This document shows positions 1-64,000 of a DNA stretch of 64,000 nucleotides, piece after piece (the first letter of the stretch is position 1; the number at the start of each line of letters is the position of its first letter). Under the pieces are notes generated by a model. That model was not told the origin of the DNA. It searched no databases and saw only the letters and a program-made list of their open reading frames with translations. The DNA comes from Euprymna scolopes (taxonomy: Eukaryota), in assembly GCA_053919585.1 (NCBI GenBank), contig CM132790.1. One strand, given 5' to 3'. The position numbers and the translations under genes are program-made.

Positions 1-1221
1 TCTCCATAAATGGGGTTTTGATGGAGCATTAATATAACCAACAATATTAATAAAGCTTGCATTAAAGGTTTATAAATATAAAGACAAATAATCAACATGG
101 TTTCTACATATAAGCAGTATTTGGTGGCATCTGGCTGGTTTTCTGTGATTTTCACTATATTGTATTCGAAGGAAAATACGAAGATATTTTTATGAACAAT
201 AATATTTAAAGTAACTAAGTATTGTGTTAGATCAACATCGGATATGACAGCTGGTTATTGATATACGAGAAGCACATGCTAAGAAAAAGCTTTTGGGTTG
301 CACATAAATTGCTAATAAAAAAAAAACTGCTGGAAAAATAAATAACATCTGCACACGTTTATATTTTACACGTATATATATTTCCATATTTTTCCATCAC
401 TGACCGGACACGAGCCCCAAAGGGAAAATTTCAGTATGCAGTTTTCGGTTAATATTTATTCGACATCAAACATGCACAGATGACGTTTACTGGCATATAA
501 TCATAACACACACAAAAGTAAGGCATGCTTCGAAACATTAATCCACTTCTCTATTACCTGCAATTTGTTATGAAGTATCCATATTTCCTCATTAACAATC
601 TCCACGAAGCAATACTATTTTATAGCAGTATAAAAAATATATATGAATTACATATAGGCTCTTATTTATATTATTCTGTTTCTTTTGCACATCTTGAAAA
701 TAGAGTGAAACACTAATATGAAAGTATGGAAAAGCAATGAGAAAGTAGACGAAATTGCCTTCAAATTATAGATATCGACATGACCATCTCATGCTGGATG
801 AAATACATATCTTAATATTATTACGGATATAAATATAAAATATTACTGAAGTTTTGAAAAACATTAAACTGCTCTGAATGAATTAAGTACATAGCACATT
901 GGAACATACTGAACATTATAATACTATATTTTTAAAGTTAAAATGACACATCATGTTAAATGTCCTATAAAACGAAAGAAAATGAGTGGATACTATGCTT
1001 ACCATGAAGCGAATTTATTATACAAACAGAATCGCAATTACTACCTAAAATTAAAACTAATGACGACTGTTTGAGCGATATTAAAAGATAAGGAAAATAA
1101 TAAATTCAATTTTGGCGTTTAGTTTATTTTTTACACAAGTGGGGCTACCTGGCGTTACTCAGGACTGTGTAAACAATGAAAAAATTGAAGTTGATTTTAT
1201 ATACAACTGTTATTCTTTGGC

Positions 1222-1760
1222 GAGAGGAATTTTTAATTTCTATGTATCATTTACTATTTCGAGCTAAATAATATTTTACCTACCCTGGGAGTGCTATTAC
1301 ACATATCTGAAATAATTGTCCCTTCCCTATGACAGGTAATTTACAGAATGTATGTGAAATAATTTTACCTTTTGGGGGGTGAGTAATTTACAACACATAT
1401 TTAAAATATGTTTACCTACCTTCTGAATTTATATACATATATGAAACGATTTAACATACTCTCGACAGATATTGTACAGCATATATGAGAGGAATTTTGA
1501 ATATCTAGTATCACTTGGTATTTTGAGCAAAATATATTTTACCTACACTAGGAATGCTATTACACATATCTGACAAAATTTTACCTTCCTATGACAGGTA
1601 ATTTACAGAATGTATATGAAATAATTGTACCTTTTGGGGGCGGGTAATTTACAACACATATTTAAAATATGTTTACCTACTTTCTGAATGTATATTCATA
1701 TATGAAACAATTTAACATACTCTCGACAGTTATTGTACAGCATATATGGGATAATTTCAC
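1222..1760. repeat. Tandem duplication of a ~265-bp unit built from degenerate ~40-bp subunits
   Basis: gagaggaattt recurs at 1222 and 1487, and long blocks such as cctatgacaggtaatttacagaatgtat occur twice. The sub-motif 'tttacct...ttacacatat.tgaaataat' recurs within each unit. Confidence 0.85.
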
Positions 1761-1899
1761 TTCCCACCAAAGGCTGCCATAATTTTAAGAAAATTGAAAT
1801 CATTTTAAGAAGATGGCTCATTAGGATTTCCAAATTAATACATAAATGCATTGTGTTGGTTAATGCGTTCGCAAACCTTGGTTCACTATAAATTTCAAC

Positions 1900-3700
1900 A
1901 TTACTGCGTTTCCTCCCTTCCTCACTAATAAAATTGATATATATTCTTGAATGATTATTCCATTAGAAACACACCAATTCATTCATTAACATTTCATATT
2001 TTTTTAAAATTCTTGGATATGTTACTAATTTCGACAATCGCTTATTTAATAATTTTAACACATTATCAATCCCTCTTACGAAAACAATAACTTTGATATA
2101 TTGCCTGGCCCGATTATTTCATTACAAACGCAATAATTAATTAACTCAGATTTCATCATTTTTCATAATTATTGAATATGTTACTAATTTCGACAATATT
2201 TTTTTTATAATTTTAACCCGCATTATCACCACCCTAACGAAAAAATTAATTTGACATATTATCTGGCTTTATTTTTTCATTATATGCACAATAATCGATT
2301 AACTCACATTTAACCATTTTTCATGATTCTTGGATATGTTACTAATTTCGACGATCATGTTTATACTTTTCATCAACATTATCGCCCCCCTTACGAAAAT
2401 AATAACTTTGGTGTATTGGCTGGCTGTATTATTTCATTACAAACACAATAACCAATTAACTCACATTCCATCACTTTTCATTATTCTTGGATATGTTACG
2501 AATTTTGAACATCATTTTGCATCATTTTAACCCACATTATCGCCCTCCCTTACAAAGATAATGACTTGGATATATTGTCTGTATGTATTATTTCATTACA
2601 AAGACACTAATCAATTAACTCGCATTTTATCATTTTTAATAATTTTTGGATATATTACTAATTTAGACAATCATTTTTAATAATATAAACCAAACTGATT
2701 GGCCGCTCCTCTTACGGAAATAATAAATTTGATATATTGTTTGGGTTGTTTATTTCATTACAAACACAGCGATTTATTAATTCACACTGCATAATTTTTC
2801 AAAATTCTGGGATATGTAACTAATGTCGAGAATCATTTGTTTAATTTAAACCCGTACGAAATGAATAAATGTGAAATATTATCTGGGTCGATTATTTCAT
2901 TACAAAATCACCAATTTATAAACGAACATTTTATCATTTTCCTAATTCTTGGATATGTTACTACTTTCGACAATCATATATTATAATTCTTATCCGCATG
3001 ATAGCTCCCATCCCGTCGTATGAAAATAAAAAGCTTTGATATATTGGATGGGTATATTATTTCATTACAAACGCACATATCAGTTAACTCACATTTCATC
3101 ATCTCTCATAATTATTGGATATGTTACTAATTTCGACAATCACTTTTTGTATAATTGTAACACACATTATGCCTCCCCATTTTACGAAAATAATAATTTT
3201 GATATACTCTCTGGATTGATTATTTCATTACAAATACCCCAATCAATTAACTCACATGTCATCATATTTCCATCTCACATATCACCATATTTCATATTTC
3301 CTCAGATATGTTAGTAATTTCAGCTATCATTTTTCATAATTTTAACAAACATTATGGTCACTCCTTACGAAAATAATAATTTTGATATATTGCCTGGGTC
3401 GATTATTTCATTACAAACACACATATGGATTTACTCACATTTACCAATTTTACATAATTATTGGATATGTTACTAAATTCGACAATAAGTTTACATAATT
3501 TTAACCCCTATTATCCCCCTTACGGAAAAAAATATATATTTGATATATTATCTGGGTTGATCATTTCATTAAAGAAAACACCAATCAATTAATTCACATT
3601 CCATCATTTTTCACAATTCTTGGATATGTTACTATTTTAGACAATCATTTTTTATAATTGTAACTGACATTATCGCCCCCTTACGAAATAATAACTATGC
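1900..3700. repeat. Satellite array, ~158-bp monomer, ~11 diverged copies
   Basis: The motif ttggatatgttactaatttcgacaatc recurs near 2014, 2172, 2330, 2487, 2647, 2808, 2949, 3114, 3303, 3461 and 3620. The motif atttcattacaaa recurs with the same period. Confidence 0.95.
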
Positions 3701-3704
3701 AATA

Positions 3705-4208
3705 ATGTATGTTAAAAATATTCATGTAATAAATTCATGTTTTTATCGTAAACTGTTTCAGCAAATTCCAACACTGATTTTTATCCCCCACTACACTGTT
3801 AAAAATATACATTAAATAAATTAATGTCTTAAACGTAAAATATTGCAGCCATTTTCCGGACTGACACTATATGCCCCATCCCATTGTTAAAAATATTAAT
3901 GAAATATAGTAATGTTAAACTCATTAACGGTTCCAGCTATTTCCAGGACTGATTTCATATCACGCACCCCACTGTATAAAACATGCATGAAATAATGTAA
4001 TCTCTAAATCGTAGACTGTTTCAGCTTTTATATGTTAGATAAAGTAATTTTGAGATCATAAACTGCTTCAGCCGTTTCCGGGCTTTACTCTGTATCCCCA
4101 CTGCTTTTAAAAATATATATGAAATAAAGTATTTTTAGATATTAAACTGCTTCGGCCATTTCCGGGACTTACTCTATATTCCCCTTCCCACCTCTTAAAA
4201 TATATATG
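3705..4208. repeat. Minisatellite array, ~88-bp monomer, ~6 diverged copies
   Basis: 'cccact...gttaaaaatat...aaactg.ttcagc.atttcc.ggact' recurs, with gttaaaaata-like motifs near 3711, 3798, 3887, 3974, 4104 and 4193. Confidence 0.8.
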
Positions 4209-4262
4209 TGTCGGTTATTTTGTATTTTCAGAAGGAGGCAAAGCCTGGTAGAAAACTATATT

Positions 4263-4309
4263 AAGCTTACTTGGCATTTTGGCTAAGATCAAAGTGTAGT
4301 ATCTGTTCT
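4263..4309 (+). pseudogene. U2 snRNA 5' fragment (about the first 45 nt)
   Basis: gcttacttggcattttggctaagatcaaagtgtagtatctgttct closely matches the U2 5' end (ATCGCTTCTCGGCCTTTTGGCTAAGATCAA(A)GTGTAGTATCTGTTCT), including the branch-point recognition sequence GTAGTA. Similarity stops after TGTTCT. Confidence 0.85.
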
Positions 4310-4957
4310 GACATAGCATTTCAGCGAAACCATCTACTGGCCCCCTCTGCATATGATTAATGAACATTTAATATGTAAAGTTACCGATGTCTACATGCTA
4401 TATGCGTGCCTGTAAGCAAATATATTATTCGCTATAAACCACTCTTGGTGCATGAATATTATTTCCTGAGCATTTCAATGTTAAGTGACAAGTAATTTAA
4501 GAGTATACCTGTTAGATATTTAAACACACATAAGTCTACTGTTTTATTTATAGTTAAAATATTCTACCGTAAAATGAAATAAACTTTAGAGACTAATCAT
4601 TCTATTACTACAATGTGTATTAAATATCGTGCGTCATAGACGCAGATTTTTTTTGTTTATAAATGCCCTTATATACTGCTTTATATACATAAATGCCATA
4701 ATATCCATAAACACCATTATATACCGCTTTATCTCATTATAGCCAGGTGTGTATACATGTTACGGTGCTGTATGAATGATCATTGCCCATTTTGTGCCAA
4801 ATTTTTCATTGTCAGAAGTCCGACTTGTATCGCAAAACACTGAAAACGTTTTATTCGGACACTCAGAAAAACATATTTCAAAAGTATATTATAAAACACG
4901 ACTGAGAATCGAACTAAATCTGGACACAAGAATATCTCCAACCTCTAGAATACAGCG

Positions 4958-5565
4958 TTTTTTCACTTATCAAGGCCGGGAAGCCACTCAGGGATAAAAG
5001 TTATTGCATGTACAGTAATCAATGGGATAGTAACGTAGTAATCGTTAGTATTGGAGATTTGATAACATGTCTTACTTAAAGGGGCGGTTCATCAGGAATT
5101 TGTTTATATTGTATTTGAAGGATTCCAAGTTGTAGTCAGGTGGTAAACAGGCAAACGAAAGAGGCATGCAACTCTAAGAAAGAAGCTTTGTTCATGGAGT
5201 CTATATTTTGATTTAGGCACAGATAAAGAATGGGAAAAATTATTGACAGTGGTTTCAGCTAGACAGGCGTTTTTCGCGAAGGAATGGCGATGGGGCAGAG
5301 ATTGGAGCTTAGACGAGCACTTGCCATGGATATAACGACAAAACAAAGACATGCTAGCAACGTCTCTTCTGTGGGAAAGAGGTTTCAGGGAAGCGAAAAT
5401 CGCCCCCTCCCACACTTAGTACTTTGGCATGGCAAGATGGGCTGTTTTTAGCAGTTTCTGCCCAGATGTGGCAGCAGTACTCCATGCTTGAACGTACTTA
5501 GTTTTATATAGATAGAAAATTGCATCAGTAGTGAGAAGTCTTCTGGAGCGGTAGAAGGAAACAAA
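4958..5565 (-). mobile_element. CR1-group LINE, decayed 3' fragment (same family as 60464-61625)
   Basis: The ORF 5104-5415 segment LKPLSHRRDVASMSLFCRYIHGKCS matches the 60602-61255 protein. The 3'UTR motif tcaaggcc...gccactca.ggataa is shared, and a short A tail lies at 4958-4963. Confidence 0.9.
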
Positions 5566-7041
5566 GCTCGGCTTCTTGTCGCGTCATGAATTAAATTTTG
5601 ATCGAAATTAAATAATAAACAAATGATTTATGCTAGAAAAAATGTAATATAAAGATGCAACAAAAAAAAACGTTTTACTCATCTAATTAATCTAAACATT
5701 ATTCTTACATAATTAATACTTGTAATTAAAATCTAAATAAAATATACATATTATTTATAATTTTTGAATGTATGCATTTATTAAATTATTTATTTGATTT
5801 GTACAAATTGATGTACAGTTAAGTTTATATCATAGTTACAGCTATGACAACAGCCTATTTTTCCATTGTTAGTACTGTCGAGTATGTATCCTTTGAGATC
5901 GTATATGCTTTTATATAGAGTGATGTGGTTGTCGATTGATTGAGAGTCAAAAAATAAAAAGAACATTCTGTTGTCATAGCGCTGGCCATGATGTAATAAA
6001 GTCTGCTAAACATTATATAAGACAGCGGGTTCATAATTTCGTTGGGGAAACTATCGCGGCATTACGCGAGACGACGGACTTTCTAAATCTGACGTATCAA
6101 AACACTGTCTTGCATTTGCTTTTTTGTGCATGCCACTATCTATGCATTTAAAATTAGTTGTTTGTCTCTTTTTTCTTCCTATATTCACAACAACTAAAAG
6201 CGAGATTTAAAAAAAAATACTAAGGGAAAGCTAAAATATAAAGGGCACTAATCTGTCCTGGCGACTTTAATCGTGGTATTGAAAAGGACTTCCATCAATG
6301 AACTCCATGATTAAATAATCAGCAATAAATCAGTGCCGACATTTTAGAAACAGAGGACTAAACCTGTCTTAAGTTTTAAGTAATCACATGTAAATGTTGC
6401 ATTTAACACTTTAAAACTTGAAATAATTGTTTGCAGGAAAACTATCAGTTCCGGGCAATGACGTTAGAAAACTACCTGGAAAACAGCAAATTGTTTTAAA
6501 TCCATGAATAGCCATATTGCATTTTTCCATCTTATTAAAAAAGAATATAGGGCAATATAAACTCGATAGGAAACATNNNNNNNNNNNNNNNNNNNNNNNN
6601 NNNNNNNNNNNNNNNNNNNNNNNNNNNNNNNNNNNNNNNNNNNNNNNNNNNNNNNNNNNNNNNNNNNNNNNNNNNNNNNNNNNNNNNNNNNNNNNNNNNN
6701 NNNNNNNNNNNNNNNNNNNNNNNNNNNNNNNNNNNNNNNNNNNNNNNNNNNNNNNNNNNNNNNNNNNNNNNNNNNGTCACAGAAGAGACAACGAAGTAAA
6801 AACAAAATTAAAAGCAATATTCATACCAGAGCAGCAAAACTAAAACTGGGTTTCCAGGACACTATATATTTTAAAATTATAAGCAAATTTGAGACCTTTT
6901 TTTATTAAAAATATAGGCAATTTTTATGTAGTGTCATAGAATTTTAACCATAAAATAGTATTTAAATTATTGAATAACTTGGCAATTTTTATGTACTTTC
7001 ATCCACTAAGATATAAGCATTTTCATATTTATTGGCACAAG

Positions 7042-7124
<83 letters not shown>
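7042..7124. repeat. (TA)n/(CA)n microsatellite
   Basis: Direct reading. Confidence 0.95.
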
Positions 7125-8460
7125 TAAGCACCGCCAAAAATGGCCGCAAAATCAAGTAGTTGTTTTTTAAAACGAAATTACATTTATTAAAATCCATTAT
7201 TTCCGAGTAACTTTTTGTTTCCAGAAAGATAAAACCCTGAATTTTATCATATAGAAAACAGAATAATGTCAAACTTTTTCTACTATTTTTAATTCAATTT
7301 TAAATGTTAAATTTTCCCAAAAAGTTAACAATTGACATTTTTTGTCTTGCACGAAAAACGTACTTAAATATTAAAAAAAAAGGGTTTTTGAAATAATTAA
7401 TTAATTTATTTATTGTCTAACTAAGATTTAGGATAATTTTCTAAGAGAATATGCAAAAATATTATCATATAAGTACCTGAATTTCAAATAATTCCACTTA
7501 TTCATATAGGTAACCAGATATTTCGCGTTGACGTAGAGTTCAGATCGACTCTGTTTACGTTTTCGTTTGATAAAAAGCAAACTATGGAAGACCAAACAGG
7601 CCAAAAAAATCTTATTTTTCAGTGACGAAAATTTCAATGTATTATTAAGCTGAGGCTGGCCAGTACCAGATGGGTGACCATTTGTATGCGTTTGGTTTTT
7701 AATGTGTATGTGTGTGGGGGCCAGGCTCCCTAAAATGGGGGGGCAATTTAAAGGAGAATAAAAAAAAAATTATTTCAGCGCGTTTGGTCCACCGTATCGA
7801 AAGGCGGCAAACATTTTCAAACGGGATCGAAAAAAATGATGCTATTTTTAACACAAAGGGCACAATATTAATCGAATTTTTTTTTTTGGTACGATTATTC
7901 AAAGCATGCCCTGTTTAATAATGGGCATGCATTATTCGGCTCGCTAAAAAAAAATTGTTAATTTGTTTATCAAAAATTTTAAAATAGCTTTTTTCGTATA
8001 AATATTAATTTTTTTTTTTTTGTTTTGCTTAACTTAAATTAATTATTTTACTTAACATATTCACCGAATTTCATACTTCAAAACTCAAAAGCGGGATAAT
8101 TAAACACAATCGAAGTTCTGATATTCAGACGTCAAAATAAGGTATGCAAACAATTTTTTTTTAATCTATAATTTTGTCCCTTACAACAACACAATATGTT
8201 GATTTCAGTTTCAGATGATTATTTGAAGCATATTTGTTCCCACTTCAAAACAAGGGGGGGTTTGTAAGCAAAAAAAATATATATATATATAAATATCGTT
8301 TATGAAAAATAAGTACACTGTTATAAAGTTCATTCTTCTCCTAATAATCGCTGGAAATTTCGTATTGATCGGATAATTACCTGATTTTTGGTAGATTTTT
8401 AAAAAGACGGTCCGTCAAAAAGTACTGACCTGCCCCCCCTCCCAGTTTTGGCGGTGCCTA
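7125..8460. mobile_element. Non-autonomous hAT-like DNA transposon, copy 1 (~1.34 kb)
   Basis: TIRs TA(A)GCACCGCCAAAAATGG...CCAGTTTTGGCGGTGCCTA. The right flank atatacac matches the left flank atatacac(+acac slippage), consistent with an 8-bp TSD. Colinear with 8581-9910; no transposase ORF. Confidence 0.85.
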
Positions 8461-8580
8461 ATATACACCAACCACGCTTGGTTTGAATATATGGTTAAGT
8501 GGCTGTTTTAGTCACTTAGAACTGCTTTAAAGCTTCACCGTTCACTCATTTCGCGATCAAATTTCAAACAAGGTTTAGAG

Positions 8581-9910
8581 TAGGCACCGCCAAAAATGGC
8601 CGCAAAATCAAGTTGTTGTTGTTTTTTTAAACGAAATTACATTTATTAAAATCCATTATTACTGAGTATTTTTTTTTTTTGCAGAAAGATAAAACCCTGA
8701 ATTTTATCATATAGAAAACAAAATAATATAAAACTTTTTCTAGTATTTTTCCTTAAATTTTAAATGTTAATTTACCCCAAAAGTTAACAATTAACATTTT
8801 TTGTCTTGCACACAAAACGTACATAAATATTACAAAAAAAAGAAAGTTTTTTGAACTAATTAATTTATTTATTTGTTGTCTAACTAAGATTTAGGATGAT
8901 TTTCTATGAGAATATGCAAAATATTATAATATAAATACCTAAATTCCAAATAATTCCACTTATTTATATAGGGAACCAGTTACTTCGCGTCAATCTAGAG
9001 TCTAGATCTAAAATGTTTACGTTGGTGTTTAATAAAAAGCAAACTATGGAAGACCAAACAGCCCAAAAAAATCTTATTTTTCAGTGACGAAAATTTCAAT
9101 GTATTTTTAACGTTGAGACTGGCCAATACCAGATGGGTGACCATTTGTATGAGTTTTTTTTTTAATGTGTATATGTGTGGGGGTCAGGCTCCCCAAAATC
9201 GGGGGGGGGCAATTTAAAGCAGAATAAAAAAAAAATTATTTCAGCGCGTTGGGTCCAGCGTAGTCGAATTGCGGCAAACGTTTTCAAACGGGATCGCAAA
9301 AATTATGCTTTTTTTAACACAAAGGGAACAATATTTATCGAATTTATTTTTGTTTGTATCGATTCTTCAAAGCATGCCCTATTTAATAATGGTCATGCAT
9401 TATTCGGCTCGTTAAAAAAATTGTTAATTTATTTATCAAAGATTTTAAAATTGCTTTTTTCGTATAAATATTTAAAAAAAAATATTTTTGCTTAACTTAA
9501 ATTATTTTTTTTACTTAACACATTCACCGAATTTAACACTTCAAAACTCAAAAGCGGGATAATTAAACACAATCGAAGTTCTGATATTCATACGTCAAAA
9601 TAAGGTATGTAAACAATTTTTGTTTAAATCTATAATTCTGTCCGTTACAACAACACAGTATGTTTTGTTCAGTTTCAGATGATTATTTTAAGCATATTTG
9701 TACCCCTTCAAAACAAGGGGGTGTAAGCAAAAATATATATATATATCGTTTATGAAAATAAGTACACTTTTACAAAGTTCATTCTTCTCTTAATAATATC
9801 TGAAAATTTCGTATTGATCGGATAATTACCTGATTTTTGGTAGAGTTTTAAAAAGACGGTTCGTCAAAAAGTACTTACCTGCCCCCCCCCCCCAGTTTTG
9901 GCGGTGCCTA
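8581..9910. mobile_element. Non-autonomous hAT-like DNA transposon, copy 2 (~1.33 kb)
   Basis: TIRs TAGGCACCGCCAAAAATGG...CCAGTTTTGGCGGTGCCTA. The 8-bp TSD gtttagag/gtttacag has 1 mismatch. TAGG...CCTA ends and an 8-bp TSD are hAT hallmarks. Confidence 0.88.
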
Positions 9911-12329
9911 GTTTACAGTTCATGGATTACTTGCTCAGCTATATTGTGAAAATAAATTTTCCATTTTAGTTCGGTAAAACAATAGTTTGATGGATTTCCT
10001 GGTGTTTACGATCGTAAAACACACGAGGACGTGAAGAACGTTTTTATGATTAGTTTTCATTGGGACTGCGTAGGTTCAGCGATTAATGTTGCTACTAATT
10101 CACCGCTCTCACGAAAAGACAAGTAACTGGTGACAACTTTTTACAGTCATATAATGTTTCAATCAGTTATTTGTTTTTCTAGTTTTGCATGGCGATTTAA
10201 AGTTATCATATATTTCTTAAATACTCTGGATCTGATATAATCTAGACTAATCTTGTTGCTCTAGTTTCAAATGGTCTGAAATAATACATGATACGTGATT
10301 GCAAATAATTCCCGTATATTATATCTCTCCTCTAACATTTTTATACATGAAGTAAATTTCAAAGTGTATAAAAATTGTTTGATACTGGAGATATTTATAA
10401 TCGTACACTATTTCCAAAAGATTAAAGATATAATATACGAGAAATATGTGGAAATGTTTCCCCTTTCTGTTATTTTAGGTCATTTGAAACAATAGAATCA
10501 TATCTGTTACATAAAATCGCATCCAGGTATAAACAAAAATATAATAATGCATACCATCACTTCATATAATTTATGCATTAGCATTATATTACAAAATGTT
10601 GCCACACAATCACTAACAATAAAAAAAATATAATTCGCATTGTTATGTACTTTATCGTGGAATAATGAAATGCATTGGAAGTATTAAAGTTTTTTTACAC
10701 TACGTATGAAGTGCATTTCAAAGAGAGAATATTAAGTTGCACGTGTTGGTGGAAAACTTGTTTCCTCATTATAATTTCTATTTAAGTAAATTCTTTAAAA
10801 ATAAGAATAATTACTCCTGAATGTGCCATACCAAGTTTGTCTGACACGGTGATGTGAAGTACGTTATATCAGTTTTTGATACATAAATCATTTGTTAATA
10901 TTATATTCATACATGTTCTGCTAACTAATAATTATCCGAAGAAAAGTGATGTTGGATAACATTACCTTAGACTTTAACATATGTTCGGATATACGTCTTA
11001 GAAGTAGTCTACTATACGGCAGTAAATCCAAAACAGTATGTTTTTAATTCAAAAATCCTTTGTTCTTATTCGGCCAGCATTGCCAATCACATCTACTCCC
11101 CAATGGTGTCAGCAAATATTCCAAGCGTCTCGCTGCGAATGCGTGTGAGAGTTGGCGCTTGATGAACAATTTTCGTTTTGATCAGCATTAACAACATCAT
11201 AGCATCGTCGAATGCAAGAAATAAACTGGCGCAAGAAGAAAGTATAATTCCTCTGTAGTTGCTGATTGCAAGCCGAGTTGAAAGGACGCCAACATTTGAT
11301 AGACAATGCGGATACTTGAAGGTCAGCGAAATGGTGGCTCGTGTATTTTCTTTTTTATATATGCAATGTGTTTGTATTGTTCCTTTGGATAATAATGACA
11401 ATAATAGTATTCATGATAATACTCAGAAGACGAAAAAAGAGGAGAAAAAAGAAGAAAAAGAAGGAAAAGAAGAAGAAAAAGAAGGATGATACTAAGTTTT
11501 ACATAGGAGAAATGGGTCTCTACAACAGCCAGTAAAAATTCAGATAACTTAAGGAAAATTCTCAAATACAGAAAATAACACATATAAGCAACAACATCTA
11601 ACCGATTATAGGGAAACCTCAACGGATGTAAACATTTGGATTGCCTGTCCCAAATAGTTGTCTCGGAATAGACTATTCTCAGAAAGTATGGAATCTCAGG
11701 ATGAGGAATGCACCAAGTAAACATTAACTGGATAATTGTGAAGAGGGCTGGTGCATTATTGATTTATAACCATTATAATTTCAATGAAGGCTGGTGAGTA
11801 TTGCTAGCGAGAAGTCAATGTTGGGATAACGCAAAGAAATTTGTAAATGGTTATCCAAAGGATGGCGAGTACTAAAAGCCTTAGAGGTTTGTATTTAACC
11901 AAAAAATCTTGGAAAAAAGCTATGCGACTAGTTTATCAGAATAGCATGTGTAAGATAAAGGCCCTAGCGCAAAATAATTAAACAGACTCGCAAAAAAGTA
12001 CACGATAATGTACTGTGATTTTTATTAAAGTATTGCCATATGAAATCATAAATTAATTGCCAGAGAGAAATAAATGACCAGTGGCAGATTCGACAACTAA
12101 AATTACGTTGCAAAGTGTGTCAAAATAAGGGTAGAGTAATATTAATTAGGGGGGGACTTGTTTTCACACATGATCTAGGGAACATTTCTGGTTGATAGCT
12201 AATTGTAGGCGAGTAGTACCTGATAATTAACTGTGAAAATCTCTTATTTAGTAAATAGTTCTAATAAAAATAATGATACAAAGAATACGAAAAAGACGAA
12301 GCAAATATTAAGATACTCTTGGATTCAAA

Positions 12330-12965
12330 GGCTGGACGAAACGTTAATTGAAATATCGTTAACTAAAACCTAAGAGACTTACAATCACGCGCAATGCAGT
12401 ATACTTACAGGATATTACTCAATAAGTCTACCTAAAAAGTAAAAAAAAAATCAATTGAAGAGGACAAGTTTGTATTTGAAGACTCTTAATGTCAGGGCAG
12501 CGATTTATAAAAATTATATAATGCAGAACAAAAACACCGTACTAGAAGAGACTGCAAGAATAAGCAAAACAAAAAGCAGAATAGCGAGGGAAAATACGAC
12601 AAAAAATGGAAAGGGCCACAGCTACACATGCGATATTATGGATGACTAAAATTGAAACTCATGAAAACACTTGGGCACGGCTGGAGAAAGTACACCGAAA
12701 CAGTGAAAATGAATCTCTAATAAATTCACTTAAAACAAACCTGCAAACATATCATACAAAGATCAACAAGTTACAAGAGAATCACAAATGGAGAACCTGT
12801 AGGAAAAGAGACCAAACGATAAAACACATAATAAGTGAATGTAGCAAAATATCTCATAAACATGAGAATAGGCATGATCAAGTGAAGAAGAGAGCATACC
12901 GAGAACAATGCAAACAACTGCATAGTGAACACCAACTAAATGCTGCAAACACCAAAAATTTCTAG
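12330..12965 (+). mobile_element. Decayed R4/Dong-like (RLE-type) non-LTR retrotransposon fragment
   Basis: ORF 12606-12965 contains the zinc-knuckle remnant TCRKRDQTIKHIISECSK followed by RHD, as found upstream of restriction-like endonucleases. Boundaries are approximate. Confidence 0.7.
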
Positions 12966-14007
12966 TTAGTAATTATACATTAATTGAAAAAATAAATGTT
13001 ATAAATTGGGGAAAGGATGTGATTAGAAATAAAAGAATATCACCATATAGTAGTGTAGTTGTTACAGTGTTTATACAATCTATAAATTTTAAGATGCCTA
13101 CACATCGGATTTTAATTCAAAAGAATAATAGGATACTGATTGATTATCAACATAAAAGTTTCACAGAATAATTTTTTCATAAAAATCATAAATAGTAAAA
13201 CGTATTTTAAGAGGAGAACACAAAAATGTTTTGCTAAATCGCACACATTTATGGGCATCGGAAATATATATCATTCAGCTACATTTTTCGTTTTTGCCTA
13301 ACAACACTATGAATGACTTCTTTGAGGACCTTATGAATAGAAGCCATTACTGTAGATCTTCTTCCTTCTGCTAACGTTACTATTCCTACTATCAGTTCTA
13401 CCACTAGAATTACTCATTCTACTATTGCTGCTACTACTACTAAATTGTTAGTACTACTTTTATTACTACTCTATTACTACTGCTTATAACAATAGTGTTG
13501 ATGATAATGATGTGGATGCTACCAATACTAAATAGAATATAAGGTGGTCAATGTTTTAAGAACCACAACGGGAATTTGAAATTAGACTAGAAAAAATAAA
13601 ATCAGCACACGATAGAGAATTAATTATTCACCAGAATAAAAGAATAAAAGTAAACAAGAATCGCGCATAAGCATAGAATACGTCATAAAACAAAAAGACG
13701 ATTAAGGCACAAAAGAAATATTAGTTCGATGTAGAAGCTAATATATTTTCGAATAATGAAAGCTATTTCATGAATGTATTAGCTGACCTTAACTGCTAAG
13801 GATATTCGATTAACTCAGAAAATCTAATGTCCAATCTTAAACTATTGAATTATTCGCTGCTTATTATGGCAACGCACACTTTATCTAAAACCTTAATTAA
13901 ATATCATAAACCAAACATTCAACCAATGTTTATTCTACAAAAATATGTCCATTTTTATCGTGTTATATATACACAACACACACTTTCCCTTTTCTCTCTC
14001 ACACAAA

Positions 14008-14014
<7 letters not shown>

Positions 14015-14100
<86 letters not shown>
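14015..14100. repeat. (TA)n microsatellite
   Basis: Direct reading. Confidence 0.95.
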
Positions 14101-14103
<3 letters not shown>

Positions 14104-14800
14104 GAAAAGTCAAAATATCTCTGACTATGAATGTCGGTCGAAAAGTAGACTTATAGACTTATTGTTTGGGACACTTATGGAGCATTTTCTTTTATTGAAA
14201 CTTTTTATCTAATGATTTTGCCATGCAATTTTATTTATTTATTTATTCTTACTCATATTCACACTTATTAAGCATATCAGGATTTGAACATAAGTTAATT
14301 CTATTTAAGACCATGCGTATGGATGATTAACACGGTGTTGATTTACGCTGCACTATCATTAAATCAGTGTAGTAGGTAGAGGGCAGAAGGAAGGGAATTC
14401 CAAAACCTAGCTTTTTGAGGGCAGAAACTAGTAGAGTAGAATTTTAATGGCGTTTCGGCAAATCAACATTGAAAATGTATGGTTCACTTGCTAATTATGT
14501 TGGTCGGAGAAACGTACTTTGAGAGTGGTATAAGTTTAACGAGTTCTCTCAAAGCCCATTTTATTAAAATACTAAAATGGGCGGAAATATGCACATTACA
14601 GTATAAGGCATAAGAGTTGAGCTTAATTGACAATATGGGACTTATTACGCTAAAACCTCTTTTGGGGAGCCGATCCAAGTGGGGGTATGTAAAATTCCAT
14701 AGATAACATTTAGCAACAATACTCTATGTATAGACGAATGGTGACTTTTTAGATGTATGGGATAATTTAACGTGTGAGTAGTCTGCTAGCAGGATAGATA

Positions 14801-15535
14801 TATGTTTTGAGAAAAATAGGAAAACCGAATGAAATTATTAAAATAATCAAAGTTTCGTCCTTATTTCAGAGAACATCTTCAGGATATTGAAGTAAAAATG
14901 CAAGAAAAGAAAAATTCATAGATCGTACGAAAAAGAGAACAGTTTTTGAATCCTACCCATGTCGGGAAGGAGAAACATGTGTGTGCGTATGGAAAGGTTG
15001 GGTTGTTCGATGTCTATATATACACTTTAAAAATGCGTTAAAATAAATATGTACATTTTTTTTTATTCCTTCTGTAAACTTATTCATTTTGTTGAAATAT
15101 TTAAAGAAAAACGGTTAGCCAGGATCTGTTTTGATATTTTGTTCTTTGATTATTATTTTCTCTATGCTAGGGGTTAAATGGTAGAAGCCTTTTCTTTGCG
15201 TAATAGTATTAGTATTTAATATTAGTGCTGATTCTAAAAGTCTTCTTTTAGCTCTATCTATCACGTATTTAATAATTTTCGCTTGATCTAAATTAAATGA
15301 GTGATCGTGTTCTGCACAATGGCAAACGAGTGCATTAAGGGCGTTACCATTCCTTATATATCTTCTATGTTCGTAAGGTCTTAATTTCAATTTTCGCTGT
15401 GTTTCACCTATGTACGCTTGTTGACAGTTGTTACATGGGATGGAATATATACCGGCATCAGATGTGAGGGTTTTGGGAGAGTGCTTGGTAGTTTTTAATG
15501 TGTGTTTTATTGGTGTGGAAGTTGTTTTTATCAAG
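14801..15535 (-). mobile_element. Penelope-like element, inverted 3' arm (GIY-YIG endonuclease + pLTR)
   Basis: ORF 15115-15579 contains GIYSIPCNNCQQAYIGETQR...EH...HCAEHDH...LES. The arm is the reverse complement of 15959-16693. Confidence 0.92.
14843..14890 (-). ncRNA. Degenerate minimal hammerhead-like core in the Penelope pLTR (left arm)
   Basis: Minus strand reads aatatc CTGAAGA t GTTCT ctgaaata AGGAC GAAA ctt tgatt, i.e. a CUGANGA core, 5-bp stem II and GAAA. Confidence 0.55.
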
Positions 15536-16723
15536 TGAAAACAACTATAAAATTTACACATAAATCCGAACAAGACCACTCCCTAGCTTTTCTAGACATA
15601 CTCCTCATCAGATCAGAAACCGATCTGAGTTTCAAAGTACATAGAAAGACCACACACAAAAACGACTATATTCTTACTACTCGCACCACAATGATAAAAT
15701 AAAGACTGGCATGATTATTGTTTTTTCTCGCGTGCCTTTAGAATATGCAGCCCCCAATATCTTAATGATGAATTTCAATATATTACGAATGTTTTAAGAA
15801 AACTACAGTATCCATCCTATTTCCTTTCTGACGCAAAGAAAAAAGCTACGAAAATACACTATAAAATAAACAGACAGAAAAATAAAACAAACGCCTCACT
15901 ATTAAACAGACATGTTTTCATTCCCACCCGTACCAAAAATACAAAAATCTACGACAGTCTTGGTAAAACAACTTCCACAACAATAAAACACACATTAAAA
16001 ACTACCAAGCACTCTCCCAAAACCCTCTCATCCGATGCGGGATATATTCCATCCCATGTAACAACTGTCAACAAGCGTACATAGATGAAACACAGCGAAA
16101 ATTGAAATTAAGACTTTATGAACGCAGAAGATATATAAGGAATTGTAACGCCCTAAATGCACTCTTTTGCCATTGTGCAGAACACGATCACTCATTTAAT
16201 TTAGATCAAGCGAAAATTATTAAATACGTGATAGATAGAGCTAAAAGAAGACTGTTAGAATCAGCACTAATATTAAATACTAATACTATTACGCAAAGAA
16301 AAAGCTTCTACCATTTAACCCCTAGCATAGAGAAAATAATAATCAAAGAACAAAATATCAAAACAGATCCTGGCTAACCGTTTTTCTTTAAATATTTCAA
16401 CAAAATGAATAAGTTTACAGGAGGAATAAAAAAAAAATTGTACATATTTATTTTTACGCATTTTTTTAAGTGTATATAAGACATCGAACAACCCAACCTT
16501 CCCATACGCACACACATGTTTCTCCTTCCCGACATGGGTGGGATTCAAAAACTGTTCTCTTTTTCGTACGATCTATGACTTTTTCTTTTCTTTCATTTTT
16601 ACTTCAATATCCTGACGATGCCCTCTGAAATAAGGAAGAAACGTTGATTATTTTAATAATTTCATTCGGTGTTTCTATTTTTCTCAAAACATAACGTCAA
16701 CCACCGCTGGTATTTTTACATTT

Positions 16724-16725
<2 letters not shown>
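15536..16725 (+). mobile_element. Penelope-like element, 5'-truncated copy (RT C-terminus, GIY-YIG, pLTR)
   Basis: PLE RT motif IKFTHKSEQDHSLAFLDILL...VHRKTTH, followed by a frameshifted GIY-YIG domain (ORF 16102-16377). It ends against a (TA)n tract. Confidence 0.92.
16606..16655 (+). ncRNA. Degenerate minimal hammerhead-like core in the Penelope pLTR (right arm)
   Basis: aatatc CTGACGA t gccct ctgaaata aggaa GAAA CG TT gatt. Stem II is partly mutated. Confidence 0.5.

Positions 16726-16726
<1 letters not shown>

Positions 16727-16800
<74 letters not shown>
16727..16800. repeat. (TA)n microsatellite
   Basis: Direct reading. Confidence 0.95.
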
Positions 16801-16803
<3 letters not shown>

Positions 16804-17099
16804 ATTTCATATCATGAAGTGTTGCTTCAGTACGTATCATGAAATTTTAGAGTTGAAGGCTAATAACCGGATAAGGACATCGGCCTTCTCATTTGATGTG
16901 CATGCAACCGTCCGGTTGTTGGATAGTAGATGAAGTACTTCTTGCCTTTTATTCACTACACTATTTCAAACTTTCCCAGAAATAATTAGCTCCTATCTTT
17001 TGGAAGTGTATGCATTTCTTGTCTATTTTTCCTAACAATTATTCCTACCATGCATAAATTGGTGCCCCTTTGTGTTTGACTTATTTCGTACGCACCGGT

Positions 17100-18200
17100 G
17101 AATGTATTATTTCTTTGTGCAATAATCGGAATATTTCTACCTGATAATTTTGAAACACAACCATGTTGAAATTTAAATTCGGATGCATTTAGCGGTCATT
17201 ATCTTACTTGCGTATTATTCTTTAATTTAAAGGGATAAACGATACCGTAGAACAGCTCTTTGTATTATTTGTTGTCAATATTTAAGACACTTAAGCAAAC
17301 TTTAATATTTCTTCATACATTGCCCTTGTCTAAAGTAGAAGAAGCTGAAGACCAGCAATTGAAAATATTTTTTTTCAGATTTGTGCATTTTAATGATAAA
17401 ATATAATAATAAATTGGAACCTCATATTTAAATTGCAGCATCTTTAGAGTTATATGTTTTCTAAAATGGAAGGCTACTTTAACATTCTTCCAAACATGTG
17501 ACGTTCTTCTACAATTATTTAAATATTGAGATCGTCACTGTAGCAAAAACATTTTTGATTACGCCTTTTGACTTTAACTTTGTAAAAACAAAAATATACT
17601 ACAAAGGACGTCAGTAATATATAAGAAAATGTTTCACCGACACATAAATGTATTTTTTTAAAGTAGCATACTTATCGTTGTCATGCTCAATATCCCATGT
17701 TCCGACCATGGGTTTAAGAATGCATTTAGATCATTTTTCGCCTGAAAATGGCGCATAATGATTAGCTCGTGAAGTATATATTTAAGGCAGCAAATATGGA
17801 TGTGACGACCAAGAAATTATCATTATAAAAGTAGAAAAATATAGCCCACAAATAGATTTTACACTGGTATTTTATATTGAAAATTCTCTCAATGTTTCCA
17901 GAGATGACATGATTTTAAAAAAAAATGAAAAACATGTACAGTACATGCCAAAGAAGTGTGCTGTAAGGACGAAACTTTATCGCCCAAAAACTGTATTACT
18001 TATTTGAAGATTACAACATTCTGCGTGTAATTGTCATTAAAATCTATAATTAAGATCGTATTTGAATAAAATAAATTTTAAATGTAATAATATGCTAGTA
18101 TTTTAAAAATAGTACATGCTTTCGAGGTTCATTTGAGGGGACGCAATGAAAACAAGTAAAATCTTATTTTTTCATACAAAATATTTTAACTAAAATACGT
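17100..18200 (-). mobile_element. Possible highly decayed hAT (hATm-like) transposase remnant
   Basis: Scattered minus-strand peptide remnants resemble CRHHI (LGRHI, ~17800), HARWM (HGRNM, ~17700) and NDxAERAVKL (TNN.QRAVL, ~17250) in the expected order. Many stops and frameshifts. Confidence 0.3.
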
Positions 18201-19659
18201 ATAGACCAAATCTCGATGTGTCATGCAAAAAATTGATAAATAATAGACACCAACATTTAATAAATTAAATATGATGTTGTATTACGTTCATATATAAAAA
18301 TTTGGAAAACTTAATATCTACTCTTATAAAAATAACTAGCGGTATGCATTGCTTTAATAACTAAATTAAAATATATTTGTAAACATACTAAAATTCTTGA
18401 ACATACGAAGTAAATATATTTTCAGCAAAAACAGTATTTATATATCTTTGTAACCATATATTTCAAACATAAGTATACGGTGGGCGTGTAAGTTCGTTGA
18501 TTTATCATCGATATTGTTGATGTTATTACTTGCCAAATAATTATGCTAAACAATTGCTAAATAATTATTAACTAATAGCATTACTAAAACGTGATAGCTG
18601 TGTCGGTAGTATGAGAAATCAGTTTCGTTAAGAAAAATATTTATAGAAGAGATGTGAAGCCCACTCAGATTAATGACAGAATAATGTTTTGGCTTTGATG
18701 GAATACATGGATATCGGCCTCCTATTTTTTTGGATCAGTGGAAGGGCATTGGACTATTTTGGGGCGTCATATTTTCATAAAAGTGTATATATTTCTAACA
18801 CCTCTGGTCTTACTTTTTACTCTATTTTAATGAAACTAGTCCCGTTGAATAAGCATTAGTGTGTTTATCAAATAAGTGCCAATTGTTTTGTTTAAAAACA
18901 ATCGTTTATATTTTAAAACCTTGGAGCAGGAGAAGGAAAAGAAGCAAGGTGGTTGTGGGATTTAAGTGAGGCGTCTCAATCCTGAGTCGTGACTCAACGT
19001 TTATTGTTCAAATGTTTTGCCTTTATTAACGTCACATATTTCTGATTTCATTGCGTATAGCTCCAATCGCTTTTCTCACTTTTACGTTTGTATACCTGCT
19101 ATCGCTCACGATTATGACGCCATTTGTAGTTCTCTCACTTCTTCGGTTAGACTCGCCTAGCTTGGAAATATGTTTTACTTTAATAACGGTTTTGATTGTT
19201 TCGGCGTTTCCCGCCTCTTCTTATTTTAACATTTTTTCCTTGAATTTGGCAAAATGTTAGTACATATGAAACTTCATTCCACCTTACTTTAACTACAGCT
19301 ATATCGCTTATAGTAGAAAAAGTAAAAAAGAGAGCATAAAACTGAGAATATTGTCTTTATAATAGAAGAAACGAGTAGATCAGCAAGTATTAAGTCTGAT
19401 CTTCCTATCCCTTGCATTTATTTACTGTGTTTTTAATGTGCCGTTATCTTACCAATTACAATGCANNNNNNNNNNNNNNNNNNNNNNNNNNNNNNNNNNN
19501 NNNNNNNNNNNNNNNNNNNNNNNNNNNNNNNNNNNNNNNNNNNNNNNNNNNNNNNNNNNNNNNNNNNNNNNNNNNNNNNNNNNNNNNNNNNNNNNNNNTG
19601 CTTCTGGTGCTGCATGTGAGATTATGCCACAAAAAAAATAGTGAAGAAATGTGTAATCA

Positions 19660-20215
19660 TAGAAATGTGTAATCCTAGAAATGTGAAGGGCCAATAGTGT
19701 CCTCACATTTTCACACAATTTCAGAAAAATCTAATGGATTTAGCAAAATGTATGTGGTTAAAAGTTTCATTTTGTGATATCTTGGAGGATTTTTCTTGAA
19801 AACATGTAAAATGAGCCACAAAAAGGGGCGTTTTTAGCACGGAAAGTCCCCGGAGACGCGAACCAGAATGTTGCAAGAGTCACCCATATTACATTTATAT
19901 TAAGAACAATGGGTTTTTTTCATTTTTGGCGAAATTTCAGAAAAATCTAATGGATTTGATAAAATTTATGGGGCAAAACGTGTCATTTTGGACTATTTGG
20001 AGGCAATTTTTTTTTTTACTTCTTTGAAACTCATCGGGACGCAACCAGAATTTTCGCAAACAAATACTTTTGTTACTGTATACATCTATATAATGAAATA
20101 CAATTTGTGGCAAAATTTAAGGAAAAACTAATTGACGGTTATTTGGAAATCATCCGAACTAATGTACGCACGGAAGCACTGACGCACGGACGCCACTGAA
20201 TACATAGGCCCCTCT
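19660..20215. mobile_element. Probable non-autonomous interspersed repeat with ~215-bp internal direct repeats (Helentron/HINE-like)
   Basis: aatttcagaaaaatctaatggattt occurs near 19716 and 19933, and gacgc(g)aaccagaat near 19856 and 20038. A (c/g)acgg-type microrepeat lies near the end. Both sides are bounded by N blocks. Confidence 0.4.
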
Positions 20216-20450
20216 NNNNNNNNNNNNNNNNNNNNNNNNNNNNNNNNNNNNNNNNNNNNNNNNNNNNNNNNNNNNNNNNNNNNNNNNNNNNNNNNNNNNN
20301 NNNNNNNNNNNNNNNNNNNNNNNNNNNNNNNNNNNNNNNNNNNNNNNNNNNNNNNNNNNNNNNNNNNNNNNNNNNNNNNNNNNNNNNNNNNNNNNNNNNN
20401 NNNNNNNNNNNNNNNNNNNNNNNNNNNNNNNNNNNNNNNNNNNNNNNNNN

Positions 20451-21770
20451 GTCTCTCTGGAAAGGGATGGGATTCATTTCAAGAGGATTTCCCTTAATCC
20501 CGGCTTCAAACCAGGATCATCAAAGATCTAGTGTTTTTCTAAGGATGTTGGTGGTACTTATGATTTCAGAGGTGTGAAGGCCGCCAAAGACATCGGGGAT
20601 TTGTAGTTTTTTCATTTGCCCACCCAGACGACTTGATACTACTGTTAGTGTACTAACTAGGACCGGGATTATTTGTGTTTTAACCTCGTGTATACGCCTT
20701 ATCCCCAAGAGCAATGTAGCATAATTGCTCCACTTCTCATTCTCCTTCTCTCTGACATTCCTGCCCCAGGGTACTGAGAAGTCTACAATCTGCCAGTTTT
20801 TTTAGACCTTGTCAATGACGACCAAATCCGGACGATTATGTTCCAGTTGCTTGGTCGTACCGTCACTTTTCTCCCACCATACTTCTACCGTGCCATCGTC
20901 ACTTGTTCTCACTTCATCAGGCACTTCCTCAAACCATTTTCCAGCACACTTCACCCCAACCCTCTTACACACCTCCCAATATATACGAAGTCCCATGCGA
21001 TCGTGTCTTTTGTGGTACTCTCTCTGGGCCAGTCCACTACACCCTGCTGCAAGGTGCGCAATTGACTGTGAGATCTTACCACAAATCCGGCATTATGCAG
21101 CAACTTATTGTCCTAGAACCACTTTTTTAACAATCGTGTTCCTAATGCCTGCTCTTGTGCTGCACAAACAAAAGCTTCAGTACTCTTAGCCAGATACCCA
21201 GCTCTAAGCCATTGTCATGATATTTCATCAGCCACTTTTGCTTTATCGTGGAAGAACCTTCCATCCATTTTCTTCCTAGCCAGTTCCTCTGCCCTTTCTT
21301 TATCCATACGTTTCACATAATCAGACTTGGCCTCACATATCCCCACTTCATTGGCCACAACCTTAAGCATCCGCACCTCACTTCTAACCACATGCTCTTT
21401 CAATGACATATCCTGTGTTCTGCCAAAAACTTTTACACTTTTCAATCCTCTCCCACCATCTTTCCTCTTTTGATACAGCCTTGCTACGCTACTTCGAATG
21501 TTAAATATACCTAACATTGCTAAAGCTTTTCTTGTTTTGATATCCATGGCATGCACATCCTTGTCAAACTATTCTAAAATTCCCGCACTGTATCTCCAAA
21601 TAATGACTGTCCATACATTTACTGCTTTTATACAGTTTCGACTTTGCAATTAGTTTCACTCTTCTAAGATACGCCTTCCTGACTTTTTCCTTCATTTATC
21701 TGTTCATGATGCCTACACCCTCCAGCACTCCCAAATACTTATATCCTATATCTTCTATTTCTGAATAAGA
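20451..21770 (-). mobile_element. R4/Dong-like (RLE) non-LTR retrotransposon, 5'-truncated and frameshifted
   Basis: Minus-strand motifs in order: YKYLGVLEG, RLYQKRKDGGRGL, zinc knuckle + RHDR, WFEEVPDEV, HNRPDLVVIDK (PD..D RLE), and a terminal ILRKTLDL* at 20520. Confidence 0.88.
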
Positions 21771-21771
21771 G

Positions 21772-22806
21772 ACAACCCAGGTTTTTCTCGATGATTGTAC
21801 ATCTAAACAATATTATATAAATGCGGAAGTGCCTCAGGGGTCTATCCTTTGACCTTTATTATTAAGAATATTCATAAATTACCCCCGTGACAAAATTGTC
21901 TCTGAGATGGGTGTATATGCTGATGACACCACGCTCATTGACATATACGGCAGGGAAAGAAATGAACACATATCTAAGGAAATGACAGAAAAACTGGAGG
22001 GTGGCCCCCAAGCTGTAGTGGAATGGAGACAAAAATGGATGGTCACATTCAGTGCTGCCAAAACTAAACTTGTTTCCTTCAATGATTACAAGAAACCTTC
22101 TCTTCCACCAATAGCAATGGCCAAAGACTCTTTATCTGAAAGTACTCATTTAAAAATCCATGGCCTAACGTTACAGGAAACATGAGTTGGAACAATTCCA
22201 TTGAGAGCATTGCCAGGGCCGCTGTAGTGCTAGAAAGATACTGACGCCCGGAAGTATTATATACCTCTATAAGGCCACAATCGCCCATGTATGGAGTACT
22301 GTTGTCATATTTCTGCTGGTGTATCTGCTACGAGTCTCTCCCTCCTAGACAACCTTAAAAAGAGAGTCGCCATCCTTATATGTCCTAAACTGTCATCTAA
22401 TATTCAGCCTCTGCCCTATCGACGAAATGATGACTCCCACTGCCAGTTCTACAAGTATTTTAACGTCGAATGCTCCGATAAACGGCAAGCACTTGTACCC
22501 CTCGACCTAAATACCCACGACAAATCCGATATGCAGCTAAATCACACCCCTTCACAGTAGAGAGTCCGTGATGTAAGAGAGATTGTACCCCAGTATTTTC
22601 TTCCCAAGAATCGTTAGACTTTGGAATTCCCTTCCCGGTCCCTGCTTTCCAAACTCTACTGACATGCAGAAGTTCAAGTGTAACGTCGACCGACATCTTG
22701 CTGCCCAACTCCCTACATATCACCCCTGCAACGTATATCCCTGATAGTAACCCCCTTCATCAAATGGCAAAGTACCTAAATTTTGGGTGAATATGTAATA
22801 AAAAAA
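21772..22806 (+). mobile_element. CR1-group LINE, 5'-truncated (same family as 32220-34505)
   Basis: VPQGSIL, VYADDTT, WMVTFSAAKTK and MEYCCHISAG motifs. The 3'UTR agtaacccccttcatcaaa.ggcaa is shared with ~34450, and an A-rich tail lies at 22801. Confidence 0.9.
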
Positions 22807-25800
22807 TAGTAAACGATTGTAACTATTTAGATATATACATACCAGGCTAAGGCATTTTTATTACATATNNNNNNNNNNNNNNNNNNNNNNNNNNNNNNNN
22901 NNNNNNNNNNNNNNNNNNNNNNNNNNNNNNNNNNNNNNNNNNNNNNNNNNNNNNNNNNNNNNNNNNNNNNNNNNNNNNNNNNNNNNNNNNNNNNNNNNNN
23001 NNNATGCAGAGTGCGTATAAATTATTATAGAATCAATCCATTCTTGATTTTTATATATTACAAGGAATAATTTTCCCGGCGGACTAATTCGCCAATTTAA
23101 GGTAGTAAATAATAATGATAATATCGTTCATCAAAGTCAATCTGTATTTGTTTAAATATCACGCCATCTGATATTTGGGATTGACGATAAAGAACCGGGA
23201 AAATTCATTTCTTATTAATGTTCCGTTTAAAATATGCCAATGACGTAATAGTACATCTTATTTCATCGTAAATTAATCTAAGTAATAAAAAAATAAAATG
23301 GTGAATACACAAAGCTTTCAACACATTGGATCAGTAGTTGAATGTCCTAGAACACACCTATTTCTACGGATTAAAATCGATCACTTTTTTTTAGAATAAC
23401 TTTTATGCTTAGGCATTATTATCTCCTTTGGCCGATGTAAAGTAAAATATACCCCTGTAAATTTTTTTGTCTATAAGTGAAAAAACTATTGATAGGACGG
23501 TTTTTTTTTTCAATTTTCCATACTTATTCAATTAATTAAGGTACAAAACATGTGTAAGAACTCTGCCAGGCATTGAAATTAACTTAGTGTCACATTTGCA
23601 ACAGATATGTCAAGCCGTTTCGGAACTTCTTGGGAAGGAACTCACNNNNNNNNNNNNNNNNNNNNNNNNNNNNNNNNNNNNNNNNNNNNNNNNNNNNNNN
23701 NNNNNNNNNNNNNNNNNNNNNNNNNNNNNNNNNNNNNNNNNNNNNNNNNNNNNNNNNNNNNNNNNNNNNNNNNNNNNNNNNNNNNNNNNNNNNNNNNNNN
23801 NNNNNGCCCCAGCTATAATTTGACCCCGTTTCTTACTGTTTTGTCCGAGTGAAATGGAACTGTGGTCAAAACTAGTTTATTATATTACAAACATCACATC
23901 AAAACACTGGCGTTTTAATCTTTTTTCTTTTTTTTCTCCGTTCTACAGCATATGTTCTAGATGGCTTCTNNNNNNNNNNNNNNNNNNNNNNNNNNNNNNN
24001 NNNNNNNNNNNNNNNNNNNNNNNNNNNNNNNNNNNNNNNNNNNNNNNNNNNNNNNNNNNNNNNNNNNNNNNNNNNNNNNNNNNNNNNNNNNNNNNNNNNN
24101 NNNNNNNNNNNNNNNNNNNNNNNNNNNNNNNNNNNNNNNNNNNNNNNNNNNNNNNNNNNNNNNNNNNNNNNNNNNNNNNNCGCAAATCTTCAAAGATTAC
24201 TGTGTTGTTTATTAGTTAAACATTTACATATAATTGTCTGATAGTTTACATGTATACGGGCAACAAAAAAGCACTCCACATATTGTTGGGTGCGCGTAAC
24301 TAACGGATCGTAACACACTCAGCATAGATAATTGGTTCTAATTACTCGTATTAAACTATTATCTTGGTCGAATTATATTAAAAACTACACGAAAAATAAC
24401 TTGTCAATAGGCAAAATGAGTTCTTGGTATGAGAAATAATATTATTTACAAAAACTTTGAATGGCATATGATGTGAATAAAAAAAGCAAAAAAATAGTAG
24501 AGATTGCCTAATTTTTTCTATTCATTTACTGTCCACGGAACTTATAAATCATAACGTGTACGAGAATGTAGTGAGGAAATAAATCTCTAACGCGGCAACA
24601 CGATGACAATTAGTATAAGCAAACATTATACGGAGTCTTTCTGAATAAAGGAAAGAGAAAATCAATGAAGGATATAATTAAGAATTTGACCTACTTTTGA
24701 TATTAAGGCGCACAATATCCCTGCAGTGAATACGCTGTCTATACTAAAACATGTTTGAAAATATCCACACTTGCCTTATTGTGTTTTCTAAGTTTGGTGA
24801 AGAGAAAAGACATTCTGATTAGAATTCTACTGGGATAAGAATACGAAACTCTTGCTATTTTGAATTTTTCTATGAAATTAGTACTTGTCAAGCGGCTTAT
24901 GAAAATATAGTTTACCCTACATTTTATGCTATAAAAGAAATACGTTTATAGATTTCTGCCATTGTCATGGCTGTTAATGACCATCACTCTCTTTTCGAGT
25001 TGAATAGATAACAATACAAATACTGTTCAAACTTCCGTGTACTGAGTAAGAGAACTATTCAATACAATTATTTCTACCTGGCGAAACTAATGTTCGCACT
25101 TGAATATAAGATTTCTTATGAAGCGACTTTCACATTTTCCAATGAAAAACCCCACGGAAATACATAAATCCCGCGGAAATACATATAATTTACCTTAGTC
25201 ATTACTTCATAAATGTCAACTCTCCTAACTTGACTAATCTACCTAAACTTAAGTACTTAACATATTATAGCAAAAAGTATTTTGCTCTGAAATATTATAA
25301 GATATAACACCTCCTATGTTATATAATTGGGTTATTCTAGCATGCAATCCATATGTTATATCTTTTGAATAAACAATATCGATGCTTGTAATACAACATT
25401 AAATTATTAAACATACTTATGACAATAATGGTTAAAAGAAGGCTTAACTACACATATTCCTGTGTGGTACGTTTCAGAGCTACACTTTAAACGATGATAC
25501 ACAACTACATATATTGATTATGACCGTTTCTTTTTAATTATAAAAGCTACTTTCTACACATCAAAATTGATCAAGCTCAGTAAACTATATATTCGGAATA
25601 AACAGAACCATCGTTCGTAACGATGTTTATGATATTATTTTACTCGGAAAAATCCGATATTTTTATATTTTTGGTTTAATCTTATTAAATTAAGATGTTA
25701 AATAATCGATCATCAGAGTGATTGTTTCAATCTGTACGAGTATACTCAAATTCTGCATAATACATTATCATAATAGTCACCATTTCTTACATAATGTTAA

Positions 25801-25825
25801 AAAGTGGCCATTCTTAAACATCCCC

Positions 25826-25828
<3 letters not shown>

Positions 25829-25914
<86 letters not shown>
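25829..25914. repeat. (TA)n microsatellite
   Basis: Direct reading. Confidence 0.95.
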
Positions 25915-25918
<4 letters not shown>

Positions 25919-26259
25919 CAACGATGGTTGACGTTATGTTATTTGAGAAGGAAAACTGAGAAGTAATAAAACAGAGATCAACGTTTTGTAGAAAAAAATC
26001 TAGAGGCAAACGGCTACAGTCACATGCGAGTGAAATAGAACAAAAAACCTTAAGTCCTTCTTATTTTGGGTCGACACTATAATATAACATTTTGGTATAT
26101 GTTATTCTGTAATGTATAGATGTATTTATTTAACGGAATAAACTATAAGATGGTCAACATTTTGTCATTTATTCTATATATTGCTTTGTAATCACATTGA
26201 GCTTCTTTTATAAGGATTGATATAAAATAAGTAAATATATTTCTACAGAAATATATATT

Positions 26260-26530
26260 CGGTTGGTTGGTGGTTTTTGTTTTACGGCATATCAACTCTT
26301 TTCAGCTTATTTAATGCCGAATCCAGTGATTTGGAAGACATTTTAAATAGAATATATATTTTTTCAAGTCAGTTTCTATTTAACACATAGTTGGGACCCT
26401 TACAGGTACTACCACTCCGGATCAGAGTGGGTCTGCATGCAATGGAAATAAAGGGGTGGCTCCACACTTCCCTCAAAACACCCAAGCTGGGACCTTACCA
26501 TCGGATATAGTTTAGGGTCATATCCAGGAC
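26260..26530 (-). mobile_element. SINE body fragment resembling conserved-core (Meta/MESC-like) SINEs of molluscs and fish
   Basis: Minus strand gtcctggatatgaccctaaactatatccgatggtaagg...gtgtggagccacccc...ccactctgatccggagtggtagtacctgtaagggtccc resembles, from memory, a widespread SINE core. The head is lost into (TA)n at 26531-26613. Confidence 0.55.
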
Positions 26531-26615
<85 letters not shown>

Positions 26616-26709
26616 TCGTAAGAGCAAATAGTTAATAAAACATGTTAAAAACACTTTGAAAAAAGTTAATCATATTTAATCTGAAAAGGAAACTCTTAAT
26701 AAGTGGATA

Positions 26710-27470
26710 GTCCTTATTACTCGGAGGTTCGAAGAAACACTTTCCTTCTCCTCAGAGATTAGGAATTAGCAAATGCGGGATCGGATTTTGCATACAAAAT
26801 TATTCTATGACACTGCAAGTAAGTCAAAGATCTTACTTGATAACAAAATAGAAACAGAAGGAATATGGTGAAGAAAAGGGTTATTTCACGTGAATGGGTA
26901 GTCTGGTGATAGGTAAATTGTCCAATGACCGTAAAATCATAAAATGTAAATCCAAGAAAGTTAATTAAATATCGATTCGCACAAGTTTGATTCAAGAAAA
27001 TCACGTGATTGGTCCAAAATAATCCAAAAGACCGAACTCCATTGAAAAATTCACAAATATATACAAGGAAAATGTGAAAAATACCAATGATATTAATAAA
27101 AGAAAAATAAGATATGCGTTTGCCACGGCTGCCGAGACAAAATGTAATTAAGAAAAATCAGTGAACAAGAAGAGAAAAATCAGTGAAGAAGAAAATAATT
27201 AAATAATGATAGAATGTTATATAATATAGATAAGCAAAGGTCAAAATGACCCAGACAAAAATACGTTAAAATGCGCGAAAAATATAAGGAAAACAGTAGG
27301 TCAATTGAAATGTAAAGGCTATTACTTAAGAAAATGTCAGCAAGAGGTATTAAAAGACACTAAATTCAAATAAATAAATTAATTTATTAATAAATAAATA
27401 AAAAAATAAACAATAAATTTTACTGTACACTACAATCCAAACTTACCCCAGACAAAGACTATGTACTACA
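26710..27470. mobile_element. Possible decayed Penelope-like remnant
   Basis: Minus strand ~26756-26720 reads CTGAGGA GAAGGAA agtg TTTCTTC GAAC, a hammerhead-like core with a 7-bp stem II. Plus strand YNPNLP at ~27431 resembles a PLE linker motif. Confidence 0.3.
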
Positions 27471-27549
27471 TGAAAATGTTCATGTTTTTTCAAGAAACCT
27501 TAAAGGCTGTCTCATATTCAGTGACTGATTGCAGTTACTGAATATTAAA

Positions 27550-29750
27550 CACCGACTATCGATTGGCAGGCCAACGTATGTTCGTCAAATGATTCCTTGG
27601 CAACAAATTACTCGGCACTTCTGAGGAGTATCTACCAAAACCATCTTCAACCTTAAGATTACGACGCGCGCAACGACCATCTATATTTCCGCTACTGTTC
27701 CATGCAGTGATAAACGGTATCACGGATCCGAACCCAGTCTTAATTCACTTAAACTTAACATATGATGATCTGCCCTATAATGCAAACTTTCTGCTCCCCA
27801 CTCATGCAACGTGATCGCAAAAGAGGCGCTTATGCTTCAACTTGCTTTGATCATGTTAACCTGGCTGCTGGTGAAATAGATTGGCGCGCTTTCAGAAGGG
27901 TCCAGTCCGTTGGTACTTTGTCGCTTATTACAAAACTTGCCTGCTGTAGCTGCCAACATTGCAGTCCATATAAAACATTCGAAACCCAAGCCACCGTTTA
28001 CTCCAATGATCGTGCGAGTAGGAAATCTAAGAAAGACTGCCTGGGAAAGCTATCAACTCAATAAAACTAAAATATGCTTCAAGGCGTTACGAAAGCAAGA
28101 ACATCGCGTTGAGCATATGACTCGCGAAAACAGACACACCTTCGAAGGTCAGCTGTCGAAAGAGTCTGGAAGGAATTCTAAAAGATTTTATGCTTATTTG
28201 AAGCAAAATTACAAACTCATCAAAGACCTTGTGCCCTTTAAAATCTTTCATAGAGAACCAGTTGATCAACCGGTCAAGAAGGCGTCGCTTTTTGTCAATG
28301 CATTCGCAAAGATATTGACGCAAGACATTGACCGAGAATCACCGAAGTTGGCAATGCTAGTCAAGTCAATGCCGGATGTTGTTTGCTTTCCTGACAAGTT
28401 TGAATAATTATGATTGGACTTAAAAGTGAACAAAAGTCATGAACAAAATAAGATCCATGCGAGGATTCTACGTTCTGCTGCATCCGAACTATCCGCCCCT
28501 TTTTATAAACTATTTCACATGACGTTTGTTACAGGTGTTGTTTCTGGTGAGTAGAGTGTGGCTTTGATAAGACAAATCTTCAAAAATTGCAGCAAATTAA
28601 ACCCACTCCACAATAGACCAGTGAGGTTTACTTCTATAAGTATAAAATTAATCGAGACGCTGATAAACAGGAAATAAGTACCGATCTCGCGACACTCGCA
28701 GACATTTAAATCTCTCAGCATTGTTATATGCAAAATACCCTTCTCTTACGAATCTGCTGATAATGGAAGAGTGGGTGGCGAGGATAATGAACGAAAGTGA
28801 CACGGCGGGCATATTCTTTTTAGACTTTGCAATGAGCTTTTACTCTCTCAACCACCGTTTACTCGTGCAAAAACACCTATTGCGTATGTTCTCAAAGAAT
28901 ATGGCATCCACTGCTCTCGATTGTCGTTAGCAGTGAAGTTCCATATTGGTCAATTCTTGAACCAATTCTTCTCCTGATATTCATCAACACCATGTCCGAC
29001 AGCATTACTGGTTATGTGTTGCAGTTTGATGACGACGTCAAGCTGGTGGCCACCTTAAGGCAGCTCGATCTTCTTCGGTCTAAGTGTGCGTTTAAGTGGT
29101 CGGTTACCTGGGATCTTCACTTAACATCGACAAATCTTTGTACATTATAGTTGACAATCCATTCGTGTGGACACTTACTTTCGCGCTGCAGAACGCTCTC
29201 TGGCAGACGTTGAGTAGTCAGAGACCTCGGATTGCTGGTTTACTCCGCCACCAACGCATTGATTCACTGTATCTAGGCTGCAAAAAAGGCAAGGAGTACC
29301 CTTTTTATCATCAAAGGCTCCTTCGCCAACCTCACTACGGACATATTCCTGCTTTTGTATGTATAGCACGCCCGACCTGTGTTGACGTATGATTTCCAGG
29401 ATTCGTCCCTATACCAAGTTAGTGGGGCTTAGTATGTAGAGGGAGTGCACAGAGAATCGATTGGAGATTTCCGTAATCTTCCTTACGATAGCCGTCTGTG
29501 TCAGAAAGCCTTTTCTCGTTGAAGTGTCGAAGATTGAAATACAAACTAAATTTCGTATATACTCTCTTTATGGCCATTGTGACATTCCTTGGGATCGTCT
29601 CATTACATCGGCACCCGAACGTTGACTGCGAGGACACACTCTGAAACTGTTTCATCGCACATTTCGGCTAAAACAGCTCAACGCGAAAAGGTGTTCGGTC
29701 TCTATAGGTGGTTGGACAACAAACAGATATTTCCTCAGACTGATTTTTAT
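27550..29750 (+). mobile_element. Decayed CR1-type LINE (a different family from the others)
   Basis: Peptide remnants NSKRFYAYLK, PVRFTSI, LTNLL, FFLDFAMSFYSLNHRLL (RT motif) and QFDDDVKL (FADD-like). Many frameshifts and an internal deletion. Confidence 0.8.
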
Positions 29751-31652
29751 AGCTAAAAAGAAAACTGACGCTATAAGATACTTGTTTAACCTACCTTTGC
29801 AACTAAAGTAATGTTTTATTACAATGAGTGACCTAACGGTGACAACGAGGTTTCGTCTCGATTGATTGAAGATTTGATTTTGTTCGGGTTCCGAGTGCAA
29901 TTTTAGAAAAGTAAATACAGCAAACAAAAGGTATGATGAGATGTACAGAAAACAATTAAAAACTCATTCAAAAATACTTTTAATGCGTGTACGAATAGAA
30001 ATACAAGGCAATACGAAAACAATTTAAACGCGAGTTATATATTTAAAAATAATACGTCAAAGTAATTATAAAAATTCGGGTATGAAAATGTATTATACAG
30101 AAGAAGTATAAAACACATAGGAAAGTACGTAACATGATCTTAAAGAAGGAAATGCGTTAAAAGAAATACATCTTTTCAACAGAATTAAAACGATGTGCTA
30201 TCAAATGCATAAAAATTTAAAAGTAAATCGCAGCGTTTAAAAGAGTAAAATACGAAAACTAAATCGAAAATGAATATATCAGAAATATGGAAGAAGTTAA
30301 AAACTACTAGAAAGTACATTTTATAAACAATGTATAAACAATGTATAAACAGCGCATGAACGATTAAAAGTAATAGACAAAAAAAAGTAAAAGTATGAAC
30401 GCCTTGTTTTAAGTTAGAACTCAAAAGAAGATTTTAAAGGCAAGAAATACGTTAACATAAATTATGAAAGAAAACTTAAAAAATCAATAGTAAAAGATTT
30501 GTTTTAAATTTTAAAAGATCTGTTTAAAAATAATTGTTTACGAATAAAATACTTATTAAAAAGAAAATGAGTCCAAGAAAAGAATCAAAAAGTAAGGCGT
30601 AGACTTCAATTATAAAGAATATAGAAAATATACGATAATAATTAAAATACTAAAACCATTAAGAATAATTTAACAGAACATACGAAACAGAATTAGCGAA
30701 ATAAATAAAAAAAATATTTCTCTGGAATGTTGTCAAATCAGTGCAGCAAAGCCACTGGTACTGATAACATTCTAGGTAACAATAAAAATCTACTAGAACG
30801 TCGAATAATTTTCTATCAGACACAGCGGTGTAGGTAACAAAATTATGTTACAGAAATATTCAAAGCGGCTCTTAATTTATATGTTAGCAAAGCAGTCATG
30901 TTAAATATAAGTGAAAGCAGGTTTGCAATTTCTTATATCTTCTTATTTTGCAAACCATTTCTGATTATTTCGATCCGTCGATCTTTATTTTTACTGTCTT
31001 TTTTATTAACAACAATATTTTACTTAATTGTATCTCCTCTCTTAATCTGCCTTGCTGAAAATATGTAATCAAGGAACTTCACCTATATATTTTAATGCAG
31101 TATTGTATTCTCATATTCAATGATTCTTGACTGGGTAAAATAGAGGAGCACTATAACATTCTCGAATATGTGTTATTACGTGCATTACACGTTCTGTCAA
31201 AAGTATATCAAGAGAAACTACGTTAATAAAATAAATCGGCAAAAATGAGAAAGTACTACATCGTACTGCTAATTTGTTGATAGCCTTCCACATCCAGTTG
31301 GACAGTGAAATGCAACCCTCACATACCAACTAAATTACATGAATTGTAATAAAGGCAAATGTAACACCGCCTTACAACAGTTTAGAACAAAGTCAAACAT
31401 TATAAAACTATATGAAGAAAGTTCAACGCACAACTAAAAGCACAATTTATATCATGACATGACATGATTTTGATAATTACATATTTTGCTTTCAAGGAGG
31501 ATAATCTTATAGCCACAAAAATATATTACATTATAAATACTAATATAAATGTTGCGAATACATGTTCTAAGAATCCTAGAGGTGTTGGAGATTTTATATA
31601 TCCTTGTCATATTATGTAGGGCAACATGTAGTATCAGAGTTCAGTATTTTTC

Positions 31653-31692
31653 ATGCCTCCTTGACTTTTTGGCTAAAATTATATTGTAGTAA
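31653..31692 (+). pseudogene. Highly diverged U2 snRNA 5' fragment
   Basis: catgcctccttgactttttggctaaaattatattgtagta aligns without gaps to atcgcttctcggccttttggctaagatcaaagtgtagta. Confidence 0.45.
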
Positions 31693-32219
31693 TTTTAAGC
31701 GATATAGCGAAGTAATCATTTTTATAGACACCGTACATTATGGCTTATATTAAATGTAGAAATTTAAGATAGAAGTAACTGATGATCCCATCTAATATAA
31801 TAATAAATACGAAATGTGCACTAATCAAAATATTATGTGGTGGCGTATATTACGATCGGGCAATCCTGGGCGGCATATTAGTTAATCATGTATCTACCTT
31901 CACTTAAATTCCAAAATAAATACAGACATAACACAAGCAGACATTCATCAAGCATTAAATGGATACAAATCCAAGAATAGAAAAATGAAGTTATTTTTAC
32001 GGTATTGTATAAAATAGAATATAACTCAATATAAAATAAAATATATAAAAAATATACTGAGTTGACAGGAAAATGCTACCAATTTGTCTTAATATAGATC
32101 AATGTATAAAAATAATATTTTGGTCTAAATTTAGATATATCAAATGCAGTTTTATTATCTTGCAAATTCTAAATGGAAACGAAACATTTTAACATTAATT
32201 GGGGACGATTTTTCGTGTA

Positions 32220-34505
32220 GTAGAGATATATTGCACCGTAATAATTTTCTCTACCGCACTCCCTCGACCCAGGACTGTACTCTAATAAACAAAGTCTCTG
32301 AGAGCATAGATACATCACTTTCCCTCGAGACTTGCGCAGAAGTGCATGTATTTGCAAAAGTCAATGCCCACCGCAACAACTGGCTCCGATTTTCTACTGA
32401 CACAGACGCAGTTTGTAGCACAACACATACTTTCTCTATGAATAATTCCCTATCACAGATGGTTACGTTTCCAACCCGTTTCCTTGACCTGCAAGAACAA
32501 CACGTATCACTTTTAGATCTGTTACCGACCACAGTACCTGATGATTGTGTTACGAACGCCAACACGCCCCTTTGGAATGCTGACAATGTAGTGATAATAG
32601 TTGAAATCGCCCTAAACTCTAGAGCCAAAACGGAAGAGGCATTACTAAAACCAAAGAGATATTATAAAAAGGCTGACTGGGAAGCCATCAGGGATCTCAT
32701 CAGAGACGCCCCATGGCTAAGTACCTTTTCACTTCCTGATGCACAGTGCGCGAATGAGGCCACTGAATGGTTCAAAACAGCAATTGGAGCACATGTTCCG
32801 ACGCGGAATTTTTATAGCAAGCCCCAGTCTCATCAATGGTTTACTTGCATATGTGCAGCTGCCATCGCGCAAAGGCAGCATGCGTACTGCAGATTTAAGC
32901 GACATAAATCCTGTTCAAACAATCAGAAGTATATAGAAGCCAGAAGTAACTGTAAAAAAATATATCGCGACAGCTAAGAAAGAATTTACTGAAATCACGA
33001 AAAAACGCACCGGAGCACAGGAATTAGGGACCCGCGACTTCTGGAATTCTACAACAGTGTAGTAAATAAAGGGCAATCAAAAATCCCATACTATCAAACA
33101 ATCATGAGGTTGTTTGCTCAGTAAACGAGAAGGCTAACATGCTTGCCAGTCGGTTTGCCTCTAACTCCACACTGTACCCTGCAAACTACCCTTTCCTGAA
33201 CTTTCCTCTACGGACAGACGCCACAGTAGACGATCTGACCCCCCCCTGGTAAGGTGCAGGTTATCATAAAAATCCTGACAATTCAAAAGCATGTGGATCT
33301 AATCTCATCCCGGCTCTGCTATTAAAAAAAGTGCTCCACCGTAGTAGCTCCAATCCTCTCCAAACTTTACAACAAATGACTTAATGCAGCTTGCTTTCCT
33401 GCCTGTTGAAAAACTGCTTCTGTGGTACCAGTTTTCAAGTATTCTGGGGAAAGAACTGACCCAGTAAATTACTTTCCCATTAGCCTCCTCCCACGTTTGC
33501 CAAAATATTTGAATCCATAATAAACCAAGCTCTAGTCCATCACCTTACAGATGCCCCAGGAGTCTATTCTAGGACCTCTATTATTCGTAATATTCATAAA
33601 TGATCTCTCTGACAAAATTGTCTCTGAAATTGTTATATATGCTGATGACACAACGCTCTATAACAGACACGGCAGGAAAACAAATGAACACATATCTAAA
33701 AAAAATGGCAGAAACACTAGAGGATGGCCTCCAATCTGTAGTGGAATGGAGACAAAAATAGATGGTCACATCCAATGCTGCCAAGACTAAACTCGTTTCC
33801 TTAAATAACTACAAGAAACCTTCTATACCACCAATAGAAATGACCAAAGACTTTATCGGAAAGCACAACTTTATAAACTCCTATGCCTAACGTTCACATG
33901 AAACATGAGTTGGAGCAATTACATTGAGAGTATTGCCAGGACCGCTGCGAAGAACGTAGGTTCTCTCTACCATGTTAGAAAGCTACTAACGCCCGAAGGT
34001 ATCCTGTACCTCTATAAGTTCACCGTTCGCCCATGTATGGAGTATTGTTGTCATATGTGGACCGATGCATCTGCTACTTGATTCTCACTCCGAGACAAGG
34101 TTCAAAAAAGAGTCGCCAACCTGATAGGTCCTGAACTGTCATCCGAGCTTCAGCCTCTGTCTCATCTACATGCACTTTAACGGTGAATGTTCTGACAAGC
34201 ACTTGTACCCCCTCTACTTATATACGCCCGACAAACTCAACAAGCAGTAAAATCTTACTTCTTCACAGTAGAGATCCCTAGATGTAAGAGAAGCTTCTGG
34301 TCCAATATTTTCTGGAATAGATTTTTAAATTCCCTTCCGGGTTCCTGCTTCGCCACGTGTACTGAGATGCAGAAGTTCAAGTGTAACGTAACCGACGTCT
34401 TGCTGTCCAACTACACACATAGTACCCCTGTATCTTGAGTCCTAAATAGTAGCCCCCTTCATCAAAGTGGCAATGTTCCTTGTTTGGAGTGAAAATGTAA
34501 AAAAC
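32220..34505 (+). mobile_element. CR1-group LINE (APE C-terminal half + RT) with an internal RT deletion
   Basis: APE motifs FLYRTPS, VNAH..WL, QMVTFPTR, SLLDL, YKKADW; RT motifs VVPVFK, NYFPISLL, PQESILGPLLF, YADD. The sequence jumps from LVHHL (~33545) straight to PQ(G)S (33554). A-rich tail at ~34500. Confidence 0.92.
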
Positions 34506-35267
34506 AAACAAACATTAGGATACTCTACGAATGAAGAAGCTATTTTTATTTGACCTTATATAAACGCTTTTTTTTAGATACGAATGATACTGTCAAATAA
34601 TATACCTTCTTAAGGGAAAGCAGCCGGTCCTTTCTAAAAAAATACTTTCAAGAGTAGCATTCGACCCCTTTTAATTATGTATTTATTTTTGTTTGTTTAA
34701 AGAAGGACAAATATACAGTTAGTGGATTTATTTTTAAAATCCTCCCTAAAAGATACCATTAAAATAAATCCACATAATTTCGGCATTTACAATTTTGTTT
34801 TAATTGCTTAATACTAAATATATGGATGATTAGTTCAGCACGGGTCGAAAAATGCAGGAGTGTTTTGTAACATTAATACACATGTTATGTTCAACATAAT
34901 ATTTTATAAAATTAAAGCGATAAAACATCAACTTAATGAGATCAGTCACCATTAGAATGGTTTATACCCTAGGAAGCTATAAAGTGATCTAATTTTAACC
35001 ATCGTGCTAATAAGCTGTAATTATATCTAATAAAAGATGATAATCTTAACATTTCCACACATACGCAAATACGATATATTATAACAACCCCATATTTGGG
35101 GGTTTAAGACGACATATTTTTTATATCTATTTTTTCTGTTAGATATAATTTGTCCGAGATTGCTAATTCTGATAATATACATTAATTGGTTGTTGGTTAA
35201 TATTTGTAGAATATTAAGTAGATAAATACACAAACAAGCAAACACACAACCATACATATGTTTTGAT

Positions 35268-35269
<2 letters not shown>

Positions 35270-35345
<76 letters not shown>

Positions 35346-35482
35346 ATATTTTTGAATCCTTTTTAAATACATATGTCTCTGATGTATACTTAACAGTAGC
35401 TCAAGATAAGTGTGTGCATATATATCTATATATAGATTTGTATTCATACCCCACTTTCTTATGCTCTAACAAACTAACTATG

Positions 35483-35538
<56 letters not shown>

Positions 35539-35678
35539 TACGCTATATGCATTTATCGCAATATGCATATATACGCAATATATATATAGATATATATATA
35601 TACATATATATACGCAATATATAGGATATATATAAGCAATATATTAGTAATATATATATATATGTATATATAAATATA

Positions 35679-35730
<52 letters not shown>
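35270..35730. repeat. Compound (TA)n-rich low-complexity region
   Basis: Several TA tracts (35270-35345, 35480-35540, 35650-35730). Confidence 0.9.
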
Positions 35731-35732
<2 letters not shown>

Positions 35733-37746
35733 CAATTACTTACGCAAGTTAATATATTTCATTGTGTGTTCTCTGTCTATATTTTTAGTTATTCGAAGAT
35801 AATAGCATCATGTAATTTCCCGCCAACGTCCATCGAAATAAAAACATCAATTTTTCAATTGACTGCGTCGTGCTTCATTTTCCGAAGCGTACCGAGAAAG
35901 ATAATCATCTGTTCGATTCCCAGCCTTTATCTCGGCAAAACACTGAACACAAAGGAAACTACACAAAAACATATACTTGTATTTAATAAGATGAAAAAAA
36001 TGAAAACAGGACAAAGATATAAGTAACGAACCTGAAAGTATACACACAAATTGCAAACTTAAAAATATACATAACTACAAAGAATGATTGAATGTCCATC
36101 ATTTTTACATATCTTCATAAGTTTAGGAACCAATTTGTAAGCTTAGATCACCGCGTCACTGTCGTATTCGTTTGCTTTAGAATATTTATTTCACTAAAAC
36201 AGACTGATCACACTTTCTATGTAAAAACAACTAATAACATGACTATTTTCCTTTTGCCTCGATTTACTTTATTCAAATTAAGGCTATTATTTTTATTTCC
36301 TAAATGATATTACAACGTGTTCCACTTTTTCACATAATCCTAATACAAATTCATTGTGCAATAATGGTTAGTAAAGATGAGTGCTACCATTGATAATTTA
36401 GAAAACATTATTAGTCCGAAATAATAAATGATGCGATTTTTCAAAAACATCCCTATTTTTGGCATCTATTTAAAAAAAGAACTGTCTCTTACATTAAATA
36501 GTAATTGTAACAACATTATGCCATATTTTTAAACTTGATCAAAATTTTGTTTCGCATTTTTTCTATTGAAATCCCTGTTTATATAAAGTACTCTATAGAT
36601 AATTATCGAAACGTAGCGCCATGATAATATATAAATTATTATTATTGAGTCTAATTTTAATATATTCATGAGTGTTGATAAATTATAATTGAAACTATTG
36701 TTCCTATTAAGTACATATAACATAAAAGTGTGTGCGTATTCTAGCGGCTACACATACGTGACACTGTTCGGGATTTGATAATATAAATATGTCTGCTTTA
36801 TTATAGTGTAAAAATTTTATGTAGCACATCTGATTAACACGGTTATTAAGCTAATATACAACATGTTGAATTGTTTAAGAGTTAGCTTGCAGAATGTGAG
36901 AACATAATTTGGAAATAAAAAAGAAAAACAGCTTTAATGGTTTTTAAACTAAAAAATCAACAGTATCCACATTCACTAAATTATCTGGTTTAATCTTAGT
37001 TGATATCGTAAGTAGTTGTTATATTAAATGTACAGAACGAAAGGAATATAGAATATTCAGTGGAATTAGGATAAACGCACATAATATCAATTTTCTCTTT
37101 CGAAACTAACAAAATGTACAATGAATATATAGAGTGTTGCTTAACTTGGACAAGGTTAAGTGATGTTAACTATGCAATGTAATAGTCATTTACTAACTTC
37201 AAGTTAATAAAATTTACACTAGTCACTAATATGATAACAGTAAAATGAAAATATAACGAATCTCAAAATATCACGAGTATGCATTTAGCATTATCCTTTA
37301 TTTATTTAATGTTGATGTTATTTTTATGTGAGAAATCTTTGAATAGAAAATTTGTGTGTCAATTTCGTCTGCTTACTAATACTGAAATTGTATTTCTGAT
37401 TGTGTATAAGCAATATATAAACTATAGATAGCATTATAATACAGCATGTTCCTAATTATTGAATATCGGAGTGTTTAAATTTGTTTGTTACCAGCAAGAT
37501 GTTGAATGAGTGAATCTAACTCGCTGCATGTCTACTATGGTATATATTTGGAATGAAATAATATATGAAAATGTACATATATCATTTATTTTTATTTAAA
37601 TGTGTAATTTAATTAATTGGTTAATTAATTACGTTATCATATTAAGCGAAAAACGCTTAAAACATTATTGTTCAACATTTCAATCAACCAGTAATATTAC
37701 CAGCACTACTACGACTACTACAAAAGTATTGCTGCTCATACCCAGC

Positions 37747-37748
<2 letters not shown>

Positions 37749-37822
<74 letters not shown>

Positions 37823-38343
37823 CGAATGATTAAACAGAAGAAAGAGAATGTAGATTTATACTGCAGTCTGTACACCGTGTCGAATATGATGAATTGCACT
37901 GATTGGTGTTTGTAATTACCAGTGCTAAAAGCACACATTGTGCCGGGTTCATTAAGTTATTCATGAAATCGACCTAACATATATTTGGGAAATTATCAAT
38001 GAGCATAGACTATATGTCCTTGGGAATAGAAACACGCACAGATAATGAAACTTCGCCCTGAAAAAAAAGCAAGATGACTAATTGCTGCAAAATGCACAAG
38101 TAATATGCGTTATAGATATTACCAATGTTAAAACACACTACTGATACTTCATCAATCTATACAAATAAGTATATATGTCGGAATCTGTACCACTTTCCCT
38201 ATGTGATGGTAAGTAACATTACATGTGAAGTAAACCAATGTATTGCATTAACACAGCGAATTACTTAAAAAAAAAAAATTGTAAATGGTTGCTAAAACTA
38301 TAAACATGAGAAATATACATTAAATAGAGAAACACACACACAC

Positions 38344-38393
<50 letters not shown>

Positions 38394-39151
38394 TAAAACT
38401 GAAATAACTTTGTAACCGGTGCTATAACCCAACAACTGGTGTACGACTCCCAGTTGCGCAGGTATATATAATCAACGCGATGATAATACGTATTGTTTTA
38501 CTAACGTTTTATCGTCATCATCCCAATTTTTATTTTGTTGTTTTTTTCACGTTCAAATTATCCAAATAAACAATTGTTAATACTTTCTGCATTTTTATAT
38601 CGTTCATTTCCGTATTACCTTTTAGATATTTTAACGCGAGTTTCTTACAAGTAAATCTATTTTAACCCGTTGGCAATCATAAGATCATTTCACAACGGTT
38701 ATTTACCCACTACCTTTCTTTTTTAAATTTATTCTCCATTTTTTAATATACCTTCCTAAAAAAAAAAAACATTCATGAATTTTCTTCTAAACTACCAACA
38801 AAAATGAATAATCCAGAAAATATGTGTGTGTGTTTTTTTTTTAAATTTGCGTTACAAATAAATAATTGACGCGGCAATAACACGTATCGTTTTACTGCGT
38901 ACGTGTTAAGGGTCCGAATTGGTTCTTTTTTGCGTTTAAATTAAAAGATATATCAAAGTTTCAATTTAACTTCAAGTATTATGGTATCTGTTCAGTGCAC
39001 ATTTAGCTATAAATATGGCAAACCACTTTCAATACCTGGAAGTGTTTTTTTTCTTTTCAAAAATAAACAATTATAAACTGAACGAGTCATAGAACTCTGC
39101 CTATATTCCTTTGTCATTTCAATAATATACTGGCCCAACGGGTCACGGGTA

Positions 39152-39199
<48 letters not shown>

Positions 39200-39202
39200 T
39201 TG

Positions 39203-39234
<32 letters not shown>

Positions 39235-39383
39235 TACAGACAACTACTTAATTTACTCACATAAAGTTATTATACGAAAGTCCCGATTTATGCGTAAACT
39301 TTAAGTATTTACTTCAAATGTGCTCAATACGTAGGTAGAGCTAGTTAGTAAGTTATAAAATCGCCGTATACGTGTTATAACTT

Positions 39384-39457
<74 letters not shown>

Positions 39458-39899
39458 TGTGTGTGCAAGCATGTGGGTGTACACAAGTATTTAATCGTTA
39501 TAAACTTTATACTAAATTATTGCTCGCGACGTTACTACTAAAATTATTCGACTACTAAAATGTTTATACTACTCTGTGTNNNNNNNNNNNNNNNNNNNNN
39601 NNNNNNNNNNNNNNNNNNNNNNNNNNNNNNNNNNNNNNNNNNNNNNNNNNNNNNNNNNNNNNNNNNNNNNNNNNNNNNNNNNNNNNNNNNNNNNNNNNNN
39701 NNNNNNNNNNNNNNNNNNNNNNNNNNAAAGAAAGAGAGAGTGGGGGTGTATGTGTTATGTACAGAACGAAACAATGGTTTAGCTTTAATATATGAAGATA
39801 AATAAAAACAAAAGCAAATCAGTATAATTATATTTATTTATCTGCCCATTCAATAGAAAATAATATCAAGTAGACAGTGTGTCGTAACTGTTAGTTATA

Positions 39900-39971
<72 letters not shown>
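37749..39971. repeat. Cluster of (TA)n microsatellites (37749-37820, 38347-38389, 39153-39232, 39389-39453, 39902-39971)
   Basis: Direct reading. Confidence 0.9.
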
Positions 39972-39973
<2 letters not shown>

Positions 39974-42787
39974 AATCCGTACGCTTCTACTCAAAAGAAC
40001 GGATATAGGTATCTCAGTGTCGTACAGTTTTAATCAATCTTATATCATTTTATTTTATTTTTTCTCACTTTACAATTATTATATCATGTAGTTTGTACGA
40101 ATGTATGTTTTTATCTTTCTGAAATTCAAATAAGGTATCCATAATTTAAGAAAAAATGGGAAATAATCATTTTTGTATTTGAATAAATAACTCAATGTTT
40201 ATAAATATTTTTCTAAACACATATAAATTAGATATATAAAATGTAATGACTGGTTGCATCGTATTAATTTTAATCTTTCAAATGTGTAGTCAGTTGTTAG
40301 TTTCTTTGCGTTTTTAATTATGTTACTTTCTGAGTAATACTTATGAGGCAATGGATATATTTCAAATGTCAATTTCACTGTTCAGAGTTTCCTTATACAC
40401 AACCTGCGTAAACTTCCAATAGTATATTATTTGTAATTGTAATCTAATTAAGATAAACACACGACTACTACGCGCTAGAATGCTGAGGACGCAAATTGGA
40501 AGTAAGGATAGGAGAGTACACGGATGGATGGAAACAAAAGGTATAATAGAGTAAAAACCAAAAACGAATTAAAAACATACTAACATGTAATAAACCAAAG
40601 AGTAGGTTATTTTCTGCTATTCTGTTCGATTAATTCTCGAATTTTTTATTCCAACTTGTTTGTCTGAGAAACCTATTCAAATGTCATCAACTGCCTGCAC
40701 GACGAACTATGATCAGAAGAATTGTACAATTATACATTGGTTATAATTCTCACCATTTCTCTTTTTCCTTTCTATAAACAATTGGCTGAATTACTTAACC
40801 TTGTACCAGCCCGGGCGAATTCTATTAAATATACGAAAATATAGGTTAATGTGTGGATTCGACTGATCTTGTTCCATCCCATCTCAGTTGCAGATTTTCT
40901 TCTCTCTAACTCTTTGTAACATACTATCGCACATTTATAATTTCTTTATTTTACAAACACAAAATAGAAAAAAAATCACTAGAACATCTATTTCAATAAA
41001 GAACGCATGCATTAAAACACATATACTCAAATATATAAATGCATGTATTTATGACTAATTATTACCAATTAGCCTAGTATTTACAACTCATACATATTCT
41101 CTACGGACGGTTCATCAGAACTATAAAAACTCGGTGTTGATCGGGATATATTAAACACAAATCTAACAATTATATCATTAATAGTTATCTGGTATTAAAT
41201 AAAAATGTAATTACTCAACCCCATCAAGACAAAATCCTCCAAATAAATCTTATACGATGTTGCAACTAATAAATACACAGTAATATATATTCATGGGGAC
41301 ATTTTAAGTTAGAACATTTAAATATATCAAGATCATATATAAAAATAAAGAATCCCGGACTGCTAGGATACGGGGTATCTACAACACATGTTAGAATGTA
41401 TTTAATATACGTTTGCTTGCCAATTCGTTTCTGTGTGTACGTGTTTATATTTGATGTGTTATACTTTGATATAATCGTATTTAAGAAAATTATGGTCATA
41501 ATTATGGTCAAAAATATGGTCATAATTCAACTATTAAAAAAATCGTAAATGAGGCCAACTTCAAAATAACGTTGTTTTGTTTTTTTTCCAGTAAACTATG
41601 TGCTTTCACATCCAGTTACATTGTTATCACTTTATATTTTCATAAATGGCTTAGAGAACTTTTGCTTACTACACAATTAAACGAGCATGTCATTATGCGA
41701 TTTAAAAAAAAACGAGTACTACCTTATTACGTTTATAAATCGAATCCAAATAGGTTTACTGTAATCGTGTGTCCAGCCAACTGATATAATTGTTAGCATA
41801 CAATTATGATTAATTTGAAACAAAAACATGTGTGTAACTAAAAAACAAGGATAATAACAGATCTCTCTAAGTTTATTACGAGATAGCAGGTATATTTTAC
41901 ATTGCTCCGTCTAAAAACAAAGTAAATAATAATGAATTACAAAACGTGATTAATAAACAGAATTATGTTCAATTATTTAGAAGGTACCGGATATATGGTC
42001 CATCATTTATCTCTTTATACCATATACATGTACTCTCTTACCCTACTCTCAATTTATGTGATAGTATATGCTGAGTTTTGTTAAATACTAAAATGTTAAC
42101 CTAACTCTGTTTCCAATAAAAATATTTATAAGCAAGTATGATCTTCAGGTGAATTATATAATACACTTTCCGTTGTTATAATAGTCGTTATATTTTATAC
42201 ATATGCCTATGTATCCAGGGTGTATCAATGCATCACATATAAAAATTAGGGAGTAAACTAGTGATATAAATAGCTTTCTCCTTTAAGAAAATGCATTTAT
42301 TTATGCAAGAATATTCCTTAATCAAAAGGTAATTCACAGAAGTAAAATGAACAAAAAACAAAACAAAAAAAAAACAAATGTTCAAAGAACTTTTCTAAAA
42401 AAAACAAGGGAAACTACTAATATATTAAACCAAATGCACTTAGATTTGAAAATGAAGATGAATAGGAAATACACTAATATTTTTCCGAACATTTTTCTTT
42501 TACCTGCGGGATATAATATCCATTATTCATAGACGACTATTTTGATGAAATTACAAATGTCATGTCTAGCAAGATTCGTTGGGAAAACTAATTTGTGGTT
42601 CCAAAGTACAAAGTTTTTTAATTCTTTCAAAGTTTTATATATTTTTGCAATTGAGTGCTCAGACAAGACATGAAATCATTCTTTAGCAATGTGCAACCCC
42701 TATATTATAAGCAAAAGGTGTTTTGGCCGTGCCTAAACGAAAACCTACACACGCACAAACGCACGCATACACACACATCCACCCCCC

Positions 42788-42792
<5 letters not shown>

Positions 42793-42850
<58 letters not shown>

Positions 42851-43129
42851 AAAAAAAGAAAAAACACATTGTTTTTTAAAGAAGTTCACAAAGTTGGGTC
42901 CCCATATACGGGGCCTTCGTACGGAAGATGAGAGAGATGATTAGTGAAACAAAATGCAAAATTGTGAGCAGAAAGGCCTATTAGTTTAACCCCTCATAAT
43001 CTTGATCATTCCCTGAAGAAGTTTCCCGAAATTGGGGACAGAAATTAGAAAAAAATAATTGAATTTTTACAGCTCTTTCTTTCTTTCTTTGTCCATAACC
43101 TTATTATATCATACCTATCTATCAATGTA

Positions 43130-43222
<93 letters not shown>
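42793..43222. repeat. (TA)n at 42793-42848 and (CT)n(AT)n at 43131-43222, flanking a possible Penelope pLTR fragment
   Basis: Microsatellites read directly. Between them, CTGAAGA a GTTTC ccgaaattg GGGAC a GAAA at ~43013-43054 resembles a decayed PLE hammerhead core. Confidence 0.6.
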
Positions 43223-43224
<2 letters not shown>

Positions 43225-44255
43225 TGCACGTTCAATAAATGTTAATGCACTTCATACCGAAAGAATGGGGGTATTATGCTTACAAAATTATCAGTGCACA
43301 CAGTGAACATTATTTATCACATCGTAATCCGCAAGCAGTCAACAAATACGAACGTGCCTTTCAGGCGAACGATTTTTTCTCGTTCACCGGAAAGTAACCT
43401 CTCTATACAAGTAAATGTCTATACGCATGAAGCAACACAAGCGTATTGTCGTAATACGCAATCTTAAGATTATTAAGCAAACACGAAATTTATGATCATG
43501 TATATATGCTACTTGGACACGATTTAATAAATTAACTTTAAGTAGCTTAGCTACGTGCTTTCAAACATGTTTTTATGACTATAATATGTGTCAATAAGTA
43601 ATCATATTTTCTACCAGACCCACAAGTATTTCATGCTTATGAATTCACAATATTGTTATGCATTCTGAGGAGTGATAATAATACTAAAAACAGAAAATTT
43701 GAAACTAAATTAAACAACAGCGATATATTTACGTTTAATTAATATCTGTTTATATGTTTACGTCCAAAAAATTAGTCCCGATTTTCCAAGGGATTTTTTT
43801 TCTAAAATCCCTAATGTTTGAGACGCATCTTTATCCTAGGATTGTTAAGAAAATTACGAGAAAGTCGACATAAGTTTGTAAGCGATAAGATAAACCTAAC
43901 GTCATGTATAATTTCGTGGCCGAACGGTCACCGTTCTCAATCAAAATACATATTGTCTGATATCCGAATAATACAAACAGTCCAGCTACGCTAACTAGAC
44001 GTAGTATCTCCATGATCTCAAAGTTTGGAGACGCTATTAACAGTATTATCGATTTAAGAAACAACAAAAATCGATATCAGTTTACAAACGATAAAAATAA
44101 CACGAAAAGAAATGTAGGTTGACGAGAGCTTTATTACCTAAATGCATTTACATGTTTTATCAGGCGACTATATTAAACGCGCTACATGAAATTGCAGGAC
44201 ACATTATCTCTCTCTTCTCTTCTTCTCTTCTCTTCTCTTCTCTTCTATCTATCTA

Positions 44256-44918
44256 TCTATTCTTCTATATAAATAAAATGAACTCATTTTTTCCCGTCGG
44301 ATTTTGACATTAATAGGATTAAAAATCAAGATATTTCATGCAAATATAATATGCACAAACGGTAGAACAATATATGAGGTGTGTTATAGGCTTATTATTT
44401 CTCAAATTCCTCGATAATCTTAGATTTCTATACTTTTTCTGCTGAGAAGTCACGGCCAAAATCGGTTAAAATCAATGGAAGTGGTCAAATATTTTCTCTC
44501 TAATAAATTCCTCCTCCCCCTGCCACCACTTAACACCGTTTGGGGATCGTTCACAAGGAACAGTTGAGAAGAGAACACCGGTTTGGCTTCGTAGTTCTTT
44601 CATGTGAAGTTATTTAAAATCACTAAACTAAGCTGCAGTTCTCTGTGGCGTAGTGGTTAGCGTGCTGGACAATTCACATTATATTTTCACGTTCGCGCCG
44701 ACCTACCGTAGTCGTTTTTTTTTTCCTAAACAACTGGAATGGACTTTTCTTGGTGGCCGAACTGTTAACGTTGCAGATGTTTTTTTTTCACACTTTATTT
44801 TCCTACTTTTACTCATGACTCCGGGTTTGATCCTTCCTACTTACCTACCATAACATTTTTTAAAATCCCCCCCCCGTCCCGGAAAAAACACTCGGGCAAC
44901 GCCGGGTACCCCCGCTAG
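44256..44918 (+). mobile_element. Non-autonomous Helitron (~660 bp)
   Basis: 5' end A|TCTATTCTTCTATATAAATAAAATG; 3' hairpin ctcgggcaacgccggg followed by CTAG|T (44915-44918). Inserted between A and T with no TSD. Confidence 0.8.
44638..44703 (+). pseudogene. tRNA-derived segment inside the Helitron
   Basis: A box TGGCGTAGTGGTTAGCG and a degenerate B box GTTCGCGCC; no intact cloverleaf. Confidence 0.5.
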
Positions 44919-45240
44919 TTTATATAATAAAATGTAAATATTTTCGACATAAAACTGTCCACATTATAGGAAAATCGATAAACACCGGCTATACACAACG
45001 TCCGTGCTCACAACTTCTATTTACAAATAAAGCTTTCTGTAGCTCACAATTAATATATATGTTCTACATATTAATTCTGTTTTTTTTTTCAAATAGCTTA
45101 CTCTCAATTAGGTAATCCTTCTAAATTAGCAGCAATACCTCTTAGTCACATTTAATTAACACATTTTCTGTAACCCGAAATCTCTGTGTACATTCATTAA
45201 TAAATAACGTTCTCACTAGTTCGCGATACATGTAAATATT

Positions 45241-45599
45241 TGTGGAAAAAAAACTATTTAGAGGGTAAAGTAGATTACCCGGTGATAGCGTAAGCTCCGA
45301 GGCGTTGCAAAGGATGCCCTATGCGACCCCCCTACTGGGTCGAGTAACAAGTTTTGTAGTACGGCGAGCAGCGAGTAACTAATTTGTGCCAACCGTTCAC
45401 CAGTAAGTCATAAACAGAACTGGTACTAGTCAGAGACACAATTCTTTTATAACAGAAGAATAGTGCCTCCCCCTACTCCTCCAAGTCTATAAGAGACTCG
45501 TTCTCTCAACCACTCAGATTAGAATTCCGCCCTCGAGGCCGGAGCCCCCAAGTAAGCAATCTCCTTTTTTATATTTATTTTTATTTTTATTTTCTCACA
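45241..45599 (-). repeat. 3' LTR (359 bp)
   Basis: Direct repeat of 51067-51419 with TG...CA ends. Confidence 0.96.
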
Positions 45600-45607
45600 C
45601 ACTCCCG
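45600..45607 (-). promoter_or_regulatory. Short polypurine tract (PPT)
   Basis: The sense strand reads CGGGAGTG immediately before the 3' LTR TGTG, a typical short BEL/Pao PPT. Confidence 0.7.
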
Positions 45608-45778
45608 ACAAAAACGAGAAAAAAAACAAAAGGTAGAAGAGAGAAAAGAAAAAGAAAAAGTTACATAAAAATGACAGACCACCAAAATACTTAATCAAAA
45701 AACAACTGTTAGTACAATATAGCAGTAGTCGATCAGTCCAGATATCAATCAAGCAGGCAGCGGGCTAGGTCTACCCCG

Positions 45779-45940
45779 TCATTTTTTAAGGGGCGCACAT
45801 TCTGGGCAATACCACTTTTGCCTGTTGGGAGGTTCTGAGTCGATACCGACACATCGGAAATGGTACCAATCGTCGCACGAGTCACACCCGATCATATTCT
45901 GATTCTGCTGCGGAGAGCTGCACAGGGGACACAACCAGAC
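45779..45940 (-). CDS. PHD finger (C4HC3, TAF3-like) at the integrase C-terminus
   Basis: VWLCPLC-x8-MIGCDSCDDWYHFRCVGI-x8-WYCPEC, with all eight Zn ligands present. Confidence 0.93.
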   Translation of the reverse strand, partial: VWLCPLCSSPQQNQNMIGCDSCDDWYHFRCVGIDSEPPNRQKWYCPECAPLKK

Positions 45941-48900
45941 CTGCTCTTCAACACTAGGGGGTAAATCCAACGTCTCCCCTCCCTCCGCAACAGGAGGTCC
46001 TTCAGGAGTCCTAGAAAGCTCTAAGGGGTACAGATGTTTCAGGGAATGTAATTCCTCCAAGCCCTCCCCTTTTTGTACACGTGCTGCTCTAACGACACCA
46101 TCATGGCCTGGAATCAGTTCAGTAATAGTTCCTAAGACCCAAAACGGTCTGGGTTTTAAAGGACTCTCAATCAGCACAACATCATCCTTCTGGAGGCGGG
46201 TTCTTGTACTGAGTCGGGATCGACCAGGAATCTTCCTTCCCAGCTCTAGCAGGTACTCCTCATACCATAGTTTGTGGAAATCTGTCAGACATTGGTCCCT
46301 AAGTTCCAAGGTTTGAATTAGCCTCTCCCTGCTGGGAGGCAACAAGGTTGTTCTATCCTCTCTATCCAGTCGTATCAATAGCCCGGGGCTCTGATTGGGC
46401 TTAAGGAACATATTAGGGGTAATTGGAGTAGCATTTTTGTCGGCTGACACCTGGTAAGTAAGAGGCCGGTTATTAACAGACCTCTGAATATCCGATAACA
46501 CTGTCAGAAGGGTCAAGTAATCCAATCTACCCCTGCCAAGAATCTTAAATAGGCAATTCTTCATGGTCTTGATACATCGCTCCCATGTTCCTCCATACCA
46601 AGGAGAGAACAAGGGAATGGTTTTAAGTTTTAACTTACAAGGACCGTATTTTCTTTGATAGTCCGTAAAAAGAGAGAAACGATCGAAAATCTTTCCACTT
46701 CCTATAAACGTTTTCGCGTTGTCACTATAAAGGGTTTCGGGAACGCCATATCGGTTAGTAAATCGAACCAGTTCCTGGAAGAAAGAGGGTACGCTCATGT
46801 TGGGAACTACTTCAATGTGTATTGCTCTGATATTCAAACAAGTGAACAGGAGCAAGTACATTTTCGTATCTCGTTTCCCGTCACTCACCCAAAGATGGCC
46901 AGTAAAATCAATCCCAGTGTGTTGATAGGGGACTCTGAAATCGGTACGGTGCGACGGCAGGGCAGCAGCAGCATTCGGCGTCACTGGCGTTGAATTATAA
47001 CGTTTACATCTGGCACAAACAGCCAGTACCTTATTCACAGCTTGTCGACCCTGCGGGACCCAATAACCGCTTCGCCTCAACTCCGCTAGAGTTGACCCAG
47101 TTCCAAGGTGGCAACACCTTTCATGACAATCTAAAATGATGAGTCTGGTAACAGAATGATGTTTCCCTATCAGAATGGGGTTTTTAACTTCATAACCAAA
47201 GTGGGAAGATTGGCTGATTCTTCCCCGAGATCGAATCAAACCGTCAGGGTCCAGAAAAAGATCCAGAGCACGAAGCCTAACTGGCATGGGTTTACCACTC
47301 GGCTCCTTTAGGTACTCCACTTCCACGGGGAATTCTTGCCGTTGCACTGTCTTCATAAGGTAGATCGCTGCCTTAGAGTTGTAGTCCCATTGTCGATTAA
47401 ATCGGATGGCTAGGAACTTAAACACCAAGGCAGTAACAGTCAGTAAACCAGAGAATGAGGAAAACCTCTGAAAAGGTATGGCCGAAGTGTACTCTTGATC
47501 ATGGATCAAAGAACAATTTGCTGAACTGCGGGTCATTCGCTGGCATATCTCACTCAAACAGGGCATATCCTGTCCTGGCCATTGAGATATTCCTTCGCAT
47601 AGCCAGGAAGGGCCTGAACACCAAAATTCCATCTTGGATTGGAACTTTCTCAATGTTAATCCTCTTGTTAACAAATCCGCCGGGTTGAGTGTACTATCAA
47701 CATATCTGAAGAGAGTCTTCAAGCCATAGCGAGACTCCAACTCCACTTTAATCTGCAGAATGTCTTTAAGTCTATTTTTTGCAAAAACATTTTTGCTAGC
47801 CATGTTTTGAGATAAAATCCAGGACAAGACCACCTGTGCATCCGTGGCTATACACAAATTCTCGGGAACAAATCCTTCACAATTGTCCAGGATTGTGGGG
47901 AGACACTTGAAGGCGAGGAAAACGGCCATTAGTTCCAACATAGACAAAGTCTTGTCCTTCATAGGTGCCACCTTAGCTTTCGCAAATAATAAGGATGACC
48001 GACCATTTTGTACGATATACACGGCAAACCCATATGCTTCCTTGGACGCGTCGCAAAACAGGTACATATCTCCAGGCAGCCCTGCCCTAAGCGCCTTGCG
48101 CAAAAAACGGAAATCACTCAACCATGAAAGGTCCCTGGCTAGTGCTCTCCAATCGCTCAAGATCGCTGGCTGGAGTGGATCATCCCAACCTGCACCATTC
48201 TTCTACATGGACCTGATTAGCACTCTACTGCGGATAGTAACCGGGAGACATAGGGACAACGGATCGAAGACCTTAGCTGACTCTGAAAGAACACCTCTCT
48301 TAGTTGTCACGTCAGGATTGCACTTTACCGGAGCGACATACAACTCCTCCGAATGTGGGGAGTATCGGTAGCCCAGTACTCTCTCCCACTCCTCTTCATG
48401 GATACTTAGAGTACCATCCTCCTTCATCCTATTGCGGAGCGCCTGACTGTTTGAATTGCATTACTGGATAATAAAGCCCCCTTCCAGCAAACGCTCTCTA
48501 ACAAGGGAATACAATGTAGTAAGCTCACTCGCGTCTGCCACGGATGCCACAAGGTTATCCACATAAAACCGGTCCTCCATCATTCTGCGGCAAGCATCCT
48601 GCGGGTATTTTGCCGCATGCAATTTTAAGATTCACCCCAACACAAATGGGCTGGAGGTAAACCCGAATATCAAGGTGGTATAGCGGAAGCAGCGCAAACA
48701 ATCTCCTTGTTTAAGAAAAAAGCAAAGCCGGTTCCTATCCGCCTCCAGCTTAAGCCGAATCATTAGGAAGGCTCGGCGAATGTCTGCTAGTAGCACATAA
48801 TTGTTGGCTCTAAAGGCCAGCAACAACTTTAAGATGTCCCCTGTTAAGTTAACGCCAGAATATGCTGCTTCGTTCAGCGATAATCCATCTCCTGTCTTCA

Positions 48901-51019
48901 AACTACAGTTGAACACTGGTCTGATCCTGGTAGTTGCCGTAGGGTCCGACTTGAAAACTGGTCTATGTGGTATCCACACATATTTGTCGAACTCCTGAGG
49001 GGAGACAAAAATCTCTTCAATTATACCGTCCTCCTGTTGCTGACGAAACACCTCCAAATATTCATCATATATTTTTCTTTTAGTCAAGTTTGCTGCTACC
49101 CGGTCTAAAACATGCAAGGAAGTTGCATGATTAGAGGGGACTCTGGCTAATCTATCGTGATGCCAGTGGAGCTCCACATAATAGCTTCCATCCCGAAGCT
49201 CTACCGTTTCCTCAAATCGCTTCATCTGCACTTTATCGTTATCAGAAAAGTCCTCCTGACTGGGAAGCCCCAGAGATTCCAACGTAAACATTTGTTCTAG
49301 TCCTCTTTGTACCATATTGTCAGGAAAGCACTCCGCCATGGGATCCAGGTATGTTGATTGTGTTTCAAGGACAAAACATAAATGTGATGAATCGACCTGG
49401 GGGGTATGTTCCATTACCGAATTAAACGAGAGGTGAGTAACCTCAGAAAGGGGCTTATCTTCCAAGAAAAAAGAATCCACTGCTCCAAACGGGACCAATC
49501 CGGGCGGGGTTGCAAAGGCCCATCCATTCAAACACGGGATCAGCTTCAATGAGTCCAGGTGTTCAATCAGGTCTAACCCAATTATTCCCTTGATCGGTAT
49601 TAAATCCTTTCCGGTCTCAAACTGGCCGGCCAAAGCATATTTTGCATCCTGAAAGACACGTAATAGAGATTCCAGGTTGGCCACTCGAACCGACAAGTCC
49701 ATACCATCGGCTACCAAGACAGGAGATGTCACAGTCCTTCCAGAACCCAAGTCAACTCCCAGGACTACCTCTGTGAACCCACGCTGACACTCACCAAGAA
49801 AGGTAGACAATCTCAGCTGACAATTGACACCAAGGGTTTCGATTGGGCACAAAGTTCTCAGTACATCTGCCGCCAGATATGTCCGCCCGCTACCCGTGTC
49901 CAGTAGGCAAGTCACTGACACTGTCTTTGGTCCACAAGAGAATGTAACTGAGAGAATGGGTGGCAACGTGCGGGAATACCCGGTTGAAGTTGCATTGTTC
50001 ACATCCACATGAAAAGAAGGAGTGATAGCGTTCCCCCTACCAAACTTTTGAGACGTATTCTGTCTTACTGTTGATGTAAATGCAGTGGAGACACCGCCCT
50101 TAATCTTCAATCTCTTTATTGCTTCTCCAGTTAGTCTCAATATGGAGGACAAAGGTGGCACCCGTCTATTTGTTAGCGCTATTATCTCCCCTTTCAGTTC
50201 GAGAGGAAATTTCCTAAATAGAATCTTAGCCATCAGTCTGGCTCCGCCAGAATCGTCCACAAAAAAGTCACACGAAAAGGAATTCCCCAGCTCTTCCAAC
50301 AGCGATGCCCTCCTGGAAACGAAGTCCCCCAGCTCAAAAAGGGCTCCACTTTTCTTTGGTACATAGTCCAGAATATCCTGGAATATTTGGTCAATGATTT
50401 CATCCAGGTCCAGATACTCCCTCTTCAGTATAGCCATGGCTTGCTGGTAATTGGTGTCAGTGCAACTCAGGTGATTTACCAGCGTCAAGGCTCTGTCTGA
50501 GAGTGAACACTTCAAGAAGTTCAACCTCTCGGCATCATTGGCCATGCCGATCACGCAGTTCTCAAACCTAGTCAAGAAGTTTCTGAAACTCATGCGGTCG
50601 GACTCCATTTCTTGTCCGCTAAATGTAGGCCCTGTGATCTGTATACGTGGGGGTTTAACAATGAAGGAAGAACCTCTCCCGGTAGTTGCAGAAGCCCTTG
50701 AGAACTCAAAGGCAGATTCCGAGTAAGGGCTGGGCTCTGGCTGTCGGTATGCTTGATCCAAATCGCCCAAGTCTTCATAATAATCCTTTAGCTGAGGCAG
50801 CCAAGCACCCTCAATCTCGGCAGGTGTACTCTCATCAAAGGAGCCTAACTCCAGCTGTGTGATACAAGTCTCTAACTCGACAATGAATTGTCGAATCTCC
50901 GTCCTTAAGAATGAGTACGCCGATGGCCTAACTCCATCACGACACATCTTCAGTCGTCCCTGAATCTTCTGAGTCAATGACTCCCTTCTGCGTAGGAGCT
51001 GCTCTTTCGTGACGTTCAT
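45779..51019 (-). pseudogene. BEL/Pao gag-pol polyprotein (~1746 codons): Gag (DUF1759-like), aspartic protease, RT, RNase H, integrase and C-terminal PHD finger; three in-frame stops
   Basis: ORFs 48632-51064, 48203-48427 and 45779-48160 share one frame, with stops at 48632-4, 48461-3 and 48203-5. Motifs: PTFSG, LLDTGSGRTY, IPHRPVFK..TTRIRPVFN, ADIRRAFL, FGFTSSPF, FYVDN, FDPL, FCDAS..AYG, AKAKVAP, LELMA, TDAQVVL, NPADLLTRG, H..H/C..C, GIDFTG, SDNAKTF, GGTWER, LYPLE. First ATG at 51019. Confidence 0.95.
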
Positions 51020-51053
51020 GACAGTAGTTAACCGACGAAAGAGTAAGCAGCAA

Positions 51054-51064
51054 ATCCTTTGCAA
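51054..51064 (-). promoter_or_regulatory. Primer-binding-site position: non-tRNA, complementary to the element's own LTR
   Basis: Sense TTGCAAAGGAT begins 2 nt after the 5' LTR and is the exact reverse complement of LTR 51131-51141. There is no TGG. Confidence 0.65.
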
Positions 51065-51066
51065 GA

Positions 51067-51419
51067 TGTGGAAAAAAAACTATTTAGAGGGTAAAGTAGA
51101 TTACCCGGTGATAGCGTAAGCTCCGAGGCGTTGCAAAGGATGCCCTATGCGACCCCCTACTGGGTCGAGTAACAAGTTTTGTAGTACGGCGAGCAGCGAG
51201 TAACTAATTTGTGCCAACCGTTCACCAGTAAGTCATAAACAGAACTGGTACTAGTCAGAGACACAATTCTTTTATAACAGAAGAATAGTGCCTCCCCCTA
51301 CTCCTCCAAGTCTATAAGAGACTCGTTCTCTCAACCACTCAGATTAGAATTCCGCCCTCGAGGCCGGCGCCACCAAGTAAGCAATCTTCTTTTTTTATTT
51401 TTATTTTTATTTTCTCACA
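51067..51419 (-). repeat. 5' LTR (353 bp)
   Basis: Direct repeat of 45241-45599, differing by 3 substitutions, a 1-nt indel and a ~5-nt indel. Confidence 0.96.
51243..51276 (-). promoter_or_regulatory. Putative LTR core promoter (TATA + Inr)
   Basis: Sense TATAAAAG starts at 51276, and the A of an Inr-like CAGTT lies at 51246, exactly 30 nt downstream. Confidence 0.55.
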
Positions 51420-52012
51420 TATTACATATACTTAGTTATTTTAATTCTGTTTCGAAAAATAGCGAACAACTAAATTTGCACCAACATGCCAAATTTCGCA
51501 CACAAATACAACATGAATAAAATGTTCGTTTATACATTTTCCCATTGAATTGTTTAAATACAATTTAAAAATACAATTTAAATGAAACAACTTATAAATA
51601 AAATTGCTGGTATCATACACTCGACAAGGTAAAACATTTTCAAATAGACTTTTTTACAAAATTCACTTGTACATTTCTAGACAATCTTCAACGATTAAAC
51701 CAAGATCGCTACGTCCGTGAAAAGCAATATGAATTTCTACCGAATCTCTTTGCTTTTTTAACAACATACAATTTTATTCAGAAGATTACAGGCAAATTTG
51801 CAGATTCGCATTTTTGGTTCCTTTTATACTTGAAAGAGGACGCCTGTGCTAGATAGTTTGCCTGCTGAATTCTACTCATATATGAACATAATTACATCTG
51901 CATGTAATTGTAAAATTAAATTAATCCTGCAAGTCTCTATGAAAATGAAAAAGTAAATAATAAAAGTTCAATTATCGAGATCGATGCAGATTATATCTCT
52001 TTAATTCATAGC

Positions 52013-52013
<1 letters not shown>

Positions 52014-52069
<56 letters not shown>

Positions 52070-52082
52070 TGTGTGTGTGTGT
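52014..52082. repeat. (TA)n/(TG)n microsatellite
   Basis: Direct reading; another TA tract lies at 52638-52690. Confidence 0.9.
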
Positions 52083-52634
52083 GCATTTGTGTGTATTTGT
52101 GTGTATCACTGATAATATCTATAATGGATTAATAAGTAATAATTACATTTGAAATACTTACTCTACGGACTATATGACTAACATTGAAGATAAAAATATA
52201 AATCTTGCGACTAAATGCGTATATAAAGCTTACTAAAATGTTTCATTGTAAAGGATCAACGCGTAAACTAATTAAATGATAATTATGGTTATTTTAAATT
52301 CATATTCTAGGAAATATGTTGAGTAACATAACAATATTTGTAGTACGTTTTACAATTTAATTTAGCCTGTTCGCCAAAAGAAAACACTCAACAACATTCT
52401 TAAATTATTTTAAATAAGATGGGTTACACGTTGTAAATATTTATTTTGTACGGCAGCATATTCACACAAAAAAGTTTTACGTACGTGCATTCAGTTTCTT
52501 TTAAAGAATTTGCATGGCTTATAGGTATATTTCCATAGTAAATATATTGCTTCTCTGCTAAACTATTTGATGTTCCCAGCGAAAAAAATTATATGTATTA
52601 TATATTGGATATATTAATAAATATTTTATATGCA

Positions 52635-52679
<45 letters not shown>

Positions 52680-54699
52680 CATATATATATGCTTTATATA
52701 TAAAAGAAAGTACATTGTTTCTATAAAGATTGTAACATCATAACATATACCAGGCTGATTAACAGTCTAATACTTCTCAATAAACAATCCAGAATAGCTT
52801 AAATAGTCTTAAGTATTTTCATTTTGCACATTTTATGAGATTAATTCCTAAATTCTTACCCCCGATATATAATACAATGAAAATGTATTTAACATTTTCA
52901 TTGTGATTTCTTTCTTTTTCGCGTTATTCTTATATGTTAGATATACTTTAATACAGGGAACCATTTTTTGGCATCAAACTTGGTGGTATTATTTTCCATA
53001 CCATCTACTAAATTATATACAAGCTTCCAAATAGAAACACAATCACTTGTCGACGCAAACGATCAGAATAGTGCAACTTAATTGGTAGAATCTACTGAAT
53101 ATACGTTTCATTTTATTATTTTTTTTAATTTACACCCCTATTATTGCTTGCACTTTGTTTGTTATGGTAAATTATTTATTATCTTTCATCAATTACTGAT
53201 TCTTTTTGGATTTTTAATATTTTTTTTTAAATCAAAGTAGTTTATTTCTATTCATATCCTGGCAAAATCAACTAGCACATCATCCACCGTTATACATAAG
53301 AGGGTCTTGATAAACGGCCAGGCTAATCTAGCTTTTCAAAGAAGGTAAAACTGACTATCATCCATTGTTAGACACATTCTATTCGTCATACTCGGCCAGG
53401 AATCACGAGTGATTCACAAAACGACGAAAAGCAATTAGCCCTATATGAACAACCAGGCACTAAAACGTAAAAAAGAGCCAAACATAGATAGCTTGTCATA
53501 ATTTTTCTTGAAATTATCGTAAATGTTTATCATATTTCTGTTAATTTCACAACAACTTAAAAAAGAATATTAGATTTTTAATTCACTGTTAACACTCCTC
53601 TAAACATTAAGAAACAAATTCTCCAACATTTCGACAATTGAAATGTAATTAGCACCTCTTTAAAGTAACACTCATGAATACAATTTTATAATTGTATAAT
53701 GAATTTGTAAGAAAAACATGCCACCAACTCAGTCGTTTCGCTTTTTCATTGTTAAAAACTATATGTGGTCTCATCAAGTCGTATCAAGTGTACTTTCCCG
53801 CCGGAATAGCTTGTAAAAATATGATATCAAGATAAACTATATACAGACCGCATTCTTATTTCTGCGGCTCCAAAAGGATAATGTTTTACTAGACGTTGTG
53901 TCTCACAACCACTCCTTAGTGTGATTTTTTTTATATTAATAATAAATCAATCAAGGTAGAACCATCATTATTTCCTCTTCCAAACGTGTTTATTGCGACG
54001 CGAATACTCTGTATATTGCAATATATAATTTTGGTAAGTAAAAAAAAAACTTCTCTATTTAATACTGTATAACTAGTTCGTCCACAATATTTACTAGTTA
54101 AACATCTAAAATGTTAATATTTCTAAATAAAATTATACTTACAATATCAAATAATCCATTTGTCTTATATGTTTTTTCTTGCAAATCAATTACGTCAGAT
54201 ATATTCGTAAACACTCAACACAAACAATAATTCCATTTTTGTATTTTATTCCGATCTTGAAACAAACGTTAATTAGAATTATATATGAATAAATACTTTA
54301 TGTTAATAATTTTATTATTTCAATTAAGATCTATGCATCCTGTTAAATAAGATTGCATTTAATTAAATCTTAAACGAATACGACAGACGTACCAAAGGTA
54401 AAACATTCAAAATGTGTTTCTCTATATAAACCTACTGTATCGCCTATTTAGATGTCATTATTATTTATTATAAAGGGATTGCTATGAAACAAAGAGAATT
54501 AAACTTGGTACACTTGAAGTGCATATTTATTTCACTTGTTTTAGTTGAATTTAATCGAGCATCTAAAAATAATCTGCTAATTTTTCTATTTTCTAGTAAG
54601 GTTATGTGTGCATCACTCTATTGCAAAATACCCAGTAACAATATTAACCAAAAAGAAGAAAGGGTTTCACATTATTGTGTTTATGAACATACTTATCTA

Positions 54700-55700
54700 T
54701 CAACATAATTGCCATGCTTTAAAATGACATTGAATAGTCCATTTTCAGCTGATGACGTAAATCGGCAGATTAGAGGTGATGTGATGCTATAGAAAACTTC
54801 CAAATTATTTCTTCAATGTTCATCCTTCGACGAAAATTGAAAACCTCCTTCATGAACGTTCATCTTTATTATTGACCAGAGCTGCTCAATTGGGTTTTTT
54901 ATCTAGAACACTAGGTAGCCATTTCGAAAAAAATATCTGCTAATACGTAATGGCTTACGGTAAGATGTCGTCGCCTTAACTTAGAGGGTGTAGGCATTAT
55001 CGTGCATAAATGTAAGTGTGTGGTGACGCGCAATTTGAAGCGCATCAAACCATGGTGACACTCATGTAAAAATCAAATATAAGGATGGCTTGTATATTTG
55101 ACACCATCTGGCACTTGGAATGGTCCAATTAGTTCATAGCATATCATTACAGGCCATAACATGACACATTAACCTTCTTATTGACGACGGAATCGATGAG
55201 GGTAGAGAATCCCAAAGGGCTCCAAATTTTGGCTCATCCATCTGATCCATCAAAGGTTGCTCTGGCCTCATCTTTGAAAATAACCTTTTGAAAATTGGTT
55301 TTCATGTTTTTCCAACCCAAGCCAAACAATTTCCCTTTTGAGTTTGGTTTTAAACAGGTACTGCTATATGCTTAATGCTTCCTCCAATTTCGTTTAAGAT
55401 ATCATAGCGTTTCCTTCTGGTCAGGGAAGGTATTCCAGCCTTGTCACCCTTGGCTGCTCGATAAAATTACGGCGAATTTTTCTAACATCACAAGCTAAAA
55501 CTGACTTTCATGTATGTTTTTTATTTCGTTGGTTTGATGTTTGGATTTTCAACGAATGTCGATAGTGTTATTCGATCTCTTCCAAGCTCCTTTGCTATAT
55601 TTACGAGATATATACCTGATGAAAGACCTACAACAAATGGTTCTTTTTCACTAGCTGTCAGTCGACCATTTTTGCACCGTTTTGGGATACATGCAATAAA
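54700..55700 (-). mobile_element. Decayed Tc1-type transposase
   Basis: HTH-like IAKELGRDRITLSTFV (ORF 55521-55841), then minus-strand remnants FQKVIFKDEARATFDG, FMHDNA and NPIEQLW (DDE triad). TIRs not identified. Confidence 0.8.
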
Positions 55701-58647
55701 GTGATACCTATTTAAAATTACCACCAAATGAAAAATTTTAATAACATTCAAAATCGTTTGACAAATTCCACAAAACTCAGTGTAATAAGACACGTAGTGA
55801 TGCTCCTTCAGCGTCTCAAATTTCACTTCCCTGAGTATCATAGCAATATTAAATAAAAATATTGATACACGCTAAATATACTTCATTATGCACATTTATG
55901 AACATGATAGACGTATTTTTGGTTCCCTTTCATTTATAGATAAAAGGTAATAACACATAGTTAAAATATACAAACTGTTTTAAGATGTGTATAAGTTAAC
56001 ATAATATACAAACAGGCACAGGCACTATGTTAAATGTGAAGTATCTTCTGTGAGTAAGAAATATCTACGTTCTTTCAACAACATTTTTAAAGTTTTCATT
56101 GTATGAAAGTAGCAATTCTATTGTTGCAATTATGTAATTCAACTAATCCAACATATCCATTGAAATAATATAACTTTCACTTATTTTTTTCTGTCTAATA
56201 GTTATTGGCAAAGTTTTGTCTTTTTATAATAATAAGGCGTGTGGTCTCTTCTTTGTTGCTCTTACTTATCCCTTATTTAATGGGACTTCATCTATGTTTA
56301 ACATAGAATCTTCCTTGGTCATTTACTACATAAATTTAAATGTACTTCATAACTTTAAGACCCATCTTGTACGCATAAACCAAATGCAATTCTATATTCT
56401 TCACAATCTCAGTAGTGGAATATATACCAGGATTTGCTCCACGTGCAAATGGGTCTGCAGGACTGTATGAAACCATATCTAATTACTAGGTATTCTTATA
56501 TACGAAATAGCATATTAGTTATCTTAAAATGTAGTGATTGGTTGGATACAGTTAAATATTTTGTTAAATATTCCTGATATAAAACTTCATCTGATTTGTC
56601 TAGCCCATATTTAAAATAATGAAAAAATGTACATACTAATTTACTATACTCTAATAAGAAATATTGATGCCCTGTCCATCTAAAGGGTACATAACATATG
56701 AGTTTATTTGATCCATACTCTTACGTATTATTCAACGAATAATTATACATTTAATCAGTTGAATTACAGAGCATGCGTGCAGCTTTAGAAGATCATTACA
56801 TATGAAGTCACAAATTTACACATATTACACAATACAAATATTCTATTTCTATTAATTGTTTAATTTGAAACACTTCTTCAGTTTACCATTTAATTAGTGT
56901 ATCGTTGAATGTATTAAACCGTACTTTAATAGAGTACGCCTATCTATACATATAATAAACAAGAATGTATTTATTTGTCACACGTAAAACACATACTATA
57001 TTGTATATTAAAATAACAAAACTATTATTTACGAATATATTATTTCTTTTCCTATATATAATTGCTAACCTGCTTGCCGAACGTTTTGCCTAAACCTTTA
57101 CTTTGACCCCAGCAGATCACTTTCTTACAGATTTTTCTTTGTGGGTGATCTGAAAACTACTGAATTCACTAGGTTTCCTCGATTATTTCTAATCTACAAT
57201 GGATGCCTTCTTGTATCTCGCTTTCCTGGGTGCTGAAATACTGTTTCTGTCATACAGAAAGCTTTGCTAAAACATTAATTCATCGCTCTGTTTGCCTCTT
57301 TCTTTAGATGACAACATTTAGTGTATGCTTAATTCACAAAGAACTAGTTCTGCCCAACAGATTGGATTTAGGGATATATCATCTACTGCAGATATCGTAA
57401 CAGTAATGTCTTAATTTATATGCAATGCAGTAGACAAAGCAAAGGACAGTACCCATAAATATTTTTTCACGGGGTATATCCCGATGGTCTTCTCATAGAA
57501 ATTAAAGCAAATACTATTACTACATAGAAATAGAACTGCGCGTGATTTTTATATTATTTTTGTTGATTTCCTCTAATAAAATACTTTTGCTAAATCACTG
57601 TATGCTTGCAGAATTTGATACGATATATACGGTTTCATCTTGAATATTTAACAAAGCTTTAGCTGTAATTGAATATAAATCCCTCGTAATAACAACTAAC
57701 TAATCACCATTATTTCAATTATTTCTAAAACACCAGCCTGTAAAATTCAATATATGTCTGCTGAAAAACATATGTATTAAACAGGAGTATACGTATTGTG
57801 TTTGTTACATTATTTGCAGTTGGAAATCGGATATATTAATATTTTTTTTGTAATTTATTGATATATACTAAGCCTAACTTTACATTATGTCGACGACTGA
57901 GAGCCGATGTATACATACTATAGTTTTAACGATGCATAACACATTTAATTGTTTGTTTAATGACAGATTGTAACTATGTGAGACAGTATTGATATCACTG
58001 ATATATATATAATGGTGCTATTGATGAGAAGAATGTTTTTAAATTAAGGTAATGATATCATAATATACATCGACATGATAACATTGATAATATGCAATTC
58101 GTGATATTGATCTATTGACGACGACAGTTATGATTATTTGGATTTTAAACTGATCTAATTCATATTAATAACTTTCGCAGTAATGATAATGTTATTTTGA
58201 TGCTTCTGCGCCCGCTTAAAATAATCGTGAATATATATGTATTTTATATTGACTGCTATATATTCATTAACCAATTCGTTGAAAAGCGAATTATATTGAG
58301 TAGTTTTTCATGAAAATGATTGAAGCAAAAACATATGCTTCCAATAAAAATAATGATACATTAAATTAAAATATACATAAACTTCATATTTAGAAAACGA
58401 ATAGTAATTACGAAGTTAAATATAATAACTGTTTTCCGATTACTAGTGTTCCAGTTTACTTTGATTTAATATTAATTAGATAACGAAAAACATCATTTAA
58501 TATACAATATTTTAATTGTAGTACAATACACTCATTAGTAGTAAATGTTGGGTAGTCAATATTGTTGAGAACTCATTATCCCAGTTGTTTAATATGAGTG
58601 TATTTCAAATATGCTGTTATTGAGCTGGGTATTCATGTTTTAGGTTA

Positions 58648-58648
<1 letters not shown>

Positions 58649-58721
<73 letters not shown>
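58649..58721. repeat. (TA)n microsatellite
   Basis: Direct reading. Confidence 0.95.
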
Positions 58722-58723
<2 letters not shown>

Positions 58724-60161
58724 TGACGATTCTATCGGCAAAATATTTCATAACGGATACCTTGTTACTAATCACTAATGCTTAATGGTGCATTTTAAAA
58801 TATAGCTCGTGCAAAAATATGTCTAGGGAATTATTCCTCAAAGTTGATTAAACTAGACGAACGAATGACATTGGTATTATCAAAAAAATAGTATTACGTT
58901 TGAGAGGGCAATTTATATCGCAGGACACGTGGTTTGCTCTTGAAGGCTGACATCTTCCATAGTTACTCACACACAAAATTATTTGAACTTTCTTGTCTGT
59001 TTACAAAAGTATTATCAACTTTTCGCTCTCGACTCTCTGTACGCTTCCTATACCGAAGAGCTTTTTTTTTTTGAAATATCAGCGCCCTGTAAAAATATCG
59101 AGCTTGTATGAAATCATTTAAATATACTCGAACCTGGCCGTCAGTTTTAAACAATTATAATAATTAAAGTAATTGTTTTTGTTGTTGTTATATTTGACAG
59201 TACTGTTTTGTCTAATAATATATGTTGCATATTTTCCAAGTAATCACATAAAATTATAATTATCTATACACACAACAATTATAATATTATTGCAATTTTC
59301 CAGTATTTTATATGCTTTGATAATGACTTTGGTATTTTTTTTAATTTCTTTCCTTATGTTTGAAAATTGGCGAATATTTCTAATTTTATGACCCTATCTA
59401 TTAATTACAAACAAAATTTAACTTCACATAAACACACGTAAATATTATAATTTTAAATGGTTAGATGTAAATTAATTATATAGTCTTAGGATACTTAAAT
59501 CTTATTATATATTATGCTATTTAAAAAAAAAATTATTTTAGTAAAATCCATTTACTATAGCAAATAGTATTTTATCTTAAATCATTTTCTAATATATATT
59601 TAATTAGTAATTTACTTAGTTAATTAGCTAGCAACGTGGTTACGCTTAAACTGAAATTTCCAATACTAAATATATAACAATTTACAAAATAAATGCATTG
59701 ATCAAGTCTTATTCTATTCGTCCGAAAGAAATCATTTCAGAAAAGTAGTAGTTGCCGTCGTTTAGTTTATTTTTAATTGTTATAATTGAGATACTGAGAT
59801 TATACAAGATACATTTTGAAAATTGGCAGAGTTTATAAATTTGAAACTTAGCTTAAAATACTGCACTATTTAAATTAAGATCGCCTTACCTTCCGCACAT
59901 AATATGAATATTTTACTATTCCACTGACATGCTAATAAACACAGTCAGTTAATGTGTTGCTTATATGATAGTCTGATTATTTTTTATCTGGATATACATT
60001 GACATAACTGGTAAAAACTGTGATTAAATACCTTTGTAGAAACATATGACGATCAACATAGTATAGTGCCTGTGATCTATCTATGAACACACAGATTCAA
60101 ACACACGCACATACACGTCGACATATATATATATTTATATAAATAAATATATATATATATG

Positions 60162-60262
60162 GATGTGTTTTCTTTGTTTTTTTTTAGCGATACTTTCTTG
60201 AATGAATGCAAGTATTTATACGAAAATGCAGTTTTACCTAAATGCTTGTTGGGAATAATTTT
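60162..60262. repeat. ~100-bp direct repeat, copy 1 (copy 2 at 61634-61732)
   Basis: Shared tagcgatactttcttgaatgaat.caagt.tttatacgaaa.tgca.ttttacctaaatgcttgttgggaataatttt. Confidence 0.9.
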
Positions 60263-60338
60263 CCCATTGACCAATCTGGTACCCCCTTTTAATGGGGAGC
60301 GACATATATATTATTTATTATTTTTTAAATATAATTAT

Positions 60339-60379
60339 CCACTGACACGTATTTCGTCGTCCAAGACTCCTCAGAGTGG
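60339..60379 (-). ncRNA. Minimal type I hammerhead ribozyme
   Basis: Sense CCACT-CTGAGGA-GTC(ttggac)GAC-GAAA-TACGTG-TC-AGTGG: 5-bp stem I, complete CUGANGA/GAAA core, 3-bp stem II, near-palindromic stem III and a GUC cleavage triplet. Confidence 0.8.
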
Positions 60380-60381
60380 CT

Positions 60382-60452
60382 GAATCTAGCGAGATTCGAA
60401 CGCGGCACCTCGTGATAAGAAGCCTAAACCTCTACCATGGTGCTAATCTCGC
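60382..60452 (-). mobile_element. tRNA-like (Pol III) SINE head
   Basis: Sense A box TAGCACCATGG and B box GTTCGAATC at tRNA-like spacing; no canonical cloverleaf. Confidence 0.65.
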
Positions 60453-60463
60453 CGGACTACTAA

Positions 60464-61625
60464 TTTTTTTTTTTTTTTTACAAAGTCATCACCACATTAT
60501 CAAGGCCCAGAGGCCACTCAAGGATAAGGGTTAAAGAGTGTACAGTAGAAATTGGTCAATATAGTAATCATTAGTAATGAAAATTTGGTAAATTTTATAA
60601 CTTATATGGAACGGTTCATCAAGAATTTATTTACTTTAGACTTGAACACAACCATATTGTAGTCAGCCGGAAAGCAGGAAAACGGAAGACAATTCCACAG
60701 GCGTGCAGTTCTAAGAAAGAAACCTTGTTCATGGAATCTACGTTTAGGTTTAGGCACAGATAAAGAGTGGGGGAAATTATTGATAGTGTTTACAGCTAGA
60801 CGAGTGTTTCTTGTGAAAGTTTGGCGAGGGGGGAACATAGATTGAAGCTCAGTTGAACACTTTCCATGAAAATAACGATACATCAGAGACAAACTCGCAA
60901 CATCTCTTCTGTGAGATAGAGGTTGCAAGGAGGAGAAAAGGACATCTCCTACGAGGCTACGAAGTCTATTTTGAACTCTATCAAGGCAGGACAAGTCCTT
61001 TCTAGCAGCTCCTGCCCAGATGTGGCAACAGTATTCCATCCTTGGACGTACCTGGCTCTTATATAGGTAGAGAATAGCATCAGCAGTGAGATATCTACTG
61101 GATCGATAGAAAGATCCCACCATTTTTCCAGCGGCCTTGGCAACATATTTGATATACGTGTTCCATTTAAGATCAGGAGTAATGGTCAAGCCCAGAAGCT
61201 TGTCAAAACTTGAGGCCTCCTGAAGACGAGAGCCATTCATTTCAATTGATGACAAATGTGGATTAGAATGTTGATGATGTAAAGAGAGAAGCTTGGTTTT
61301 AGATGCATTAAAAGTAACCAGCCACTTCTTTCCCCATTGTACTACGTGCTCAAGATCAGAGGAGAGAGAATTGGAGAGAACTTGGTCGTTTACTGTCTTA
61401 GATGTGGTACCATAAATGGTAGTGTCGTCAGCATAAATGTCTACAAATGATGTAAGGATATGATTTGGAAGATCATTAATGTAGATCAGGAAAAGAGTTG
61501 GGCCCAGGATGGATCCCTGAGGGACACCGGCATTAATACTGTGAGCTTCTTATTTTTACCCCTCAACTACTACACTTATGACCCTATCAGAAAGAAATGA
61601 TTTAATAATTGAGAAATGTATCACT
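60464..61625 (-). mobile_element. CR1-group LINE, 5'-truncated, relatively young
   Basis: SFLSDRVISVVVEG, then two stops, then an open frame 61549-60602 with INAGVPQGSILGPTLFLIYINDL, YADD, WLVTFNASKTK, YKSQVRPRMEYCCHIW and LWN.LP. A 16-nt poly(A) lies at 60464-60479. Confidence 0.95.
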
Positions 61626-64000
61626 TTTACGTAGATGTTTTTATTTGTTTTTGCTAGCGATACTTTCTTGAATGAATTCAAGTGTTTATACGAAAGTGCA
61701 TTTTTACCTAAATGCTTGTTGGGAATAATTTTAATATATTTANNNNNNNNNNNNNNNNNNNNNNNNNNNNNNNNNNNNNNNNNNNNNNNNNNNNNNNNNN
61801 NNNNNNNNNNNNNNNNNNNNNNNNNNNNNNNNNNNNNNNNNNNNNNNNNNNNNNNNNNNNNNNNNNNNNNNNNNNNNNNNNNGACAGAGAAAGCGAGATA
61901 TAGATGCATAGAGAGTGAGCTAGATAGAGAGATAGGCGTTATATGTTGCTCCAGTCTAGTCAGTATTTATACAACCATTCATATGAAAATCAAATATCTG
62001 ATCGATTATTAGATTACGGAGAAATGATCTTTCACCTTCCGTGTGTCAGGCTTTACGAGTTATTTCTCTATTATTGTGAATAAGGACACTTTGTCTTGCC
62101 GTACTAATATTTTGCAAGATTTCATATGCTGAAACAGACACTATATCTTGAACGATAAATTAAAAATTAGAAATAGGATAAATTGCTTTAATAGATATAT
62201 CTTATTTATATTGACACGCGTTTTTCCATCGCGTTACACACCGTGTTTAAATTGGCCCATTGACACAGATCGTACTCGTTAGATAATCATATTTTGCAAC
62301 TCTGAGACTGACCAAGACTAAATTCCCTACCAGAAATAGCGGTTTTTCTATTTGCGCCAATGTTATTTCTAACTTTTTCCAAATGTCCATTACGTATTGT
62401 CACCTGATTCAAACAGTGTCGAATAAAAGTAGATGAGGGTAATTGTCACGGTTAAGGTTAAATATATAATCTCTAGTTTTAAATTAGCAAAACTGCAGAT
62501 CATTTTCAGACTTTATCAACTCAGTATTTGTGTAATTTCTAAATGTAAATTTATAATCGATTTTTGTGTATGTCGTCTGTTCATTTGCAGATCATATAAG
62601 CCTTATGAAAACAGGCATGCTCAAAAGTATTCATATATAGATATGAAATCGAAACTGTTTGGAATCGATAGCTTTAGTCTGTGTCTGAGACGTTAACGCC
62701 AGTTGTTTGAAAATGGCGAGTCGTATTTCCAGCTTTTAAGATGAAAAGCAAAGTTGGCCGCATTTGGAACGGATCCCGTTTGACCGCAGGTGTCAGAAAC
62801 GAAAAAGGAAGAATAGAATAGAAATCGAATTTTCAAGGACTTTTTTCCACTGATCTTTAGAATCTTGGATGTTTACTTGCCAAGAGAATTGGGTAAACAA
62901 CAGAAGCGAATAGAAATAACAGCCGTTCCTTTAATCTTTAGTGAAGGTTTTATATATTTGAGAAGGATGAAGCGAATTTCATTAACGAGACAGATAATAA
63001 AAGGAACCCGTTGAACTCATCTCTGCCTGAATGTAAAATAAGAAATAGTATACATAAGAAGCTGCGCACATTACTATATGAATATGTATATGTAAGGATA
63101 TTTGTGGGCAATAATAACGTGGTCAAAACTGTAATTTTCATTTTAAAGTTTAACACAAAACGCCTAAAGCTGTTAGAATTAATCAAAACATGTATTTATA
63201 GTTAAATATTTATTGTAATATATGGTAAGCTGGATACCTACTTAAGAAATGCAATATTACCAAGAAAATCTACATAAAGTTGAACTTTCTGCGTTATAAA
63301 TAAGGATTTGTTAGAGATTTGCGACCCAAAATCACACTAATTATAATATTGCTAATAGTCATTTGGTTATTCAGACAACCGTGTTCATGTTAGTTATTGA
63401 CGAATTACAAAAATGTTGGCTGAGAGAATATCTAAGTATCCGCATTTAAACAATCCGATTCCTTCATTGTGTATTGCTANNNNNNNNNNNNNNNNNNNNN
63501 NNNNNNNNNNNNNNNNNNNNNNNNNNNNNNNNNNNNNNNNNNNNNNNNNNNNNNNNNNNNNNNNNNNNNNNNNNNNNNNNNNNNNNNNNNNNNNNNNNNN
63601 NNNNNNNNNNNNNNNNNNNNNNNNNNNNNGCGATTAAGCTACACTGAATATTCAGCGTTTCATTCACTATAAGATTCGTCAGGCTCATGCGAATTCTGTG
63701 GTTGTTTCTCGTTTTTATATATGTTGAAGGATTTAGTTAGCCAATAAGCTTTCTAGTATCCGCCTCGACCCTTCCTTTCAGCCAATGGACATGCATTTTA
63801 TCGAACAAAGGATCCGTTTTAGAACTAGTTTAGTGGTTTTAGGCAGACGATTTTCCTCATTTTTGCTCATTTTTTATATATATATAAATATACCAAAATG
63901 ACCCAAGATGGTAAAATTAAAGTAAACTATAAATATTAAAGAATTAATATTTATCAACTTATCTCAGCCAGATAAAAAAGCTCGATAAAACAAATAGGAA

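What the first reader, a model, noticed from the sequence alone, without database searches (positions are those of the whole stretch)
45241..51419. BEL/Pao retrotransposon that appears to have converged on the chromovirus (Tf1/sushi) design: self-priming, no NC knuckles, chromatin reader on integrase
Seen in sequence: one near-intact element combines no tRNA PBS but an 11-nt LTR-complementary PBS, a Gag without zinc knuckles, and a PHD finger after integrase. Established: Tf1-type Ty3/gypsy elements self-prime with an 11-nt LTR-derived RNA, Tf1 Gag lacks CCHC, and chromoviruses carry a chromodomain at the integrase C-terminus. BEL/Pao elements are normally tRNA-primed and have triple Cys/His knuckles. 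Inference: this may be a BEL/Pao lineage that independently reached the same three-part design, using a PHD finger in place of the chromodomain. I know of no description of this combination but could not search the literature.
Basis: partly seen in the sequence, partly recalled or inferred. Interest (0 to 1): 0.9.

Follow-up and report, generated by a model that had tools for sequence, protein, structure and literature searches.

The report
Self-priming BEL/Pao retrotransposon with PHD finger
This is a young, nearly intact BEL/Pao retrotransposon from a small lineage that appears to prime its own reverse transcription from its LTR, has lost the usual zinc knuckles of Gag, and has gained a TAF3-like histone-reading PHD finger on its integrase; this combination does not appear in the papers I could search.

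Summary
All three observations are real, and they belong to a lineage rather than to one damaged copy. The element lies on the minus strand at 45241-51419. It has 353/359-nt LTRs (97.5% identical), a 4-bp target duplication, and one Gag-Pol frame broken only by 4 in-frame stops.

- **PBS.** It starts 2 nt after the 5' LTR and is an 11-nt perfect complement of a segment inside the LTR. Seven of seven scorable relatives keep this geometry with different sequences: 77/77 Watson-Crick pairs, no G-U, and 10 of 11 positions covary. Three distant BEL/Pao controls have ordinary TGG-type PBSs.
- **Zinc knuckles and PHD.** A 100%-bootstrap clade of four families, three of them intact, lacks the ~70-aa triple Cys-His array. 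All four carry a C-terminal PHD finger closest to the TAF3 PHD, an H3K4me3 reader (E 6e-19), with the W/M/W cage residues kept.

The interpretation needs one correction. Self-priming also occurs in triple-knuckle, PHD-less sister elements, so the three traits are not one package. Only the knuckle loss and the PHD gain coincide.

The primer segment may lie inside the RNA rather than at its 5' end as in Tf1. I rate this a new variant of a known kind.

The parts
45241..51419 (-). Whole LTR retrotransposon (BEL/Pao), 6179 bp
   Evidence: LTR pair and outer bounds; BEL/Pao Pfam domains
51420..51423 (.). Target-site duplication AATA (5' side in element sense)
   Evidence: Flank read
45237..45240 (.). 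Target-site duplication AATA (3' side in element sense)
   Evidence: Flank read
51067..51419 (-). 5' LTR, 353 nt, TG...CA, with a TATAAAAG box conserved in relatives
45241..45599 (-). 3' LTR, 359 nt, 97.5% identical to the 5' LTR
51131..51141 (-). Putative self-primer segment in the 5' LTR (ATCCTTTGCAA), 64 nt before the LTR end. It is also the 3' arm of a local hairpin whose 5' arm (about 51144-51150) mimics the PBS.
45305..45315 (-). Same primer segment in the 3' LTR
51054..51064 (-). Primer-binding site TTGCAAAGGAT. It starts 2 nt after the LTR and is a perfect complement of the LTR segment. No TGG.
45749..51019 (-). Gag-Pol gene in a single reading frame, broken by 4 in-frame stops and no frameshift. 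Three stops are in the RT-RNase H part and one is a premature stop before the last residues. 67% identical to the intact 1778-aa protein P0231.
50306..50581 (-). Gag capsid-like domain (Pfam DUF1759). No Cys-His knuckles lie between it and the protease.
46991..47158 (-). Integrase zinc-binding H2C2 domain
46061..46300 (-). Integrase C-terminal domain (Pfam DUF5641, typical of BEL/Pao)
45797..45931 (-). PHD finger (C4HC3), TAF3-type, with the H3K4me3 cage residues W, M, W kept
   Evidence: cage residues from PMC12238850
45752..45778 (-). AT-hook-like RGRP tail. It is conserved and in frame in relatives, but cut off by the premature stop in this copy.
   Evidence: Identified by motif only, with no Pfam hit.
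45600..45606 (-). Short polypurine tract (GGGAG-type) after a T-rich run, abutting the 3' LTR. The same arrangement is seen in relatives.

Best explanation
The element is a recently inserted, now inactive copy (4 nonsense mutations) of a BEL/Pao (Belpaoviridae) LTR retrotransposon. It belongs to a small derived clade.

**Shown**
- The PBS is not tRNA-like. It is an exact complement of an 11-20-nt segment of the element's own LTR. This pairing is kept, with different sequences, across the wider subclade.
- The derived clade has lost the triple Cys-His array of Gag.
- The derived clade has added a TAF3-like PHD finger and a basic RGRP tail to the integrase C-terminus.

**Inferred mechanism**
1. 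The R/U5 part of the genomic RNA folds back, or a co-packaged RNA pairs in trans. The LTR segment ending ...GCAA-3' then anneals to the PBS.
2. A cut at the 3' edge of that segment leaves a 3'-OH that primes minus-strand DNA synthesis. By analogy with Tf1, the element's own RNase H would make this cut.
3. In each replication cycle the plus-strand copy of the PBS is templated by this RNA primer. That would explain why the match is always perfect and free of G-U pairs.
4. A local hairpin that sequesters the primer segment may control when this happens.
5. After DNA synthesis, the PHD finger would tether the integrase to H3K4me3-marked nucleosomes at active promoters, and the RGRP tail would help on AT-rich DNA.
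For: **BEL/Pao identity and structure:**

**LTR-PBS complementarity**
- Window 11 nt, L075 12, L001 11, L074 14, L005 14, L076 20, L004 15.
- It starts 2 nt after the LTR in five of the seven elements (3 nt in L076; 0 at a provisional LTR end in L004).
- 0-4 of 2000 shuffles reach the observed length.
- In register, 77/77 pairs are Watson-Crick with no G-U, against 18-30/77 when the register is slid. Ten of 11 positions show two or more pair types. In 6 of 7 elements the nucleotides flanking the primer's 3' edge cannot pair, so the duplex has a sharp edge.
- The primer-PBS helix is part of the minimum-energy fold in the window copy and in L075.

**Controls:** distant BEL/Pao elements L079, L082 and L083 have TGG/TGA-type tRNA-like PBSs and no LTR complement.

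**Clade structure**
- NJ tree of RNase H-integrase: 40 taxa, 696 columns. The PHD clade has 100% bootstrap support and is nested among three-knuckle elements.
- The knuckle array is replaced by 13-17 residues with almost no Cys/His in all four members.
- Several intact copies exist in different samples.

**PHD finger**
- Pfam E 8.6e-11.
- Best PDB sequence match is the TAF3 PHD, E 5.8e-19; the next is ING1 at 5.5e-10.
- Top five fold matches are TAF3 PHD, 56% identity, rmsd 2.0 A.
- Residues matching TAF3 W868, M882, W891 and D889 are invariant in all five element sequences (PMC12238850).
- Engineered fusions of an H3K4me3-binding PHD to an integrase tether redirected HIV-1 integration toward transcription start sites (PMC8149907).
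Against: - No experiment or RNA-end data are available.
- The conserved TATAAAAG box is 130-190 nt upstream of the primer segment. The segment is therefore probably not the RNA 5' end as in Tf1. An internal primer needs a cut that has not been shown.
- No clear poly(A) signal was found downstream of the primer segment, so the R region needed for strand transfer is undefined.
- In L001, L074, L005 and L076 the minimum-energy fold does not pair the primer segment with the PBS; in L001 and L074 it pairs with the local hairpin arm instead.
- The LTR end of L004 is uncertain, and L080 could not be scored.
- The TAF3 cage residue D877 is Gln in the element.
- Only one insertion site of a PHD-bearing copy is known, so targeting is untested.
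- The NJ tree is crude, and the named BEL/Pao lineages could not be included.
Confidence: 0.7

Rival explanations
1. The LTR-PBS complementarity is a regulatory, packaging or dimerisation stem, like the U5-leader stems of retroviruses. Reverse transcription would actually be primed by a host tRNA or a tRNA half.
For: The primer segment seems internal to the RNA, because the TATA box is far upstream. It is also sequestered in a local hairpin. The four PHD-clade primer segments end in GCAA, which superficially recalls a Cys anticodon loop.
Against: - The PBSs share no common sequence beyond TTGC/TTTC and never start with TGG.
- Read as anticodon loops, the L001 and L074 segments would have C or A where tRNAs have the universal U33 (my reading of the sequences).
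- A structural stem would tolerate G-U pairs and ragged ends. Here 77/77 pairs are Watson-Crick, and the duplex edge is fixed 2-3 nt after the LTR in six of the seven elements, the geometry of a primer 3' end.
- Distant BEL/Pao with real tRNA-type PBSs lack the LTR complement.
Confidence: 0.15
2. This copy is a deletion derivative or chimera. The knuckles would have been lost by an internal deletion, and the PHD would be a host exon picked up by read-through or assembly error.
For: The copy is dead (4 stops). The PHD is very close to a host protein domain, TAF3.
Against: - Three related families with intact 1766-1778-aa Gag-Pol (P0231, P0232, P0248/P0001) come from different samples. They show the same knuckle-less Gag and the same in-frame PHD upstream of the polypurine tract and 3' LTR.
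- A 98%-identical copy in another sequencing run keeps the PHD.
Confidence: 0.03
3. The PHD finger does not direct integration. It could act elsewhere in the element's life cycle, for example as a zinc-binding replacement for the lost nucleocapsid knuckles, as a binder of unmodified H3 or a non-histone partner, or in nuclear import.
For: Gain of the PHD and loss of the knuckles coincide on the same branch. One TAF3 cage residue, D877, is Gln. Binding has not been measured.
Against: The PHD sits at the integrase C-terminus, not in Gag. The cage residues W, M, W and the H3R2-contacting Asp are invariant across families that are only 52-61% identical over the aligned C-terminal 80 residues. The fold is closest to TAF3 PHD bound to H3K4me3.
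Confidence: 0.12

Closest known systems
BEL/Pao (Belpaoviridae, Semotivirus) LTR retrotransposons
   Same: - LTR-gag-pol-LTR layout with domain order PR-RT-RH-IN.
- Pfam DUF1759 (Gag), Peptidase_A17 and DUF5641.
- Hundreds of BEL/Pao homologues at 30-67% identity.
- 4-bp target duplication.
   Different: - The family is described as primed by host tRNA-Arg or tRNA-Gly through an 18-nt PBS (PMC8742986), and as having a hallmark triple Cys-His box (PMC554778).
- This clade has neither, and it adds a PHD finger to integrase.
- Tas also lacks the triple box (PMC554778), so that loss has a precedent.
Tf1/sushi chromoviruses (Ty3/gypsy) and other self-priming LTR elements (Tcn1 clade; Ty1/copia TAR lineage: Houba, Osr-1)
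   Same: [quoted passage not shown]
- Gag without CCHC knuckles, as in Tf1 (from my own knowledge).
- A chromatin-reader domain at the integrase C-terminus.
   Different: - A different superfamily: the RT and integrase are BEL/Pao, not Ty3/gypsy.
- The reader domain is a PHD, not a chromodomain.
- The primer segment probably lies 100-160 nt inside the RNA and is the 3' arm of a hairpin. In Tf1 it is the first 11 nt of the RNA.
- Self-priming here also occurs in relatives that keep three knuckles.
TAF3 (TFIID subunit 3) PHD finger
   Same: About 56% identity over 50 residues. It is the best sequence and fold match. The C4HC3 ligands and the residues matching W868, M882, W891 and D889 are kept (PMC12238850).
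   Different: It is fused to a retrotransposon integrase and followed by an RGRP tail. D877 is replaced by Gln. Binding to H3K4me3 has not been measured.
Other transposable elements with PHD fingers (CR1-like non-LTR elements, Rehavkus DNA transposons, Chlamys Penelope-like elements, REM1 of Chlamydomonas)
   Same: The PHD is an accessory, presumably chromatin-directed domain captured by a mobile element (PMC6673714, PMC8557442).
   Different: None of these is a BEL/Pao element. None is reported as a TAF3-type PHD at the integrase C-terminus in the papers I could read.
Engineered tether fusions (ING2 PHD fused to the LEDGF integrase-binding domain)
   Same: An H3K4me3-reading PHD linked to an integrase machinery shifts integration toward transcription start sites (PMC8149907). 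This is a functional analogy.
   Different: Those are artificial and act through a host tether. Here the PHD is a natural, covalent part of Pol.

Membership tests
BEL/Pao (Belpaoviridae) | LTRs flanking gag-pol with domain order PR-RT-RH-IN | tested here: met
BEL/Pao (Belpaoviridae) | Family-specific protein domains (DUF1759 Gag, Peptidase_A17, DUF5641) and closest homologues being BEL/Pao polyproteins | tested here: met
BEL/Pao (Belpaoviridae) | Triple Cys-His box in Gag (hallmark; absent in Tas) | tested here: not met
   No motif in any frame. The array columns hold 13 residues with no Cys or His. Sister elements have 3 knuckles.
BEL/Pao (Belpaoviridae) | [quoted passage not shown] | tested here: not met
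   The PBS has no TGG and is complementary to the element's own LTR. Host tRNAs were not available, so a match to an unusual tRNA cannot be formally excluded.
BEL/Pao (Belpaoviridae) | Placement within a named lineage (Pao, Sinbad, BEL, Tas, Suzu, Flow, Dan) | not testable with these tools
   No reference sequences could be fetched by name. The tree holds only unnamed database proteins.
Tf1/sushi chromoviruses | RT/IN phylogenetically Ty3/gypsy, with a chromodomain at the integrase C-terminus | tested here: not met
   The domains are BEL/Pao, and the C-terminal domain is a PHD, not a chromodomain.
Self-priming LTR retroelements (mechanistic class) | [quoted passage not shown] | tested here: met
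   7 of 7 scorable relatives, with compensatory changes
Self-priming LTR retroelements (mechanistic class) | Primer is the 5' end of the genomic RNA and is released by an RNase H cut (as in Tf1) | tested here: inconclusive
   The TATA box 130-190 nt upstream suggests an internal position in the PHD clade. TATA-like motifs lie 15-28 nt upstream in L004 and L076. No RNA-end data are available.
H3K4me3-reading PHD fingers (TAF3 type) | C4HC3 zinc ligands and PHD fold | tested here: met
H3K4me3-reading PHD fingers (TAF3 type) | Methyl-lysine cage (TAF3 W868, M882, W891, D877) and the H3R2 contact D889 | tested here: met
   W, M, W and D889 are invariant in 5 sequences. D877 is Gln in all of them (PMC12238850).
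H3K4me3-reading PHD fingers (TAF3 type) | Measured binding to H3K4me3 | not testable with these tools
   No binding data exist.

The most novel reading that the evidence does not exclude
A subclade of BEL/Pao retrotransposons, seen so far in an isopod genome and in uncharacterised metagenome and sequencing-run assemblies, independently evolved self-priming. That would be a third origin, after Ty3/gypsy Tf1/sushi and Ty1/copia TAR. The primer would be an internal, hairpin-sequestered LTR segment rather than the RNA 5' end. One branch of the subclade then discarded the nucleocapsid zinc knuckles and captured the host TAF3 PHD finger plus an AT-hook-like tail. The result would be a natural integrase-H3K4me3-reader fusion that steers insertions to active promoters.
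Probability: 0.4. Interest if true: 0.8.

Novelty: new variant of a known kind. Interest (0 to 1): 0.66.

Why it matters
- BEL/Pao is the least studied LTR superfamily, and its official description says replication is tRNA-primed. A whole subclade with a covarying LTR-complementary PBS would show that self-priming arose repeatedly in retroelements. It would also offer a second, structurally different model, with an internal hairpin-held primer, for how an RNA makes its own primer.
- The knuckled and knuckle-less sister lineages share the same priming. They form a natural comparison for what the nucleocapsid knuckles are needed for.
- An integrase naturally fused to a TAF3-type H3K4me3 reader is the mirror image of chromodomain-bearing chromoviruses. 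It makes the idea that captured reader domains choose integration sites testable by simple insertion-site surveys.

Tried and rejected
It returned 67 PHD-containing loci (L007-L073), and none of the 51 with a significant match is BEL/Pao. No new clade members came from it.
- The viral-contig scan found nothing.
- The GTDB scan gave five contaminated MAG contigs. L082 and L083 served as tRNA-PBS controls. L080 could not be scored because its two partial LTR pieces do not overlap.
- L002, L003, L077 and L078 lacked readable LTR-PBS junctions.
- A Gag-directed protein search found only P0231 and P0232.
- The MAFFT alignment of the R/U5-PBS regions put the L074 primer 2 columns out of register. 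I therefore counted pairs by register from the primer 3' end in a script instead of using count of structure pairs.
- Pfam gives no AT-hook hit for the RGRP tail.
- Rfam and tRNA scans of the window were empty.
- Cluster look-up gave no organism names, so the host species remains unknown.
- The phrase 'BEL/Pao' cannot be searched as such. The literature negatives rest on searches with 'Pao', 'BEL', 'Belpaoviridae', 'self-priming' and 'PHD'.

- My first notebook entry gives the bounds of the unbroken ORF pieces, and I used those bounds as tool references.
- In my working I reasoned from those bounds about where the stops lie.
- The script printed a 15-residue same-frame read of the C-terminal tail with its stop marks.
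- I stopped there, deleted nothing, and give only counts in this report.
Full report
**1. What is at the coordinates**

Direct repeats of 353 and 359 nt bound the interval exactly: 51067-51419 and 45241-45599. Both repeats start TG and end CA. They differ by 3 mismatches and 6 gap positions (97.5% identity) and are flanked by a 4-bp duplication, AATA.

All coding capacity is on the minus strand. Pfam finds DUF1759 (Gag), Peptidase_A17, Integrase_H2C2, DUF5641 and PHD, the BEL/Pao set plus a PHD finger. Compared with an intact relative (P0231, 1778 aa), the whole Gag-Pol aligns in a single frame at 67% identity. It has 4 in-frame stops and no frameshift. Three stops fall in the RT-RNase H part, and one is a premature stop that removes the last few residues.

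This is therefore a young but dead copy. No other copy or solo LTR lies in the window. The N runs of the window are all outside the element and were left alone.

**2. The primer-binding site**

Two nucleotides after the 5' LTR comes TTGCAAAGGAT (51054-51064). Its exact complement lies inside the LTR at 51131-51141, 64 nt before the LTR end, and the same segment is in the 3' LTR. None of 2000 shuffled LTRs gives an 11-nt match. The PBS has no TGG.

The key test was whether relatives keep this feature. I fetched contigs of relatives. Wherever the LTR-PBS junction was readable, I found the same geometry with a different sequence:

| Element | Complement length | PHD | Knuckles |
|---|---|---|---|
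| window | 11 nt | yes | none |
| L075 | 12 nt | yes | none |
| L001 | 11 nt | yes | none |
| L074 | 14 nt | yes | none |
| L005 | 14 nt | no | three |
| L076 (*Armadillidium vulgare* assembly) | 20 nt | no | three |
| L004 (LTR end less certain) | 15 nt | no | three |

- Counted in register from the primer's 3' end, 77 of 77 pairs are Watson-Crick with no G-U. The count is 18-30 of 77 when the register is slid by 1-3 nt.
- Ten of the 11 positions show two or more pair types.
- In 6 of 7 elements the nucleotides flanking the 3' edge of the duplex cannot pair.
- Three more distant BEL/Pao elements have ordinary TGG/TGA-type tRNA-like PBSs and no LTR complement: L079 from a barnacle assembly, and L082 and L083 from contaminated MAGs.

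Perfect complementarity without wobble pairs, with a fixed 3' edge, is what a templated primer copy would produce. A merely structural stem would not be expected to look like this. That is an inference, not a demonstration.

**3. How the primer may work, and how it differs from Tf1**

[quoted passage not shown] It is accepted for Tf1/sushi, the Tcn1 clade and the Ty1/copia TAR lineage (PMC6317226).

Here the TATAAAAG box conserved in three of the four PHD-clade LTRs lies 130-190 nt upstream of the primer segment. If that box drives transcription, the primer is internal to the RNA rather than its first 11 nt.

In the PHD clade and in L005, the primer segment is also the 3' arm of a local hairpin whose 5' arm imitates the PBS. 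A second small stem-loop and a conserved GTTACTYGAC block lie just upstream. This hairpin covaries with the primer, which suggests that the region is transcribed.

In the window copy and in L075, the minimum-energy fold pairs the primer with the PBS. In L001 and L074 the local hairpin wins. I read this as two alternative pairings, with the hairpin possibly holding the primer back until assembly. That reading is speculative. An internal primer needs an endonucleolytic cut at its 3' edge. By analogy with Tf1, the element's RNase H would make the cut. I could not define the poly(A) site, so the R region remains undefined.

**4. Gag without knuckles**

No Cys-His knuckle motif occurs in any frame of the window element or of L001, nor in P0231 and P0232. 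In an alignment with eight sister polyproteins, the ~70 columns of the triple array hold 13-17 residues with almost no Cys/His in the four knuckle-less elements. The sisters have 67-70 residues there, with 12-15 Cys/His.

Nearly all of the 66 other full-length relatives have three knuckles. The triple box is a hallmark of the superfamily, although Tas lacks it (PMC554778).

**5. The PHD finger**

Among 230 relatives, only the closest ones have a PHD. A directed search added two intact polyproteins, P0231 and P0232. Cluster members show further intact copies in other samples.

The best PDB sequence match is the TAF3 PHD finger (E 5.8e-19). The next best, ING1, scores 5.5e-10. A model built from five sequences has mean pLDDT 72, and 86-88 over the core of the finger. 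Its top five fold matches are all TAF3 PHD structures, at 56% identity and rmsd 2.0 A.

TAF3 binds H3K4me3 in a cage formed by D877, M882, W868 and W891, and contacts H3R2 through D889 (PMC12238850). The aligned residues in all five element sequences are Q, M, W, W and D.

After the PHD, four relatives share a K/R-R-R-G-R-P-S-L-L-P tail that looks like an AT-hook. It has no Pfam hit. In the window copy this tail is cut off.

The PHD lies in frame, upstream of the polypurine tract and the 3' LTR, in every family. It is therefore part of Pol and not a neighbouring host exon.

An engineered H3K4me3-reading PHD attached to an integrase tether moved HIV-1 integration toward transcription start sites (PMC8149907). 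Targeting to active promoters is thus a reasonable inference. It remains untested, because only one insertion site of a PHD-bearing copy is known: an AT-rich stretch between (TA)n tracts.

**6. Phylogeny and order of events**

I built a neighbour-joining tree of the RNase H-integrase region (40 taxa, 696 columns, 100 bootstraps). It groups the window element with P0231, P0232 and P0001 at 100% support. This group is nested among three-knuckle elements that include the self-complementary-PBS elements L004, L005 and L076.

The most economical reading has two steps:
1. The LTR-complementary PBS arose first, in the common ancestor of this subclade.
2. The knuckle loss and the PHD gain happened later, on one branch.

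The three features are therefore not a single co-evolved package, although the last two coincide. The tree is crude, and the named BEL/Pao lineages could not be added.

**7. Comparison with what is known**

The ICTV profile describes Belpaoviridae as primed by host tRNA, through an 18-nt PBS for tRNA-Arg or tRNA-Gly (PMC8742986). Searches combining Pao, BEL or Belpaoviridae with self-priming, and with PHD or integrase, returned no paper that describes either feature in this superfamily. Repbase and GyDB could not be consulted.

PHD fingers are known accessory domains of other mobile elements: CR1-like elements, Rehavkus, Chlamys elements and REM1 (PMC6673714, PMC8557442). Reader domains on integrases are known from chromoviruses. 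That Tf1 Gag lacks CCHC knuckles is from my own knowledge.

**8. Verdict**

The element is a member of BEL/Pao by its proteins, but it fails two textbook features of that family. It works like the self-priming elements without being one of them by descent. I rate it a new variant of a known kind, with interest 0.66.

**9. Slips**

- My first notebook entry and several tool references give the bounds of the unbroken ORF pieces.
- I reasoned from those bounds about where the stops lie.
- One search printed a short same-frame read of the tail with its stop marks.
- I stopped there, deleted nothing, and give only counts in this report.

Noticed in passing
window 15118-15579 (-): A 154-aa ORF has a weak GIY-YIG endonuclease hit (Pfam E 4.3e-4, below the gathering score). 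It may be a remnant of a Penelope-like element.
   Followed up: no
window 43112-43252, 51990-52110, 52606-52720: (TC)n/(TA)n/(TG)n microsatellites lie on both sides of the insertion. The PHD-less relative L076 in Armadillidium also sits inside a (TA)n tract. This hints at AT-rich targets.
   Followed up: partly
window 45752-45778 (-); L074 5423-5455, L075 5564-5596, L001 3818-3850: A conserved basic tail, K/R-R-R-G-R-P-S-L-L-P, follows the PHD finger. It is AT-hook-like but has no Pfam hit. In the window copy it is cut off by a premature stop.
   Followed up: partly
window 51142-51171 (-); same region of L001, L074, L075: A conserved GTTACTYGAC block and a small stem-loop lie just upstream of the primer hairpin. 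Their function is unknown.
   Followed up: partly
L080, L082, L083 (GTDB records): Full BEL/Pao elements lie inside records labelled as bacterial MAGs (Saprospiraceae, Acidobacteriota 'chromosome', Poribacteria). This is eukaryotic host DNA binned into MAGs.
   Followed up: no
window 27910-28407 (+), 32144-32977 (+): Two ORFs of 165 and 277 aa lie in GC-richer islands (about 0.40 against about 0.30). They have no Pfam hit. They could be genes or other repeats.
   Followed up: no
window 6577-6775, 19466-19598, 20216-20450, 22869-23003, 23646-23805, 23970-24180, 39580-39726, 61743-61882, 63480-63629: Nine runs of N lie in the window, all outside the element. They were left untouched.
   Followed up: no
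L007-L011: These metagenome loci carry PHD fingers 50-55% identical to the element's PHD and are not BEL/Pao. They may be TAF3-like host genes. I did not examine them.
   Followed up: no

What the first reader, a model, noticed from the sequence alone, without database searches (positions are those of the whole stretch)
51054..51141. Candidate tRNA-independent self-priming signal
The sense RNA reads ...GGGC ATCCTTTGCAA (64 nt of LTR) |TC TTGCAAAGGAT... The 11-mer at the PBS position, 2 nt after the LTR's terminal CA, pairs perfectly with LTR 51141-51131. No TGG (complement of tRNA CCA) occurs between the LTR and the gag ATG, a gap of only 47 nt. A chance 11-nt match within ~350 nt is roughly 1e-4 per tested offset. 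Cleavage 3' of the LTR 11-mer would leave a 3'-OH placed to copy U5, as in Tf1. Small hairpins flank the site (CGACCC/GGGTCG upstream, GGGTAA/TTACCC inside the loop). Caveat: the best TATA/Inr predicts a start ~105 nt upstream of the 11-mer, so the primer may be internal rather than 5'-terminal, a variant of the Tf1 mechanism.
Basis: partly seen in the sequence, partly recalled or inferred. Interest (0 to 1): 0.85.

Follow-up and report, generated by a model that had tools for sequence, protein, structure and literature searches.

The report
Self-priming signal in a BEL/Pao retrotransposon
A cephalopod-type BEL/Pao retrotransposon has, where a tRNA should bind to start DNA copying, a sequence that pairs with its own LTR; two distant relatives keep this pairing through matching changes, so this lineage probably primes itself as yeast Tf1 does.

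Summary
The element is a 6.2-kb BEL/Pao (Belpaoviridae) LTR retrotransposon on the minus strand (45241-51419). Two nt after the 5' LTR's terminal CA, TTGCAAAGGAT (51064-51054) is a perfect complement of ATCCTTTGCAA in the LTR (51141-51131). The 47-nt leader has no TGG, so it has no ordinary tRNA-3'-end primer binding site. Shuffles put chance at about 3e-4 to 8e-4.

Two related families, from Logan contigs with gag 34-47% identical, have their own helix in the same place. Each starts exactly 2 nt after the inferred LTR end, with the LTR arm 58-78 nt upstream of it. The sequences differ. In all three families 11 of 11 positions pair, and 5 of those 11 show changes on both sides.

This favours intramolecular pairing over a shared host tRNA or tRNA half. 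The best reading is Tf1-like self-priming in a superfamily that ICTV describes as tRNA-primed.

Not shown: cleavage, the transcription start (a TATA/Inr lies 105 nt upstream but is not conserved), the polyadenylation site, and a direct comparison with host tRNAs. I rate it a new variant of a known kind, of moderately high interest.

The parts
45241..51419 (-). Complete BEL/Pao LTR retrotransposon copy (6179 bp) flanked by the 4-bp target-site duplication AATA
   Evidence: LTR pair found by repeats and alignment. Pfam hits: DUF1759 gag, Pao Peptidase_A17, Integrase_H2C2, DUF5641.
51067..51419 (-). 5' LTR, 353 nt, TGTGAG...CCACA
   Evidence: Alignment with the 3' LTR; identity ends exactly at these bases.
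51131..51141 (-). LTR arm ATCCTTTGCAA, the proposed self-primer. The predicted cut and 3'-OH lie after A51131, between 51131 and 51130.
   Evidence: Perfect complement of the PBS. The homologous arms in L002 and L003 covary with their PBS. The cut site is inferred from where the helix ends against the 2-nt spacer.
51067..51130 (-). 64-nt LTR segment between arm and LTR end. It would be the template of minus-strand strong-stop DNA. It contains an internal stem-loop with the GGGTAA/TTACCC hairpin (51106-51089) and a T8 run.
   Evidence: Folds. The interior structure is not conserved in L002 or L003.
51065..51066 (-). 2-nt spacer TC between the LTR's terminal CA and the PBS
   Evidence: L002 and L003 have a 2-nt spacer TT at the same place.
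51054..51064 (-). PBS-position 11-mer TTGCAAAGGAT
51017..51019 (-). gag ATG, 47 nt after the LTR. There is no TGG in between.
   Evidence: The N-terminus aligns with those of relatives' gag proteins.
51150..51167 (-). Hairpin CGACCC-AGTAG-GGGTCG, 8 nt upstream of the arm. It lies in a sequence block conserved with L002. Its role is unknown (core promoter or RNA structure).
   Evidence: It is not evident in L003.
51243..51276 (-). TATAAAAG (51276-51269) plus Inr-like CCAGTT (A at 51246), a candidate transcription start 105 nt upstream of the arm
   Evidence: Sequence. This block falls in a 30-nt gap in the L002 LTR alignment, so it is not conserved.
45241..45599 (-). 3' LTR. It carries an intact second copy of the arm at 45315-45305.
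45600..45606 (-). Short purine run GGGAG(TG) immediately upstream of the 3' LTR, the only PPT-like sequence
   Evidence: The assignment is by position only.
48632..51019 (-). ORF1: gag (DUF1759), protease region and the start of RT
45779..48160 (-). ORF2: Pao 'Peptidase_A17' region, integrase (H2C2, DUF5641) and a C-terminal PHD finger

Best explanation
The 11-mer right after the 5' LTR is the minus-strand primer binding site of a BEL/Pao retrotransposon. The primer is the element's own RNA rather than a tRNA.

Proposed mechanism:
1. In the genomic RNA, the LTR arm AUCCUUUGCAA folds back over a 66-nt loop (64 nt of LTR plus the UC spacer) onto the PBS.
2. The element's RT/RNase H cuts the RNA just 3' of the arm, after A51131.
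3. The new 3'-OH is extended across the 2-nt spacer and the last 64 nt of the LTR, making minus-strand strong-stop DNA.
4. That DNA transfers to the copy of the same LTR segment at the 3' end of the RNA.

This is the Tf1 scheme.

Shown here: the helix exists, it is beyond chance, it sits exactly where a primer's 3' end must be to define the LTR end plus 2 nt, the leader has no tRNA-type PBS, and the pairing is kept by compensatory change in two diverged families.

Inferred: cleavage, extension, and whether the arm is the 5' end of the transcript.

A corollary is also inferred. Plus-strand strong-stop synthesis copies the primer, so the PBS would be re-templated from the arm in each cycle. That would itself keep the two sequences matched.
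For: (1) The complement is a perfect 11 bp, 2 nt after the LTR's CA. Shuffles give p of about 3e-4 to 8e-4.

(2) Two related families have the equivalent helix.
- L002 (identical in L005, from another sample): arm GTTTTCTTTTGTAA, PBS TTGCAAAAGAAAAC, 14 bp with one G-U, arm 58 nt from the inferred LTR end, spacer TT.
- L003: arm TTTTTTCACAA, PBS TTGTGAAAAAG, 11 bp with one G-U, arm 78 nt from the inferred LTR end, spacer TT.
- Shuffles reaching the observed length at the fixed offset: 2 of 20000 for L002 and 227 of 20000 for L003.

(3) With the helices anchored at the primer's 3' end, 33 of 33 cells pair, and 5 of 11 pairs changed on both sides. Registers slid by 1-3 columns pair in only 42-61% of cells.

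(4) The minimum-free-energy folds of all three arm-to-PBS segments close with this helix.

(5) The window's 47-nt leader and L003's 41-nt leader contain no TGG. Published canonical PBSs start with TGG, for example TGGTAGCAGAGC for tRNA-Met.

(6) No tRNA or other Rfam family matches the LTR or leader.

(8) A scan of about 400 start positions in the remote relative L006 found no helix of 10 bp or more, so such helices are not common background.
Against: - There is no experimental or transcript-end evidence.
- The best TATA/Inr in the window's LTR predicts a start 105 nt upstream of the arm. A primer with a long 5' tail would complicate plus-strand transfer.
- No canonical AATAAA lies downstream of the arm, so an R region that would allow first-strand transfer cannot be pointed to.
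- The LTR ends of L002 and L003 are inferred from homology (...GACA/...AACA plus TT), not from a second LTR.
- L003's arms are T/A-rich and only modestly beyond chance (p of about 0.01).
- Only three families could be read. The closest relatives (55-66% gag identity, sample ERZ21867824 and the Acanthosepion pharaonis assembly) gave no DNA.
- Host tRNAs could not be compared directly.
- L002 has a TGG 18 nt into its leader.
Confidence: 0.7

Rival explanations
1. The helix is real and selected, but it is a regulatory or structural element of the leader. It might mask the PBS, or serve packaging, dimerisation or translation control, like the U5-leader or U5-IR stems of retroviruses. The true primer would be an unidentified trans RNA.
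For: Covariation proves pairing, not priming. A TATA/Inr 105 nt upstream would place the arm inside the leader. The window's arms contain the palindrome TTGCAA, which could mediate RNA-RNA contacts.
Against: In all three families the helix ends exactly at the +3 position after the LTR's CA. That is the one place fixed by where the minus-strand primer's 3' end sits. The short leaders (41-74 nt) offer no other candidate PBS. The window and L003 have no TGG. The palindrome is absent in L003.
Confidence: 0.15
2. The PBS is complementary to an internal tRNA fragment (a half-tRNA, as in copia, Osser or Bianca elements). One candidate is a 5' half ending in an anticodon loop that reads UUUGCAA. The LTR match would then be incidental or a tRNA mimic.
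For: Half-tRNA priming is documented in Ty1/copia lineages (PMC6317226). The sequence UUUGCAA has the form of a UGC anticodon loop; this rests on my own knowledge of tRNA structure. Host tRNAs could not be searched.
Against: The three families have different PBS sequences (TTGCAAAGGAT, TTGCAAAAGAAAAC, TTGTGAAAAAG). Each is matched by its own LTR arm. In L003 the GCA motif is replaced by CAC on the arm and GTG in the PBS, so no common anticodon loop is kept. No tRNA-like hit was found in the LTR or leader.
Confidence: 0.07
3. The complementarity is a chance match, or inherited without function.
For: L003's helix alone has p of about 0.01 because of its T/A-rich composition.
Against: Per-family shuffle frequencies at one fixed offset are 5e-4, 1e-4 and 1e-2. 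The surrounding LTR has diverged heavily (mean column identity 60-70%), yet 33 of 33 helix cells still pair, with 5 double changes.
Confidence: 0.03

Closest known systems
Tf1/Tf2/Tj1 and the Tf1/sushi group of Ty3/gypsy chromoviruses (self-primed reverse transcription)
   Same: A PBS next to the 5' LTR is complementary to an upstream segment of the same RNA, and there is no tRNA-type PBS. The duplex is 11 nt, as in Tf1 (first 11 bases of the RNA; RNase H cut between bases 11 and 12; PMC7175516). For other members the self-primer was likewise predicted from LTR/PBS complementarity (Tj1: PMC4600332).
   Different: The superfamily differs: this is BEL/Pao, with DUF1759 gag, Peptidase_A17 and DUF5641, whereas Tf1/sushi elements are Ty3/gypsy chromoviruses. 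The integrase tail carries a PHD finger rather than a chromodomain. The arm has not been shown to be the 5' end of the transcript, and the only strong TATA/Inr lies 105 nt upstream.
Canonical BEL/Pao elements (Belpaoviridae, genus Semotivirus)
   Same: Gag, pol and integrase domain content, LTRs of a few hundred bp, TG...CA termini, a short target-site duplication, and a metazoan host.
   Different: [quoted passage not shown] Here no TGG-type PBS exists, and the PBS matches the element's own LTR.
Ty1/copia TAR lineage (Houba, Osr-1) and plant/fungal Tcn1 chromoviruses, which are predicted self-primers
   Same: Self-priming is inferred from sequence alone, in lineages outside S. pombe (PMC6317226).
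   Different: These belong to other superfamilies and other hosts (plants, fungi). Here the inference also rests on compensatory changes between families.
Half-tRNA-primed copia elements (Osser, Bryco, Bianca; Drosophila copia)
   Same: The PBS does not begin with TGG and is not complementary to a tRNA 3' end.
   Different: Those PBSs match an internal part of one host tRNA and are shared within a lineage. Here the PBS differs between families and tracks the LTR.

Membership tests
BEL/Pao (Belpaoviridae) LTR retrotransposons | BEL/Pao-type gag and pol domains (DUF1759 gag; Pao 'Peptidase_A17' region; integrase with H2C2 zinc domain and DUF5641), in the order gag, PR/RT, then IN | tested here: met
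   Pfam: DUF1759 1.2e-07; Peptidase_A17 2.3e-12; Integrase_H2C2 2.2e-07; DUF5641 4.8e-10, in that order along the minus strand. Relatives carry the same set.
BEL/Pao (Belpaoviridae) LTR retrotransposons | Two LTRs with TG...CA termini and a short target-site duplication | tested here: met
   LTRs of 353 and 359 nt, 97.5% identical, TGTGAG...CCACA, target-site duplication AATA.
BEL/Pao (Belpaoviridae) LTR retrotransposons | PBS complementary to the 3' end of a host tRNA (tRNA-Arg or tRNA-Gly per ICTV) | tested here: not met
   There is no TGG anywhere in the 47-nt leader. The PBS-position sequence is complementary to the element's own LTR. This feature describes the family as studied so far and is not part of its phylogenetic definition.
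Self-primed LTR retrotransposons (Tf1 mechanism) | PBS next to the 5' LTR is complementary to an upstream stretch of the same transcript | tested here: met
   A perfect 11 bp, 2 nt after the LTR. It closes the minimum-free-energy fold.
Self-primed LTR retrotransposons (Tf1 mechanism) | The complementarity is conserved in related elements while the sequence changes | tested here: met
   Three families, 33 of 33 cells paired, 5 of 11 pairs with changes on both sides.
Self-primed LTR retrotransposons (Tf1 mechanism) | The primer is the very 5' end of the genomic RNA (first 11 nt) | tested here: inconclusive
   No transcript data were available. TATA/Inr motifs predict a start 105 nt upstream, but that block is absent from L002. 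No TATA lies about 30 nt upstream of the arm.
Self-primed LTR retrotransposons (Tf1 mechanism) | RNase H cleaves the RNA duplex to release the primer, and the cDNA starts from it | not testable with these tools
   This needs biochemistry or cDNA-end mapping.
Tf1/sushi clade of Ty3/gypsy chromoviruses (phylogenetic membership) | Ty3/gypsy-type pol with a chromodomain integrase | tested here: not met
   The domains are BEL/Pao-specific, and the integrase C-terminus carries a PHD finger (8.6e-11), not a chromodomain. The element may work like Tf1 but does not belong to that clade.
Half-tRNA-primed elements | PBS complementary to an internal segment of one host tRNA and shared by related families | tested here: not met
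   The PBS differs in all three families and matches each family's own LTR.
Half-tRNA-primed elements | Direct complementarity of the PBS to a host tRNA sequence | not testable with these tools
   ARAGORN found no tRNA genes in the window or the loci. No host tRNA set was available.

The most novel reading that the evidence does not exclude
The self-primer is internal rather than 5'-terminal. Transcription would start at the TATA/Inr about 105 nt upstream, and the primer would be released from inside the leader. That would need either two cuts or a primer of about 116 nt with a tail. This processing differs from Tf1 and would have arisen independently in BEL/Pao elements.
Probability: 0.3. Interest if true: 0.8.

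Novelty: new variant of a known kind. Interest (0 to 1): 0.62.

Why it matters
Self-primed reverse transcription has been shown experimentally only for Tf1-type Ty3/gypsy elements and predicted for a few gypsy and copia lineages. BEL/Pao elements are described as tRNA-primed (ICTV profile). No paper in the searched library links BEL/Pao with self-priming.

If the prediction holds:
- Self-priming would have arisen, or been retained, in all three LTR-retrotransposon superfamilies. That bears on the proposal that hairpin priming preceded tRNA priming (PMC3601003).
- Annotation pipelines that require a tRNA PBS would be expected to miss or mis-score this lineage.
- The RNA-duplex cleavage by RT/RNase H could be studied in a second, unrelated system.

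Tried and rejected
This applied to gag proteins at 55-66% identity from ENA sample ERZ21867824 and the Acanthosepion pharaonis assembly, and to some Logan runs.
- Other copies in the window: there are none.
- Metagenome and viral scans: the JGI metagenome scan returned one locus, L004. It has no retroelement features upstream of the match, only one long ORF spanning it, so I set it aside as spurious. The viral-contig scan found nothing.
- Remote TARA relatives: L001 and L006 (about 30% gag identity) have no definable LTR end. L001's 298-nt terminal repeat looks like an assembly overlap, and L006 has no second LTR. Neither showed a comparable helix, so they say nothing about how far the trait extends.
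- RNA and tRNA scans: Rfam found nothing relevant. ARAGORN found no tRNA genes. The bacterial-type promoter/terminator scan does not apply to this element.
- tRNA end list: a table of 12-nt tRNA 3' ends in an eLife supplement is not held.
- Original Tf1 papers: not held, so Tf1 details come from reviews.
- Automatic alignment: MAFFT put L003's arm out of register. I therefore counted pairs on arms excised by coordinate and anchored at the primer's 3' end.
- L005's first bases: I considered reading TGTGG as an LTR start, which would make the LTR 116 nt. I rejected this because L002 aligns with the window's LTR much further upstream.

Full report
WHAT IS THERE

The finding lies in the 5' end of a complete LTR retrotransposon on the minus strand of the window, 45241-51419 (6179 bp).
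- The two LTRs (51419-51067 and 45599-45241) are 97.5% identical, begin TGTGAG and end CCACA, and are flanked by a 4-bp duplication AATA.
- ORF1 (51019-48632) carries the BEL/Pao gag domain DUF1759.
- ORF2 (48160-45779) carries the Pao 'Peptidase_A17' region, an integrase zinc domain, DUF5641 and a C-terminal PHD finger.
- Between the two ORFs (about 48160-48634) the RT region is interrupted by a stop and frame changes, so this copy is not intact.
- The best protein matches are unnamed or mis-named gene models of the cuttlefish Acanthosepion pharaonis. The host is therefore probably a cephalopod.

On the element's sense strand the order is:
- arm ATCCTTTGCAA (51141-51131)
- 64 nt of LTR
- LTR-terminal CA
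- spacer TC
- TTGCAAAGGAT (51064-51054)
- gag ATG, 47 nt after the LTR

The two 11-mers are perfect reverse complements, and the leader has no TGG.

Dinucleotide-preserving shuffles reach an 11-nt match at any offset of 0-6 nt in 5-16 of 20000 trials. At the fixed offset of 2 they reach it in 10 of 20000. The helix closes the minimum-free-energy fold of the 231-nt leader and of the 96-nt arm-to-PBS segment (z = -4.5).

COMPARATIVE TEST

The window holds no other copy. The closest relatives could not be read as DNA. A full HMMER search with gag, followed by cluster and contig look-ups, gave two diverged families on short Logan contigs.
- L002 (SRR8281666) is identical across the region to L005 (SRR29271457).
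- L003 comes from SRR8281685.
- Their gag proteins are 34-47% identical to the window's gag and 39% identical to each other.

The homologous LTR ends read ...TTTTTGACA TT and ...TTCTCAACA TT, against ...TTTTCCACA TC in the window. Immediately after that 2-nt spacer:
- L002 has TTGCAAAAGAAAAC, pairing with GTTTTCTTTTGTAA, whose 3' end lies 58 nt before the inferred LTR end (14 bp, one G-U).
- L003 has TTGTGAAAAAG, pairing with TTTTTTCACAA, whose 3' end lies 78 nt before the inferred LTR end (11 bp, one G-U).

Shuffles reach these lengths at the fixed offset in 2 of 20000 trials for L002 and 227 of 20000 for L003.

With the helices anchored at the primer's 3' end, all 11 positions pair in all three families (33 of 33 cells). 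Five positions changed on both sides and one changed on one side. Sliding the register by 1-3 columns drops pairing to 42-61% of cells. The rest of the LTR has diverged much more, with mean column identity of 60-70% and long gaps. All three folds close with the helix, but the loop structures differ.

WHAT THIS MEANS

The position is the key point. The 3' end of the minus-strand primer fixes where the LTR ends. In all three families the helix stops exactly 2 nt after the LTR's CA, and those are the two bases that integrase normally trims (established retroelement biology).

A tRNA 3' end (CCA) would require TGG there. The window and L003 have none in the whole leader. L002 has one 18 nt in, followed by an AT-rich sequence.

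A half-tRNA primer would be expected to be shared by sister families. Instead the PBS differs in each and follows its own LTR. In L003 the GCA core is replaced by CAC on the arm and GTG in the PBS. No tRNA-like or other known RNA family matches the region.

The simplest mechanism is therefore the Tf1 one. The RNA folds back, RT/RNase H cuts after the arm, and the arm's 3'-OH primes synthesis across the last 64 nt of the LTR. In Tf1 the duplex is also 11 nt, and the cut falls between bases 11 and 12 (PMC7175516).

WHAT REMAINS OPEN

First, the transcription start.
- A terminal primer, as in Tf1, would need transcription to begin at 51141, but no TATA lies about 30 nt upstream of it.
- The strong TATA/Inr predicts a start at about 51246. 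However, that block falls in a gap in L002's LTR, so it is not a conserved feature of the lineage.
- A block with a GACCC...GGGTC hairpin just upstream of the arm is conserved between the window and L002. It could be a core promoter or an RNA structure.
- A long-tailed internal primer would let plus-strand strong-stop synthesis run past the 11 nt. On mechanistic grounds this favours either a start at the arm or a second cut (inference).

Second, polyadenylation. The model needs the polyadenylation site between the arm and the LTR end. No AATAAA lies there, and the only AATAAA copies sit at the LTR's 5' edge.

Third, other gaps. The LTR ends of L002 and L003 are inferred by homology only. Only three families were available. 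Host tRNAs could not be searched.

HOW FAR THE TRAIT EXTENDS

Two remote BEL/Pao elements from TARA metagenomes (L001 and L006, about 30% gag identity) have no definable LTR end and no comparable helix. They do not settle the question. They do show that helices of 10 bp or more are not common background in such leaders.

COMPARISON WITH WHAT IS KNOWN

Self-priming has been demonstrated for Tf1. It has been inferred for Tf2, Tj1, the Tf1/sushi and Tcn1 chromoviruses, and the copia TAR lineage. ICTV describes BEL/Pao elements as primed by tRNA-Arg or tRNA-Gly (PMC8742986). Four literature searches found no link between BEL/Pao and self-priming. The library lacks most subscription journals and Repbase Reports, so an earlier mention cannot be excluded.

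The element works like Tf1 but is not a member of the Tf1/sushi clade. Its proteins are BEL/Pao, and its integrase tail is a PHD finger rather than a chromodomain.

VERDICT

- Observation: confirmed.
- Mechanism: Tf1-like self-priming, confidence about 0.7. That the helix is a selected RNA pairing: about 0.9.
- Novelty: a new variant of a known kind.
- Interest: 0.62.

Noticed in passing
window 45797-45931 (-), ORF2 residues 744-788: A PHD finger (Pfam 8.6e-11, C4HC3 pattern) forms the C-terminal tail of the BEL/Pao integrase, where chromoviruses carry a chromodomain. Relatives in sample ERZ21867824 also have a PHD ORF after the integrase. PHD domains are reported in other retrotransposon types. 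I found no report for BEL/Pao.
   Followed up: partly
window 48160-48634 (-): The RT core region between ORF1 and ORF2 is interrupted by a stop at 48632-48634 and several frame changes, leaving only short ORFs. This copy is therefore not coding-competent, even though its LTRs are 97.5% identical.
   Followed up: partly
window 51390-51412 (-) and 51067-51130 (-): Three overlapping AATAAA motifs sit within the first 30 nt of the LTR, and none lies downstream of the arm. L002 lacks them at its LTR start. The R/U5 boundary and the polyadenylation signal are unresolved.
   Followed up: partly
window 51150-51176 (-); L002 286-316: The block GTTAC..GACCC-loop-GGGTCGCA.AGG just upstream of the arm is the best-conserved part of the LTR between the window and L002. 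The stem bases are invariant, so there is no covariation. The block is not evident in L003.
   Followed up: partly
window 51054-51064 and 51131-51141 (-): Both 11-mers contain the palindrome TTGCAA, so each could also pair with its own kind in a second RNA. L002's PBS keeps it, but L002's arm (TTGTAA) and both L003 sequences do not.
   Followed up: no
L002 416-428: L002's leader has TGGTATAACTGAG 18 nt after the inferred LTR end. This is the only TGG in any of the three leaders. It is AT-rich and has no counterpart in the window or L003.
   Followed up: no
window 45600-45606 (-): The only purine run next to the 3' LTR is GGGAG(TG), preceded by a long T/C-rich stretch. That is an unusually short polypurine tract for an LTR element.
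   Followed up: no
proteins P0005, P0171 (Acanthosepion pharaonis gene models): Gene models named 'SARS' (serine--tRNA ligase) and 'adk' match this element's gag at 60-64% identity. The retrotransposon sequence was probably merged into host gene predictions.
   Followed up: no
window 38300-42900 and nine N runs (6577-6775 ... Window GC content is 33%.
   Followed up: no
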